Shown: positions 1 through 64,000 of the stretch, piece after piece
Layout: each line of letters starts with the position of its first letter
Numbering within the stretch: the stretch's first letter is position 1
Source: Yuukianura sp. NJ FZ-2021
Lineage: Eukaryota
Assembly (NCBI GenBank): GCA_046563655.1
Contig: CM102284.1
Coordinates: 2,976,001-3,040,000 of the forward strand
DNA: 64,000 nt
Reading direction: 5' to 3'
Notes under the pieces: generated by a model
What the model was told of the DNA's origin: nothing
Seen by the model: the letters and a program-made list of their open reading frames with translations, nothing else
The model's database searches: none
Program-made: the position numbers and the translations under genes

Positions 1-2859
1 TGGCCAATGGTTTGACTTCACTCAGAAACTGAGGTGTCGCAGCCTCAGACTTCGTTTCTTGTAACTTCAACTTCGGTAGTGGTGACACGGGATCTGCTGA
101 AGACAACTTCGTACTCCAATCGACGCAGAAGGAACCAAACGGCGCAGGCCCAGAGCTACCTCCGAGCAATTCCGATTCCGACCAACGGCTACTTCGGTCA
201 TCATTTTCGTTTTCCGGTTTTCGTGTTCCTCCGGAATCCCCGTCATCTGACCCGTCGTAACCCTTGTCAACTGCGTCCGAATTGGAATTTAAACTTTTCC
301 GTCGTTTGGCTAACTTTTCCCGCCAACGACGCTCTGCTTCGTTCAAGTCAATCAAATGGGAATAGGAAGGAAGCCCTTCTAACAGACAGCATTGCAACAA
401 AAGAGGCTGAGCGTCATTCTTACTAGCTGACCCTGACTCTGACCTTGACCTAGATCTTGACCCTGACCAATCCCTAACAGTTAATCCTTTAGAATTGACA
501 TTGCCATTCACACCGTTTTCCTCAACAACTACAAAATATTCAGATTCACTCTCAAACTCGGGTTGACTTTCGACGAATTCCGATTCTTTCTCAAATTCGG
601 GTTGACTTTCGGCGCATTCCGATTTTTTCTCAAATTCGGGTTGACTTTCGACGAATTTCCATTCTTTCTCAAATTCGGGTTGAATTTGAACAAATTCCGA
701 TTTTTCCTCAAATTCTGGTTCACTATCGACGAATTCCGATTCTTTCTCAAATTCGGGTTGGCCTTCCACGAATTTCCATTCTTTCTCAACTTCTGGTAGA
801 CTTTCGACGAATGTCATTTCCACGGCAAATTCGTGCTGAGGTTGACCTTCCACTTTTTCCTCACGCTCGGGTTGTGTTTGAGCCTCATCGATTTCAATTT
901 CTTTCTGAAACTCGCCGTGACTATCACGGAATTCCATTTCTTCCAGAAACTCCGGTTGATTTTTAACATCTTCCACTTCATCCTTGAATTTTTCTTGAAT
1001 TTGAGCTTCGTCTACCACTACTTGCTCATGAAACTGGTGTTGACTTTCGCAAAATTCCTTTTTCTCTATACACTCATGTGGAGTTGGGATTTCATCTACT
1101 TCTAGTTGTTTCTCAACCTCGTGTTGATTTTCGCAAAATCCATTTTTCTCCATAAGCTCTTGTGGAGCTTGAATTTCATCTACCTCTTGTTTCACAGAGT
1201 CGTGCTGATTTTCGCAAAAATCTTTTTCCTCTGGGAATTCGTCTTGAGTTTCGCCGATTTCCATTTCCTGCTCAACCTCAAGTTGACCTTCCTGAATTCC
1301 GGCAAACACAGATAGATTTTGCGCAGGTTCACAGATTTCCATTTGTTTATCGGACTTTTGTTGACTTTCGCCGAATTTGGCGTCTTTCTCAAACTCATTT
1401 TCACATTCCCTGTCATCCTCAAAATCTGACACCTCAAAAGCAATTTGCGAATCCAAGGGAAGCGAAACCTTGTCATCTAGCAAACTGACTGTCACACGTT
1501 CCAAAGAAGCCAAGTTACCTTCCAAGTTTTCTGCTCCATTTAGCACAACAGTTGAACTGCCTTCAGCTGCTAAACTATCAATTTCCAGAAGTTTGTCTTC
1601 CTCTGCCTTGATCCCACAAAGTCCCAGGTCGGAATGAGTAGTTTGATTAATCTGTTTTTGACTAGGCACTTCGTGTGGGTGTTGGATGTTAATTGTTTGT
1701 TCCAAGTCGCGGTTAGTTTGTTCTTTGCTAATTTTAAACTTGAGCTCGTGAGAAGACCCACTGCCTTCGTCCGCCCATACATCATTTTCATCATGCGTCT
1801 TCACCTTCTCTCCAAGGTCTCCTCCGTCGACTGAACAAAAAACATGTCCAATGCCAACTGATTCCTGCATCTCATCCTCACAAGGACTCCCAGGAATTGG
1901 CAATGTTTGCACATTTTGCGATGACCCGTGCTCTTTTTCTCTTGATTCAACTACCTTTTCTTTAGCTTTTTTCTTCCGCCCTCTTGATATAGTACTTGAT
2001 TCGGTAGACGATGCATTTTTATTGCTATTTGACGCCTTATTTGCATTTGTCTTCTTTTTAGCAGCCATTTGAGATGAAGGTGACATAGAAGCTGCTTGCG
2101 CAGCAGTGAAAGATTCGTCGGTTTGAGCAGCAGTGGAACATGCTTCGGGTTGCGCAGAAGTGTAAAAGGCGTTGGTTTGAGCGGGAGGGAAAAATAAATC
2201 GGTTGCTGCAGAAGTGAAAGACGGTGATTGGCTAAGCGATGATGAAGATTTGGATCGTCGTTTTCTGTGATGATGCTTGGATTTTTGGACAGCGGGGGAA
2301 GGTTCGTTGATTTGAATCACGAGCCCTGGAATTGTGGGATGAACAAACACAGACGTGTCACGCGTCGGCGTTTTCCTTTGTTCTGCTTCGCATGGAGTTT
2401 CGGCAACGTCGTTGTCTGTTTTGACGGACTTTAATTTTGGCGGTAACTCAATTTCGTCGGAGTGAAGATTCGGCTGAAATGAATTCACGCGTATAACAGG
2501 AGGATCTTGAGCTCTTTGGCAAATCGCGGCAAAAGAGTCTCCACCCGGGACCCACATGGGACTCGGACTTCTGCGAACGGAGGTGCTGCCACATTCTGCT
2601 CTGTTTCTATGTTGTGGAGATGGACTGAGACTCATTGGACGTAGAGTGAGCGGAGCCCTGTGAAACTGAATTTGACGTAGAGAGGGGCTGCGTGAACTGA
2701 CTCGTTCTTGCGCACGCGCTGTCGTCTTTTTTGGAGTAGGGCTTCGTTTTGATTCGATATAGGGGGGTTCTGGAGACTGCGGGCAGGGAGAAGTACCACG
2801 AGAACGGGATCGGCCGAATGCCACATCGGCGTAACTGTCCTCACTTCTAGCGACGCTTT
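1..2859 (-). CDS. Giant (>950 codon) low-complexity exon, probably of Msp300; not in the ORF track because it has no stop inside the window
   Basis: Acceptor tttttag at 2860-2866. Manual translation is open from 2857 to the window edge: [24 protein letters not shown]...[13 protein letters not shown] repeats...[14 protein letters not shown]...EVKPLA. Confidence 0.8.
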
Positions 2860-5800
2860 CTAAAAACTCACTCATTCTTTAAAAATTATTGTCGTAGCTG
2901 ACGTAACAGACTAATAATGTCGCAAATTCGGATAAATTTTGTCGAAAATCGTCATACCTACCCTATCTACACTACACTGAAACAGCTGGGGGAAACGGCT
3001 GGAGAAAATGACCAATCCCTCCTGAGAATGTCTTTAAATGTCGTGCGACTTCTCGCCTTTGCTCAAACGAAAAATCTCAGAATGAATTCAAACTTTTGCA
3101 TTTTGAAAAAGAACTTTCCAATTTTCAACCGAACTTTGCCAATTTTCCACAGAACTTTAGAGTGCAGTTTAATGGATCGCTTGAAACAAGATGTTTGATA
3201 GGGCAGTGCAGTGACTAGAATAACTGAAAAGACTAGAGCGTGTTGCGTGACGATGCAGACTGAATGAGGAACAGGATGCGCTCGCTTTTGGAAGCGATCG
3301 AGTTTTGAAGGGAAGTCAGCTTCTCCTTCCAGCTCTACGGAACAAAACAAAGCGAAAAAAGACTAAAGACGAGAAAAGAAGCAGGCTAAGAGGAGTAAAA
3401 AATAGTTTTTAAAAAAGTGGAGACAGAGACCCAGAACGAACTGTACATTGAAAAATATGTATAATCTTCTAAACAGTTAGCGATTTTGGCACCCAAAGAC
3501 TCGGATGCACCGCCCCAGCACCCACGGGTAAAAATAAAATTTTGAAGAACTTACACTTTGCTCAGTCGCCCATTTGTCTTTGTCGACGGAAGATCCAGGG
3601 ACGGCAATGTGGCGGAGATGCTGCTCTGCAGAGAAAACTTGGTTCCGAAGGGATTGAACCTCCTAGGAAAAAAAAAACAGAAAGAATTTTTTTAAAGTTG
3701 GAACCAAATCTTTAGGAATTCCAAAACTGAGCCAAGATGGTTGAGTTAAAAAAGCAAAGTACGAATGGAATAAAAAGTACTAAAAAGTCATAAAAAGACT
3801 ATAATGTGGCAGATGATTTGCTGAAAATTGGCAAAAGTATTGGTGTGTGACTTTTTTACTTCTTGCAACTTCGTAATTTCTGCGAGGGCTGTTTCCAGAT
3901 GAGAACAAAGTGATTTCACTTCTGCGTGGAATTCATCGAGACGACTCTCCAGAGCCGCAACTTGGTTTCCGATTCCGGTATCACATCCTACGCCTGATTT
4001 AAAATGGACCTGAAAAAATATTTTACCCAAATATGTTAAAAAACATAGTTTTTCAATCGGAATCTTTGAAAATGTAAGATTTACCTCCAACTTTTCGAGA
4101 CTGAGTCCAAGTTTTACTTTTTGGTTGTGAATGTCAGCGAGAAGAGTTTCACGGGAAGCGAGTTGGTCGCGAAGAGGTTTTCGTTTTGATGGTAGCGCTG
4201 TTAGTTGTCCTTTACACTTTTCAATCCAGGCACTGATTTCTTTGACGCGTGTTTCACATCTATCCCATTCATCAGAAAGTTCTTGAAGAAGTGAACACTG
4301 AAAACAAAAATCATGCTTTAGAAATCTCGTAATAAAGTTTGCATTTTTAAATTAGGAAAAGTCACCTTTGCACCAAGTTCGGTTTCTACTTCCGTTTTAA
4401 ATTGCTCAATAAATTGGAGTTTTTCTTGTAATTTTGATGCGGCTGCTGGAGCCACTTCACCGCATTTTGTGTACAGTTCACCCATTTGATTCAGTTGGTG
4501 CCTTAATTTCGCTACGGTTTTGACAGCAACCTAAAAATTAGGAAATGCTTTTTTTAGTCGACGAAAAATTATTTGGCAATAAAGTTAGACGAAAACTAAG
4601 TAAATTGTAAAAATATCCTGACTGAAAATTCGCCAAATTTTTGTCTAGCTTCCGGTAGCGACATGACGACGACTGGGGAATCCAACAGTTTCCGCTGAGT
4701 TTCTATTGTGTCCAACACCATCTCATAAAGTTGAAGGAATCGTTGCCAAGCATCGAGTGACTCTCCAACCTACTCAACAAAACACAAGAATAAAAATACA
4801 AATGCGTAGAAAATTTTATTCTAACTAACATAACCTAATGAAACAAATTTTTAACAAGGACAAGTTACAAATTAGCTAACCTGTTTTTTACGGCTTTCAA
4901 TAGCACTTTTTACGTTGAGCACATCTTTCTCTGTCAACGCAAGGTCAGAGGTGATGCCAGCTCTTTCCTGGATATCTTCAACTTTCTCCGCTAATTCAGC
5001 TCCTTCTTTCTTCCAAGTTTCTAACTGGTCCAAAATTGTTGGAATCTGACCAAACAAGGTCTACCGCAAAACAGTTAAGAGAGAATTATGGATTCAACGG
5101 GCACGGATAGTGTTTTTAGGTATTAAAGTATATAATTAATTATTAAAATAATTAACATAATGAATAATTATTATCAACTTATTACTTGAATAATTTCTTT
5201 AAGTGCGAGTGGATCTTGCATCTCCTCTTCGAGTTTTGCCTCTGACATTTTGACCCAGTTGCGGAGTGTTTCCAGTCCTCGGTCGTATTTGGCTTTCAGT
5301 TCTTGCTGATTCCTATTCTCCTGTCGCATTCGTTCTAACTTTCCCTCTAGTTTTTCGAGATCAATTTCCAGTGTCAATAAGGTTTCAGCAATTGAAGTTG
5401 GAACGCTTTGGTTCAGGCCGGAAAATTTATCCAGAACTTTCCCCCGGACTTGTGTTAAGTTCTGCAGAATCGAGAGCCTCTCCTTGTCCAATTTCTAAGC
5501 AAAAAAAAATTAAATAATCCTAAGAGTAAACAGCATCAAAAATTAGGATTGGACAAAAAAAACGTTCTAAAAAGAAATAATTTTGATAAATTAGACGCCT
5601 AATAAATTAGTGTTATGTAAATTAGACTAGTAAAAAGAATTATTCTTGAAAGAGATATATAAAGCTAACTTACGTCAATGACGCTTGTTGAAGCGGCCCC
5701 TGGACGGACAGTTTCCAATTCCGAGTCAATTGCTGCCACTTGACGACGCAGACGCTCAAGCGTTTCTTCCACCTCAGCCAAAAATTTGTCTTGGCTGTTT

Positions 5801-8800
5801 AACCATTGTAGTTTTTCTTCGAGAAGACGTATAAGTCTAAAATAGAAAAAAAAGAAGAAATTAATAAAATAAAAAAAACAATAATTAAACAAAACATTAG
5901 GATGTGCGCAGAATCCCTTAACCAAATTTTGTTTTAAATTCACTAACGTTTGGTGGTGTTCTGTTAGTTGATCTAGTTTGGTCCTCAGCGAATTTTGTTG
6001 AATTTCTGTTCCCGTGTGACCTTTCAAGTGAGCCAAAATGTAGTTTGCGTGTTCGACGAGTGAGGTGTGGGTTGGTTCAAGAGCTTTTGCTTCTTGTAGG
6101 ATTAGACTAATGAGACTTCGGGTAGCTTCAAGTTGAGCTTGTGACTTCAAGTACGGGTCAATCTGTCCAAATTTTTCCTCGGCCATTCGCAATCCTGCTT
6201 CAAATCGCTTCCAAAGGCGTTCGCATTCTTCCCATCTCGAGATGATTTGTTGGCATTCTCCCTTCTTCTCCGCCGCTTCTGACTTCAGTTTTTCCAAAGT
6301 AGCAGCAAAAGCGTCAATGTGACCTTCAATTTTGGCTTTGGTCGGAGGAAGAGCTGAGCTGATGAGCAATTCAGCGGCAGAGCGGTAGCTTTCAAATGCC
6401 GATTCAGCTTTGTCTATGTTGGAAATGGTGTTGGCAATTTGAACAGCACTTGATCTGAGTTGTGGTAGATTGGCGCCAAGTTCTTTTGGAATCAAAATGG
6501 CTGCAAGTAACTCTTCCTGTCCCTCTTTCAGTTCTAAATAGTTGTCCCACGTTTGACGATTTTTTTCTAAAAGGGCTTGGCGTTCAAGGGCTTCGTTCCT
6601 TAGGCTGCTAACAGACTCATCCAAGCTCTCCAGTTCTCTTGACGTAACGTGTTGGTCCAAAACACCAAGAGATGGCAGTAGAAGTTGAAGTAAATGTCGC
6701 AGTGGCTGTAGTTTTGAAATCGCTTGATTCTGAGGGCCAAATAAACTCTTCAGTTGCTCCAATGCGTTGTCGGAATTTTCATAGTCTTTCAAAACATCGT
6801 CCTGCTGAAGGAGATTCTCCGCATTCTTTACCCAGTCTTTGATTTTCTGAAACTCAGTCCAGTATTTCTCCCGCCTTTCTTCGTTTTCTGTCAAATAAGC
6901 TGCTCTAGCATCCAGTTCTAGTGGAATTCGGTTGAGAAGCGATTTTGCCTCAGCTACTTTTTCAGCCAAGGTTGACGGCAGTGATTCGTCTTGCTCAAGT
7001 GCAGAAAGTGTTGAACCGAGATTGATTAAATGTGCAGTCACTTCCCGCTCTAAGGCTCCATGTTCCCGAATTTCATCTGCGATGTTGGACGGATGCAGGA
7101 GTGGACGAGATTTGACGAGACCTTCCTTTTCATGTAGCCATTGAATTTGAGCGTCCATTTCAGCGCCGGCCTTCAAGTACTCTTCAGCCAAGTGTGCAAA
7201 TTCGGCTTTCAGGGCCGTCGCGTCAGCACGAAATGAGTGAACTTGCTGCCTCAGATCTTGCAACTCCTTAACAATCGTATTTCTATCTTCTACTCCAACT
7301 TCTTCCATCATCTGATTCCCTTTGTCCGTTGCCATTGACAATTTGGCCTCGGCTTCTTGCAGGGGACCAATCAGTTCATCGCATCTTTCAATTTTCTTCT
7401 CAACAGGGTCAGTCCCTAGCCTGATTTCTCCAAGAATTGGAACAAATCTGAATAAAAATGCCTTTACGTCTCCAGTGAGAGCAGAATATTGTTGCTGGAG
7501 AAGTACAAGATTTCGTAATTTGGAGCCACTCGCTTCTATTTCTGCCAAAAGTTCATCTTCAGTCTTCAAAAGAGCCTGGAATTCATCTGACGTCCGAAAA
7601 TTTGCGTAGTCCCGAGCATCCAAAACTCTTCTTTGTTCTTGCACAAATTCAGCCAGTTCTTCGTAACTTCCCAGGAGTGTCTCCAGCGTATCTAGTTTTA
7701 AGTTGAGCGCCAATTCGCTCAACTGCGTTCTCACTTTTTCTATAAACTTTTCGTGAGCTGAAATGAGATCTGATAGTTCGGCTATTGATTTTTCCTTGTT
7801 TCGAACTCGCTGGATTTTTTCGTTTAAATCGGCAAGGACTCTCTCCAGGGGCCGTCGAAGGGATTGGATTTGATCATCAAATTGCTGTTTGTTTGGTTGG
7901 TTCAATTGAGACACAAGGGCCAAGTCACGCATGGCCTCAACTTCATCCAAAACTCTTTGTGACGATCCCATGAGCTGTTCATACTGAAAAAATTGAAAAG
8001 TATTTAAAATTGTTAAAATTATATTTATTATTATAATGTGTTCACATACGGTATTTAATTGAATTTTCAGCTTCGCAGTATTATAGTCGGTCACATCTTG
8101 ACCCGTTCTGGAAATGATGTCTGCCGTCTCCGCCTTGATTTTTTCAACTTGAGCATCAAATGCTTTACGTTCTTGCAAAGCATTTTCGAGACGCTCGATT
8201 TGCCCTTGAGCTTGGCTCCTCAAATTCACAATTTCGTTCTTCAGTGACCCCATTAACGCTTTGAGCTTCTTCGAATCCGATTCATCCGAATCACGTTCCA
8301 AGGCAGTTGCCTGTTTGAACAGATCTGTGAACGACGCGTCAAAATCTTCCAGTGCAATCCGTCCAAATCTCTGTAAACAGAAAAGACTTGTCATACTATC
8401 TAAAAAATACTAAAAAATTTTATCGTAAAATAAGTTATAGACTTTGTTCATAATTTTTGAAATTTGTACCTTCAGATCGCTTATTTTGCGTTCCACGGTT
8501 TGACTTGAAAGTGGAATGTGTGGTTCCTCAACCAACTCTTTTTCAAAGTTATTAATTCGAAGTTTGATGGCATCCAAATTATCCTTGAATCTCTTGCGAG
8601 TGAGAATCGCTTCCGATAGGCGCTGAGCAGCCGCTCTCAATTGTTCCAGACAGTCATTCTGTGAAGCATTCATCTTTTCAAGTTGTTCTTCAAGTGGCCT
8701 AACTTCTGATTCTTCCAGTTCTGACTTGAGAGCGTCCAGACGTCTACTCAAAGTAGTCAGAGCCAGCCCAGTATTCTCCAGCGTTTTCAGTTTTTGCCTC

Positions 8801-11800
8801 ACTGTTGAATGGAGTGGTTCCACCAGAGCAATTTCGTAACCGATTTTGTCTAGAGCAGGAATTGCACAGTCGTTCAAATCTGATTGACATTTGGCGAGAT
8901 CCGTTTTGAATTGAGTCAATGCTTCGGTCGTTCCTGACAAAATTTTTTGTCGATTTGTGATTCGTTTCGAAACGGCCTTGAATCGCTGTTCAAGACTCTT
9001 CAACTGATCTTCTGAAAACTGCATGCCGACGACTGCAGCATTGGAATTCAATTTCTTTAGCATCTCCACAGCGTCTGGAATTGAAATTCCAACTAAATTG
9101 GTAATAATTTTCAGTTTCTCTGCCAGAACGACTCCAGCTCCTCTCTCCGCCGAATCAGCTCCACTTCGAAGCAATTGAATTGTTTTGTCGAAATCGGAGA
9201 TTTCTTGCTGAAACGCTGCGAGCCGCCCGTGCTGATCCGATCTCAACTGAATGCAATTTTCAGCCTCGGTTCCGGTTCGGAGAAGAAGGTCCTTCAGTTC
9301 AGGTTTGTAAGGAACTTCCACGATTCCACCCTCCTCTATTTCAAGTTCTGCCAGAGTCATCATTTTTTCTGCCACATCCTAAAATTATCATTCAAACATA
9401 GTAACCATTTCCAAAAAGTAGTAATCAAGAATTTTTTTTGGAATTTGAGTTTTCAGTTACAGATCTTATTCCGTCGAGAGTTTTCATTTCCGCTTCCAGC
9501 GATTCCGGTCTTTGCCTGAGCGGCTGAACAGAAATGTTTTTCAAAGTTAGCAAATTTTCCTCTGCCCACTTCTCCATTTCGTCCTTCTTTGCCTTGATTT
9601 CATCCAAGGCGCTCATATTGCTTCCAACTTCAGTCATATTCGATTGAATCTAATAAAACATAATAACATAAATTAATAATAATAGAAATTAATTATAATA
9701 TCAATTAATTCTTATAATTAATCAATTTAGTTAAAGTTTAAATCGTACTTGATCTATTGTATCCTCCAGTCTAGAACGAACAACCAATTCCCGATCCGGA
9801 ATCGGTTGGAGCAGAGCTTCTTGTGGACTTGATGGACGAGACAAGGAAGCGGCAGCACTCGAAGCATTTTGAACCGCCAAATTCAAGCGACTCTTCTCGC
9901 CTTGAACGTGATTGTGCAACAATCTCAGTTTTTCCAATTTGCCAACCAAATCTCCTCTGCAGACCACTGACTCCTCCATGGTAGCGGAGATCTGTGGTTC
10001 CCATTGGTCTAAATTCTCCATGATGCTTCTGAGTGTCTCCTCATAGGCCTGGAACACTTTTAGAGAGTCCAGGAGACGAGCTTTGATTTGATTTCCAGTA
10101 CGCATGAGCGACGCATAGCTTTCAGCGATGTTTGCAAGTTGTGGCTCCACCGTTTCCTGGAGCGTCGGATAGCGTCGAATCTGTTCCTCCCCTTTTAGAT
10201 TTAGAAGAACGATAGTCTGCCCATAGTCGCTCATTTCTTGCATCAATGTGTCGTGTGTCTCGATTTGAACTTCAGTCTGTTCTTCGTTTGTAATACACAA
10301 GGAATTCTGGGTCATCAGTTGAAATGATGTTTGCAGAATCCACTTCTCAACGTCTTGACACAATGCACGGAATTCTGCTGACGATTCCAACTCTCGCGTT
10401 GCTTCTGCCTCCAGCTTTCCAATTAATTCAGCAAGGTTTCGCAAACTTTCGCGTAAACGTGCGGCGCTTTCAATTGGTTCCCGATCGTTTGAAGAGTTAC
10501 TAAGCTCTTCAGCTTCAGCATTGAGCCGCTCCACTTCAACTGTTTGATCTTGTGCAACTTCTCTTGCGAGTGCCTAATTCAAAATAGACGGAAAAAACTT
10601 GAAGTAATTCACAATAGTACTAACAATTAAAAAAATAAAAAATACTCTTACTTTATACATGTCAAAACGACATTTCAAATCACCGACATCTCCAGATTTT
10701 CTTTCGCTCAAAATGTCAAGCTTGTCTTGTATCCATCCTTGTGCATTTTTGAGTCCATCATAAAAGTCTTCCCACCGTGAAATGTTTTCCTTCAATTCAG
10801 AAATTCTTCTCTGCAACTTCATAGAGTATTTGGAGAACTCTTCACGTAAAAGCGCAATCTCTTCTTTGATTGGCTGTTGAGAATCAGATGAAATCACGGT
10901 AAGGACTCTCGCAAAACTTTCGTGCAGCTTGTTCAACAGTAACTCTCCCTCTGGAAGTCTGCTTGTCATGGATTCCCCAATTTTCAATTTTTCCTTCAAA
11001 GCTTCAAAATCGCCAAATCCAGAGATTTCGGTGAAAACCGATTCTGCATTTGCTAACCATTCGGCGAAGGCTTCTTTACAAGCAATAAGCTCAGTTTGAT
11101 CAGCAACATTTTTCTGCAACTTGGACAAAACTGCATGAATTCCGGCAATCTGAGCAGTGGAACGTGCCTGTAACTCAATCGCTTCTTGTCGAACTCGCGG
11201 ACAGGCGCTGATGCTCATCAAATGCTCTGATTTTTCATTCAACTCGTCAAGCAATCCGCAGTGAGACGCAAATTCATGCTGCAATTTCTTGGCGTTTTGT
11301 AAGTCCGTCGCTGTTGGTTTAAATTCTGGTTCCTCCGTTTTGTTTTTCAAGTCGTCTAACTCCTTCTCACACTTGTCAAACAGTTGAGACAATTTTTGAA
11401 CCAAATCTTCAAATTTGTTCCAAACGTCAACTCCCGCCAAAAGTTCTTTTTGAGCCAACTCAACTTGGTTAGCCAAAGCTTCTCGTTCTGCTTCGATTGT
11501 CCGAATTTTATTTCTGACGTGGTCGACGCTAGCCATATTCGGTTCTTCCAGCACTTTTTCTCCAAGGTCTTTTAACTCTTGGACGTCGGCTTCAATTGGG
11601 ACTATTTCATTGCTAAGTTGAGCTAATTTTTCAGCTCTTTCCTGCAGAAGCGACTTTTCTCCATGGGTGTCCGCCAATTGCTGAAGACGCAGACGTAGTT
11701 TGCCAAGATTGTTGGTCAGTTCACTGGCCTTTGCTGAAAATTTCTCATGAGCTTCGTTCAAATTTTCCAATGATGCTATCATAAACTGAATTCGTTGAGT

Positions 11801-14800
11801 CAATTCAGCTGCATTGTTCGGAATGCTTCTAAACTTAGAACTTTCTGACAGTCCAGGAACTGCGTCCAGTTTGGCTTGATACGCATCCAATATACTTCCA
11901 TGAGCGTCCACTTCTTTGAGAAGACCTTTGACCTTTTCCAGTCCAAAACGCTTTTCTTCCATATCCTGATGTGCTTGTGCAGATTCAATAGTTCTTAGCT
12001 TTTCGTCCATTTCTTCCAACCATGACTGAATGGCTTCAAAATTTGACTGGAGATCCTGCAACATTGTGGCTCGACCTTTCAGTTTTAACTTTTTGTCTTC
12101 GTAAAGCGCCATGAGTGAACTAAACAATTCCTGAAGCGACTCTCCGGATTCTTCATCCTCTTGTCCCGAAGCGGGAGACGCTGATAACACTTTTGCTTTC
12201 AATTCTTCAACGTAGCGTAACTTGTTCTGACCTTGTTCGAGTGTTGGCTTCATTCCAGTCAGAAGTTGGAGTTGAGCGTTCACTATGCCCAAGTCAGCCG
12301 GTAGAGGGCCAAGGGAATTGAGTTTTTCTGTATTTGCTTCTATCCAGGCGTTGAGCTCATCCGAAAGTGATCTGTACTGTTGATGCTCCTAATGAAAATA
12401 ACTTTTATTGATTTTTTTTTCCAAATGATTTATGATTTTTTAAATCTCCCAAATTTCGTTCCAGCGATTTCAAAATATTTTAATATTTCAAAATGTACCT
12501 GGTATAGCATCTCCAGTCGCCTGATGATTTCTTTGCTCAAGGCCAGTAAAGTGTTGTACTTTGTCGATACTTCCGTAACGGCATTAGTGACACGACAGTC
12601 TGAGAAGTTGGCCAGTAGTTCCTGAGCATCTAAATGCAAATTGTCCAACTCCTTCTGCCAATCAAAAACTTCCTGGAGCTTGACCTGAAATTGTTCCAGT
12701 GCCTCTTTCTTCTCCTCCAATCGCTGAGTCGGTGCACTCAGTCGTCGAACTGCTGCTTCTTCAGCCGTGAGCCACTCATCCGCTTGTTTTAGATTTTGTT
12801 CAAATGCTTTCTGTTGGACCAACCCAACCTCCAGCATTTGTTTTGTTCTTGTCAACGACTCTGCGTAGTTGTCAAATTCTTCTGCACAGACTGCCACTTG
12901 TTGCTCAACCAGCTCGCGTTCATCTTCCGGAAGGATATTGCATGCTTCGTTGCCTTTGCTCAGTACGGCGTTTAGTTTCCCTTGTCCATCGGGCAGCTCT
13001 GCAGCAAGAACGGTGATTTGACTAATCTTGACGCCGAGGTCACCAGTTGCTTCGGCAACTTTACCCAAACGTTCCTTGGAATTCCGAACCCATGTCATGA
13101 ACTCGTGCACGACATGTGCAAAATCCTACAAATTACAATCATACCGTTAAAAAAACTATTTTCAGTCAATTTAAGTTTTCAATTTCAATTTTTCAACAAA
13201 TAGAAAACTTTTTTACACATAAATGCCATACAAGCTATATTACCTGATCAATTTCCACCGCAACTTTTTGCTTCGAATACAGTTGCTGTGCAGAGTTGAC
13301 AAGTTTTTCATATTGTGTCGTAATTTCTGACGCAGGTTCTTCGTTTTGCAGCGTTTTTCCTTTTGTCGCCAAAGTTTCAATGAGTGGCTCCAAGCAGACA
13401 ATATCCTGCACAATTGTACTGGCAGCACGCAAATTGGCCTTCTTCGACTGAGATCCACCCTGAACAACTTTCTCCAGTTTGGCCTCCCGCTCGCTGATCC
13501 ACTCCTTGGCCAAATTATACGAAGTGTTGAAGTCAGCCCATTCCAGCAGTTTCTGATTCAGGGATGCCTTGGCTCCGGACAGTTTCTTCGTCACTCGGTC
13601 CCACTCGGCCTGCAGATCGTGCATCTCGTTGTTGATGGCGTCTTTACCGTCTGAGCGTGTGTTGCGAGTAGCTTTCTCCCCCCATTCCAAGGCAGACGTC
13701 AACAGGTTTTTATCGGTCTCTTGATTCCGAATCAAATCCTGTGATAAAATTTCAGTTTTGTTTTTTTTTGTATAGTACAATATTAATTTCCTTGTTGAAA
13801 AATTGTTTTGTTTATACGTCAATTTTGTCCAGAGTCTCTTGAATCCGCTCCTTTCTGGAAGAGGAAGTCGTGTCTGCTGAGTCATGAAGAAGTTCTCGAG
13901 CGTTTTCGATCCACGCTTTGGCTCCATCAATGGCTTTTACAAACTCGTTGTGACACTCAAACGTGGTTTCAACTTTTTTCAGAATGTCATTTCCTATGGT
14001 CACTTGGACCTGCAACATAGTCAAAAATTTTAAATTTTAAAAAACATTGAATTTTTGAAAAAACTTTTTACCTGATTTCTAGCGTTCAATCGCTGGAGTT
14101 GGGCGGATACGTAGTTCTCCAACGGTGATTTGAGTAACTGTGTTGTTACCGGAGATGTGTTGAATGCTTCCATGTCTTTCTGACCTTCTGTCAACTTGTT
14201 CACTACAGCTTGTGTGTCTTCAACTTTCTGTCGTTTCTCTTCCAGGCTTCCAGGAAGTGTCGTCTTTACATTCTTCAACAAAATGTCATTCTGTTGAATC
14301 CAGTCGCTGAGTCGTTCGTACTCTTCCCGCCACTGATTTAAACTCGTCATAGTTCTGCCCAAAGCCTCCTTTTCATCTTCAATTTCTCGAAACAGACTTT
14401 CCAGTGCCTCTCCCATTGCACGTATTTCTGCTTCTATTACCGAACTTTGTTCAGGTGCAACATGAGCCACGACAAGCGAACCGAGTTGTTGTAGTTGCTC
14501 CAACAAAACTAAACCTTGAGGTTTCTTGTTCATTAGTGCAGCGTATGTAGCATTGGCAGACTCAACTTCGATAACTCCATTACCAGAAGCCGATGCTCGA
14601 GGAAGTCGTTCACGCAGACGCGTCAACCACATGACCAATTCCTGGTGCGCATCTTTGTAACCACGATGGAACTTGTACTGATTCTCCTTCTCGTTTTGCA
14701 AATCCTTCAACCTGTTCCGAACGTCAGTAAACCTTTGCAAAATTCCAACAGCGCGTTTTTTCTTGTCACTCGGCGTGAGGTCATCCACCTTTTGCTGTAG

Positions 14801-17800
14801 AGCTTCCACTTCGCCTTCTTCTGAGGTCAATTTTTCAACCAAATTCTTAATCCGCTCCAACTGCTTAGCCTGTTCCTGAATTGTTGGTTTGGGTTCAGAC
14901 AGACGTTGAATTTCTTCTTCACATGCATTCAAAATCTTGTCAAGTTGGTCCAACTGGTCCAGAAATCCAGCCCAATGATGAATGCACTCCTCCAACATTG
15001 TTTTAGTTGAGACAATTTTGGCGGCTAAAGCACTGTAGCGAGTCTGTAGATCTTCGAGAGTGTCGTTGATCCGTTGGTGACCGTCGGGTGAAGTTTTAGA
15101 CAAAACGATTTGAGTGGCTTCAACAATTTGCTGGATAAGTCCATACACTTCGTCCTTGACTACTGAAAGTTCTTTGACTGTTGCTAACTTGGATTCTAAT
15201 GCATCCTGAAGCGGAGTGTCACCGAGACACGAGTCTAGTTTGTTCGAGATTTCTTTCAGGTGAGAGTCGGCGTCATGGACAAGACGATCCAAGTTTTTGT
15301 GTTGGTTGACGTATGTGTTCCAGTTACTTGTCAGCTCCTGAAGAAATGGTAAAATGGCAATTTTTATATTAAAAGTGGATATATTTTATTATAATATAAT
15401 AAATTATATTCTACCTTGACACGACTGGCCACTTGCTGGTACTTGGACGTAACTTCGAGGTCGGACACAGTAGAAGTTCTAGAAGGCAGAGCTTGAGTCT
15501 GTAGACTCAAAGCCTTTTCGCTGATAGAATCTACTTCTAGTTCACGTGCCTTAACTTCTGCTTGTAAATTCTACAAATTACAAAAAAAAAAATCTAAGTA
15601 AACACAACTTTTAAAAAGTTCCAACTAAACTTCGTAAAGTTACCTGGAGAAGGTGAAGCTGTTTTTGTTTGAGTTCCAGCGTAGGCTGCAGTTCTCCGTG
15701 AAGTCGAAGTTCAGCATCCTTCAAAAATTCCAAACAAGCTTCCCTTTCTTCCTCAAACGACGCAAACTGTGCCAGTTTATTTTGAAGCAAATCCAATGTC
15801 GCCTTGAGAGTTGCCTGGATGGCTTCCCACTCCTGCTGACTCGAGTCAATCTGTTCCTGGATGTTTGTTCGGCCTTGCTCAGCCGTTTCCGGAAGCACTT
15901 TCTTTCCCAGATTCCGAATCTCTTCAATTCTGTACCCTTCCTCTGGAAGTGTCTCTGCCAAGTTCTGGAGTCTGTGCAGATTGGATTGAAGAGTGAGACG
16001 ATCTTGGTAGGCGTCACCCCATAACGCTAAGCTCCTCCCTACTCCGTCCATGAACTCCTGATTTTCCTGGACTTTGGTCATGTAGCCACTGTGATTGGAA
16101 ACCATTCCTTCCCATCGGCCCACCTCATTCTTGCAACTGTCTTGCAATGACTCGTATTCTGCAAATAGTGGACTTCCACTAGCGTTCATCAACAGTTCAG
16201 ACTTTTGTGAAGTGACGTCATTGAGTAGCGACCGATAGACATTGAGTACTTGGCGCTTTTCGTCCAACGTTGACTTCAGCTCCAAGTCTTTCGACAGTCG
16301 AGCCCTGAATTCCTTAACTTTTTGGCTCAATTGCGTTTCTGCTTCTTCAAAGGCGGCAAATTTCGAAATTTTGTCAACAATCGCCCGCTCAACGGAATTC
16401 AGCTGACCGTTGAGAGAATTGTTGAGATCCGATAACTGGTCCAACTTTTCTTGAATCGAAGCGATTCCGGCAGGGCCGGTACGACTGAACAGCTTTTCGC
16501 CCAACTCGGTCAAGGCGTTGAGTCGTTTCTGATACGGCACTTTGTTAGCAGCCAATGATTGGATGGCAGCAAGGCTCTTCTCCAGTTCTGGCTTCCCGCC
16601 CTCAAGCCAATCGCCTTCAAGCAAAGCTCCTTGTAAAGAGTTCAAATCCTGTTCTAACGCTGTGGCATCCGTCTCGAAGCGCTTGTGGTCCTTTACGTTT
16701 TCCTCGGCTTTGCTCACAATTTCCTAAACATCAAAATTCATTTTTATTTAAAAAAAAATAGTGTAATTTTTACATATTGCGAATACGATATGTATTGCGA
16801 TATGATGATTTCAAAAATTCATGTGAATTTACTTTGCAGATTTTGTGAACTGCTTGAAATCGGGAATCCAACTGCTTTAGTTGCGTCGACGCTTGAGCAT
16901 CTCCACTTCTTGGTAAAAAGTCCGAAAATTCCGTTTTCAATTTGTCTATCCCATGTTCGTTGTCACGCAGTTTGGCTGCCAGAGACTGAAATAACAAAAT
17001 TTCAGATTAAGCACTAATTAAATAGAAAGTTAATCAGAAAAAACTTCAACAGTAACCTAAAGTAAACACAAATATGTACCACATTAAGATACAACAACTT
17101 GGGTAACCGACGACATTGAAAACATACAAAAACCAAAATAGTACGTTGACACGGACATTCCAACCTTTGTTAGTTACAGAGACTACGAAGATGAAAGAAT
17201 TTCGCAGGCACAAAAATCGCTTACTTGTTCTACACTTTGCAAATTTGTTGTCTCCTCAACTCTCGAATCAATTTCAAGCAACACATCCTGTTCAAAATTG
17301 CCACATCAAAAATATCAACAAAATATATGTACTACAAACAAGAAAAAACTCTTGAAAAACACGTTTTTATAACGTAATTGTGGCTCGGGATTCAAGATTT
17401 TAACGTCTTCAAATGCATGCTGCAAAAAATTTAATGGTTGGTTAATACTCCAATTTCAGTTCAATTTCCGATCGAGCGTCGAGTAAAATGAAAATCTGGG
17501 ACTGTTGGAATAAAAAACGATTTTGTTTATAAAACCGTTAAAAATAGTTTAAGTGTTTTAAATTCACTAAATTTTCAATCGAAAAACCATGTCCGAAATC
17601 AACAAATTGAGAAATTTCGGTTCGAATTGTCACGAAAAAATTGTTTTTTTCTTACAACTTTGCAACTTGTTAGAAACCGTAGGATTGAAAATGGTACACG
17701 TGCTTATTTTTTTTAAATTTTGTTTTCTAAAAGACTAGAATAAAAACGTACCTTAAATTTGACAAGGTCCAACTCTTTTTCTTCCAGCGTGTCCTTCGGC

Positions 17801-20800
17801 GTGACAGACTTGAGCATTGCTTCTGTTTCTCCAATCCATTCGCTCATTTCAGCAACTCCTGACTCGAAAGCATTCCAGGCCTTGAGAGCTTCCTCTTTGG
17901 AACTCAGCACTTCACTAATTTCGTTCGCCAGTTTATCCTGTTCGAATCTGAAAAAATGCACGATATTTAAGAAATTTAGAAAAAGATGCACAATGCAGAG
18001 AAATTGAAATTCGAGAGAAAAATTATACCGAAAATTCCGTTCTTTCGTTTTAAGCGGACTCGTTGAACTTTCGGGCAGTTCAGCTGGGAGGCTTCGTATT
18101 ACGCCACTAAGATGATCAATCACCAGAACCCCTTCAGGTAACTTTTGCTGCAAATCTTGAAGTCTTCGAATGCCCTCAACGAGACTCACTTTGTCTTCAG
18201 CTCCAGCTATCAAAAAATTTTATATAAAAAATACTTAAATCAAATAGCAAAATCTAAACCAAAAAAAATCGAAGGCTCACCAGAATACAATTTCGTTTGC
18301 TCCGCAAGCTGGCGGTGGAAATCTTCCACTTTTCCAACAGTATCATCCCAATCAGTGATACTTTCCAGAATTTTCTCATGCACGCCAATATTGTTTTGTA
18401 ATGAAGTCAAGAGTCTGTCATACCGTTCTCGTTCTTTTCCAGTTTCAAATTCTCCCGCTCCTTGAACTTTGTTTCTTTGGTTCAATTCTGCTGCTTTTTC
18501 TTCCAGCGTTTCCAGCGATCCGCGCATTCTTCTCACTTCGTCCAAACAAACTTTGAGTTTGATTGACTTGCTTCTTGCATCAGGAGCCGATGTCCATTCT
18601 GGTTTGATTTCCGCCGCTCTCTTCTCCATTCCATCCAGCCACCCACTCACTTCCCGCAAAGCATCACGATAAGCCGACATTAATTTCGAATGTTGTGCTT
18701 GTTTCTGTTCAGCTCCCTTCAGCGTCTCTCCCACCTCCTCCAGCCTAGTGGCCAAGTTGCGTAAATCAGTTCTAATTTTTTCACGTCCGCTGGCCTCTGT
18801 GTCTGGATACAACTTCTCCGCCAACATCGTCAGTCCAGATAAATTCTTAAAACATTCTTCTCGTTCGAGAGTAAGTTTTGCAACGTGTTCTGGAACGGGG
18901 CTTTTAAGACGTTCTTCCAGCGCTGTTGTGTCTTGAACTAAAGAATCGTACTTGGTCGCATAGAGTTTATGATTCCGAACTGCCATCTGAGCTCTGTTGA
19001 GCGCCTCTTTGCTCAATACAGACAACAATTGGAATCTGTTGCTCAGTTGGTTCACAAGCGTCCGCACTCTTTCGACTTGACTCACTCGGCTCAATTCATG
19101 AGACTTATCTACAAAATCATTCACTTTGGCCTCATGCCCCACAATGTTATTTCTTGCTTCAACTAATTGTGCCAGCGCAGTTTCTTTTTCTTCTAGAGTC
19201 GAACTTAGCGGAAGTGATCTGAAAAACTGTTCGTTGTCTTTGAGCCACTGAGCCTGGTTAGCCAAGTCCGAATCAAAGACGAGCCATTGAGCATGCGTAT
19301 CTTTCAATTTCCCGCAAGCTGTTTTAACAGAATCCATAACATCTTGGAGTGATGACTCAGCTTGCTTTACTTCAGCTTCCAGTGCACCCTTCCCTGCACT
19401 GGAAGTAGAAAGAAGCAAAGGGGGCAGGGCTTGTACGAGTTGCGTAGTAAGAGGAACTCCAACTTCGCGTGCTTCTGTCTCAAGTGCTTCTAGAGCCTCT
19501 AGTCGCTTGATAATGTCGCCTTTTTCACCCGTAGTTTCGCTGGACTCGGCTATTTTTTGTCTAGCGTCGGCCAACCACCGCCCAACTGCTTGACGGGCGT
19601 CATTGAACTTGACATGCGTAGCAACGTTTTCTTCTAGATTCGTTCTGATGGAGTTTGACTTTGCCTTGATTCGTTCATACAGTTGCTGAATGCTGGCAAT
19701 AAAAGCGGCAAGACTGGAGTCTTGTGTTGCCGAAGCCAAAGCTTCTGCCCGTTCACAAACTGTTCCAACCAAATCCTCTTTGCCAAGAATTTCTTGATGG
19801 GAATTCAAATGCAGTTTGAGTTGGGCTTCTTTTTCAGGAAGAGTGTACTTGAGTTGAGTGCACCCTTCAAGGGCTCCCTCAATGTCTCGAAGGAACTTGG
19901 ATAACTGATCCTGTGATGACGAAAAATCTTCCAGCATTGCAGCTTGTAGAGACAGATTCTGATCGGCACCATCTAATTCCTCTCCAAAGTGTTCCCATTT
20001 GTCACGCAGTGTTCGGATTTGCTGTCGGATGAGTTCGCGTCCATCGGGAGATGTTTGGGCATAAAGAGATTCGCCTGCAGCGATAAGAGATTCTAGTGGA
20101 GTAGCGGAAGCGGAGTGAGCAGCAACCAAAGTTCCAAGGATTTTACGTTTTTCACCTAACGGTTTTGATTTTCCTTTTCCCGATTGCAGATCCGCTAATT
20201 GCTTTGAGTTCTTCTCCAAAGTCTCCAGGAACGTAGCATAGTTGTTCTCAAAATTCAAATGGGCTTCAACATGCTCCTTGTATTTTGCCTCAGCCGCCTG
20301 GAAAACGTTGAACAAAATATTACCCTAAACAAAATATTACAAATAAAGCTGCCAAACATAGATGCATCTGCATATAAAATATTTTAGTATTTAAAAAAAA
20401 TATTTGGGGACACTGGAAAATACCAAATATTTACATACATTGTAAATATTTGACGTCATCTTTTGACGATTTTTAAAAAAAATTTCAAATCGACAAGGGT
20501 TGAGTGATATCTTGGCAAAACTTTCTAGTTTGGAAAGCTGTTTTTTTCCTACTTTTTGGTCATGATTTTTCGTTCGTGTGAGAATCTTCTAGCTAAGGGT
20601 TAAAGGGTTGTCTCATAACAGGAAGTATGTCCATAAACAGTCTTCCGGTGAAAGTGAGCTAATAGAGACATTTCTGACCTTTTGTTTAAAGCAATCCACA
20701 TCTCTTCCCATAAATACAGCCCATTTTGATTTTAGTAAATATCTCCGGGTTTTGATATTGACTAGACACATATTTTTGGTAGCTCTAATTTCTAAATAAT

Positions 20801-23800
20801 AATTCTTACCATTAGGGCAGGCTTGAGTACTTCGTACTGACTCAGAAGCTGTTTGGTTTTCATATCTTTTGGTTCTTGGATAGCAAGATTTTCAAATTGT
20901 GGCGCCTTTGATTTCACTTCTTGATTCAACTGTACAAGTTTGGCAACTCTGTCTTTCTTTGCTTCTACGCTGTTTTTCAATGATTGGTCCTTGACTTGAG
21001 TCTCGACATCTTTGATCCAACTTCCTAAAGATTCAACTGTGTTCTTGAGCTCCCTCATTTTTCCAACTTGTTCTTCTGCAACACTCGTGGCATTCTTCAT
21101 GTCCGAAAACAACTTCGCCTGCAAGTTGCTAACTTCGTTTAAATTAGCTCGTAGTTTGTCATGTCCCTTCGGTTCCGTTCGGTTTAGTACTTTCTGGAGC
21201 GATTCCTTGCATCTATCTAGCGACGGACCAAGTTCCGTTTCAGTTCCTGTCGTAAGCTGCTGGAGTTTCTGGAGTTTATCCTGCGCATGCTCGAGAGATA
21301 GCACCGGTTGTTGAGCGGCAATTTCAAAGTTTTTGGTTGCGTTTTGAAGTATATGGCGTACGTTGTCAAGTTCTTTCTTGTACTGCTCATGTTCAGCAAC
21401 AGCTTCCTCTAGTCCTTTTACCATTTCCTCAATAGCTGCCCGTTGTTTCTCGTAAGCTGTTCTAAAGTTTTGGAATTTGCTGCTTTCATTTGCATCTCCA
21501 AGGTTGTTAATCTTTTGTTCCAAAATAGAAATGACAGGAGCATAAGCCAGCACACTCTGCAGCAACGTCTTCCCGCGATCGAGTTCACTTATCTTTTCCT
21601 GCAGTGTTGGCTGAAGGACGTTCAAATGTTTACCTTTGACCTCCTCAAGCCATTTGCTGACCTGTGCCTGGCTATCATCAATTGAAGCCCAAGTTAGACG
21701 AAGAGCCTCCAGATTTTGAATCACAGCATTTCCAGAGTCAACCAAACTGTCCCATTCCTCCCGCCCTTTTTTAAGTTCCAATCGAATTTCTTCTTTGCTT
21801 TCCGGGGAAAGGTGAGACAAAATGGCTTCCGCCTTTTCAGTGCTTTTTGTTAAAAGAGTTTGTGGTAAAGTTGATTTCAAAATTCCCTCGACTTGAGCCA
21901 CGCTTGCAACCATTGCGGAGTCGGGCTTCGTTGCTTTTTGGACGGCAAGTTGAATTGGTTTAATAATTTCTTTGGATTCGGTAACAAATGAGGCCAACTT
22001 CTTCATTTCGTCTTTGAAACTGGCAATGTTAGACTGCAAATTACGCACGCGTAACTTCGCTTCTTCGATTGACGCTGCAGCAGCTTTGTTTCTTGCAGCG
22101 ATTGCTTCTGCCTTCCGCACAGCTCCTGAACTGGGATTAATTTTTTGTAAAGCAACCGCTAGGGCGTTAAGCTGATTCAATTTTGGCGCAACTTTTGAAA
22201 TATCTGGTAAAGCCTCTACTGCTTTTTGTAGGGATTCAATTTCAGCTAAGTTGATTCGTTCAGGAACTTGGCGTAATTTGGATTCAATGTCTCCCACAAT
22301 TTTGTCCAGTTCGGTAGCAGCGACGTCAAACGTTTCTTGAGCTTGCTTGACTTCCTCCGCATGATCTTGTGCCTTATCAATCTCCGTCTGTACTTGTTTC
22401 AAGTCATTGAGAACTTGGGTATAAGATGCTTTAAGTTGAGGAAAGTTTTGCCCAGGCGCAAGCTCAGATTCGACTTCGTCCAACAAGGTCTTTGCCTCTG
22501 CGCAGCTATATGACGCCGAACTCAAATCGGTCGCTACCTCTTGTGGTGAACTTATTCTCGACTGAGCAACTTTGACTTTCTCTTTGGCTCCTGCAACTAG
22601 ACGCCCAGCAGCACTCAGCTTGTCTCCCAGTTCACGTTCGACGCCACCAACAATCGTTGTCTTCACAGCACCAGCTTGAGCCACTAACATTTCAGCGCTT
22701 GATTTCAAATTGGCCAATTCCCGCTCAAATGGAATATCATCCCAATCGGGGTACTCGGTCTTCAGGGCAACGTGTTTTTCTAACAACTGCTTCACGTCTT
22801 CAAGAATTCCTTGACCTGTGACTTCTAACTGCCTGCACTGTTCGAACTTTGATGCGGTCGACGTAGGCCGAATGCTGTCTTTGCAATTGGCAATACTTGT
22901 TTTGAATTTGGATACTTTGTCTTGAACGGATTTGGCGCCATCTTTCAAATTTGCAACCCGGGTGTCAAAAGCTGCCAATTTGGCTTCCAAATTTGACACC
23001 AGCCCAGCCGTAGATGAAAATCCTTCTTCCACTAACTCTGCAATTGAAGCCAAAGATTCCGTTGGCGCATGTCCAGGTAGTGCCTGCAACTGGTCAATTT
23101 TGGCAGCAAGTTCAGTTTGAATAGCCAACTTGTGCGGAAGTTCTTCACGATAAGTTGCAAGTTCGTTTTTAATTGCAACTGGATTCACTGCACAAGAATC
23201 TTTTCCTTGAAGTGATTCGTACATTCTGGACAGCCACTCAATGACATCGGTTTTGCACGACTGAATTCCAGCCCAAAGTAACGCTTCTGTCTCAGTCTCT
23301 GCTTGTTTCTTGGCCAAATCTTTTGCAATTATTTCCAGTCGCTGCTTCAACGGCGCAGACTGGGCAGGTTTTGAAGGCACCGCACCAGATCCAGCTGAGA
23401 TGGCATCCAATGCATGTGCTAATTTCGCTTCAAGTTGAGAACAGCTCATAATCAACGGTTTCTTTTCCTCCACAAGTTGAACGCCCTTGTGTAGCCGCTC
23501 CTGCAGCGCAAGCGCGGAGGCCTCATCTGTCGGTATTTGTTGTAAGGCTTCTCCAGCAAAATTTTCGACTTCCTCCACGGCTGCTTTCAACCGTTTCTTT
23601 TCCGCTTCATATTCTTTCCACAGTTGAACTGCGCCACTAACCGAAGCCGTTTGAGCTTTAACTGCTTCCGAAACGCGTTCGTACTTTCGATCTTCAGCTT
23701 CCAAAATTCCTTGAACTGCTTGAAGAGCCGTTGGATCTTTAAGTATAAGTTCGGCTGCGAGTGAATGCAATTGGGCCTTTTGCGGCTGTGCTAGAGACGT

Positions 23801-26800
23801 TAGTGTAGCTGTTTCCTGTAACTGTGTCAACGCCTTCTGAAGACCAGGGAGATCAAGACTTTGAGGTAGAATGCTCTCAACGGCAGTCTGTGATTGGGCG
23901 AGATTCGATTCGAGATTCTGTTGGACCGCACGTACTTTCTGCCACTCCGCTTCCACTTCGTTCGCTTTTTCTTTCTTTTCATGAATTTGGGACTTCATGG
24001 CCTTCAACTTCGTTTCTAGCTGAGCGACAATAGTAGGAGCAGATAATGGTTGATTCAAAGTTCCCTGGGCATGAGCCAAAGCTTTTGAGCGTGGTTTCCA
24101 CTCTGCCAGTTTTGCTTCAAGTGCTGCAACTTCGGCTTCGTCAGCCGGTTGATTGAGCACGAGCTGTTGTTCGGCATGTTGAAGTGTGTCGGACACATCG
24201 GCTTGAATCGCATGAAGCCCTTTCCATTCCTCCACTTGTGCCACTTTGGAATCAACTTTGGATCGTAGGTTTTCAAACTTCTGTGCAAGTAGAGAGTATT
24301 CCTGTGACAGAAGTGGAACTTGCGGAGAAGGGCATCGGAGCGTAAGTACTTTGACATCTTCGTAGACCTTGGTCAATTGAGGCTGTTGGAGTTGAAGTTC
24401 CTCTGAAAGACTGGACAACGCTTGGCTTGCAATTTCCAAACAGTCGAACACTGGTTGCACTCCATCCAACTTTGACTCAAACTCCTTCATCCAATTCTTC
24501 AGCGCCGCTACTTTCTCGTTGTAATTCGCCCTGAAACAATAGTAAATAGTATTATGTCAATTATTCCCCCATTTCACGGCGTATACCACGCACTCGCGTA
24601 TACCACGCACTAAAATGCAATTCCTAGGACATAAATTAAAACAAAAATGTTCATTCAAAATCGTCGTCAAAATTCACAAAAACCCGAAGAAATCCGGAAC
24701 CAATACCTATTTTGATATTCAGATTGAATGTCCTCCAATATCGCCACAACTTGATTCATTTAAGGCGGTATTTCTGGAACGCAGAATAGATGATGTTTCA
24801 GATGATGTTTTGGTTGTAGAATTTGGACGATTTTTGTTATTTTTTTTTTTGAAAACTTTTACTGAAGTTTAGAGTTTTTAAGAATTTCTCGTTTTCATGT
24901 TTTTACTCCTCATGCCACAAAAATAACAGATAAGGCGCGCGGTATACGGCGTGAAATAGGGTAGTTAAGTGCTAATTAATTTACTAATCATATTAAGTTA
25001 GGTAATGATTGATCAACTTACCTGGTTTGTCTAACTTGTTCCAGCGTATTTAGATCTGCTTGAGCTGCTTCTGCTAATTTCGAGATCTTGCCTTTCATTG
25101 CCCTGAGATCCGCAGTTAGAGTTGCTGCAGTTTCGGCGGAAGTGAGTCTTCCTAGCGTATCACATTGCTTCCCCAAAGAAGCGATATTCGCTTGCTCTCC
25201 TGTCACTTTCTGGCACAAATCCTGCAAATCCCACACAATTTTAGTTAAGCCGCAAACATATCGTAATCAAAAGTGAAAAACCCTCCAAAAGATTACAAAA
25301 GGCGTAAACAAAAGATATTTTTTTTTATCAAAATGACTCTTCACACCTCTAGTTTCGCTTGCTGAGCTGCCAATTGTTCTGTAGAAAGCAATGCATAGTT
25401 AACAGGAGTCGAGAGATCCTGGAGTTGAGCTGTGGCCCAATCGTCTAATTTCTTGAAAGCAGTTTCATACTTCTCCCAATTGTCTACGAGACCCTCGTAC
25501 TTTTCACCCCAGTGGTCAGCCGTGGTCTAAAAAAATCATTTCTCAAAATTTTGAAAATTTGACATAGCAAAGCATATATTCTGCATTCTGCTTACACTGA
25601 TGGAAGCCACTTTGGTTTGTGCAGTTTCGACTTCTTCAACAGTCGAAGCAACTCCAGGAACTTGACCTACTTTAGTAGCAGATTTGTCTAGCGTAACCGC
25701 CAGCGCCTTTCCTGCTCCTGATAATTCCTAAAAATTCGAAAACCAAATGAGCGGGATTACAAAAAGCATAAATTTTTCAGAAAAAAAGTAAGGGATTTTT
25801 GTACCTTCATTTCCGCTTTGAGTCGTTTTGCCTCCTCGAGTGACCCAGGTCGGGCAAATCCCTTAGCCACTTTTGCAGCGCCCTCTTCAATAAACGGAAC
25901 TGCTTTCACTACTGACTCTCGACACTCCGTCCAAGACACCAAAGCAACTTCGGAGTTTGCTTTCTGAGTTGCCATTTGGGCATGAACTTGAGTCAGTCCA
26001 GCTCGTAAGTCTTCCAATTCCTTTGACAAAGAGGCTGCCACGGGGTCACCAGGGGTCAACGGTAGACATTCTCCCAATTCCATTTCCAGAGCTTGTAGTT
26101 TCCCTAAGTGGAGACCCACTTGAACACCAAGTTCTTGTGTTTTGGCAAGACGTTCGTCTGGACGGATTTCCATTTGAAGGAGCTGAAGTAAAGCTGCTTT
26201 GCAGAACTCCACGTCTTTCCGGAGCGAATCGATTTGTGATGCAAGCGAGTCATAAGTTTGACTTTGTTTAGATGCTTCACTGATCCTTCCTTCAAGAATG
26301 TTCAGAAGGTGGCGTAGTCGCTGCTCAATAGTTGATACTTCCTCTTCCAAAATTCCACGTTGTTGTGGATGAGACACTGAGGCAAGGGAGTTGCTCAGTT
26401 CCTTGAGACGTGCCACGGTGTGATTGGTCGACTGATGAAGAACGGTGTTCAACGCAAGGCGACTCGCAGCGTCTTTGGATTTGAGTCCTTCCAACTGAAG
26501 TTCAGTGTTTTCCAAGAGACCGAGAATTGAATTCTTCTGCTCTGCAAACGAAGTCCAAACTCGATGGATCTCTAGAATTTTTAGAAACAAAAATTACGAT
26601 TTGGAAATTCAAATTCAGGAATGTTGAATTTCAGAATTTTCAACGCTTGTCACCTTGCAGGTTTTTGATTTTGTCGTTTGCTCTCTGCTGAATTGCTCTC
26701 CACATATTTTCCAGTTCATGTGATTGCGTCTGAACAAATTCGGGCGTGGTTCCATCATGTCTGCGCAAATCTTGACCTGCTTGAAGTAAACTGATGATTC

Positions 26801-29800
26801 CAGGACGCTGATTTTCCAGTTGCGCCAAAATTTGATTCTGTTCTGCAATCATTCTCTCCACTTGCTCCAGCGACGTTGGACAAAGGTCGTGGTCAAGAAC
26901 CGAGGAATCCAGGCCTTCCAACTCTCGACACACCTTTGCATGCGAAATTTTTAGTTACTACGCAATAGATTAAGTTTTTAGTGGGTTAGACTCACCCGTC
27001 GAATCTCTTCACGGTAAGTGTAGCAGCGTGACTGTGTTTCAGTTCGAATCATCGTCACTTCAATCATCGGAACTAAACTTTTGTAACGTTGAATTAAATT
27101 TTCGAGGGCCGTTTGTTCCTGAAGTGCTTCTTCATCACCACGCAACGACACGAGCAAATCTAAATCCTTCACTAAACTCTTCATGACCTCACGCTTGAGG
27201 TCAACGTCACGACAAATTGCAAGGAACTTGGATTTTTCAATGTCAAATTGTTGTGCATCATAGGGTTCCATTGTCATAATTTGCTTCAAAGCTGCATCAA
27301 CAGTGTCCATCCAATTGGAAACGCTGTTAAACCTGAAATCACAAAAAAAAAATTCAAAATCTGAAAATTAAAAATCAAAAAATGTAGTTTTTTTTTTTTC
27401 AAAATTCACTTACTTGTTTCTATAATCTTCCCATTGTTGTGGTATGTTTCGTAAGGTTGAACCTAGAGCCTGAACTCTTTCCATCAAACTCTCAAAAACG
27501 GCATTTGCTTCAGTCAGAGCGTCTTTCAACGATTGATCTTGTGGAAATTGTGCTTCCAGATTTTGATAAATTTGAGAAAGACGGTCCAAACTGCGCCTGG
27601 CTTCAATTGGTAGAGTTCCAGAGAGCAACTGAGCATTTCGATCCAAAACAGCCTGCGAACTTCCGTGTTGACTAAGCAGCATTTCTTCGTCGTTGACTTC
27701 GCGGTGAATCTCTTTCAAAATTCGTGCCAAATTCTCCTTTTCTAAATGGAAGTCCAGTTTTGCCACGTGAGCTGGCGTTTGGGCAAGAAGTTTCTAACAA
27801 ATCAAAAAGTAAGAAAAAAAAAACTCATAAACTTACACAAAAAAATATGTTTTTTTAAAAATATTTTTTAATTAAAAACTACTTACGCTCCATTTCGTCT
27901 GTGTGTATTCGACAGACTTGATTACGGATTCATAAAATTGGGGTTCACCCACACAACCTCTCAAACCATGCGCAGCGTCCACCAAATCCTTCAGTGGTCG
28001 TTCACTAATTTCTTCAAAATATCTTTTGTGGCTCTCCAGTGTTTGAACAGACTTGTATTCACTATCAAACATCAACTTCTCCACTGTTCTTAGGCAGTCA
28101 TTGACAATTTCTCTGCTTTCTTCATACTTCCTCCAACATCTCAAACTTTCTCCCAGTTTATTCTCCCACTCGTGACTGGCTCTCTCAACATTCTGGAATT
28201 GTTGTTGCAACTGATGAACTTGGTCCTGGTCGTCCATATGACGGTTCTCAACCAATCGTCGCTTGCTGTCCAGTAAACTTCTGTAGTAAACCAATTTTGA
28301 AAAGAAGCGTTTGTGAGTCAAAAGTGTTTCCTGTGTGGATTTCAAATCAGTCGGTGCATAGCTATGCATGAGTTCCTCCGCCTGTCTTAGCCATGTAGAA
28401 GTTTCTTCGAGTCCTGCACGCAGAGCGTCTTGTTCCGCCAATTGTCCGCTGAGTGAGGCCAACTTCACTGGAATTTGTGAACGGAGGCATACAAGACGCT
28501 CTTTTTCGGTTTTCACAAATTTCATGAGTCGCTCGACTTCTTCTCCAGAAAGTTCCGGAATGAGAACTTGAAATTGGCGATTGACATTGCGCCATTCTTC
28601 GTCTTTCGAGTCCAGTAAAGCTTGAATTGGCGCTAATTCGGACGGATGAGCAGCTTCTGCCACGGTTTTCTCTGCGCTGTCCAACCAAACAGATAACGCC
28701 GACAAACCGTCAGTAATTTCCTTTCTTTTGCGTAGAACTCGTCCGACATGTTGGTATTGGCGGACTTGGTTGAATAGTTGATTCCATCCGGCCTCAATTC
28801 TTGAAAAGTCAGACTTTACCATGGACGCAATTTCTGGAGTACAAGTGGCCATAAGGAACGCTGCAGTGTCACGCAAAACGTGAAATTTCTCTTCCCATAG
28901 TGCAATATCCTGAAATACAAACATAAATCTGTCTCTTTTCTTTGTTTTGTCATAATTTTTTTTTTCAGTTTTACCTGAAAGTAGTTCATGCGTTCATCCT
29001 CCGGCGCCTGCGCCATAGGCAATGATTGGACCAACCAAGACTCCAGCTCTGGCAGCGTCGCTTCATATCTTGCCCACTGTGATATAACTTCTTCCAGCAT
29101 TGACCCAACACAGCGAAGCTCCATTCCGACGCTCTTCCAGCGTTCTCCAATTTCCCACAGAAAGTGATCAGCTACACGACATTCTCGGGTATCTATTCCA
29201 CCTTCTCTCTTGTATTCCTCTACAACAATCTTCATATCGGCGTAAGCTCGGTCAAATTCAGTGAAAATTTGGTTTCGATTGACAAAAGTGTTGAACTGAT
29301 TGAGAAGACTTTGGACGTTACGACCGTACGGGCCAGTCCACTGCCTCACACGGTTTTCAACTAAAACAATGAAAGCTACAAGGCAGCACTGAAAGCAAAC
29401 AAATAAAATTATATTTACATATTGTTGTTAGTCTTTTCTCGCGTATAAGACGCGTCGTGTCTCTGAAATTTCGAAAATTTTGAAACGAAAGACAATTTTT
29501 TCCACGAAAACTGACGATTGTTGTTAAAATTTGTATAAATCGCCAGCAAATATGCCAAACTCTACTTCAAACGGTTTTAGTCTAATTAGTTTTCAAATCC
29601 AGCATTTTTGGCATGGTTCTGGTTTCTGGCAATTCAAATTGGCACGGTTCTTTGTGAGATATTTTCAAGAATTTCGGGGTGCGTCTTATATGCGAGAGCG
29701 TCTTATAAGGGAGAAAATACAAGAAACTACCTAACCTAACCGGTTTTTAATAATATTATATGTTATTTATTATAATTATTGTATTATTAATGTTATACTT

Positions 29801-32800
29801 GACAGTACTTACTTTGTGTTCCAGGTACTTGAGATGAATTAGGCGCTTGGGCGCCAGAGAGGCCACTTGACTCAGTCGAATGCCCATGGAATTGAGCTGT
29901 TCAGGCGGAATTTGGTTCGTAACTGGAAGACTTAAGGCCCCTGAGAACTCAGCCATTGTGTTTGGAAGCACAGCGAAATAAGCTTTGTGCTGCTCAATTT
30001 TTGTATTGAAAACTCTAGCAGCTTCGTCATCTAAAACAGTCGGAAGGTCCGAAGTGGTCAAAAGAAGCTCGGCATGAGCCAACCATTCACCGATTCGCCC
30101 AAATGGCTCCGGCAGACTCGAATCCAGCAACCACCGCCACTCGTCCAACTAATTAACACAACAATACAATTAATTAAACCAACAATGTTTCAACTAACTT
30201 TGAGCAACTCATACTTGTGATTCCAATTTCCTCCAGAGCATGTTCAGTTGTGCCCAGCCGTCTTCCGATACACCCACCGTCCGCATAGAATCGACCAGAG
30301 TTTTGAGTCGATTGTACACCTCCTTCTTCCCTTGTTTTTCTTCATGAAGTGCCAAGTAGTCTCTATAGTTTTTGGACAATCCGTTGGTCTGTTTCATGTG
30401 CTCCATGTACTGCGTCTTTTGGTTGAGCCAAGTCAGAAGGTCATCGAATGCGGTCTGAATGTTGCCAAAGTTGTCAGCAGTGGAGGCGTTGGCTTTGTGA
30501 AGGAACTGAGCGACATAGGTCATGATGGACTTTTCATCGGGGCGGGTAACGTCAACGTCTTCAGCATCAAGGAGGCGTGGCACTCCCAACTCCTCCCCAA
30601 TGCGGAAAGCAGCTTCGAGGCGGGACTTGTTCGAAGAGTGACGTAAACTCTCCATGTCAACAATTCCTGGCTTGATGTTGTTCAAAATTTCTAGAAATGC
30701 TCGACCGTCTCTCCAACTCGGACCAAAGTCGTTCACTTGCAGACCAAACTCCCTTGGAGAATAAAATTTAAAAACGTTTATGAAAAATTCCAAAATCTCA
30801 ACTTTTCAGAACGTCCAAATAATTTCGACGTGTACATTTTTCATACTTGTTCATAAGTCCTTGAACCCATTGTAGAAGGGCTTTGCGTGCTCCTTGTTTC
30901 CATCTTTCAGACGGCGTGACTCTTCCATGTTTTGAGACTACTGTACTTGGAGATGCCGTTTGCGCACGACTTGCAGGACGATCAGATTGAGCTGGAGATG
31001 GCGTTGGTGCTGTTTGGGTTCCCAAACGATAGTTAAGGCTTGCAAGAACTCGTGTATTTTCCTCAATCTAAAGAGAAACACACATTTTCTAAATAATCAT
31101 CCGACATCGGTATGCTAAATTCTCGCCCACGATTATGTCATGGGCTGGGCGCTATTTTGAGAATAGCGACAAAGTCACTTCAAAAGCGGCATCTAACATA
31201 TAAAATCTAGACATTACACAAATGACGAACATATTTCCAATCTATACAAATACTGCTAGCAGTGCTCATTGCGTGAAACAACGTGCGGAGTTTGTGCACT
31301 GAATTACCAATGTTTTTACACATACCACTTTCCAATTTCTGCATCGAAGCTTTCCGGTGAAGCAAAATAGAGGAAATTCATAAGTGAAAGTTTTTGTTTA
31401 GAATTTCTTTTCAATCACCGTTTTAAAAAAAAATTCAAAAAAAAACACAACTTTTTTTTTTTTTGCAAAAAGCTTAATCTTACTTGGAAGTAAAGAATGA
31501 TGGTCCAGACTAATCCCAAAACAACTGCTGGTTTCCCGTCCACAATATCCGAGGGATTGATGTTTACAAGCTTAATCTACACACAATTATTTAATTGTCA
31601 AATATTTGTATGTAAAAAGTTCTACACTTTAAATTTTGAAAGTTATGAAAATTTTTTGAATTTTTTTTTGTAAATGTCAAACTTACACGCTTGGACTGAA
31701 GAAATTGCAGTGCTGTGTCGCAGTTGCTGAGAAAGTGAGGTCGTCTCAGGTTTCGTCCTTTCTCCACCGGCTACAAAAAAAAAAGTCACAAAAACTTTCA
31801 CCAAGACTAATTTTTTTTTGTGAAATTGTTCCATTTGTTCCTTTCATGCGTTTAATATCTCTGGCACGGACAAATGGCTATCATCGTCCCTGTCTCCAAA
31901 TCGGTTCCAACTTTTGGCACTGGTCTGGACGATTTAATCCAATTGGCATAAATGTGTCCACTTACCAACTTTTCTCCGGATAAAACGGAGAGAAGTGCGA
32001 GGAGACGCGTTCCATCTTTGAGGTCTTCGATCAAATCCACGGTATGAAGGGGAGGAATATGCTTTGAAATTAGAAAAGAAAACGGAAGTTAGGCACGACA
32101 TATGTTAAATTGCATTTGTCACTCAAGCCACAACAGAAAAATATTTTATGGACGTGATGAATTCGAGCTAACTTATATTTCCCACACCAAATTAAAAAAG
32201 AAATGTCACAAGAAACGTACTTTTGCCAAATACGAGTTGATCCAATTTGTAAAAGTTTTCTTCTGAACTCTCTCCTGCTCATCTGCAAAAAAAAACACAA
32301 TTTGATTAATATTAATCAGAATTTAATTACAAAAAATTGAAGTCTAAATTCTATGCATTCTTCATTCTTTCTCAAAAAAGTAATTTGTAAGCACGACGCC
32401 TCTCGTTTGTCGTTTGTAAACTTTTTTTTCTCGTCTGTCCGTGAAAAACGCTTGCCTCGAATTTCTGCAATGTGTGAATCAAATGAGCCTGGCCTCGTAG
32501 AAATTGGCGACTCAAAGTGATCGATCCCACCAAACTTTGCTTGGTAATGGGAGTACCACTCAATTGACTCTGGGTTATTTGTGGTCAGAAGTCCGTGACC
32601 TTGACCTTTACTTCGATCACTACCGTGACCTTGACCTTTAGTTGACTTTGATTCAACATGACGGAGGCACGCGGAGGACGGACGAGTTTCAGATACTGAT
32701 TTCAACTTATGTTCTGACTTAATATTTCGAGATCTGTCACCACCAGAAGCCATTCTACCCGTTTCCGATTTGTACTCAAATTATTTTGGAATTCATTTAG

Positions 32801-34472
32801 CCATCACAATTCACAACGTTTTATTTCTTTCGCCCCAAACTTAAGTTTAAACACTGATCAACAGTATGATATCACAGATAACTCACACAACGTTACTGTA
32901 AAGCACACTTTACCGGAATATTAAAATCACAATTCACAATTTAAAAATATTTGGTAACAAACAGGATGTCGGATTTCGTTTGCTGAATTAAAGCTTAAAC
33001 GGTACAAAATACGCTTTTAGATGCGCCGATTTGTTAGTGTTACATCACGAGGCACGATATTTTCGTTCGAAAAGTGTTAATTTTTTCACACTTTTAAAGC
33101 CAATTAGCCTAATTTGGAGTTTCATAAAAGCGGTAACCAGAACGCCAGTACAATAAAGCTAATGAAGATTTGTGGTTTTGAAGAGCTTCTTGACTTTTAG
33201 TTAGAATCAAGTTTTTGTTACATTCGAGTATGCGAACTTAACAAAAGCACAAGTTACAAAGCTATTAGTCGGAATGTAGATTCAATCTCCTGGATTAGTG
33301 TTAGTTTAGAGGAAGTATAACTATAGAAAAAATTTAAACTTCGGATTTACAACGACATTTGTATTCGTTCTATTGACATCGGTGAAATTCCAGCTGTTTT
33401 TTGCCATGCAACCATTCAATTTTGCCTCCCTTGTAAAAAAAAAATCAAAACAAAAAACCGAGTATAGCTTTGTTCGTGCTTCCGAATAGTACTTCAGAAG
33501 CATTTTGATTCCCCTTTCGCATGAAGATGAAACAATGGAACTGTTGTTGTTGACTTCCTAATTGTTGATACAATTCCGCATTGCAAATGGCTTTGCACTA
33601 CACAGAATGAGAAATAGAACTTGCACTGACCTTGAAGATGTTGAATAGTAGCTTGGTATTCAGCTAGTTTTTCATCGACGTAGTCCTGCGACTGCGCCGC
33701 AATGATTTCCGCAGTCGTTAGTCCTCCATTTTCCTCCCAGTACTCCTGTGTCGAAGTCATGTTAATCGTATGCGTTTGCTGTGTGTAGACACCAGGGGGA
33801 TAGACGAGTTCCATGTCGTAGGACGGTTTGAGCAAAACGCCATCCGAGTCGTACGGTGGCGAAAATGGAAGCGGGCTCTACAAAAATTTTTAAAATTTAA
33901 AAAAACAAGCTAAATAACGAAAACTGCAAAAAAAAAACAGTTTTCAAAAGAGCATTTTTGACAATTACGCCCAAGATGGGTTGAAAGAACGACTCTGGTG
34001 GACTCATCATGGGTGGAGGTGGGCCAAAGGCAGGGCTCCACCGTGGAGGTGGGACAGGGGATCTGACCCACGGCTGCCTTGGAGAAGGCTTCCCTCGGCT
34101 TGAAAATGGTCTGCAAAACATTTTTGGCAAATTAGAACAAGATGTGCCAGCATCCGGCGTTTTTCCTTGGGCTCAAAATTCCCAAACGAATACTTTTTTT
34201 GTGGAACGAATTCGCTCAATTCTGTTCCATTTTACGATTCCCAAATGCTTAGCGCCATACAGGTCACTGAGGTCATTGTAGCCATGAAAACTTTCAATAT
34301 GCAAAACTAAAATTTTAAAACAATAAAGACATGCTAACCTGCGGATGTGCGGAGACGGAGACTGTGGACTGGGAGATCGAAAGGTAGGTCGTGGTGGCTG
34401 TGAATTGGCTCTCGGTTGGGATTGTCCGAATCCGCCCGGTCCGAAGTGTTGGTGATTGAAATTGTTTGACAT
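1..34472 (-). CDS. Msp300: Msp300/nesprin-1 (SYNE1-like) giant spectrin-repeat protein, multi-exon, 3' end (KASH) outside the window to the left
   Basis: CH1 exons ([21 protein letters not shown] 32221-32282; [55 protein letters not shown]) and CH2 ([21 protein letters not shown]...[25 protein letters not shown]). Dozens of helical Trp-anchored spectrin-repeat exons follow between ~30150 and ~3555, separated by short GT-AG introns. Confidence 0.93.
551..823 (-). repeat. 39-bp coding tandem repeat (~7 copies; degenerate copies extend to ~1400) encoding [17 protein letters not shown] acidic units
   Basis: The unit ctcaaattcgggttgactttcgacgaattccgattcttt repeats with period 39 and is in frame with the giant exon. 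Confidence 0.9.
24567..24961. mobile_element. Intronic MITE with ~27-bp imperfect TIRs (pogo/Tc2-like)
   Basis: Left ccccatttcacggcgtataccacgcac versus reverse complement of the right end ccctatttcacgccgtataccgcgcgc. Duplicated subterminal motif gcgtataccacgcac; non-coding interior. Confidence 0.6.
29432..29720. mobile_element. Intronic MITE with Tc2/pogo-like ends
   Basis: Left ttttctcgcgtataagacgc versus right gcgtcttataagggagaaaatac, with a duplicated subterminal gcgtcttata motif. Confidence 0.55.
30440..32282 (-). other. Tandem calponin-homology actin-binding domain (CH1-CH2) exons of Msp300
   Basis: Spectrin/dystrophin-type ABD motifs [32 protein letters not shown] and [13 protein letters not shown]. 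Confidence 0.92.
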
Positions 34473-35772
34473 TCCGTCACCAATGAACTAGTTAGAGCCC
34501 AGCACCGTAGAAAAAGATGCAGAGTGTGTCACACGAAAAGCACTGATGCGGTAGTTGACAAAGTCACCTACTAGTACCCGATGGAACTAATTTGAGCCGT
34601 GACAGAGGTTGCCTAATTCCTCAAGCAGTGCAGTACTACTTGGAGTGGATGAGTGCAGCCGTTGGACTCCGTCCAGACTATTCCTGTCCCCGTTTACTGT
34701 CGCCCAAATTCCCATGTTCCATTTGGCCAAAAACAGGAAGAAGGAACTACAACTTTCATGGTCGCAGGAGACGAACGCCTGCCTGCAACTGCTGAAGCAC
34801 TACACTATTCCTGCAAATTAAATTTAATCAACTAGCTTAGTGAATTTCAAATTTTTAGCAAAAACAAAAAAAAAACTTTTTTTTTCTGTACGAAATCCGT
34901 AATCGGCGTAACTATAGGCTTAGATTTGTGCAGATCGGAGCGGACGGGAAGTGAAAGCAGAATGGAGTTCAATAGATTCTGCATCTGGTATTTCAAAGGA
35001 AAATCTAAAATTAGAGATGAAAAATCTTGGCATAACGTCCTCATTTCTTGTACCGTCTACCTACACTTTTTCTGTTTTTCCATTTACGTGATACGGTTAA
35101 TTCCACCACTGGATCGTATTGCACAAGCATTCACTCCTGCCTCGGCTTGACGAGGTAATTAGCAGGTTTTTGAACAAAAATACCTGAAATAATAACATAA
35201 TATACATATTACTTTGTTGCCTGGTAACAACAATTTCGGCGTGTCTACTTTGAAACTTTGTCTATGATCAAGGTAAATAGAATACTACTAGGTAGTGCGA
35301 ATGGAAAGTTTGTTTGGTTGCCATGTGGAAAAAAAAATGACGTCACCCGCTGAAAATACCGGAATTCTGCCAATTATTGGTGGTGTCCTATAGAAACCCG
35401 TAAGACACATCTTGTTTACATAAATGCCAGCGGGTTCCAATTTCACGATTACGGTATTTTTCAGCTGGTGACGTCACAAACAAAAAATTGCGTTGGTTGC
35501 TATGGGCGCCATTTGCAGGGGGCTGGTCTATGATGTATTTTTTTTATTTATATTTTTTAAACACAGACTGCAGATTTTTTAGTAGTAACCGAAAACGGGT
35601 CATCCGAATGGGCAAGCAATTGTTGAATTCAAATTAAATTTTGATTTACAGGTTTTCATTGATTTTGTGAAAATTTTGTATTACATCTGGCTAGCTTAAA
35701 ACTGTAAACTTTTCCAAACTTTTCCAAAAAAAACAACAATTTTTAGAAAACGTAAATTACAGGATCATTTTC

Positions 35773-37561
35773 TTATCCTGGAATAAAAACTGGGATTCCT
35801 GTCTTGACAGATTCTTCGCAGGCAAGAGCCACACGACAAACGTTGATTGTCTCAGCAGCTTTTATTTTAATATCCTCTTTACCTAAGAAATAAATCAAAT
35901 ACTGTTTAAAAAAATGTAATAAATGTATCGTTCTAATAAAATATATTAAAAATTTACTTAAAAAAGATCCCAAAAGTATATTTACCTTCCAAAGCATTCA
36001 AAAAGTGATCCAGTTCTCTTTTGTACGCGTCTGCGTATCGAGACGCAAACGAGTACCAGATCGGGGGTTGTCCAACGCCTGAAGCTGTAAACGTTTCAAC
36101 GGTCAAACTGGGCTGGTTTCCACAACTTAGCATTCCACCCGTTCCAAACACCTAGACAACAATTCATTCTATTTAGTTGCATTATTTAATTAATTAAGTA
36201 ATACATCCTATCATATCTAATATCTAATGAAATTAGGTCAAGAAGTGTCCGTTCACATCACAGTGTAGTGCGACCAAATTCATACCTCAAGCCTTTGGTC
36301 GTAGCCGTAAGTAGCAAATCGACTCAGGTCGATGATGCCCATGGCTCCTGAAGGGAATGTCAGATGGATAACGACCGTGTCATGGTCATCGATTGCTGCA
36401 ATTTCACTTCGGTGCGCCATGCCAGCTGCATAAACTTTACAGGGAAATTCATTCAATACCCAACAAATCAAATCGATGTCGTGCACAGCGCAGTCATGGA
36501 AAATTCCATCTACAGTACAAACATAATTATTAAATATTAAATAACCTAATTTAAATAAATAGTTTTAATTAATTAAATATTCTAACCAACTCTAGTAACT
36601 TTACTTTAATCTTAACAGTTTTTACTTGAAATTTTCAAGTAGTCGATAGATGGAAGCGGTGAGTCTCGACTACAAGTTTTCAAAATATGGATAGAGCCAA
36701 GTTCTCCATGTTGAACTCGGTCGTGAACGTTTTCAAAAGTCGGATCAAAGCGCCTGCGCGTAAAAAAGCATATTAGGTTTTAGGATTTTTATATAATTTA
36801 TATTTATATAAAAGTCAAATTATTAAAAAAATGGGCATCACTATATTCTAAAGCGGTTGTTGACAAACTTTTCAAAAATTACCGGTTAAAAGCAGAAAGT
36901 AATGGCAGACCCAATTTTGCCGCCGTTTCGTAACAATTTTGAACTTCTTTGATGTCATTTGCAATTGGCTTTTCACAAAAAACGCCCTTTCCTTTATTCA
37001 GTGCTTCAACCACAAGGGCTTGATGAGATTGAGTTGGCGTTGCAATTACGACAAACTCAACGCTGAAATGGACCAAATTATTTCTGAGTTTCTATATATA
37101 ACCACTTTATACATAAAACAGGGTTTTATATATAATAACTTATTTGAGAGAACAATTAATAAATATATTATTTTATTAACTCTAATTTTTTCAAACCTCG
37201 TATCTTCAAAAACGTTTTCAATTTTATTTGTGCCGACAAATTTTGTGTCAACCAATCCCAACTGATCCTGCACTTCCTTCCGCCGCTCTTCCCTTTCTTC
37301 TACGACGTACAAAAGACTCACTCTAGAGTTTTGAACCAAGTTGTTGAGGTGAATAGTCCCTTTGATTTCACACGACAGAATTAATTTGTAATGTAAATTG
37401 TTTCAAATTAAGTAGTTACGTGAATTTAGGCAATTAGGTTTACCTGCTCTGCCTAGCCCAAACAGTGCAACTCCATGTTTTTTAGGATTTGAGTCCTTTG
37501 GATAAAGTAAATTTACAAATTGATTGTACTTGTAGTCTTCTTTTGGAATCAAACAGGTCAT
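35773..37561 (-). CDS. Myo-inositol 2-dehydrogenase-like oxidoreductase (Gfo/Idh/MocA family), multi-exon
   Basis: ATG at 37561 (MTCLIPKEDY...). Rossmann motif GVALFGLGRAG, VVIATPTQSH, VFCEKP, AFNRRFDP, SRDSP, IFHDCAVHDID, YGYDQRLEVFG, FASRYADAY; stop at 35773. Confidence 0.88.
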
Positions 37562-38123
37562 CTTGCTTTCGTCAAAGATTCAACTGGATTGCGGCCCCAA
37601 GGAGCGTTCATCCTTAGTTTTTAGTAAAAACTTTTTATTATTCCAGACTCCAACTCCACTCCCATGTCCATGAAGTGATAAATTCAAAAGTCCTGCTAAA
37701 CCGGTTTACATTAAGTTTGGATTAAAACTGGTTTTGAAGGTAAATGTCGTGTCTGTAAAACAATGTCAAAAGTGGCTTAAGACTATGTAACCAATAACGA
37801 AAGATTTTACAATGTGTCCATTTCAACTCTTTTAAGACGCTTAAAAATTCAAGTCTTCAACGACGCACTTCGCACTTGGGTTACTGAACCCCCAAACCTG
37901 TTAATCTGTAAAATCTGTAACCTGTGCGTTAATGGAATTTCAACTCGGTTGAAATCAGAACCAAATATCAAATTTTGGTACAATAATACAAAGTGCAGTG
38001 CGGTAACAGGTACGCTGCGGTATTAAAAACTAGTTACTCACGGTACACAACACGCCGAGGTATCAAGTACACTGCAGTACCAATTTAGTGACTTTGAAAC
38101 ACTTTGTTTTATTTGTACAAAGA

Positions 38124-39282
38124 ATGCCATCTTCCAAAAAAACGCTTTTCCTTTTTGATGTCGACGGTACATTGACAAAGTGTGGGCAGGTAAATTAAAA
38201 AAAAACTATTTTTGTTTCAATGTTTTGTTTAATTCTTTCAAAATTTTAAATCAATTTGAGGCAAATTAAATTAAGTTAAATAAATTAACTATGAAACTTA
38301 CATTTGAAGGAAATAGAACCTGATACAGTGGAATTTCTCAAAAAACTACAAACTCGGGCTGATGTCGCTGTTGTGAGTGGCTCGGATTTGGACAAACTTG
38401 TTGTCCAATTCGGCCGAGGTAGTTTTTTTCTTCACAATTTTTTTAGATTTAATTATACTAAATTTTTGAATATTTCAATTAAAATAAATTTATTTTCTTT
38501 TTCAAACCTTTTCCTTATTAGATATTTTCAGCTTCAACTACATTTTTACCGAAAATGGATGCGTGGCCTACCAGCAAAATCGTCTTATAGGAAAAGTGTG
38601 CATTCTGGACTTTTTAGGGGAAGAGAAGCTGGTGACTTTAATAAATTTCGTGATGGGGTATATGTCCAAACTGCGGTTGCCATTCAAACGTGGAACGTTC
38701 ATTGACCTCAGGACGTCACTAATTAACGTGTCACCGGTCGGACGCTCATGTACTTTAGAAGAAAGATATGCTTTCAAAGCATACGATGAGGTAAATTAAA
38801 TTAATGCTGAAATATTTGTGTCAGCTTCGCACGACTCACGATAGCTGCTGGCTGTGATGTGGTCTCAGCTGTAGCCTACTGGTTCTATTTCGGAGCTACC
38901 GTACCATACTGCGAACGGACACTTTTTGGCCCAATTTCATTAGAAATAAAAATGTTATGATGTGATATATTATTATTTTTTCCAGGCTCATAACATTCGA
39001 AAGTCTTTTGTAAAAGCAATGGAAGAGGAGTTTCAAGACTGGGGACTTCAGTTTTCAATTGGAGGGCTCGTGGGGTTTGACATATTCCCCAAAGGGTGGG
39101 ACAAAAGCTACTGCCTCAAATTTTTGAACGACTACGACACCATTTACGCTTTTGGCGACAAAACGGCACCAGGAGAAAATGACTACGAACTTGTTGTGAC
39201 GGACCAGCGCACAGTGGGGCATCCTGTTTCGGATCCAAATGACACTTTAATACAAGTGGAGCAAATACTACAAAATCTTTGA
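38124..39282 (+). CDS. PMM: Eukaryotic phosphomannomutase-family HAD enzyme (divergent), 4 exons
   Basis: LFDVDGTLT (HAD motif I), VSGSD, FTENG, KRGTFIDLR...NVSPVGRSC...ER, FSIGGLVGFDIFPKGWDK, FGDKT.PGENDYE. Confidence 0.88.
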
Positions 39283-39477
39283 ACAACATTTTCAACTTTT
39301 TATTTTTTCAAAAAATCTGCTCACACAAATACTTTTTTTCAAGATAAGAAAAAGTTGTATACTCAATAAACTAAAAACATTTAATCAAACTAAGTATTTT
39401 ACTGTATGTATTCAAATCATGTAAGTAACTTACATCTACATTGTATTTATTTCATTGCAATTTTTTGACAGTTACAT

Positions 39478-42218
39478 TTACACATCATCTACATCTAGGC
39501 TTCGGGATATTGAATATAAAATTTTCAAAAAATTGTCAAGCCCGTCTGCGTAGTTTTTGTCAGTTGACACCGACTCAAAGACATGCGTAAAATCAACCAT
39601 TTTAACGCAAAACCACTCGGGACTTGCGTCAACATTGTGAACTTGTGCAGCATCGTAGATGACTAAAATAGAGCTTCCATAAAATGCAAATTTGGTTTGA
39701 GTTGTGAACCATTTCTGAATTTTCTGAACATGCTCAATGCATATTTCAACCAAATTTTTTCTATTACCAAAAAAGGAGTCAATTGCTCCACAAAGTGTCT
39801 CTGGTGTCAAACTCTTTCCAAACACCTTGTTTTTGTGTACCATTTTTCCATTTTCGAAGTACTGAATTCCAGTGAGACTTAGACCCAGCGTACTTCTCGT
39901 TCCAGCGTATTTGAGTCCAGATTTCCGCCTTTTTTCAATTGAGGTCAAGGGGTCACTCGTTTCTTTTCCAATTTTGATGTCCATGATGCAAGGCATTTGG
40001 AAATTGTGAACAAGATTTTGAAACAAAATGTAAGACTGGGTCCCAATTGTGGTTGTTCCATAATACCTCGGAATGAGTTCGCGTAACTGGATGACCTCAG
40101 GGTCAAAAGTTGAAGAATTCCACATAGCTTCGTAGAACTCAGCTTCACACGGACCTCGTCCGCCATCTTGGAACGGTTTCAATAGGTGCCCAGCACTGTG
40201 GCGTAGCAATGGAGCCGTTTCTTTGTGTCCGCCAACTTGGTTCACAAATGGAACAGGGAACCTTGCCGCCCTTTTTCCTTGCAGTAATTTCAAAACAAAG
40301 TCGGCTATAATTTCTCCGTGATTTTCCACTCCACCGTAACCTAAATAACATCATATAGAAACTCTCCGTGCAAGACAGAGCGTGTGTGTGTCTGTTAACT
40401 ATGTATTGTGTGTATGTACGTGTACAAAAAAATATGAACCGTGCGGACTTGCTTGGAAAAATGTTGAGATCCAAGATGGCCCACCGATTTGCATCCTTTT
40501 CAAATGCAAGGTCAATCCCAAATAGAAAAAGGTCAAGGGTTGATCCAATGCAATTTCCAAGTTGTTGGAGCGTAGACAAATTCAAATTTAAGTTGGCTTC
40601 ACATACGTCTACTTGTCTGCTAATATCTGCTACCCATGAAGGAGGCTTCGACACGTCTTTGCTGTAGAACTGAATTGGACTCTCTTTTAAATAAAAAAAA
40701 ATTTACTTTTAGTTAATTTTTGGCCAACGAAACAGGATTCAGGTATCCCCGGAGATGATCCCTGCCGGGTCACAGGTCAACTTTCTTCTTTTTACCATTC
40801 ATAACCATAGTGCGCAGCTTCTTCTTCTTTAAATTAATTTTAAGTTAACTAGATTCTTACCCTCAACTTTCAATAAATTTTTTATAGAGGGTCGACGAAC
40901 AACAAAGGGTTGTTGACCCACAAAGTAAACTTTGTAGAGTACGGCGTCATGGTTGACAAACGACTGAGCAACTCCAGGAAAAGGACAAACTCCCATCTGA
41001 TCCTCTCTGAATACCACAGTCATCTACATCAAATTTACATAAAATATATAATAATATGTAATATATACTTTGTTAATACACATAATATACATACACATGT
41101 ACAATTATATACGTGTTATATAATTCATTTAGTTAATACCTACTTCATCAAAGAAAAAAAGCACAATCTTACGCGATGCGTTTCCTTGTGTCCGTCAGAT
41201 ACCGTCGGTTTAAATACTGTTAAATAATACAGCTAAGTTTATAAGTTCACATAAAATCAATTATATAAAAAATTAATTTAAAATTTTATAAGTAATTTAA
41301 TTTTCAAATTTTCACATTAGTTTAATTTAATAATAATTTTTAAATTTAATTTGTACTTATTGGAAATGTGAGGCTCTTTTCCATGTCCCGTTGATCGACA
41401 ATCCTATCAAACGGAGGAACGTAGAATCCTTCTGTTGATTAACCCAACTTCATGTAAAATTTGTAAAGTCCCATTGGTTGCAGACTTGTAATTGAAATTT
41501 ATTTAAGTAACTTTTGAAATAATTTAAATATAATAAAGTATAATATCAAACATTAAATTAAGTTATTACCCCCAAGTGATGAAATGGCTTCTTGTAATAA
41601 GTTGTAGGCTTTGAACCTGTTAATTACTGCTCTACAATTTGCAAGTGAATTTATCATGACCACTTCAGGATGTTCCTTTGCGTACGCCTCTATTCGTCTA
41701 AGAATATTCTCAGCCTATGAATTTTTTTTTAAAAGTGGTATGTTAGGCTTTTGTTTTAGGGTTATAAATTATATCAAAATTTTTAAATCAAAAATATATA
41801 AAAGTGAAAATTGTAACTTGATTGTCGCCCATCTCTGCCAGGGCAGCGAGGTCAGTAACTTTGTGTAAAATTCCGTCAAATGGGCCCTGGGCCTCTAGGT
41901 CCCCTTTCAAGTCAATCTACGCATGTCAACAGTTTCAAAATGCAAGTTAATCAACTTGTCGTTTTTGGTTTTCAAATATTTGATAAATTTAATACGCCCG
42001 GGTTTCACCTCGATGAGTTGAATTGACAATCGCCTGAAATTTTATTCCAACTACACTTAAAAACTAATTATAATTTAATTAAGAATTTTGTATTAATTTT
42101 TTTTGGGAAATGGATTTCAAGATATGTACCTCAGTGCTTCTTTGACTCCGCCCAACTCCAAAACCTTGTCTTTTTTCTTATTTACCCAATAGCCTAAACG
42201 GAACGCTTCAATACTCAT
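39478..42218 (-). CDS. Predicted ITPK1-IPMK fusion: N-terminal ATP-grasp inositol-tetrakisphosphate 1-kinase plus C-terminal inositol polyphosphate multikinase
   Basis: ITPK1 exons: MSIEAFRLGYWVNKKK (ATG 42218), QGPFDGILHKVTD, AQSFVNHDAVLYKVY...RPSIKN, LFGID...ILDLNIFP. Final exon 40340-39478: (S)YGGVENHGEIIADFVLKLL, then the IPK motifs QVGGH, PCIMDIKIG, SSIL and MVDFTH in one frame. Confidence 0.82.
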
Positions 42219-42529
42219 TGTACCAATGACAGATTTACGAATTTTGTGAATTTAGATCCGATTTTTCACAATGATTCACTTTTCTAGAAAAAATAAAAAA
42301 ATTGTAGGTGTATAAATGTGAAGCTTTACATAATTTCGCTCAGGAATGTAGGTTGTAGAACTTGTTTGATAACCTCTCAAGTTGAGAGGTTATCCTCACA
42401 ACCAATTTTTTTTTGACGCAGAACTTGCAATACCAGCTATGGGGTCGACAAATATGTTCCTTGAATTGAAGAACCGGTTCTGTGGTGAATGCTGATCAGT
42501 AAGTATTTGTGAAATGTGTAAAATAATTA

Positions 42530-43678
42530 AATAAGTTGTGTTACACGTATTTTTTGATCGTTTCCAAATTTTGGGGGAATGAAATACCTTTTGAAAGAAA
42601 AATTTTGGTGAAAAAAAATTGACCCTAACGCAACCCGTTGCTGAGTTGTGAGAGGTCAAGGTCGCCATTTTGGAAATGTTCACCCGCGTGTATCTCCGAA
42701 GTTTCTTAACCGATTGAGGTCATCTTGGTGTCAAATGAAAGCCCTTAACTTGCTCCAGATGTTGATTTTTTCAAAAATTTGGTCAAGGGCCCATGGACCC
42801 TTATTTTTTTAAATAAAGGAACTTAGGGGTTTTCAACGTAGAATTTTAATCTTTTCGTTGTAATAACGTTGAAACAGCGAGACTTGACATAGTGGACCCT
42901 TAAGGGCCCCCTTATGACTTTAAGGGCCCCCTGAAATTTTACCCCATTTGCTCCCAAACAACGTTTAAACAAGTTTTTAGTGAAGCAGAAAAAATTTAAT
43001 GCCACTTTTTACTTCAAGGGCCCCCAAGGGACCCATTTATTTCTATCTAACAATGAACTGAAAATTCATGCTTCATATGGGTTCAATGTGATAAATATAA
43101 CTAGAAATTAATTACATTAACTTTTAGTATCTTCTGCTTTCAATTTTCAATTCATTGTTAGACAGAAATAAATGGGTCCCTTGGGGGCCCTTGAAGTAAA
43201 AAGTGGCATTAAATTTTTTCTGCTTCACTAAAAACTTGTTTAAACGTTGTTTGGGAGCAAATGGGGTAAAATTTCAGGGGGCCCTTAAAGTCATAAGGGG
43301 GCCCTTAAGGGTCCACTATGTCAAGTCTCGCTGTTTCAACGTTATTACAACGAAAAGATTAAAATTCTACGTTGAAAACCCCTAAGTTCCTTTATTTAAA
43401 AAAATAAGGGTCCATGGGCCCTTGACCAAATTTTTGAAAAAATCAACATCTGGAGCAAGTTAAGGGCTTTCATTTGACACCAAGATGACCTCAATCGGTT
43501 AAGAAACTTCGGAGATACACGCGGGTGAACATTTCCAAAATGGCGACCTTGACCTCTCACAACTCAGCAACGGGTTGCGTTAGGGTCAAATTTTTTTCAC
43601 CAAAATTTTTCTTTCAAAAGGTATTTCATTCCCCCAAAATTTGGAAACGATCAAAAAATACGTGTAACACAACTTATT
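42530..43678. mobile_element. ~1.15-kb foldback/palindromic element: ~535-bp near-identical inverted arms, ~75-bp spacer
   Basis: 42530-~43066 is the reverse complement of ~43142-43678. The ORF track shows mirrored peptides on opposite strands (identical MALNFFCF...; near-identical MNISKMAT...). Confidence 0.9.
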
Positions 43679-44390
43679 ATAATAGCGAAGCTATTATGAT
43701 AAAAGTGGTTTGTCTGTCTGTCTGTCTGTCCGTCTGTCTGTCTGTCCGTCTGTCTGTCTGTCTGTCTGTCCAGATTAATTATCTCAGAAACTACTGGTCC
43801 GATTTGATTCCGGTTTTCACCAGTGACCATGTCATGACCCGGGCTTGGTCACTATTGAATATGACCCCCGGGTGTCAACTCCTTCCGGGTCAAAGGTCAA
43901 GGTCAACCGGTTTCATCCCCGGTAACTCGGAAAATGACCTCTACAAAAGTTGTTCATCTCATCGAGGGGAACAACTTTTGTGTGTAATGTGTGACCCTAG
44001 GTCACCTCCTTCCGGGTCAAAATTGATTTCAAAGGTCATTTGTTTGTAATGCAAGTGTGGGTGCAAACAACTCTGCTTGTGAGACTGGAAAGGAAATTGG
44101 CATGGGAGTTGGTTCTCTGCTTAGCAAAAAATCTATTACGCAGTTCACATATACACTTTACACACTCATGCACTGTGTCCACCGGGTGTCACCTGTCACT
44201 TGCCGGGTGTCACGTGTCACCTCTCAGTTGCCGGGTGTCACCTGTCACGTCTCACCTGTCACCTGTCACGCCTCAGCTGTCACGTCTCACCTGTCACCTG
44301 TCACGCCTCAGCTGTCACGTCTCACCTGTCAACACCCCCTTGATTGAATTTTTGAAACTAAGAAGGGGGGTTGGGGGTTTGTTTAAATAA
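43679..44390. mobile_element. Probable non-autonomous Helentron/DINE-1-like repeat with (TCTG)n microsatellite and GTCAC-rich minisatellite
   Basis: 5' hairpin aatagc-gaa-gctatt, then (tctg/tccg)n at ~43712-43771 followed by attatctcagaaactactgg. Tandem tgtcac units at ~44185-44332; ccccct...aggggg near the end. Confidence 0.5.
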
Positions 44391-45268
44391 TTCAAGCGCC
44401 ATCTATTTACTGTCCCAGGTTTTGGTATCCGTTTCCAAACAGTTTTACTCACTCGAATTTGAATTTGACAGATTGGTTTGTTTGTTTCTACGCGGTCACA
44501 GGAACATGAGGGGATTTGATGATCACTGCTTTTTTTGAATTTCCGTTAATTAAATTAGAATTAACTCAAGTACAAGTAAGTAAGGTATTTTAGAATTAAA
44601 TTACATTTAATAAAAATGTTTAAATGTTGTCATCGGAAATCGTAGAGTCAAAATTAGTTTTAGAATTGGATGTTGATGTATGTATCACAGAAAATGAATG
44701 GCAGGTCCAACTTCACACAGTAGAATATGTGGTACATATTTTTTTCCTACTAGTTATTCCCCAACATTTTGCAGCAGTGGTGGAAACGAACGAGTAGGTC
44801 ACATGAGAATTGTTTTGGTGGTTTCAGGTCATTTCCCACGCTCCTAGACAGAGTTACGCCAATTCTGACAGGAATGTCAGCTAGCATTTCAGAGCTTTAG
44901 TCACGCCATTTCAAAATGATAGAAACTTGGAAGCAAAAAGTCATTTGTGTAGACTAATCCCGTGGAAATGCGTAAATTCTGCTTCCTTGCGCTAACGTAT
45001 GCTGAGCTTACCATTACCATTGCTTCATGAGCAGAGATTTGGATATGTGCACACTGCCTGTTGTTTAACTTACTTCAACCGATGCGATGTAATGAGAGGA
45101 GAGACAGCTGATTGTATTTTGTCAACATTCAATGCAGTACTCCTACTCAGCAGTTTTGCTTTTCATCGGGGAAATCCCACTTTGAACTTGCGATATTGTA
45201 TCAAAATACACATTTATCGATCAACTAGGTCGGCTCGAACATCGTTTGTGTACGCGATATTTATTAAA

Positions 45269-47012
45269 ATGAACTCAAATGCAAGAGTTGCGAAACTATT
45301 ACTGGAGCTACTGAAGAGGAACAATTCTTGTGCCGACTGTGGGTCACTAGGTAATTTTTTGTTTGTAATTTGCCTAAATTTATGGTATTGGCTGGCTACG
45401 GTATAGCTGGCAACCAAGTTGTTTCAGAAGTAGCCGGAGTTTAGTGTGAACCTCACACTGTGACGTGAGCAGTCATCGTTCAGCGCTTTGCTTTCATCGG
45501 AGCGGAAGTTAATGTTGTCCTTCTCTAACCTAACCTAAGCTCCGGAAAGTGTTGGAAGAATGCGTTCTCACTCTCAGGGATTATATGCTTTCGGCGTTAG
45601 ATTAAAAAAATGTTTATTCGTTGTATTGGTTTAATTATTTCTAGATGTCACTCATGCCAGTTACAATATCGGCGTCTTCCTATGCAGCACTTGCGCTGCT
45701 ATACACAACACTATCGGGACGCACATTTCAAAAGTGAAGCATCTTAATCTTGACCATTGGGAAGAAAGTCAGGTGGAAAGATTAAAACAAGTAGGAAATG
45801 TCGTGGCGAAACAGCAGTACGAGCAAAAAGTGCCAAGCTGGTTTCCACGACCAAAAGAGTGAGTTTATTATTATTATTATTAACACTATATGCTTTTTAA
45901 CCTGGGATGTGGAATGAGTAAATGACCTTGTTTTAATACTCTCTCTGTCTACCTATTTGATCTCTAGGAACCTCCTGTTGCTGCAACATTGGATTTACTC
46001 CAAGTATGTGCGACTCGAATTCTCAAGCACGAATCCAACATACCTAAACGGTGTTCTGGATGGCTTTTTGATGAAGAAAATGCGAGAGGATGGACGATAT
46101 TTTCCACGTCGATTCATCCTAGAAAACTCCACAATTTGTTACTTTGTCGAAAACAAAACTCCAAAGGCCGTCGTGAAATTAACAGACGCAAACATAAGCC
46201 TTTGTCCGCCGAAGCTCGGGAAGGACTCGAGTCTGCAAATTGATCATTTGACAAACGGTAGCACAAGACATGTGTATGTGTACCATAATGACGGGAACGT
46301 GATCTGTGAGTGGTACTATGCATTCTTAGCCGGGAAAGCAGCAATTCAGGAGGCCAGTTTACATTTATTAAATCAATAGTCTTATGTTTAGTTATGTTAG
46401 TGCAAGACTTTTATTTTAATGTGTTTTCTATCTAATTACTATAGCAAAATGAGCCAATCGAAATTGAGGGTTACTTATGGAAGGCAGGCCCCTCTCCGAG
46501 TTATGCTCATCGGAAACGCTGGTTCACTTTAGCGGGTAATTTATTTAACTACGAATATTACGACTATACATGGATTGTAATTCCTTACGTAATTTTGACT
46601 GGAATAACATAGGAAGAAAATTAATGTATCACACCGACATTTTGGATGCCTATCCGAAAGGTGAGGTGTTCCTGGGCCGTGTTCCAGAATACAGAGTGTC
46701 TATGGGTGGTTTTGGAGATGACAAGGACAACAGACTGGCGTTCACTGTCAACACTCCTAGTAGGACATTCATTTTATCCACGGAGAATCGAGCAGAACGT
46801 GATCGCTGGATAGAGAAGTTGACACGGGTAGTCAACCGGGAAATGACTGCAAAAGATTTCCAGCGTACGTTAAACATTCGTAGTTACTGATAGTAACTTT
46901 TCGCTAATGTGCTAACCGTTGTGAATTGTTTGTCTCTATCATCTAATTTGTTGCAGTTTCTGAGATGCTGGTTCGAAAGAGAAATTCAAAGAAGATTTCC
47001 ATTTTGAAATAA
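45269..47012 (+). CDS. ADAP1: ArfGAP with dual PH domains (ADAP1/centaurin-alpha-like), multi-exon
   Basis: Zinc finger CADC...CSTC, HISKVK.L.LD.W, WIYSKY. PH1 GFLMKKMREDGRYFPRRFIL; PH2 GYLWKAGP...RKRWFTL...DAYPKGEVFLG...TPSRTFIL...RDRWIEKL. Confidence 0.88.
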
Positions 47013-47540
47013 AATCTAATCCCAATCCTCCAACCTGGAGAAGATGCCCGGTGATTGATACAAGCAGTTGCAGTCGGTGCTATGCTTAAGTAGCTTGCTG
47101 ACTTCGTTTAGATGACCTCGTTTCGTCGTTTCCTTTAATTTATTATTACTATTATTATGGGATGCAAGTACCGTCATACCTTACTAATCGTTGCATACTT
47201 AATACATTACACTACACCATTGTAAATCACAAAAAAAATACCTCTTTACTCAGCAATATTACAAAACTCTTATTATTAACTCAAAACTTAAGTTCTGGTT
47301 CAACAGTCCTCAACTTTTGCTTGGAAGGTACTAAAACCTACGTTTATACTGAACAGATCTATTAAAAAGTAAACCAAACAGTCGTTCAACACACATATTC
47401 AAGGCGGTGCTTTTCAATTTCTTCACCTCCGAGTCAGAGGCTCTGTTAAAGTCCATTGACTAAATTCCATTGACACTTTGTTTCTACTAAGATCAACTCA
47501 CTTTATTGGCACCAAAACAAATTATTCTCTTCCACGGAGT

Positions 47541-47719
47541 GGGAAATTCTAGATTGACATTTCAGAAAAAACATGAAGCTGATGAACTGCAAGATTTTGT
47601 TGAACTTTGGAGGCTTTGTATTGCGAAAAACTGAATTAAATAGGAATGTTTGATGTAATCGTTTCGCAGTTAATCAGAAAACAATGCATTACCGAGCACT
47701 TCTTCAATTTGGTATAAAA
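47541..47719 (+). promoter_or_regulatory. Diapausin promoter: kappaB-like site (GGGAAATTCT, 47541-47550) and TATA box (TATAAAA, 47713-47719)
   Basis: Motif matches at the expected distance upstream of the ATG. AATAAA lies downstream of the stop at 48176-48181. Confidence 0.5.
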
Positions 47720-47812
47720 CGACCAAATGTTTCAGTCAGACAACAAATCAGTACGAAAATTTGCTTTCCTTAACAAGAGAAAACGAATTGACGACCATAT
47801 TCAGTATCCAAC

Positions 47813-48114
47813 ATGGCTTCAAAACTCTTCGTTTTCTTGTTCGTCATGATCTGCGTTGCCGTTGTGCTTGTCGGTAAGTAAATTTAACCAAACGAAATGT
47901 AACACCGTAGTATGATCTTAAATCCTAAAAATCGTCAAGTTGTTTCTTAAATATACCAATGTTTCTCATGTCTGTAGCAATCGCTGATGCTGGTACGTAC
48001 AGTGGCCCATGCAGCGTTGACTGCGGCCGTAGAGATGAGGAAATCTCCCAATGCTGTCGAGCTCATGGTTATAACGGTGGACGCTGCCATGGTGATGCTG
48101 CCTTTTGCTGGTAG
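47813..48114 (+). CDS. Diapausin-family secreted cysteine-rich antifungal peptide, 2 exons (47813-47873, 47978-48114)
   Basis: MASKLFVFLFVMICVAVVLVAIADA-GTYSGPCSVDCGRRDEEISQCCRAHGYNGGRCHGDAAFCW*: signal peptide, six Cys and the diapausin hallmarks GPC and CCRAHG. Absent from the ORF track. Confidence 0.88.
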
Positions 48115-48811
48115 AATAGTCCACTACTATAAAATACGTATATATTTCGAAAGAAACTAATGAGTAATGATGTTAAATAAATCCGTGAAAAAAAAATCCT
48201 CACTCCGTCTCGGTTACGATTTTTAGCAACTCAGTTTCTACTTGCTATTATAGTTCTTGAAAAAAAATTCATAACAACCCTTTTGTTTGATGTTGTGAAG
48301 AGGAGAACTTTAGCGACTAATGTTTTACTCTCAATTGCAGCAGTCTCGAGTTCAACGTTCTACGACATGAAAACGTTTTTAGACTTTCAAATTTTTACTT
48401 TCCGCAAATCTAACAGTAAGTGAACGCTTAGTTCAAAAACATGTAGAGCGGGGTACTCTAAGGATAAAATAATTGTATATATAACCTAAGCAATAACATT
48501 TTTAAATTGGAATCGGAATTAGATGTATCGAATTCTGAAATAAAAAGACGGTGAAATCATTATTTTTTCTCCTTTAGGAAACAAAATACGGTGTTTAAGT
48601 TATAGAATGAAACGCTGATGAGTGTGTAGCATTTATGCAGATATTTAGTATTAAGGAAACGCTTCCTACCGCAAAATTGGCTACGAAGGCACCTTAAACT
48701 TAACCATTAAGACTATCCGTGTAATTAAGAAAGTCATTCCTGCTTTTTTCAATTACGCTTCTAGCCTTAAGTTTCCATGTGTTCTTTGATCTGTTAGAAA
48801 ATCCTATTTAA

Positions 48812-51800
48812 CTAGAATTCGAAACCTTCACTCTGCATAGCTCCGCTTGGATCAAATTGAAATCCACCCGAAGTTGAGTCCGGAAGTAAATTAGGATCTT
48901 CCTCTTGCTAAAAATTTCAAAAAAAAAACATGTAATAAATAATAAAAATGCTAATAACAATAACACCGAGGCGTCTTGTCTTCTCACCTCATCGGAAAAG
49001 TAATTTTCCAGGATGTCGTATGCAATTTTGTAGATGTCAATATTTTCATGGTTCTGGAGAGCTTCAATCTTGTCCAGGCCTTCGCACTCTTCAATCATGG
49101 TGCAGACTCGCTCCAACTCATCTCCCGTCGCCATTTTAAGGATATTATGTATTCCATCCAGTACAACTTGAATGACCTTAAACCAACAAAAATAATAAAT
49201 TAATCATTGATCAGTGATAAAACTTTTGCGGATAAATGCAAAAGTCGTTCTCTAGGTCAATAAAAACAACTTCCCTAAAAACAAGAACCGGTTTTGGGTA
49301 ACACAAATATTAGATGAACGGAGAGCGAGAATTGAGTAAATGGGCGAAACTCCGTACTCCGACCCATTAGTATCGCATAGTGAAGTCAGTATACGATAGG
49401 ATAAATAAAGATTACCTGAGAATCCTTGCAACTGAGTAGTTTGCAGAATGGTGCAATCACCCGAGCCCTTACAAGATATATTACTTGCTCCTTATTTCCG
49501 CTAATCGTCATATTGCTTACAGCCCAAGCAGCTTCCTTCTGTGTTTGAAATTCACCCTAAGAATAAAAGCAAACAAAGAATTCAAAATTCATCTTATACG
49601 TCAACTTATACACCTTAAATGATAGGTCTCTCCGTCATACACAGTAAGCCCGATTCATTTATTGTTAAACGTACCTTCTCTAAATGATTGATAATCAGAG
49701 GAATCAGACCGGCATCAATAACTGCCTGAACTTGAGCATGGTTCCCAGCCGTGACGTTGGATAAGAACCAAACCGCTTCCTGTAATGTTATAATTGTTGG
49801 TTATATATGAAGCAACACGTTGTCAGACGCCCGAACTAGCTTCGATTACTAAAGTTACATAAAAAACATAGAGTAGGTATATAGACGTCTATAACCTTGC
49901 AAATTTTCTCCTTGGGGTGGTTAAGAAGTCCATGGAAGTGGGATAGTGCGTCGCAATTCAAAACTGCTTGAGTCTGCTCATCAGTCCCAGTTACAATGTT
50001 TCCAACTGCTCGAACCGCTGCCGTCTGAACTTTCACTTCCCGATGAGACAGCAATGCAACCAGCTTAGGCAACACTCCACTGTCAATTACCATTTGGATT
50101 TGCTCGTTCCCTCCATCAGTCAAATAACTCAAAGCCCAAACTGTGTCCACCAGCACCTGAAATATTTATAATTAGTATTTTACAAAAATCCACCAGAATC
50201 CCTTAAAACTGCTCCGGAGACAACAATAACAGAGGTAACAGAGCTTACACTAGTGTCGTTATGGTGGACCAGAACGTTCAGCGCAGGTAAAATGTCCCTC
50301 AGAGTCTGAGCTGGTGGCGGAGGGTCTTTGTTACGACACAAGTTGACAATTACCCATGTCACATTCCGTAGAAACGTGATGGGTATCTCAGGTTGAATAA
50401 ACTTAAGAAGTGGAGTCACCATTCCCAAGTTGATCACAAAATCACGCAGTACGGGACCATCCCCAATTATATTCCCTGAGAAACAAAAACCGTATTAAAC
50501 TGACATCATCGAGTTACGTCATCATGAGAAAGAGAAAGATGGTAAGCACGCAGCCGACTTACCCAACGCCCATACAGCCTGTTCACAGACATTTTGATGT
50601 GGCGAACTCAGAAGTCTCAGGAAAAGAGGAACCGCTCCAGCTTGTACAACGGCATTTGTTTGTTGCGAAGAGCCAGATGCAATGTTTGTAAGCGCCCATG
50701 CTGCTTCAAACTGCAGCGCAGGACTAATGATCAAAAATTGGTGAACAACAGGTAAAGAAGCCTTCAAGTTTGAGTGAAGAAATAAACGACACGGGAGAAG
50801 GAATTGGACTACTTACTTTGTTGTTTCTTGGAGTAGATTAACTAAAACGGGTAAAATTCCGCACTCAATCAGTGGATCAATCGGAGGATTCCTATCCGAC
50901 GAAAGTAGTTTACGAACAGAAGTCACTGCTGGATATTGAATGGCTTCGTCTGGTGAGCTTGCCTGCTGGACTAAAAGGCTGAGGGTTGCTGGTGATATCT
51001 AAAAGGATGCAATGAATAACCAGTGTTAGTAATTAAAAGAACTCCATAGCCAATAAAATTCGAAACAATACTTGTTATGAATGACACGATGCACTTATAA
51101 CACGAGAATGTGGGTCGTGTCACATGACTCGTGTGTGTACAGTGCACATCTCATCTTATAAGATACGGAGTGTCACTTCATGCTCAAAGTTCAACTTCAG
51201 CCTGGACATAGCCATCAAAATAGTTTCTCAATCCAGCAGAAAAGAGAAAACCGATACCGAAAAGTAAGAAAAGAACGGGTTTAATTGCCAAATTCAACAA
51301 AAATCAGGAATTTTACGACGTGCCATTATTGAAATTCTGTCGAAGTTTGAAGAAATAAATTGAATATAATTGAAATGAGCAAGGTTGTGCAAGGTTGGGC
51401 CAAGATTGTTTGAATTACTAGTGGACAAGCATTAGCTGTAACTCAGAGTCTGAGTTAAAGATGTGTCACACATCATGTGTGGGACTTGGAAAAGCCTCGC
51501 CTAGCCTTTTAACACTCCGTCCAATCCTCACGAGATGAACTTCATCGCTGCTGATGGCATCTCGCTTCAGTTAACGTTGAGCGGGTTTTGGCAGTTTAAT
51601 TCTACTGTTGTACTAACCATTTTGTCCGAATCGTCTTCAGGCACGTCAACCACTGGTACATTTCTCCGTTTCAGCAACGTTTCGTCACGTTTGTTCTTGC
51701 GAAGTTCCACCGTAACCTCGTTCCTTCGTCGCCTCATTTCCTGTAAACGACGACACAAAGTTTTGAGTGAAACGCCAGCAATTATATTTATTATCTAACG

Positions 51801-52129
51801 AATGCCACACAGAAGCGGACTGGAGCAGCTTCCAAGGTGTGAAAATCTACAAATTAAGTAAGTCCCGCTCCCGAATCGCATGTCTAACACTAAACCCAGG
51901 CATGTTTGGTTAGTTTAGGAAACGTAGTAGTTTATAGTGGGAGTTTTTCGATGCATGAGAGGATGGGTAAGACTAATCTGCTAGAGGTGGGTCTCGGGCC
52001 TGAAGAAAATGTTAACTGGTTCCGCTTCCGGTTGTGAACAGTCAGAATAAATGAACTTACGTCTTGATCCTTCCCTTTATTCTTAAAGCATTCCATCCTA
52101 GACTTTCCATCCCCAGAAGCTCCAGACAT
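48812..52129 (-). CDS. Kap-alpha3: Importin subunit alpha-3/4 (karyopherin alpha 3), multi-exon
   Basis: IBB domain (FKNKGKD...[27 protein letters not shown]), ARM repeats ([52 protein letters not shown]) and a C-terminal GFQFD...GFEF*. Confidence 0.95.
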
Positions 52130-53526
52130 GTCGATTTCTGTTGGACCAAATTATTTCTCCTGATAAATGATCAACCGCTGTGTGAGATCTCCTTCAATCT
52201 GATGTCCAAATTTCGATTTTGCTTTCAAAAAAGAACAACAAGCGTTAACCTATCTTTTTACTAAATCGGTTTATACTTTCGTGCGTAGTTTCTGTTGGAG
52301 ATCTGAATCAGATAACTCACTCGTGCTTCCCAGTCCAAAGTCAGTAAATGTGCAATTGGAATCCAACACAAAAGTCACTCTGCAAAATTGAGGATAGAAT
52401 TTTCCCGACGAAGTGATCCCAAAGTTAAATTTCAAAAAAACTTTGCAAATTGCAGACAGGCAGAACACACTAGGCGTAAACTTTGAAATGGGCTCTACTA
52501 GTAGCATATAACAGGGATGGGATGGGATACCAAAAAGTTATTATAATTCCAGTGCAACGGAATAAGACATTCATCGGCATTTTCCTCCCCACTCGACCGT
52601 TCCTCTGGGTGTATACCTATACCCATTTGATAATTCTTCAAACTCTACTTATTTGCTATTTATATTCCGAGATTGGTCAAGGAGAAAATTTTTATGTAGT
52701 AATCTAAAGTTCTGCATGGTTCGGGGATCGGGGTGCCAGGTTAGAAATAATCGTACCGAACATTGTTTCTACCTCCCAAAAGTTAATACAGGTTCGGACT
52801 AGGAAGGGAAATTACAAAGCGCTGTTCGGTTGGCTTTGTAGCGTAATTTGGGAAAGTGCAGTTCCGGTCGGTTTGAGACAATGTTTATAGGCCAAGGGCA
52901 GTTCCAAAACTCGCCAACATATTTAAATATAAGGTCACCGGTATAAAACCTTTGAAAGACAAGTACAAGTACAGCTGCATATTGTTTTCAATTTTTATCT
53001 TACGATTGGCAATGTAGAAATAAATGTTAATCAGGGCTCTCCCGCTCCAGCATTCTTATACTTTCCTTGTAAAACATTTGCCGACCCTTGGTTAAGTGTG
53101 AGGAGGTATGGGAAAGTACGCAGAAAACCATAAGATCACATAACTGGAGTCTTTTCTCATCAGATGTCGTCACATGCAAGAAAGGACCCTTTGATATAAA
53201 TAAACGCTATGTACATGACATGGAGGGATATTAGTAGCAAAATCATTTGACATTTTCGCGAACATTTTACCAGAATAGTCTACCGTTACCGTACCCTCGT
53301 TTGCTAACAAGAAAAATCGGGTCTGACTATTACGCTGACCCTTTCTTTTCAAACGAGAAAAAAAGCGTCAGGGAAATAGTCAGATCCGATTCTTCTCGTT
53401 AGCAATGTCTAGTAGGATCTTATAGGACAATTGATTCCCAGCAGTTATGTCAATTTGGAACGCAAACTGCAGTATAATCACGGTATGAAAAAAGTGACTA
53501 AGAATTGTGATCCTTACCAAACATAA

Positions 53527-53626
53527 NNNNNNNNNNNNNNNNNNNNNNNNNNNNNNNNNNNNNNNNNNNNNNNNNNNNNNNNNNNNNNNNNNNNNNNNNN
53601 NNNNNNNNNNNNNNNNNNNNNNNNNN
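53527..53626. other. Assembly gap (100 N)
   Basis: Run of N. Confidence 1.
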
Positions 53627-54824
53627 AAAGCCGGTGTAATCCGAGTACTGTTCTCAGAGCTGTTGAACGGGAACAGTACCCCAAAGGAGGGCTTTCGTCT
53701 TCCCTGGTCCATATTCAGACTGTTGGAATTGGTATGCGTCAAATTGATTCCCGTATGCTTTCACTTCAGCATCTCCAATTTCTGGATCTATCCAACAATC
53801 GGATTACTTCGATTGAAAGTGTAAGTGTTAAAATCGTCTTCACCTTTACTGTTTCTATTTAGGTATAATTCTTTTCATTCTTCAATGTTATTACTTTAGC
53901 TCAAGTTACTAAATTCGCAACTGGCTCATTTGGTACTTGATGGGAATCCGCTCCAAACCATCTCCAAAGACTTGTTTTTGGCTCCAGGATTGTCTTCGCT
54001 GAGTTTTCTTTCCCTCAAGGATACTCAAGTAAGTACTTGACGAGTTTAAAAGTGAAATTATTATACCTTGTTCCCCATCATTTCTCTTCTATTGATTTTT
54101 GTAACCATTTAGCTGAAGGTCATTCCACGCTCCATTCTGAAATTGGAAAAACTGTTGAGACTGTACCTTAACCAAAATCAAATTCAAATTCTGCCTTACA
54201 ACATGAACTCATTGCTGCGTCTGAAGTAAGTGGAGCTTAAAAATTTATGTCTGCTTAACGAGTAATTTCTGGCTTGTTTCCCAGATATCTGGATCTTCAA
54301 GACAACTTGTTGTCATTCGTCCCATCTCCCATCTTGTTTCTCCGTTTATTGAAGCTAGATCTTTCCAAAAATCAATTTGTGCGACCTGGTCCAGCCCTGC
54401 TGGATGAGCCAGATCGTAGAGTTGGAACTGATCCGTTTCCTACTCTGTTGGAGTTGGCAGCCGAAGCCATTAAAACACACAACGCATTAATGTGAGTACG
54501 CAATAATAGGATTTAAGTTGTCTTCGAATTCGTTTTTACATAATAGGCTTTGATTTAATCAGGATTTTACGCAAAAGACATAACAAATTGATTTCGGCCA
54601 CCCCGACGGAAATTCCAGCCTGTTTGTATGACTTTCTGGAGGAGATGAAGCGCTGTTCAGGATGTGCTCGCATGGTGGGACGCTATGTGGTTCAAAATGC
54701 AGCAATTAACTTACGTGGAGTTGCCCAGGAGCTAACGGTAGATACAAATCCCGTCTTAGCAAAGAAAGTCACGTGCCTTCAATGTTTGGAAATTGGCGCT
54801 GCAATGCGCATGTTTTTCTACTAG
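53627..54824 (+). CDS. LRR1: Leucine-rich repeat protein 1 (LRR1/PPIL5-like CRL2 substrate receptor), 5' part missing at the gap
   Basis: QYPKGGLSSSLVHIQTVGIGMRQIDSRMLSLQHLQFLDLSNNRI, further LRR exons, BC-box-like FPTLLELAAEAI and a Cys-rich tail (IPACL..F....KRCSGC...TCLQC). Confidence 0.75.
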
Positions 54825-54974
54825 GTATAAGGTTCAGTTCTAACATTTTCAACTAGCATTATCTCGTGAATTATTTTTGTTAAGTAAACATTTTGTCAAT
54901 ACGGCATACAGTTTGAAGCGAGTCAAGAATTCCTAGCTAGCCTACGAATTCGCGGTGAAGCGACTTTTGAACCT

Positions 54975-56915
54975 TCATTGCTTGATACCGCTGCGATGAC
55001 CCACCATTAAGTTGATGACAGAGTCAATGATGACATCTTGCATGATTCGTGGGAAAGACTCCTTGGTTAGTGTAAAGGAATGACCGATTTTCCATGTCAG
55101 TGATCGATATGAGCGGAACATGGCTCTATCCAACGGAGTCAAATGCATACCCATCATTGACCTTGGGATGGTTTTGTACATTTGGGAGTTGAGGGTGGAG
55201 TCGACGGACTGTTTAATAGCAAAGTGGAGCGTGATTGCAGCAAAGATCCCCGTGGAGATGGCTGTCACAATTACCACGACGGAGATATCTTTGTACAAAC
55301 TTAGTGTGGCATAGATGGCCATGATGACGAGGAACTCTGCACATGGAATAACGCATGGCAGAATGGTGGTTGTCACGAGTTCACGAGCCACGGCATGTTG
55401 AACTTGTTGTTGCCGGTAGTTCAGATGTAGTCGCCATTTTGAGAGTTGCGAGAGAGTGTGATTCGGTGGTGCGTTGAGCCAAGCCTTGTAGCAGTGTCTT
55501 TGCCAACTAGATGTGCAGCTTGTGTGGATAAGGATGAGGAAAGTGCAAAGGAGAACAGCGTTCCAGTCCAACGCTGCAACAACGATCATGTACCACGCAG
55601 CGGCAGTATTTTTCCATACGGCGTCGTAACGAATGAGTGGAAAATAAGTCCTGTCCAAGCCATGTATAAGAACGCGACGGAGTTTGGCGGAGTTTGGATG
55701 GCGGGAACCGAAAATTTGAACGGTTGACTTTCCGCTGAGGTGACAAAAGTGTTCACATCTGGTCTTGTTTATTCTCATCCTTTCACTCATTCTTTACTTG
55801 ACTTTAGTTAATTGTTTTAACAATTAACGTCAATAATGAATCCTTTAAACCCTACTAGAGTGAGGTTTAGTGTGCAGCAGCGAGCCTTTATAGTCTAAAC
55901 TTACCTCACACACACACACAGATTGTAATTTTTAATCTTTAATCTATTAGGAGTACCGCACAACTAATTGGCTTCATCAGACCACACAATCCAGTGAGAC
56001 AAAGACAAAGACTCCGAAGGCTCGCTGCTGCACACTAAAGCTCACTCTAGTAGGGTTTAAAGGATTCATTATTGACGTTAATTGTTAAAACAATTAACTA
56101 AAGTCAAGTAAAAGAATGAGTGAAAGGATGAGAATAAACAAGACCAGATGTGAACACTTTTGTCACCTCAGCGGAAAGTCAACCGTTCAAATTTTCGATT
56201 CCCGCCATCCAAACTCCGCCCAACTCCGTCGCGTTCTTATACATGGCTTGGACAGGACTTATTTTCCACTCTAAGTCGGAACCCCATACCGTTGTAGTGG
56301 AGAGTGACAGCAAAATCGCAGGAAATCCAAAGCAAATGGACACTACTGCACAAACCAAAAGCATACGCATGATCCAACCAGACCGATGGACTACGTCGTC
56401 TCCACTGGACGCTGAGTAGGACTCTGCAAGAAAACAGGTTTCATGAACAATAGAATAGATTTTTCAAAATATTATCGATGAATGAGATATTAAAATTCCT
56501 TATTTGACTGTTTCAGAAATACAAAAAACTTACGAGTGATGCTGCACAGTTTGATATATGAGTTGAATACTTTTGGCATGTCTTCTCCGTCGCGGAACAC
56601 GAAAAACTGGATAGAAGAAGAGAGGACGAAGGTGATGGACAAGAAGGTAAATGGTACCCACTCCCCTGGCCTGGGGTCAAAAGTGTGATGCATGTACGCA
56701 TGTATCATGTACAGCACCGTAATGGCATTCAGTGCCAGCACGCCCATCATCGCGATTTTTATAACCAAACGGTTCTGGTGCCAACCTGAAAGCGAACCGG
56801 CTCGAACAAATTGCCCTGTCGCCTTGTTCCAAATTGCTGGATAGACGCAGAAGAAATTGGCAAATTGTAGCACCCAAGCGACAGGTCGCATGGCGTATGG
56901 AGTTGGGTTGGGCAT
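54975..56915 (-). pseudogene. Multi-pass membrane chemoreceptor-like (GR/OR-type 7TM) gene, ~400 aa when reconstructed, interrupted by a palindromic insertion
   Basis: Exon 1 56915-~56533 (MPNPTPYAMRP..., hydrophobic helices); exon 2 from ~56424 to GSDL at 56272, resuming IRYDAVW at 55634 to the stop at 54975. Multiple TM segments; the family call rests on size and topology only. Confidence 0.6.
55635..56271. mobile_element. 637-bp element with ~254-bp near-perfect terminal inverted repeats, no TSD
   Basis: 55635-55888 is the reverse complement of 56017-56271 (GAGTGGAAAATAAG...CTTATTTTCCACTC). The spacer contains (CA)n. Confidence 0.88.
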
Positions 56916-57068
56916 CCTGACAACGAATTCTCGAATTGGAGTGAGGAAAGTTTCGAAAAAATTGGGATATTTCTAGGGCGGCGTTGCTTTAAACCATCGT
57001 CATTGTCCAAATTAATGGAATTCTATAGACGGAGCATGCAATTACAGCGAAAACAAGACATGGACACA

Positions 57069-57418
57069 AAACACATCGGCATAAAAGACATCGACAATTG
57101 AAACATAGTACCAAAACAAAAGACATCTCTTCCCTCGGCAAAACCATTCTGCTGCACCAGCAATAGTGGTTATGTATGTGTGTAAAGTGTAAAGGTCCAT
57201 TGCATTGTCTAAATAAGTCTTACTAGACTGACGCAGCAATACTGATGATGTGTGCTTAGCTAAGCATTCTGCGCCACGCCGAAGGCGCAGCAATTGGTTT
57301 GATTAAGCGCACAACGTCTGCAGGGACTATTGTCTCAGCTAGGCTTAGGAATTTAAACAAAAATATTTTGTTTTGATATTTTGTTTCATTGTCGATGTCT
57401 TTTTCGTCGATGTGTTTG
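57069..57418. repeat. Degenerate inverted repeat (~55-bp arms), likely an old MITE
   Basis: aaacacatcggcataaaagacatcgacaattgaaacatagtaccaaaacaaaa versus reverse complement aaacacatcgacgaaaaagacatcgacaatgaaacaaaatatcaaaacaaaa. Confidence 0.65.
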
Positions 57419-57777
57419 CATTGTTGATATTTTTTCCGATGTATTGGCATGAACCCCGTATAGATAATTACGTATAAGGCATCGGCGTAGTCATGAAATA
57501 TAAATAAGTTCATTTTTAAAACCTTCCCAACTATGTCCACTTTGAAACCTACTTGAAACCCCCGTCACTTTGCCAAAAAAAAAACTCTAACGCTTTGGTT
57601 TGTCATGGGTATATTGAATTTATTATAAACCCAAAACCACCGTATCCAAACTAAAATATAACGAGGGCGTGGAAATAATAATACAGTATTTAATGTTTTC
57701 CTAACCATTTTCCGAAAAGCAAATTGAACTTTTTTTTTCGTGGCTTTTTGAATTATTTCCTTTTCAAAATGCTGAAA

Positions 57778-60700
57778 CTATCTCTTTTTGTCAAGTTCGG
57801 GTTCGGGTTCATGAAATTCGGATGTGGCGCTACCGATGATAGGATTCACCTGTGTATCCTTGCAGGATTCGTTTGCTATTCCTCCACGTTTGTGCCTACC
57901 ACCATTTGCCGACATTTGAACCAATTGTTCCAAAGTGTAGCTTCGAATTTCCGCAGCAGAGAGTTCTAGGTCAAAGTCTGTTTTGAGCATTTGTGTCACC
58001 TCGATGGAAATGATAGAGTCCAATCCAAGTTCCACCAGCTTGTCACTTATGTTCAACTTGGCTGCAGAAGAGTGGCCCAGGATATGCGCAATTCGCTCAA
58101 TCACGTTTACTTCTTCTGGTTTAGCATCAGTTTCAAAACAGCCTTCTAAATTTACAGGTTTCCGACAAAAAGTTACTGGTGGGCCAGGCAGAGTCAGTAG
58201 AATATCCAGGTCTTCCAGCACCGAGCGAATACTTTGAATTCCAGCGCCATGGAACTCTGTGCGCTCAAATTCTTTGTTAAATTGCGAATGCCATGCCCCA
58301 ACTTCCCCAATTGGTCCCCATTGAATTGCTCTTGCCGGAAATCCATCAAGCATACGCCGCTCCACAAGTCGCTCGGCTCCTGAATTAGCAAAAGCGTAAT
58401 TTCCTTGTCCATCAAACCCAACAGCCGCGGACATGCTTGAAAAAATTACAAAGTGGTCCAACTCTGGGCACAACTTTCGGCTAAGGTCATCAAAATTTTG
58501 GGTCATTGTAATTTTGGGGTCAATGACCTTTTGAAAGGCTTCGGCCGTTTGGTTTCTTGTTAAATTTACTTCCAGTTGTAAAGTGAGATTAAAAATTCCA
58601 CCAATGGGAGCCATGTCCATTGCTTCTTTCAAAATTTGATGAGCCTCGTCCAAGTAAACCCCGTTTTTGAAAAGTACGCGGACCTCAACTCCACGCTCTT
58701 TCCAAATTTTCAAATAGCTGCGGGCGTAGGGCGTAAGTCGGTTGCTTCTGGAAGTGACCAGGATGTGATGTGCATTGCGCAGAGTCATCCAGTTGATGAG
58801 TTCAAGCCCAACGCCTCCAAGACCACCTAGAACAATGTAACTCTTCTTTGGCGAGAATTGAACCATTTTTTCTACGTTTGTGGAAGTCTCCGACTGAGTA
58901 CGCATTGCTTCCGAGTGAACATAACATCCGAGTTGCCCCGAGTCGTCAAATACGTTGAACACCAAATCCTGATCCAGAATTTTCTGGAGCATTTCATCTG
59001 GTTTTCCAAAGTCCAGTTGCATCGGTCGCTTTGAAAAAATGGATCGAACGTTCTGACTGTATGGTTCCTTTCGAATGCAAAGAGTGAGGCCAAGGAGACC
59101 GCATTCCCTAGTCTGATCTCCCATCGAAACCAAATAGAGCCGTGGACAAGGACTGCCGTCTTGCAGCAACTTTTCTTGACGCCGCATTGCGACTGCCAAT
59201 GAATCGACCCAAGTCACTGAACTGTTGACGCAAATGACCTCTACATCTTTGGTTTCAAGATTTGTATCCTTGAGAAAATTTAAAAAAAAAATTTCGAATT
59301 TTTTAATTTTAGAATTTAATTTTAGATTTTGATGTTAGTTTGCTTACTTTTCTTATAAGGAAAAGGTCATGGTCAGGCGAAGATTTTTGAGCGATGAAGT
59401 GATAACCATAGGTGCAGGTTTCTAGCAATATTTTTAGTTGTGCTTCACTGCATGTTCCGAGTGGACTTTTGAGTATCAAAAACCCGCCAGTTTTTAGAAT
59501 TGAAAGAAACTGCGGAACAAATTCCTTATCATCCATAACTATCAAATCGAAAGATTTCCCGCATTTCCATTCCTCCAATCCAACGTTTTGGAGATTTTGG
59601 GTTTTGACCATGTTTCGCCTAAAAGTTTCAGCCAAGTCACTGCTTAAACCATCCACGGCCAATGCGTAGTCAACCTGCCAAAATAAAATCATTATTCTAA
59701 AATGTTGGAAAAATTTTCAAAAGTTTAAAAATGTAAACTTACATCAGGTTTTGCAAAATGAGTTCGAATCACGTTGACCATATCGAGTGTTTCTTCTGAA
59801 CGAACTCCTTGACTACATAACTCCAGAATCTTGGGCGGGGTTCTGGTGACTGAAGCAAGATTCTCCATGACAATCGCTACAAATGGGAGCAGGGTCGATG
59901 ATTTGTCGTTTCCCCAAGCCTGTGCCTCTGAATTCTTGAACGGGTAAAACGCATGATGTGAAATTACCGAAGGCAAATCCTGACTCCTTCCGGTACTCAT
60001 TTTGGTCATTTCAAGTCCTTCGATTTCTATACCTCTGGATTTGATAACATTCCCTTCGGAATCGTAATTGACGATGACACTGTGTGGATCACGTCCTATT
60101 GGCGGACTTGACAAATTTTCCAAAAAGTGTATTGGATGAATCGAAATTTTGGAAATGCCGGTGGGAACGCAGAGGTCAGTTGGGTAGTCCTTCGCACTGT
60201 AAATTCTAAAAGTGGTTTGAAACATTGCGTCAATGAAGGTGACCCAATTTGAGTTGAAGTGAAGCAAGAAATGTAACCCAGTGAGGTCAGCTTTTTGAAT
60301 TCCTTTGAAATCTCCAGTGTATTGGTAGCTGAGGAATCGCAGGCGTTTATAGACGTCATCACTCGTCAATGTCGTTTCATAATTTGACAGTGCCTGAGTT
60401 CCAACTGTTTCCATTTCCCGCCACTTCTGTTCTGCCGAATCTTTTACCAACCTATGAATTTTGCCTGTGCAGAGTAGATTATCGTTTTCTGTGACTTCGA
60501 AATTCCCGCTAACTTTCAAAATGTTAACGTTAAATTTCATGACTTCTAAAAAAAATAGAAAGGTTTGAAACAAAATTCATAATATATGTATGAACTGGTT
60601 TGTTCATACATTGAAAAAAAAAAACATTCAATCTACCTGAGTTTTTCAGAATTGTCGCGCGCAAAAATTTGACGTCCTCGAATATCACAGGCGTATTTTC

Positions 60701-62939
60701 CGGATCCGATTGATTGGAAGCTGCAAAATGACGCCACACTAATGACAAATATCCCGCTGCAGGGTAAACAATTTTTCCATCAAGTATGTGACCCGCCAAA
60801 TAGGAATCTTCGTTCCGGGCCAGGCAAACTTCAAATGAGCCGCCATTTCCTCCATAATCAGTACTGTACACTGGAACTTTCCAGGAAGCTGAGTGGTCCC
60901 AGTCTACAAGGTGGCCAAGGAGAGGAGTGTTGCCTGGCAGCGGCATATCAATTGCCTTGCCAATCAAATTGTTCAAGTCAAAGTTAATTCCCGCCACAAA
61001 AATCTTGCCTAAAGCATGCGTTAACGTCATCATGGCGTCTGCATTTCTTGCTTGAAGAGGAATCACTATAGCGTCCTTCGTTCCTTTTTGTATTAAACCG
61101 CGTAATAAACCGCTAGGGCCAATTTCGATTACGACCGCACCCTGAGGAATACGCTGCAGAGCTTCGGTAAAAAGCACTGGAGCGACAAAGTTATTGTGCA
61201 AGTATTCCGGGCCAAACATTTTGGCACTATTTTGTTCCGTGTTTTCAGGAATTGAAGTGCTAATCCAATTGGAAGACCTCGCTCGTGGACGAATCAGTGG
61301 GCGCAAAATTTGAACAAACTTATTTGCCGCTGGAGTGACCCAGTCCGAATGAAAGGCTAAGCCGCAGGAATTGACGTCTTTCACTTCGATGCCCTGAGAC
61401 TCCAAAGTTGCTTTGACTTGCGCAATAAGTTCAGTTGGACCAGAAATTGTTGTGGAATTTGGACCATTGTGGCATGCAACAACTACACCGTCGGGACAAA
61501 CGGTAGCCGTTTCTGTAGCTCCCAGAGGTACAACTGCCATTCCAAAGGAACCCACTTGACTTGCGCAGAGTTCTTCACATGGTTGGCCACGCAGGTAGAT
61601 TGACACGATTGTTTCTTCTAGAGTCATGCACCCGTCGACATAAGCACAGAGTGTTTCTCCCATGGAGTGACCCAGCATTCCGTCAGGCTTAATTCCAAGC
61701 TTGCGCAGAATATCGACGAGACCAATCTGAGTAACTCCGATGGAAGTGAATGTGTTTGTGGGAGATTCGAAAACTGCTGGGTCGTCCGACATGTAAATAT
61801 TTCTGAGATCGTAGTTGTATTTCAGAAGGGCATTACAGCATTTGTCAAAAGCAGCTTCAAAAGCGGGAATTTGAATCAAACTGCGTCCCATTCCAATCCA
61901 CTGACTTCCCATTCCGTTGAGGATGAACCAAACCGGAGGAGGTTTTTCCGTCGTCGAAGCATCTCGAATGTCTCTGACTTCCGTACCGACGATTCCGAAT
62001 CCTCGAAATTTACATTTTATGGAATTTCTATTGATTTCGTTGAGTAGGTACATTTGACTTCTGTCTCTACCTTCGATTACCTTAAAAAACAGAGGTAAAA
62101 ATTTTAACATTAAAAATTAACATTAGAGAAACAAGCATGAAAATTTACTTCATTCAAACTTTTCTCCACGCCATTCCGTGTTCGTCCAGAAAAAGTGACC
62201 AAGTCATGCAACTGAATTTGGCGAAAGTGAGTTTCACTATTTTGCAGATCTTGAAAACAATGACGAAGGAATGGTTTCAAAATGACATGCGTATTGACAC
62301 CACCGAATCCAAAACAATTGATACCAATGTCGCCGATGTTCCATGCGCGATTTTTATCCACAATCTAAAATATTTGAAATAATAATGATTATTAAAAGTG
62401 ATCTCAATTAATTATTTTTGAATATTGTAACTATTAATTTTGTTAAATTGATCACTGAGTTACTTCAACTGTGCCATTCCTGACGTTTTTCATGTTGAAG
62501 TGTGGACGACCGTAGTGGATGTTTCCAGGAATAATGCTATGTTGAATTATTCCAACTATTTTAGCAATAGAGCAGAGTCCAGAAGCTCCCTCGGCATGTC
62601 CCATGTTGCTCTTCACACTCCCAATGAGCAATGGACTCGTACGCTCTCTGTTCAAAACAAAATGGCGACTGATGGCTTTGACCTCTTCAGGGTCACCAGC
62701 AGGCGTTCCTGTTCCGTGAGCTTCCACATAGGTGACCTCTGCCGGGTCAACTCCGGCTTCTAGATACACTTCCTCCATTAACTTCTGTTGCATCGTAGCA
62801 GAGGGGTTGAAAATGCCTTTGTCCTTGTACCCATCCGTGTTGCAACCAATCCCAACAATGGATGCATAAGCTTTCTTGGCATCACACTTTTTCTGCAAGT
62901 AGATTGAAGCTACGGCTTCTGCTCGAACGTATCCAAGAC
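57778..62939 (-). CDS. Type I fatty-acid-synthase-like/PKS enzyme, 3' part (KS C-half-MAT-DH-pseudoMT-KR-ACP); 5' exons presumably beyond the right edge
   Basis: KS: GYVRAEA, EAHGTGT, GSVKSNMGHAEGASG, NCFGFGG. MAT: GMGSQW, GHSMG, AFHS. DH: LAGHILDGKIVYP. KR: GGLGGVG, FSS, GQGNYAFANS. ACP: LGLDSI. Stop at 57778. Confidence 0.92.
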
Positions 62940-64000
62940 CTGGAGAAAAAATCTTGACATTAGCGAAACGGGTTTGTTCCATTTATGGTGAAAATCCGAA
63001 CGAACTCGAACTAACAGTGACCATGACCTTGAATAGCTGCATGCAAATCATTTATAAAAATAAATCCAAAACAGTTCTTTTTGAATTCTTTTATTAGTTG
63101 AAGTTGTCGACCTGTCTAAAAATTTCGCTCTCCAGATCTATGTTATGTTGGTGCGACAATACTACGTTGAGCGCCACCGAAAAGAGTACACCCCTATTTT
63201 GATTTCCATAAAGACGAGTTGAAAATTATGTAAACATGAGGGGAAAGTTAGCTCAAACTTTGAAACTTCAGCTAACATATTTTTTGAAGGAATTTTTGCA
63301 AATTGCGTTATTTCGATCGCTTTTCCTCCACAGTTGCGAAATTAAACAAAGTACTGATTTTTGGGTGTACTCTTTTCACTGGCGCTCACGGTGCAATGAA
63401 CTCGTTGCTGGCAAAGAGAATGTACAAAACATTACGAGTGAACTTTGTATTACGCAATTACTTCGTAAAAACTTGCACTTTAGAGAAAGGAACAACTTAC
63501 CTAGGTTTATACCAAATACCAACAGAGATAAAGTCACCTAACCTAATAAGTGCTGAGCAAAGAATGCTTCATGATAGTACTAGACGGTTGACCGATAAAA
63601 ATCGTGTGAAAGTTTGCTCAAAGCTTAAAATATTTTTCAAATTTTTTCCTTTCTACGAAGTCTTACAACTGTGTAATTATTACGCTTATATGATGTAATA
63701 TGCGATGTTACAGTCATTGGCAACAATTTGGTCAGATGTAAGAGCCTTAGCGACAATTAGCAGCATTAGAATTGAAAATTCATGTGTTAGGTAGGGTTAT
63801 GTAAGGCAAGGTTAACCTAACCAAAAATTTATAATTGTTTTTGGTCCTCCAGGCTATTTATCAACACTTGTGATACCCAGAATGTGTGTTGAAATTATAT
63901 GCAAATTGTTTTGGTCGTTATTAAAAGCTAGGCTGTACACAGGGGGTGGCAAAAATGCCTTAGCGACCAAAACCGATTCTTGAGTTGTTTACAATTTCAC

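Follow-up and report, generated by a model that had tools for sequence, protein, structure and literature searches.

A single nine-exon gene in Yuukianura sp. NJ FZ-2021 probably encodes two inositol-phosphate kinases, ITPK1 and IPMK, in one polypeptide, an architecture that is new although both families are known. The gene occupies positions 42218..39478 on the minus strand of the window (the whole stretch of DNA analysed here, 64,000 nucleotides), and these limits are exactly the ATG and the stop codon of a hand-built model with 577 codons and 1734 nt in frame. The features of the model are given in Table 1. The predicted protein consists of a complete ITPK1 (residues 1 to approximately 312), a linker of about eight residues, and a complete IPMK-type IPK kinase (residues approximately 321–577). 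We consider it likely that this is a genuine animal gene fusion, giving one ITPK1-IPMK polypeptide of about 577 residues, with intron 8 most likely starting at a GC donor. An in-frame stop is found 11 codons upstream of the ATG in exon 1. The next gene, encoding a phosphomannomutase, is located 195 nt past the stop of the fused gene.

Table 1. Positions in the window of the features of the predicted ITPK1-IPMK gene.
Feature	Position	Strand	Description
Exon 1	42130..42218	-	N-terminus with conserved R-x-G-Y-W..KK motif; ATG at 42218-42216
Exon 2	42009..42033	-	25 nt; required for gap-free alignment to P0168 and P0166
Exon 3	41818..41916	-	Probable pre-ATP-grasp domain; conserved motif H-K-x-T-D
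Exon 4	41570..41714	-	From nine-exon model, three-way alignment and tblastn with P0168
Exon 5	41357..41431	-	From nine-exon model and three-way alignment
Exon 6	41173..41216	-	From nine-exon model and three-way alignment
Exon 7	40861..41023	-	ITPK1 ATP-grasp core; conserved NHDAVLYKV; R-P-S; PF05770 47.7 bits
Exon 8	40453..40683	-	ATP-grasp domain through ...FGID...D-L-N-I-F-P; codon phase 1 at end
Intron 8 (favoured)	40341..40452	-	112 nt; donor GCAAGT 40452-40447; acceptor tgttatttag ending 40341
Alternative GT donor CAC/GTACAT	40414..40419	-	Phase 1; would lengthen exon 8 by 33 nt; fusion kept
Exon 9, first part	40276..40340	-	Predicted ITPK1 C-terminal tail: junction Ser, Y-G-G-V-E-N, last helix ending L-L-Q-G
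Linker	40252..40275	-	About 8 residues, K22-V29 of exon 9; from end of ITPK1 homology to first invariant IPMK column, P30
IPMK-type IPK catalytic domain	39508..40251	-	Exon-9 residues 30-277; QVGGH, P-x-x-x-D-x-K-x-G, SSIL, V-D-F-T-H
Stop codon of fused reading frame	39478..39480	-	From nine-exon model
Candidate polyadenylation signal AATAAA	39446..39451	-	27 nt beyond stop

Over residues 7–318, the ITPK1 half and stand-alone ITPK1 proteins are collinear (4e-57 with P0168 and 1e-51 with P0166), and neither alignment has a gap at any exon junction. The alignment of exon 1 to P0168 begins at residue 7. Identity is 53% between exon 3 and P0168 (tblastn) and 54% between exon 7 and P0166, and the alignment of exon 8 to human ITPK1 extends to ...DINAFP. 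Profile searches had been suggested as a check in the initial annotation of this DNA, and with the exons scanned singly they gave the expected families: PF05770 (Ins134_P3_kin) was found above its curated cutoff of 23 bits in exon 7 (47.7 bits) and exon 8 (25.7 bits), and PF03770 in exon 9. Exon 3 by itself scored 19.4 bits with PF17927 (Ins134_P3_kin_N) against a cutoff of 21, while the spliced model aligns, starting at residue 7, with the part of P0168 and P0166 that PF17927 covers. The ITPK1 motifs G-Y-W..KK, H-K-x-T-D, NH-x-AVLYKV, R-P-S and F/I-G-I-D, which we take to be involved in binding of ATP, metal or substrate, are matched, by identical residues or conservative substitutions, in the three-way alignment and in human ITPK1. 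The motif D-x-N-x-F-P-[GS]-Y-x-G-V is matched too, and is complete only once exon 8 has been spliced to exon 9.

The alignment runs through the exon 8/9 junction, where ...N-I-F-P / S-Y-G-G-V-E-N is matched by ...N-A-F-P-S-Y-D-G-V-P-N in P0168, and in human ITPK1 the spacing is the same, with ...N-A-F-P-G-Y-E-G-V...L-Q-G. Because the alignment crosses the junction, the start of exon 9 is predicted to supply the last 22 or so residues of ITPK1, comprising the Y-G-G-V motif and the final helix. The match to exon 8 covers positions 106–183 of the 201 in the PF05770 profile, whereas in P0166 and P0168 the profile reaches position 200, about 17 residues beyond F-P; ITPK1 would therefore be incomplete without the start of exon 9. 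The earlier proposal that splicing restores the conserved C-terminal motif and the last helix is thus in agreement with the two collinear proteins and with the layout of human ITPK1.

The 24-residue tail was also compared directly with ITPK1 C-termini, and its similarity to them is above chance. The observed score was reached by 35 of 20000 shuffled sequences for P0166 and by 330 of 20000 for P0168, and the spliced tail scored 26 and 27, compared to 20 and 15 for the unspliced read-through. A helix is predicted at exon-9 residues 7–19. Searches of Pfam and the PDB with the tail alone (31 and 41 residues) gave no match, the tail being too short.

Exon 9 is, on sequence and on its predicted structure, the carrier of a complete IPMK-type IPK domain. 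The match to PF03770 has 128.5 bits (E 3.9e-37; cutoff 22.2 bits) and covers profile positions 1–189 of 190 over translation residues 103–274. A phmmer search of the PDB found human IPMK at 147 bits (5w2g, 5.8e-42), ahead of Arabidopsis IPMK (72), Entamoeba IP6K (50), and IP3K (30 or lower). An alignment of 11 IPMK sequences has 23 invariant columns, all of which the exon-9 protein keeps, and the invariant or near-invariant residues retained include P116, D120, K122, G124, S222, S223, L225, D249, F250, H252, Q34, G37, H38 and K54. The IPK catalytic motifs P-x-x-x-D-x-K-x-G, S-S-[LI]-L and [IV]-D-F-x-H are present, as are the N-lobe Q-V-x-G-H and its Lys.

AlphaFold2 was used to predict the structure of the exon-9 protein. 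The model has a pLDDT of 83 and a pTM of 0.82, with pLDDT values of 77–96 from about residue 40. In a Foldseek search the top nine chains were all human IPMK (best 5w2g; E 1.4e-23 to 7.4e-20), with target-normalised TM scores of 0.88–0.90; the best human IPMK matches have TM scores of 0.89–0.90 and rmsd values of 1.7–1.9 Å. The structural ranking repeats the order found with phmmer, in that IPMK is closest, ahead of IP6K and IP3-3K.

The stop-to-stop ORF 39478..40350 has 290 codons and runs without a stop into the full IPK domain; as had been proposed, a short linker leads from the ITPK1 tail into this domain. It had also been claimed that the IPMK part has no in-frame ATG before QVGGH. In fact none of the three frames has an ATG between the acceptor (40340) and the QVGGH codons. 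In the IPK frame an ATG first occurs at 40125 (codon 72), past both the QVGGH motif and the invariant Lys54, and the two ATGs in intron 8 (40354 and 40351) are outside the IPK frame. As the stretch of exon 9 up to QVGGH offers no ATG at all, the IPK domain would be translatable only as a continuation of ITPK1. Trans-splicing of a spliced leader ending in AUG onto the 40341 acceptor was considered separately and was ruled out, as exon 9 would then leave the IPK frame.

The details of the junction reported in the initial annotation were recovered in the sequence. Exon 8 ends with ...NIFP and one further base (A at 40453), followed by GCAAGT at 40452-40447, and exon 9 opens with GT TAC GGT GGA GTG at 40340, after the acceptor ...tgttatttag at 40341. 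Splicing creates a Ser codon, after which YGGVENH... is read in the same frame as the 290-codon ORF. We infer the exon 8/9 junction from homology and splice-site scores only. Donor and acceptor shapes for the scoring were taken from the ORF-to-ORF gaps of a neighbouring giant gene, which is a heuristic and ambiguous set. GC donors are rare. The flanks of this one (CAA/GCAAGT) score 6.5 bits, equal to the best among the 21 training GT donors, and the acceptor at 40341 resembles the other acceptors of the window. Among 21 ORF-to-ORF gaps of the giant gene, surveyed heuristically and with an ambiguous outcome, none was a convincing second GC-AG intron. Intron 8 is unusual for the gene in its GC content, which is 0.39 compared to 0.12–0.34 in the other seven introns.

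Eight phase-1 GT or GC sites lie in the interval from 40670 to 40371. The highest score, 6.5, is that of the GC donor; the GT at 40419 follows with 3.8, and none of the remaining six exceeds −4.2, which makes the GC site at 40452 most likely the donor. The in-frame GT donor at 40419 was missed in the initial annotation. Its use would insert 11 residues ahead of Y-G-G-V and preserve the IPK frame, and since both plausible donors are in frame, the fusion results from either. The description of the fusion as hidden behind a GC-AG intron therefore holds in so far as the GC donor is favoured, but the fusion does not depend on it.

That the fusion is real and is made via the GT donor at 40419, or with both donors used alternatively, is unlikely, but it is the strongest of the alternatives. 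Exon 8 would then be 33 nt longer and the intron 79 nt, which is inside the range observed in the window, and CAC/GTACAT is a canonical phase-1 GT donor whose hexamer GTACAT is shared by 2 of the 21 training donors. The 11 extra residues would however fall between ...F-P and Y-G-G-V, within the most conserved ITPK1 motif, which is ungapped in P0168, P0166 and human ITPK1. The site also has no G at −1 or at +5, and its flanks score lower than those of the GC donor.

An improbable alternative is that there are two proteins, with IPMK having its own promoter and an unrecognised ATG-bearing 5′ exon spliced in phase 1 to 40341, and with ITPK1 mRNAs ending in some other way, for example by retention of intron 8. 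Such an arrangement would fit the failure of the homologue searches to find a fused homologue, and the absence of a canonical donor at the junction predicted by homology. Against this, ITPK1 would be left without the Y-x-G-V motif and the final helix, which are present in all the ITPK1s compared, and read-through of intron 8 would append 102 codons without homology. The separate IPMK would still start with the ITPK1 tail encoded by exon 9, and the nearness of the phosphomannomutase gene leaves no room downstream for a further terminal exon of ITPK1. It is barely credible that the locus is an artefact, with two genes wrongly joined by a chimeric assembly or an indel error, or that it is decaying, with a pseudogene of IPMK carried into the 3′ end of ITPK1. 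The genome is a draft that has a gap of 100 N at another place in the window, and the linker has an indel-prone A5 run, but a frame error in the linker creates no start codon, ATG being absent there in all frames, 287 codons are free of stops with all 23 invariant IPMK columns intact, and GC3 is similar in the two halves (0.41 and 0.40). The favoured reading is one gene with the GC donor.

We searched for other examples of the fusion. PF05770 was found in none of 20 long IPK relatives scanned with Pfam (19 of at least 432 aa and one of 409 aa); these were drawn from the best 150 of 2578 HMMER matches in 1.84 billion representatives, and those listed all have 40% identity or less. Similarity to ITPK1 was found in none of 165 fetched IPK proteins (best E-value 0.14). 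A word-index search with exon 9 gave 1623 candidates, none of them a longer protein matching at E ≤ 1e-5, and a search for proteins of near length gave 15 IPK-domain proteins with identities of 35% or less, 14 of them with IPK only and one (P0012) having also a C1 domain. The homologue search with exon 7 returned only three ITPK1 matches, none fused. In a protein atlas, all 30 matches to exon 9 were IPK-only clusters and exon 8 matched short ATP-grasp, RimK and Ins134_P3_kin clusters, with no two-domain cluster in either case. A metagenome scan gave one locus, L001, which is a GC-rich stand-alone IPK with its own Met. An Rfam scan of the window gave no match. A natural ITPK1-IPMK fusion was likewise not found in the literature searched, a scope outside which lie the supplementary tables of the kinase surveys PMC8024741 and PMC13384419. 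The initial annotation knew of no described example, and none has come to light in this literature and limited homologue set, which is a narrower scope than a full domain-architecture database. Since none of these searches turned up a fused homologue, conservation of the fusion lacks support.

Both halves keep the catalytic motifs of their families, and the fused protein therefore probably has both kinase activities. For ITPK1 the family activity is on Ins(1,3,4)P3, Ins(3,4,5,6)P4 or Ins3P, and for IPMK it is that of a 3-/5-/6-kinase on InsP3 and InsP4, in animals also of a PI3-kinase. The function proposed in the initial annotation, a single-polypeptide InsP5 synthase with possible substrate channelling, is hypothetical. 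The ITPK1 half would phosphorylate lower inositol phosphates, such as Ins(1,3,4)P3 or species derived from Ins3P, and the IPMK half would carry the product to Ins(1,3,4,5,6)P5. The most likely origin of the fusion is that both the stop codon of ITPK1 and the start codon of IPMK were lost, either through a deletion between tandem genes or because an IPMK copy without introns inserted into the final exon of ITPK1. The last residues of ITPK1 and the whole IPMK domain share one uninterrupted exon, and the IPMK domain has no introns while the ITPK1 half has eight. A bolder reading, which we regard as doubtful, is that the animal has no free IPMK, its sole IPMK being welded by the eight-residue linker to the C-terminal helix of ITPK1. 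The protein would be an obligate InsP5 synthase with direct handover between active sites, and would amount to Rosetta-stone proof of a soluble, lipid-independent route from ITPK1 to IPMK; its origin would be an intronless (retro-copied) IPMK that landed in the last ITPK1 exon.

InsP5 and InsP6 synthesis is fed by two promiscuous kinases, ITPK1 and IPMK, and when two proteins occur in nature as a covalent fusion, this is classic 'Rosetta stone' evidence that they cooperate. The fused protein would offer a ready-made construct for asking whether proximity changes the InsP isomers made and whether intermediates are channelled. IPMK has other roles, nuclear and as a lipid kinase, and the fusion raises the question of how these are served when it is tethered to ITPK1. 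For annotation, a gene finder that accepts only GT donors would split or truncate the fused gene. Cooperation of the two enzymes in the PLC-independent (cytosolic) route is, in the account given by PMC6900528, still argued from knock-outs and yeast reconstitution: ITPK1 is proposed to carry out the initial steps and IPMK to phosphorylate a later substrate to Ins(1,3,4,5,6)P5, and yeast devoid of both PLC and IPMK did not regain InsP6 with ITPK1. Arabidopsis ITPK1 is described as reaching Ins(1,3,4,5,6)P5 alone (PMC7618535), and on that description coupling to IPMK is therefore not universally needed.

The ITPK1 half resembles stand-alone ITPK1 (human 2q7d, 2qb5 and 2odt; P0168 from the tardigrade Ramazzottius varieornatus) in its PF05770 domain and probable PF17927 domain, with about 310 collinear residues, 33% identity to P0168, and common motifs through F-P-[GS]-Y-x-G-V and the last helix. 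The difference lies in what follows the helix. In P0166 and P0168 there is a non-conserved tail and the chain ends 30–45 residues later, whereas in the fused protein the IPMK domain begins after about eight. The second half shares the IPK fold and motifs with IPMK (human catalytic core 5w2g/5w2h/6m88; yeast Ipk2 2iew; Arabidopsis 4frf) but, unlike stand-alone IPMK relatives, has no initiator Met of its own. In 10 aligned stand-alone relatives the chain begins from a few to a few tens of residues before Pro30, with a Met in nine. The metagenome locus L001 begins M-L-P-F-K-N-Q-V-G-G-H, and in the fused protein the ITPK1 helix takes that position.

Other IPK-domain fusions were present among the fetched homologues, indicating that the IPK domain recombines with other modules. 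P0141, P0151 and P0152 have EF-hands, with or without a C1 domain, in addition to IPK, and P0066 and P0095 have two or three matched IPK stretches; all five lack an ITPK1/ATP-grasp domain. Plasmodium falciparum PF3D7_1008000, as outlined in PMC12694804, combines an HDAC2 domain with a C-terminal IPMK domain. It is similarly a natural multidomain protein with IPMK at the C-terminus and a partner linked to inositol-phosphate biology, but the partner is a histone deacetylase and not an inositol-phosphate kinase, and the organism is an apicomplexan. PPIP5K/Vip1/VIH, as outlined in PMC8024741 and PMC13384419, consists of an ATP-grasp inositol pyrophosphate kinase and a histidine-phosphatase domain, and so resembles the fused protein in that one chain holds an ATP-grasp inositol-phosphate kinase and another catalytic domain of the same pathway. 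There the second domain is an opposing phosphatase, whereas in the gene described here it is a kinase of unrelated fold, which would act downstream.

A nine-exon model of the probable ITPK1-IPMK fusion gene was made by eye from three-frame translation of the minus strand. It is in frame over 1734 nt (577 codons), with introns of 92-177 nt, seven of which have GT donors, the exception being intron 8. All eight introns are in the ITPK1 half, compared to none in the IPMK half. Within the 64-kb window, ITPK1 and IPK are each represented by a single locus.

Coordinates of the probable fusion gene and neighboring features (window positions)
Feature	Positions	Strand	Basis or remark
Exon 1	42218-42130	-	hand-built model
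Exon 2	42033-42009	-	hand-built model
Exon 3	41916-41818	-	hand-built model
Exon 4	41714-41570	-	hand-built model
Exon 5	41431-41357	-	hand-built model
Exon 6	41216-41173	-	hand-built model
Exon 7	41023-40861	-	hand-built model
Exon 8	40683-40453	-	hand-built model
Intron 8	40452-40341	-	first bases GCAAGT
Exon 9	40340-39478	-	hand-built model
Phosphomannomutase gene	38295-39282	+	PF03332, 9e-36 for last exon
Giant gene, calponin-homology domain and spectrin-like repeats	2-30805	-	domain matches
Animal-type fatty-acid synthase exons (acyltransferase, dehydratase, pseudo-KR, KR, carrier)	57778-62982	-	

Pfam scans of single exons found both families at the locus: PF05770 (Ins134_P3_kin) in exon 7 (47.7 bits) and exon 8 (25.7 bits), and PF03770 (IPK) in exon 9. 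Exon 3 alone matched PF17927 (Ins134_P3_kin_N) slightly below the cutoff, with 19.4 bits. A homologue search with exon 7 gave three hits to ITPK1, of which P0166 (359 aa) and P0168 (378 aa, attributed in its source to Ramazzottius varieornatus) are full length. The spliced model matches P0168 with 4e-57 (residues 7-318) and P0166 with 1e-51, and in a three-way MAFFT alignment all exon junctions lie inside aligned blocks, with no junction gaps.

The initial annotation had placed the end of exon 8 at N-I-F-P plus one base, and this is where the PF05770 profile is reached to position 183 of 201 and where the alignment with human ITPK1 ends, exactly at D-I-N-A-F-P. In stand-alone ITPK1s the match reaches profile position 200, about 17 residues beyond F-P; human and tardigrade ITPK1 continue there with G/S-Y-E/D-G-V and then a helix, which in the human protein ends V-L-Q-G. 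Joining 40453 to 40340 restores this motif and last helix, as had been proposed: it gives a Ser codon (the Ser is common to P0168), Y-G-G-V-E-N, and a helix ending L-L-Q-G, with the spacing of human ITPK1. This 24-residue tail outscores nearly all shuffles of itself, 35 of 20000 reaching its score against P0166 and 330 of 20000 against P0168; the read-through tail made without splicing scores lower. The tail alone, which is too short a query, had no matches in Pfam or PDB. AlphaFold2 predicts a helix at residues 7-19 of exon 9, with low confidence over residues 1-24, as would be expected for a fragment lacking its ITPK1 context.

Donors were scored on their flanks (-3 to -1 and +3 to +6), using a matrix from 21 GT donors, 7 from the fused gene and 14 selected in the giant gene, which had been surveyed heuristically. 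Eight phase-1 GT or GC sites from 40670 to 40371 were compared. The GC site at 40452 scored 6.5, level with the best training donor and top among all phases, followed by the GT site at 40419 (CAC before GTACAT) with 3.8, and the other six at -4.2 or below. Because GT 40419 would insert 11 residues within the conserved F-P-x-Y, where the compared ITPK1s are gap-free, we favor the GC donor. The GC-AG intron originally proposed has the highest donor score; the fused frame is identical with GT 40419. The acceptor (tgttatttag before G) is similar to others in the window. Summed over both donors, an ITPK1-IPMK fusion is, from the DNA, very likely.

Again as annotated, exon 9 runs on without a stop past the ITPK1 tail into a complete IPK domain (PF03770, 128.5 bits). 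This domain starts at Pro30 of the exon-9 translation. It matches human IPMK with 5.8e-42 and 147 bits, Arabidopsis IPMK with 72 bits, Entamoeba IP6K with 50, and IP3-kinases with at most 30. Aligned with IPMK relatives (11 sequences in all), the domain retains each of the 23 invariant columns, including Q-V-x-G-H, Lys54, P-x-x-x-D-x-K-x-G, S-S-x-L and D-F-x-H. The AlphaFold2 model of exon 9 has a pLDDT of 83, and its nine top Foldseek matches are all human IPMK (target-normalised TM 0.88-0.90). Among the best 150 of 2578 representatives, the closest IPMK relatives are at most 40% identical. Both halves look catalytically intact.

As first noted, the IPMK part has no in-frame ATG ahead of QVGGH; from the acceptor up to the codons of this motif, ATG is absent in every frame. 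The earliest in-frame ATG of exon 9 is codon 72, after eight of the invariant N-lobe columns, and the two ATGs of intron 8 are both out of frame. The IPK domain can therefore be translated only as an extension of a preceding exon that ends in codon phase 1. In ten aligned stand-alone IPMK relatives the distance from the chain start to Pro30 ranges from a few residues to a few tens, and nine of them have Met first. The metagenomic IPK locus L001 begins M-L-P-F-K-N-Q-V-G-G-H, with its own Met just ahead of QVGGH, whereas the fused protein has the ITPK1 helix and about eight linker residues there.

The host is an animal-type genome with introns. The phosphomannomutase and fused genes are convergent, tail-to-tail, with just 195 nt from stop to stop. 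The giant gene is nesprin/dystonin-like; its largest exons are about 3.7 kb, and close to the window start it has acidic repeats in which E-F-E-K-E is abundant. A run of 100 N (a scaffold gap) lies at about 53,480-53,580. About 310 nt upstream of the fused gene's ATG is a 537-nt inverted repeat (arms 42530-43066 and 43142-43678, 99% complementary, 75-nt spacer). Possible readings are a foldback or MITE-like element and an assembly palindrome; the repeat might affect the promoter.

Intron 8 has a G+C content of 39%, compared to 12-34% in the other seven, and includes a CA-rich stretch. Its composition and the intronless IPMK half may be traces of the fusion's origin. The latter is compatible with a retro-copied IPMK, although this is a weak hint, since exons of several kilobases occur in other genes of the window.

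No description of a natural ITPK1-IPMK fusion was found in the literature searched, in line with the initial annotation, and a search for longer proteins matching exon 9 found none. PF05770 was absent from all 20 IPK relatives scanned with Pfam (all 19 of at least 432 aa and one of 409 aa, within the best 150 of 2578). Three ITPK1 queries against 165 fetched IPK proteins (phmmer) gave a lowest E of 0.14, and the protein atlas returned single-family clusters only. A more distant fused form would escape these searches, because they reached nearest relatives only.

Some scanned relatives have other arrangements. Three IPK proteins (P0141, P0151, P0152) have N-terminal EF-hands, two of them also a C-terminal C1 domain. 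No discussion of this putative calcium/diacylglycerol-sensing IPK architecture was found in the literature searched. P0066 (573 aa) has three matched IPK stretches and P0095 (603 aa) two; these may represent IPK domains in tandem or, alternatively, fused gene models.

Desfougeres et al. (PMC6900528) propose that Ins3P is initially phosphorylated by ITPK1, and that Ins(1,3,4,5,6)P5 is formed by IPMK from a substrate further along the route; they report that in yeast without PLC and IPMK, ITPK1 did not restore InsP6. In Arabidopsis, InsP5 is reportedly reached by ITPK1 alone (PMC7618535). We infer the function of the fused protein along these lines. Fusion would hold the two activities at 1:1 and in proximity, and some transfer of intermediates between the halves is conceivable, if speculative, because the linker is very short.

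The fusion reading is well supported by the DNA of one genome, and is relevant to inositol-phosphate specialists. The domain combination is apparently new, both component families being known; a table in a 2026 review sets the families in separate columns (PMC13384419). Known multidomain proteins to compare with it are PPIP5K/Vip1, a relative that combines a kinase with a phosphatase, and, as reported, the HDAC2-IPMK protein of Plasmodium (PMC12694804).

Follow-up and report, generated by a model that had tools for sequence, protein, structure and literature searches.

Within a 64-kb stretch of DNA, hereafter the window, we identified a minus-strand gene of invertebrate type (57778-62939) that, in the reading we prefer at a probability of roughly 0.55, encodes a spliced, selectively maintained, iterative type I synthase derived from animal fatty acid synthase (FAS), from which the enoyl reductase domain (ER) has been excised and the thioesterase (TE) lost, and whose product is an unsaturated polyketide-type chain. 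The gene model, the junction at which the ER is missing, the relatives of the gene and the pattern of sequence variation bear on this reading, as do three competing explanations.

Gene model and the ER-less junction

The gene comprises 1584 open codons in six exons, all of whose borders are GT-AG with consistent phases, separated by five introns of 68-99 nt each. Read from the exons, the domain order is KS C-terminal half, linker, AT, DH, a reduced pseudo-methyltransferase, pseudo-KR, KR, ACP, and a tail ending in a stop, and Pfam searches of the exon model matched KS_C, KAsynt_C_assoc, AT, DH, pseudo-KR, KR and PP-binding, with neither an ER nor a TE among the families. Exon A (62464-62939) opens at a phase-1 acceptor, ttttttctccag directly preceding GT, and carries the C-terminal half of the KS with its EAHGTGT and KSNMGH motifs (Ketoacyl-synt_C, E = 6.1e-38); it aligns with residues 242-395 of EcPKS1 and with human and pig FAS from approximately residue 221. 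Exon B (62149-62364; GT-AG, phase 0) encodes the end of the KS and the KS-AT linker (KAsynt_C_assoc, E = 9e-16). The linker continues into exon C (60637-62080), which also contains the AT (approximately 60983-61930; Acyl_transf_1, E = 2.9e-57) and the N-terminal part of the DH with HILDGKIVYP (PKS_DH_N, E = 2.7e-06), and matches residues 450-928 of human FAS with E = 6e-99. The remaining DH (SYQYTGDF, DAMFQ; PS-DH, E = 4.5e-06) and the start of the pseudo-methyltransferase lie in exon D (59743-60545), which is backed by tblastn to FAS references and whose phase fits exon C. Exon E (59348-59674) encodes a 109-residue remnant of the pseudo-methyltransferase that is co-linear with the stretch between DH and pseudo-KR in relatives, and no Pfam family matched it at E<=0.01.

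Exon F contains the remaining domains. The pseudo-KR, or structural KR subdomain (58912-59268; FAS_pseudo-KR, E = 5.4e-15), aligns with residues 1420-1525 of pig FAS, and the catalytic KR (58306-58857; KR, E = 8.6e-37), with its GGLGGVG NADPH motif and its Lys, Ser, Tyr and Asn, aligns with pig FAS from residue 1882 onward. The ACP (57916-58104; PP-binding, E = 5.3e-07) bears the LGLDS phosphopantetheine site, and its alignment with the ACP of pig FAS extends to residue 2194. An earlier note on this DNA had described the KS histidines, MAT GHS, DH His, KR Tyr and ACP Ser as intact, and each of these motifs was found when the exons were aligned with human and pig FAS and EcPKS1: the KS His (EAHGTGT, KSNMGH), the AT GHSMGE, Arg of YLRGQ and AFHS, the DH H-x3-G-x4-P and D-x3-Q, the KR GGLGGVG with Lys, Ser, Tyr and Asn, and the ACP LGLDS.

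The pseudo-KR ends in DLVFNVFDDSGQLGCYVH (58968-58915, minus strand), which is followed by 19 residues, SEAMRTQSETSTNVEKMVQ (58858-58914), at the position that the whole ER occupies in FAS, and then by FSPKKSYIVLGGLGGVG, all within a single frame (57778-59334) that is uninterrupted. Aligned to pig FAS (2vz8), residues 15-127 of this frame correspond to 1420-1525 and residues 139-455 to 1882-2194, such that pig FAS 1526-1881 (~356 residues, the ER) is replaced by ~11 residues. In a MAFFT alignment with five full-length FAS proteins, the gene was short of 345-365 ER residues and 270-305 TE residues. A Pfam domain scan of the kind that the earlier note had proposed recognised the pseudo-KR, KR and PP-binding families in frame 57778-59334 and gave no match to any ER or TE family. 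No trace of either domain emerged anywhere in the window when it was searched by tblastn with six full-length FAS proteins at E<=1e-3, and tblastn with 21 KS-N, ER and TE segments found no such sequence in it even at E<=10. A second DNA contig, from organism A, crosses the junction with three substitutions and zero gaps. Contigs from organism B (run X3), ~93-94% identical, span much of the gene, with 58742-58966 missing from the listed pieces. The claim that the ER is cleanly absent within one exon is therefore upheld and, as judged by alignment, the excision of the ER falls precisely where the structural KR half meets the catalytic one.

An AlphaFold2 model of exon F, built from a 31-row alignment, was confident over the KR (residues ~135-365, pLDDT mostly >85) and fair over the ACP, and gave pLDDT <50 over the pseudo-KR and junction (residues 1-130), as few alignment rows reach there.

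As regards an origin in an animal genome, as against a symbiont or horizontal transfer, the genes neighbouring the FAS-like gene likewise contain spliceosomal introns. A nesprin-like gene with CH and spectrin repeats adjoins it, and the nearest Atlas clusters of a 7TM-like neighbour are mostly arthropod, a weak lead. An IPK neighbour has one weak protist match, and an Rfam search of the window returned no match.

Relatives of the gene and signs of selection

Named matches, among those listed, were mostly 'fatty acid synthase'-type proteins, and among matches to solved structures FAS was far stronger than PKS. In trees that included four bacterial and fungal PKS outgroups and no named animal PKS reference, the gene was nested in the animal FAS clade with support of 100 (FastTree, 65 rows; IQ-TREE quick, 37 rows), in agreement with its earlier assignment to the animal FAS and FAS-like PKS radiation, the branch leading to it being long (1.21 and 1.61). 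A tree of the KR-ACP region (49 rows, 331 columns) united the gene with P0242 and P0243, also with support of 100. These two metagenome fragments are its closest relatives, at 48-49% identity, and each still encodes the ER C-terminus and the beginning of a TE; loss of ER and TE is therefore specific to the lineage of the gene, whose nearest ER- and TE-bearing relatives are known only from environmental contigs. P0121 and P0122 were rejected as close relatives despite their top scores, being models with two tandem AT copies.

Uncharacterised database proteins that lack both ER and TE were found elsewhere, with no label beyond 'fatty acid synthase': P0164 from Cacopsylla melanoneura (1723 aa), which bears that label, P0380 from Cyamophila willieti (partial), and the unnamed P0354, P0387, P0384 and P0304 (1844-2010 aa). 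They are 29-33% identical to the gene and co-linear with it from the KS C-terminal half to the ACP, with no insert of ER or TE size, and their lengths fit the ~1830-1850 aa expected for the gene once the KS N-terminal half is included. The layout is thus not unique to the gene, and the existence of these co-linear proteins of 1723-2010 aa shows that it is viable. The psyllid pair groups with Adelges inside the insects, while P0354, P0387, P0384 and P0304 form a separate lineage (support 99-100), their separation from the gene resting on SH-aLRT supports. Since the ER-less groups fall in separate clades, the losses look independent, and the independent appearance of the layout in psyllids and in the unnamed clade suggests that it has evolved recurrently, hidden by 'fatty acid synthase' annotations. 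An ER-deleted animal FAS-like enzyme is not described in the literature searched, and the supplementary architecture tables of Lin et al. 2024 may list cases. More tentatively, and at odds well short of even, the gene may represent an independent conversion of an animal FAS into a minimal polyene-type PKS, by clean ER excision and TE loss, in a lineage apart from the mollusc and arthropod sequences in our trees.

Variation among DNA contigs was scored at 38 displayed exonic sites out of about 600, several of which share contigs. Third codon positions hold 26 of these 38 variants (binomial p = 1e-5). Synonymous changes account for 21 of the 38, among them 16 of the 22 AT-exon variants and three of the four in the KS exon. 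This preference for third positions argues for purifying selection on the gene, as far as the displayed sites can be read. In the pseudo-KR and junction, every one of the eight displayed variants changes the amino acid, and this region may therefore be weakly constrained. The two displayed coding indels, of 3 and 6 nt, lie in the C-terminal tail region of other haplotypes; indels displayed upstream of 62939 measure 1, 2 and 8 nt, a contrast that points the same way as the third-position bias.

Proposed function and competing explanations

In the mechanism that we propose, the AT would charge the ACP with starter and extender units, and the KS would condense them; the KR would then use NADPH to reduce the beta-keto group, and dehydration by the DH would leave a 2-enoyl thioester. 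Its double bond, for want of an ER in cis, would pass into the next round, yielding an unsaturated chain of polyketide type, conjugated or partly reduced, in place of a saturated fatty acid. Such an outcome has precedent, as KR and DH activity without an ER gives enoyl or polyene products in ER-less KS-AT-DH-KR-ACP bacterial modules and in fungal PKSs with a dead ER. FAS-type KS domains, however, generally select for saturated chains, a point against this scheme, in which the KS would have to accept enoyl intermediates. Release without a TE would have to proceed by self-cyclisation, as in the pyrone-forming EcPKS1 and EcPKS2, or through a separate hydrolase, reductase or acyltransferase. We infer the iterative action, the nature of the product and the route of release from the domain content: because the domains that saturate double bonds and release the product have been lost, the product is probably an unsaturated polyketide-like lipid and not an ordinary fat. 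The polyene product, the role as pigment, defence or signal compound, and the need for a trans-acting release enzyme, all put forward in the earlier note, are likewise inferences.

The missing activities could instead be supplied in trans. An intact enzyme might work with a separately encoded ER, and perhaps TE, in the manner of LovB and LovC, making a saturated or mostly saturated product such as a specialised fatty acid or hydrocarbon precursor. The LovB precedent itself (cited in the sections of PMC11831141 drawn on here) and the association of arthropod FAS-like paralogues with cuticular hydrocarbons and other unusual lipids (in those of PMC10764717) lend this idea some appeal, and a partner encoded outside the window is compatible with all of the window data. 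Nonetheless, we consider it unlikely, as no MDR-type ER or alpha/beta-hydrolase gene was found within the 64 kb, no trans ER for animal FAS-type enzymes was found in the literature searched, and LovB retains a structural ER0 for its partner whereas the gene lacks the whole domain.

The 5' end of the gene raises a second alternative. The N-terminal half of the KS (~220-250 residues, including the catalytic Cys) is absent from 62940-64000, the last 1061 nt of the window. This stretch upstream of exon A is non-coding, a presumed intron with no KS-N match; it contains two high-copy repeats (63164-63377 and 63806-64000) over which contig words are 10-30 times deeper than in the flanking sequence, and DNA contigs differ across it by indels of 1, 2 and 8 nt. 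An ATG at 62982 was rejected as the start of the protein, being ruled out by a 1-nt indel at 62945 in other haplotypes, and a half-length KS would probably fail to fold. The gene could thus be a 5'-truncated or recently inactivated copy, incapable of condensation, in which rearrangement or a transposon upstream of 62939 removed the KS N-terminal half. The absence of KS-N sequence and the two repeats are what such an event would leave, and to place the missing half beyond the window implies an intron over ten times the length of any of the five known. We nevertheless judge truncation improbable: all 1584 codons are open across six exons with every motif intact, the skew of displayed variants to third positions and synonymous changes includes the KS exon, and the strong phase-1 acceptor of exon A requires an upstream exon. 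Moreover, the window boundary is an arbitrary cut and the contig continues past it. The exons of the KS N-terminal half are predicted to lie upstream, beyond the window end, which would give a protein of ~1830-1850 aa.

At the 3' end, 41 residues follow the ACP before a TAG stop (57778-57780), the C-terminal tail segment (57778-57915) spanning about 45 codons and including no TE, and the TE segments remained unmatched across the window, bearing out the earlier claim that a TE is absent. The flank beyond (57619-57694, minus strand) contains putative polyadenylation signals identified by pattern search (ATTAAA from 57694, AATAAA from 57624). That the model is incomplete, with a CAG/gtgaat donor in the tail (57850/57849) splicing to a distant TE or reductive-release exon, is very improbable, for although a GT donor-like site is present and alternative termination domains occur in some arthropod animal FAS-like PKSs (AFPKs) (according to the parts of PMC10764717 cited here), the downstream TE exon is unsupported by any TE-like sequence in the 64 kb, including in a search relaxed to E<=10 that used the TE starts of the closest relatives, both polyadenylation signals follow the stop, and the same-strand 7TM-like gene begins within about 800 nt.

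Comparison with known synthases

Should the synthase that we favour be active, assembly and iteration of an animal FAS modifying region would not depend on the ER:ER' dimer contacts kept in FAS and in the solved AFPKs. A selected FAS derivative without an ER would then be a natural test of the need for the dead-ER scaffold, which is structural and dimerising in two solved AFPKs. Animal FAS-like PKSs were recognised only recently as a source of animal natural products, and almost none has been characterised; if our reading is true, an unsaturated polyketide still to be discovered (pigment, defence or signal) would be indicated in an invertebrate group that has received little study. The compact gene would also be a candidate for making polyene-type compounds in heterologous hosts.

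Animal FAS is the best sequence match to the gene (AT-DH, E about 1e-98; KR-ACP, E = 2.4e-76) and shares its domain order, pseudo-ME and pseudo-KR. However, animal FAS has an ER (about 350 aa) and a TE (about 280 aa), whereas the gene has neither and therefore cannot synthesize and release palmitate unaided. Fungal PKSs of the LovB type and bacterial ER-less modules follow the same reductive logic, with KR halves joined directly, yet they are outgroups in our trees and match the gene much more weakly (E 1e-16 to 1e-21). LovB, a highly reducing iterative PKS, is cited in the sections of PMC11831141 used here. The parrot MuPKS, responsible for psittacofulvins, is a vertebrate iterative type I PKS that makes polyenes (as outlined in parts of PMC10764717 and PMC11739604) and was placed by Lin et al., in the text cited here, in an animal PKS clade outside the FAS/AFPK clade; the iterative action and polyene product predicted for the gene would parallel it.

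Among characterised enzymes, a parallel is offered by EcPKS1 and EcPKS2, AFPKs from the sea slug Elysia (PDB 9cq1, 9ctk), with which the gene is predicted to share an animal FAS scaffold, KS, AT, DH and KR domains, and an ACP end without a TE. The KS C-terminal half matches EcPKS1 (E = 1.1e-38) and FAS (E = 4.6e-38) equally well, and the KR-ACP region matches EcPKS1 with E = 3e-58. In EcPKS1 and EcPKS2, the polyenes are attributed to the dead ER and pyrone release to the ACP end (sections of PMC11831141). Neither those enzymes nor the gene would carry out enoyl reduction in cis, the ER being inactive there and absent here. The AT selectivity of AFPKs is stated to be unpredictable (passages of PMC10515154), and, in the portions of PMC10764717 cited here, AFPKs are reported only from molluscs and arthropods, with arthropod AFPKs said to retain a TE; the gene groups with neither in our trees. 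EcPKS1 and EcPKS2 retain a folded, inactive ER0 with dimer contacts in the modifying region (sections of PMC11831141), whereas the gene has no ER at all. Collectively, the gene is best read as AFPK-like, differing from the characterised AFPKs, which keep an inactive ER.

Exon model and the ER-less junction

FAS-type domains were found in stop-to-stop frames on the minus strand between 57778 and 62982, and sequence reading combined with frame joining resolved the synthase gene (57778-62939) into six exons: A (62939-62464), B (62364-62149), C (62080-60637), D (60545-59743), E (59674-59348) and F (59268-57778). The five introns, of 99, 68, 91, 68 and 79 nt, all have GT-AG borders and agree in phase, and the joined exons comprise 1584 codons that are open throughout. 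Pfam matches on this strand comprised Ketoacyl-synt_C (E 6.1e-38), KAsynt_C_assoc (E 9e-16), Acyl_transf_1 (E 2.9e-57), PKS_DH_N and PS-DH (E ~1e-6), FAS_pseudo-KR (E 5.4e-15), KR (E 8.6e-37) and PP-binding (E 5.3e-07). No ER or TE family appeared in the Pfam scan of these frames, and a 135-aa frame at 59309-59716 had no Pfam match. The motifs that the earlier note had listed as intact were recovered, in register with the catalytic residues in human FAS, pig FAS and EcPKS1, a sea slug (Elysia) enzyme.

The same note had described an ER cleanly missing from a single exon and no TE, and its junction coordinates proved exact: DLVFNVFDDSGQLGCYVH at 58968-58915 is followed by 19 residues and then by FSPKKSYIVLGGLGGVG, all within exon F. 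When exon F was aligned to the pig FAS structure (2vz8), residues 15-127 corresponded to 1420-1525 and residues 139-455 to 1882-2194; thus approximately 356 FAS residues, the ER, are represented by approximately 11 in the synthase. MAFFT alignment with five full-length FAS proteins placed the segments absent from the model at the first 220-253 residues, at the ER junction (345-365 residues) and past the ACP (270-305 residues). A tblastn search of the whole window with six full-length FAS proteins (E<=1e-3) gave matches confined to the KS C-half, AT, DH, pseudo-KR and KR-ACP. When 21 KS-N, ER and TE segments, among them the end of the ER and the start of the TE from the nearest relatives, were searched at E<=10, only scattered noise was returned across the 64 kb, the best hit (E 0.024) lying on the opposite strand at 37.8 kb. 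As neither search gave an ER or TE match, the ER is not concealed in an intron and there is no downstream TE exon.

We favour, with a probability of roughly 0.55, the reading that this is a functional FAS-derived iterative synthase, which would condense, ketoreduce and dehydrate while omitting enoyl reduction, and whose product, an unsaturated polyketide-type chain, would leave the enzyme with no TE involved.

The 5' end and sequence variation

The acceptor opening exon A is strong (ttttttctccag before the border, GT after it) and of phase 1, and the exon begins at a position corresponding to FAS residue ~221. In the 1061 nt from exon A to the window end the KS N-half was not found, which counts towards a rival reading in which the gene is a 5'-truncated or inactivated, dying copy; we regard this as unlikely. 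Two repeats of high copy number (63164-63377 and 63806-64000), presumably transposon-derived, occupy part of the same 1061 nt just upstream of the KS exon, and this kilobase is most simply read as an intron expanded by repeats, the exons for the KS N-half lying past the arbitrary window cut. Word depth of the DNA contigs at these two repeats is 10-30x that of the sequence on either side, along with numerous divergent copies and with loose ends. Haplotypes differ by 1-, 2- and 8-nt indels upstream of exon A; an in-frame ATG at 62982 is disfavoured as a start by the 1-nt indel at 62945.

The contigs compared came from organism A (three runs of one sample) and organism B, and yielded approximately 600 variant sites. 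Among the 40 sites listed, a chosen subset from few contigs, 38 are exonic, and 26 of these 38 fall at codon position 3 (p = 1e-5), while 21 are synonymous when each variant is taken singly. The synonymous share of the listed sites varies by region: AT exon, 16 of 22; KS exon, 3 of 4; DH exon, 2 of 4; pseudo-KR and junction linker, 0 of 8. The two coding indels listed are 3 and 6 nt long, and a second organism A contig runs ungapped across the ER-less junction, differing there by three substitutions. These patterns are suggestive of purifying selection on the catalytic domains, with a loosely constrained linker.

Organism A contigs over 57600-64000 (runs X1, X2 and X4) occur in near-equal numbers in the identity classes >=99%, 95-99%, 90-95% and <90% (108/105/108/105 in X1), and over 59374-59695 one contig of a pair is 100% and the other ~86% identical. 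The organism A sample must hold a number of diverged haplotypes, paralogues or related species.

Neighbouring genes and repeats

Half of the window is occupied by a giant nesprin/ANC-1/MSP300-like gene (2-32088, minus) that continues past the window start. Its exons are very long, the largest reaching 1254 codons, and it encodes a CH domain (30209-30805) together with repeats of the spectrin and of the Nesprin-1 or Anc-1 type. Ordinary housekeeping neighbours follow: a GFO/IDH/MocA oxidoreductase (36280-37091, minus), a phosphomannomutase (38295-39282, plus), an ArfGAP/PH-domain protein (45000-46900, plus) and an importin-alpha with Arm repeats (48808-51800, minus). An enoyl reductase acting in trans would also account for a synthase of this composition, but none of these four is an obvious MDR-type reductase or thioesterase partner, and we consider such an arrangement improbable. 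That a 3' exon carrying a TE or other release domain was missed is highly improbable given that the window contains no TE match.

When 5.8 billion proteins were searched with a word index, an inositol polyphosphate kinase exon (39478-40350, minus; Pfam IPK E 4e-37) had a single relative, a protist transcript with 27% identity, which fits an organism that protein databases cover poorly. A foldback-type inverted repeat at 42526-43683 (1168 nt, centre ~43105) is 95.9% identical to its own reverse complement; its arms carry near-identical short ORFs (42396-42719, minus; 43489-44049, plus), and low-complexity repeats extend beyond it to ~44350. A 100-N assembly gap (53527-53626) adjoins a plus-strand LRR-containing gene (~53800-54824). 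Directly downstream of the synthase lies a 7TM-like multi-pass membrane gene (54975-56972, minus) that matches no Pfam family at a cut-off as loose as E<=1. The ESM Atlas clusters nearest to it (score 0.95-0.96) consist of unnamed hypothetical proteins, for the most part from arthropods, a weak pointer, and the sole one, to the phylum of the source organism. An inverted repeat (55635-56271; 647 nt, 87.8% self-complementary) separates the two large frames of the 7TM-like gene, and a smaller inverted pair is found at 57069-57121 and 57366-57417.

Relatives and comparison with AFPKs

Word-indexed searches matched 181 proteins to the KR-ACP exon among 8000 scored and 677 to the AT exon among 5718 scored (E<=0.001); the hits, 35-43% identical and none closer, were FAS-type proteins of arthropods, molluscs and vertebrates. 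An exhaustive representative search gave 23,973 proteins at E<=0.001, and among the best 150, which were listed, were two closer fragments from JGI metagenome contigs (P0242 and P0243; 48-49% identity over KR-ACP), both with a C-terminal ER end ahead of the KR and a TE start past the ACP. Some of the 150 match pseudo-KR, KR and ACP in one stretch. The database proteins P0354/P0387, P0384, P0304 and P0164 (from the psyllid Cacopsylla melanoneura) are co-linear with the model over the whole span between KS C-half and ACP at 29-33% identity, and their alignment with it revealed no additional segment as large as an ER or a TE.

With PKSs of bacteria and fungi as outgroups, the synthase gene falls inside the animal FAS clade (support 100; 1454 columns shared with the model). 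FastTree (65 rows) placed it in a basal polytomy and IQ-TREE under a site-heterogeneous model (37 rows) among arthropod-type sequences, the latter lacking strong support; its long branch (1.21 and 1.61, respectively) makes its placement within the clade unsure. In a KR-ACP tree (49 rows, 331 columns) it forms a clade with P0242 and P0243 (support 100), with similar branch lengths (0.73 versus 0.67 and 0.58), such that ER and TE loss in the synthase postdates the split from ER- and TE-bearing relatives. The ER-less clade of the P0354/P0387/P0384/P0304 type stands apart (support 99) and the psyllid ER-less pair lies beside Adelges within insects; from these sequences, the loss looks to have been independent of that in other ER-less lineages.

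In Lin et al. 2024 (PMC10764717), AFPKs (animal FAS-like PKSs) are reported only from molluscs and arthropods, with mollusc clades 1-3 lacking a TE and arthropod AFPKs retaining it. We found no animal enzyme of this ER-deleted kind described in the literature searched, and the supplements of Lin et al. may list some. According to Schubert et al. 2025 (PMC11831141), EcPKS1/2 keep an ordered, inactive ER0 that provides ER0:ER0' and DH:ER0' dimer contacts; their polyene is explained by the dead ER, and pyrone release by the ACP terminus. The synthase gene would resemble AFPKs in its mode of working, as predicted from sequence; however, in EcPKS1/2 the ER is present but inactive, whereas here the domain is wholly gone.
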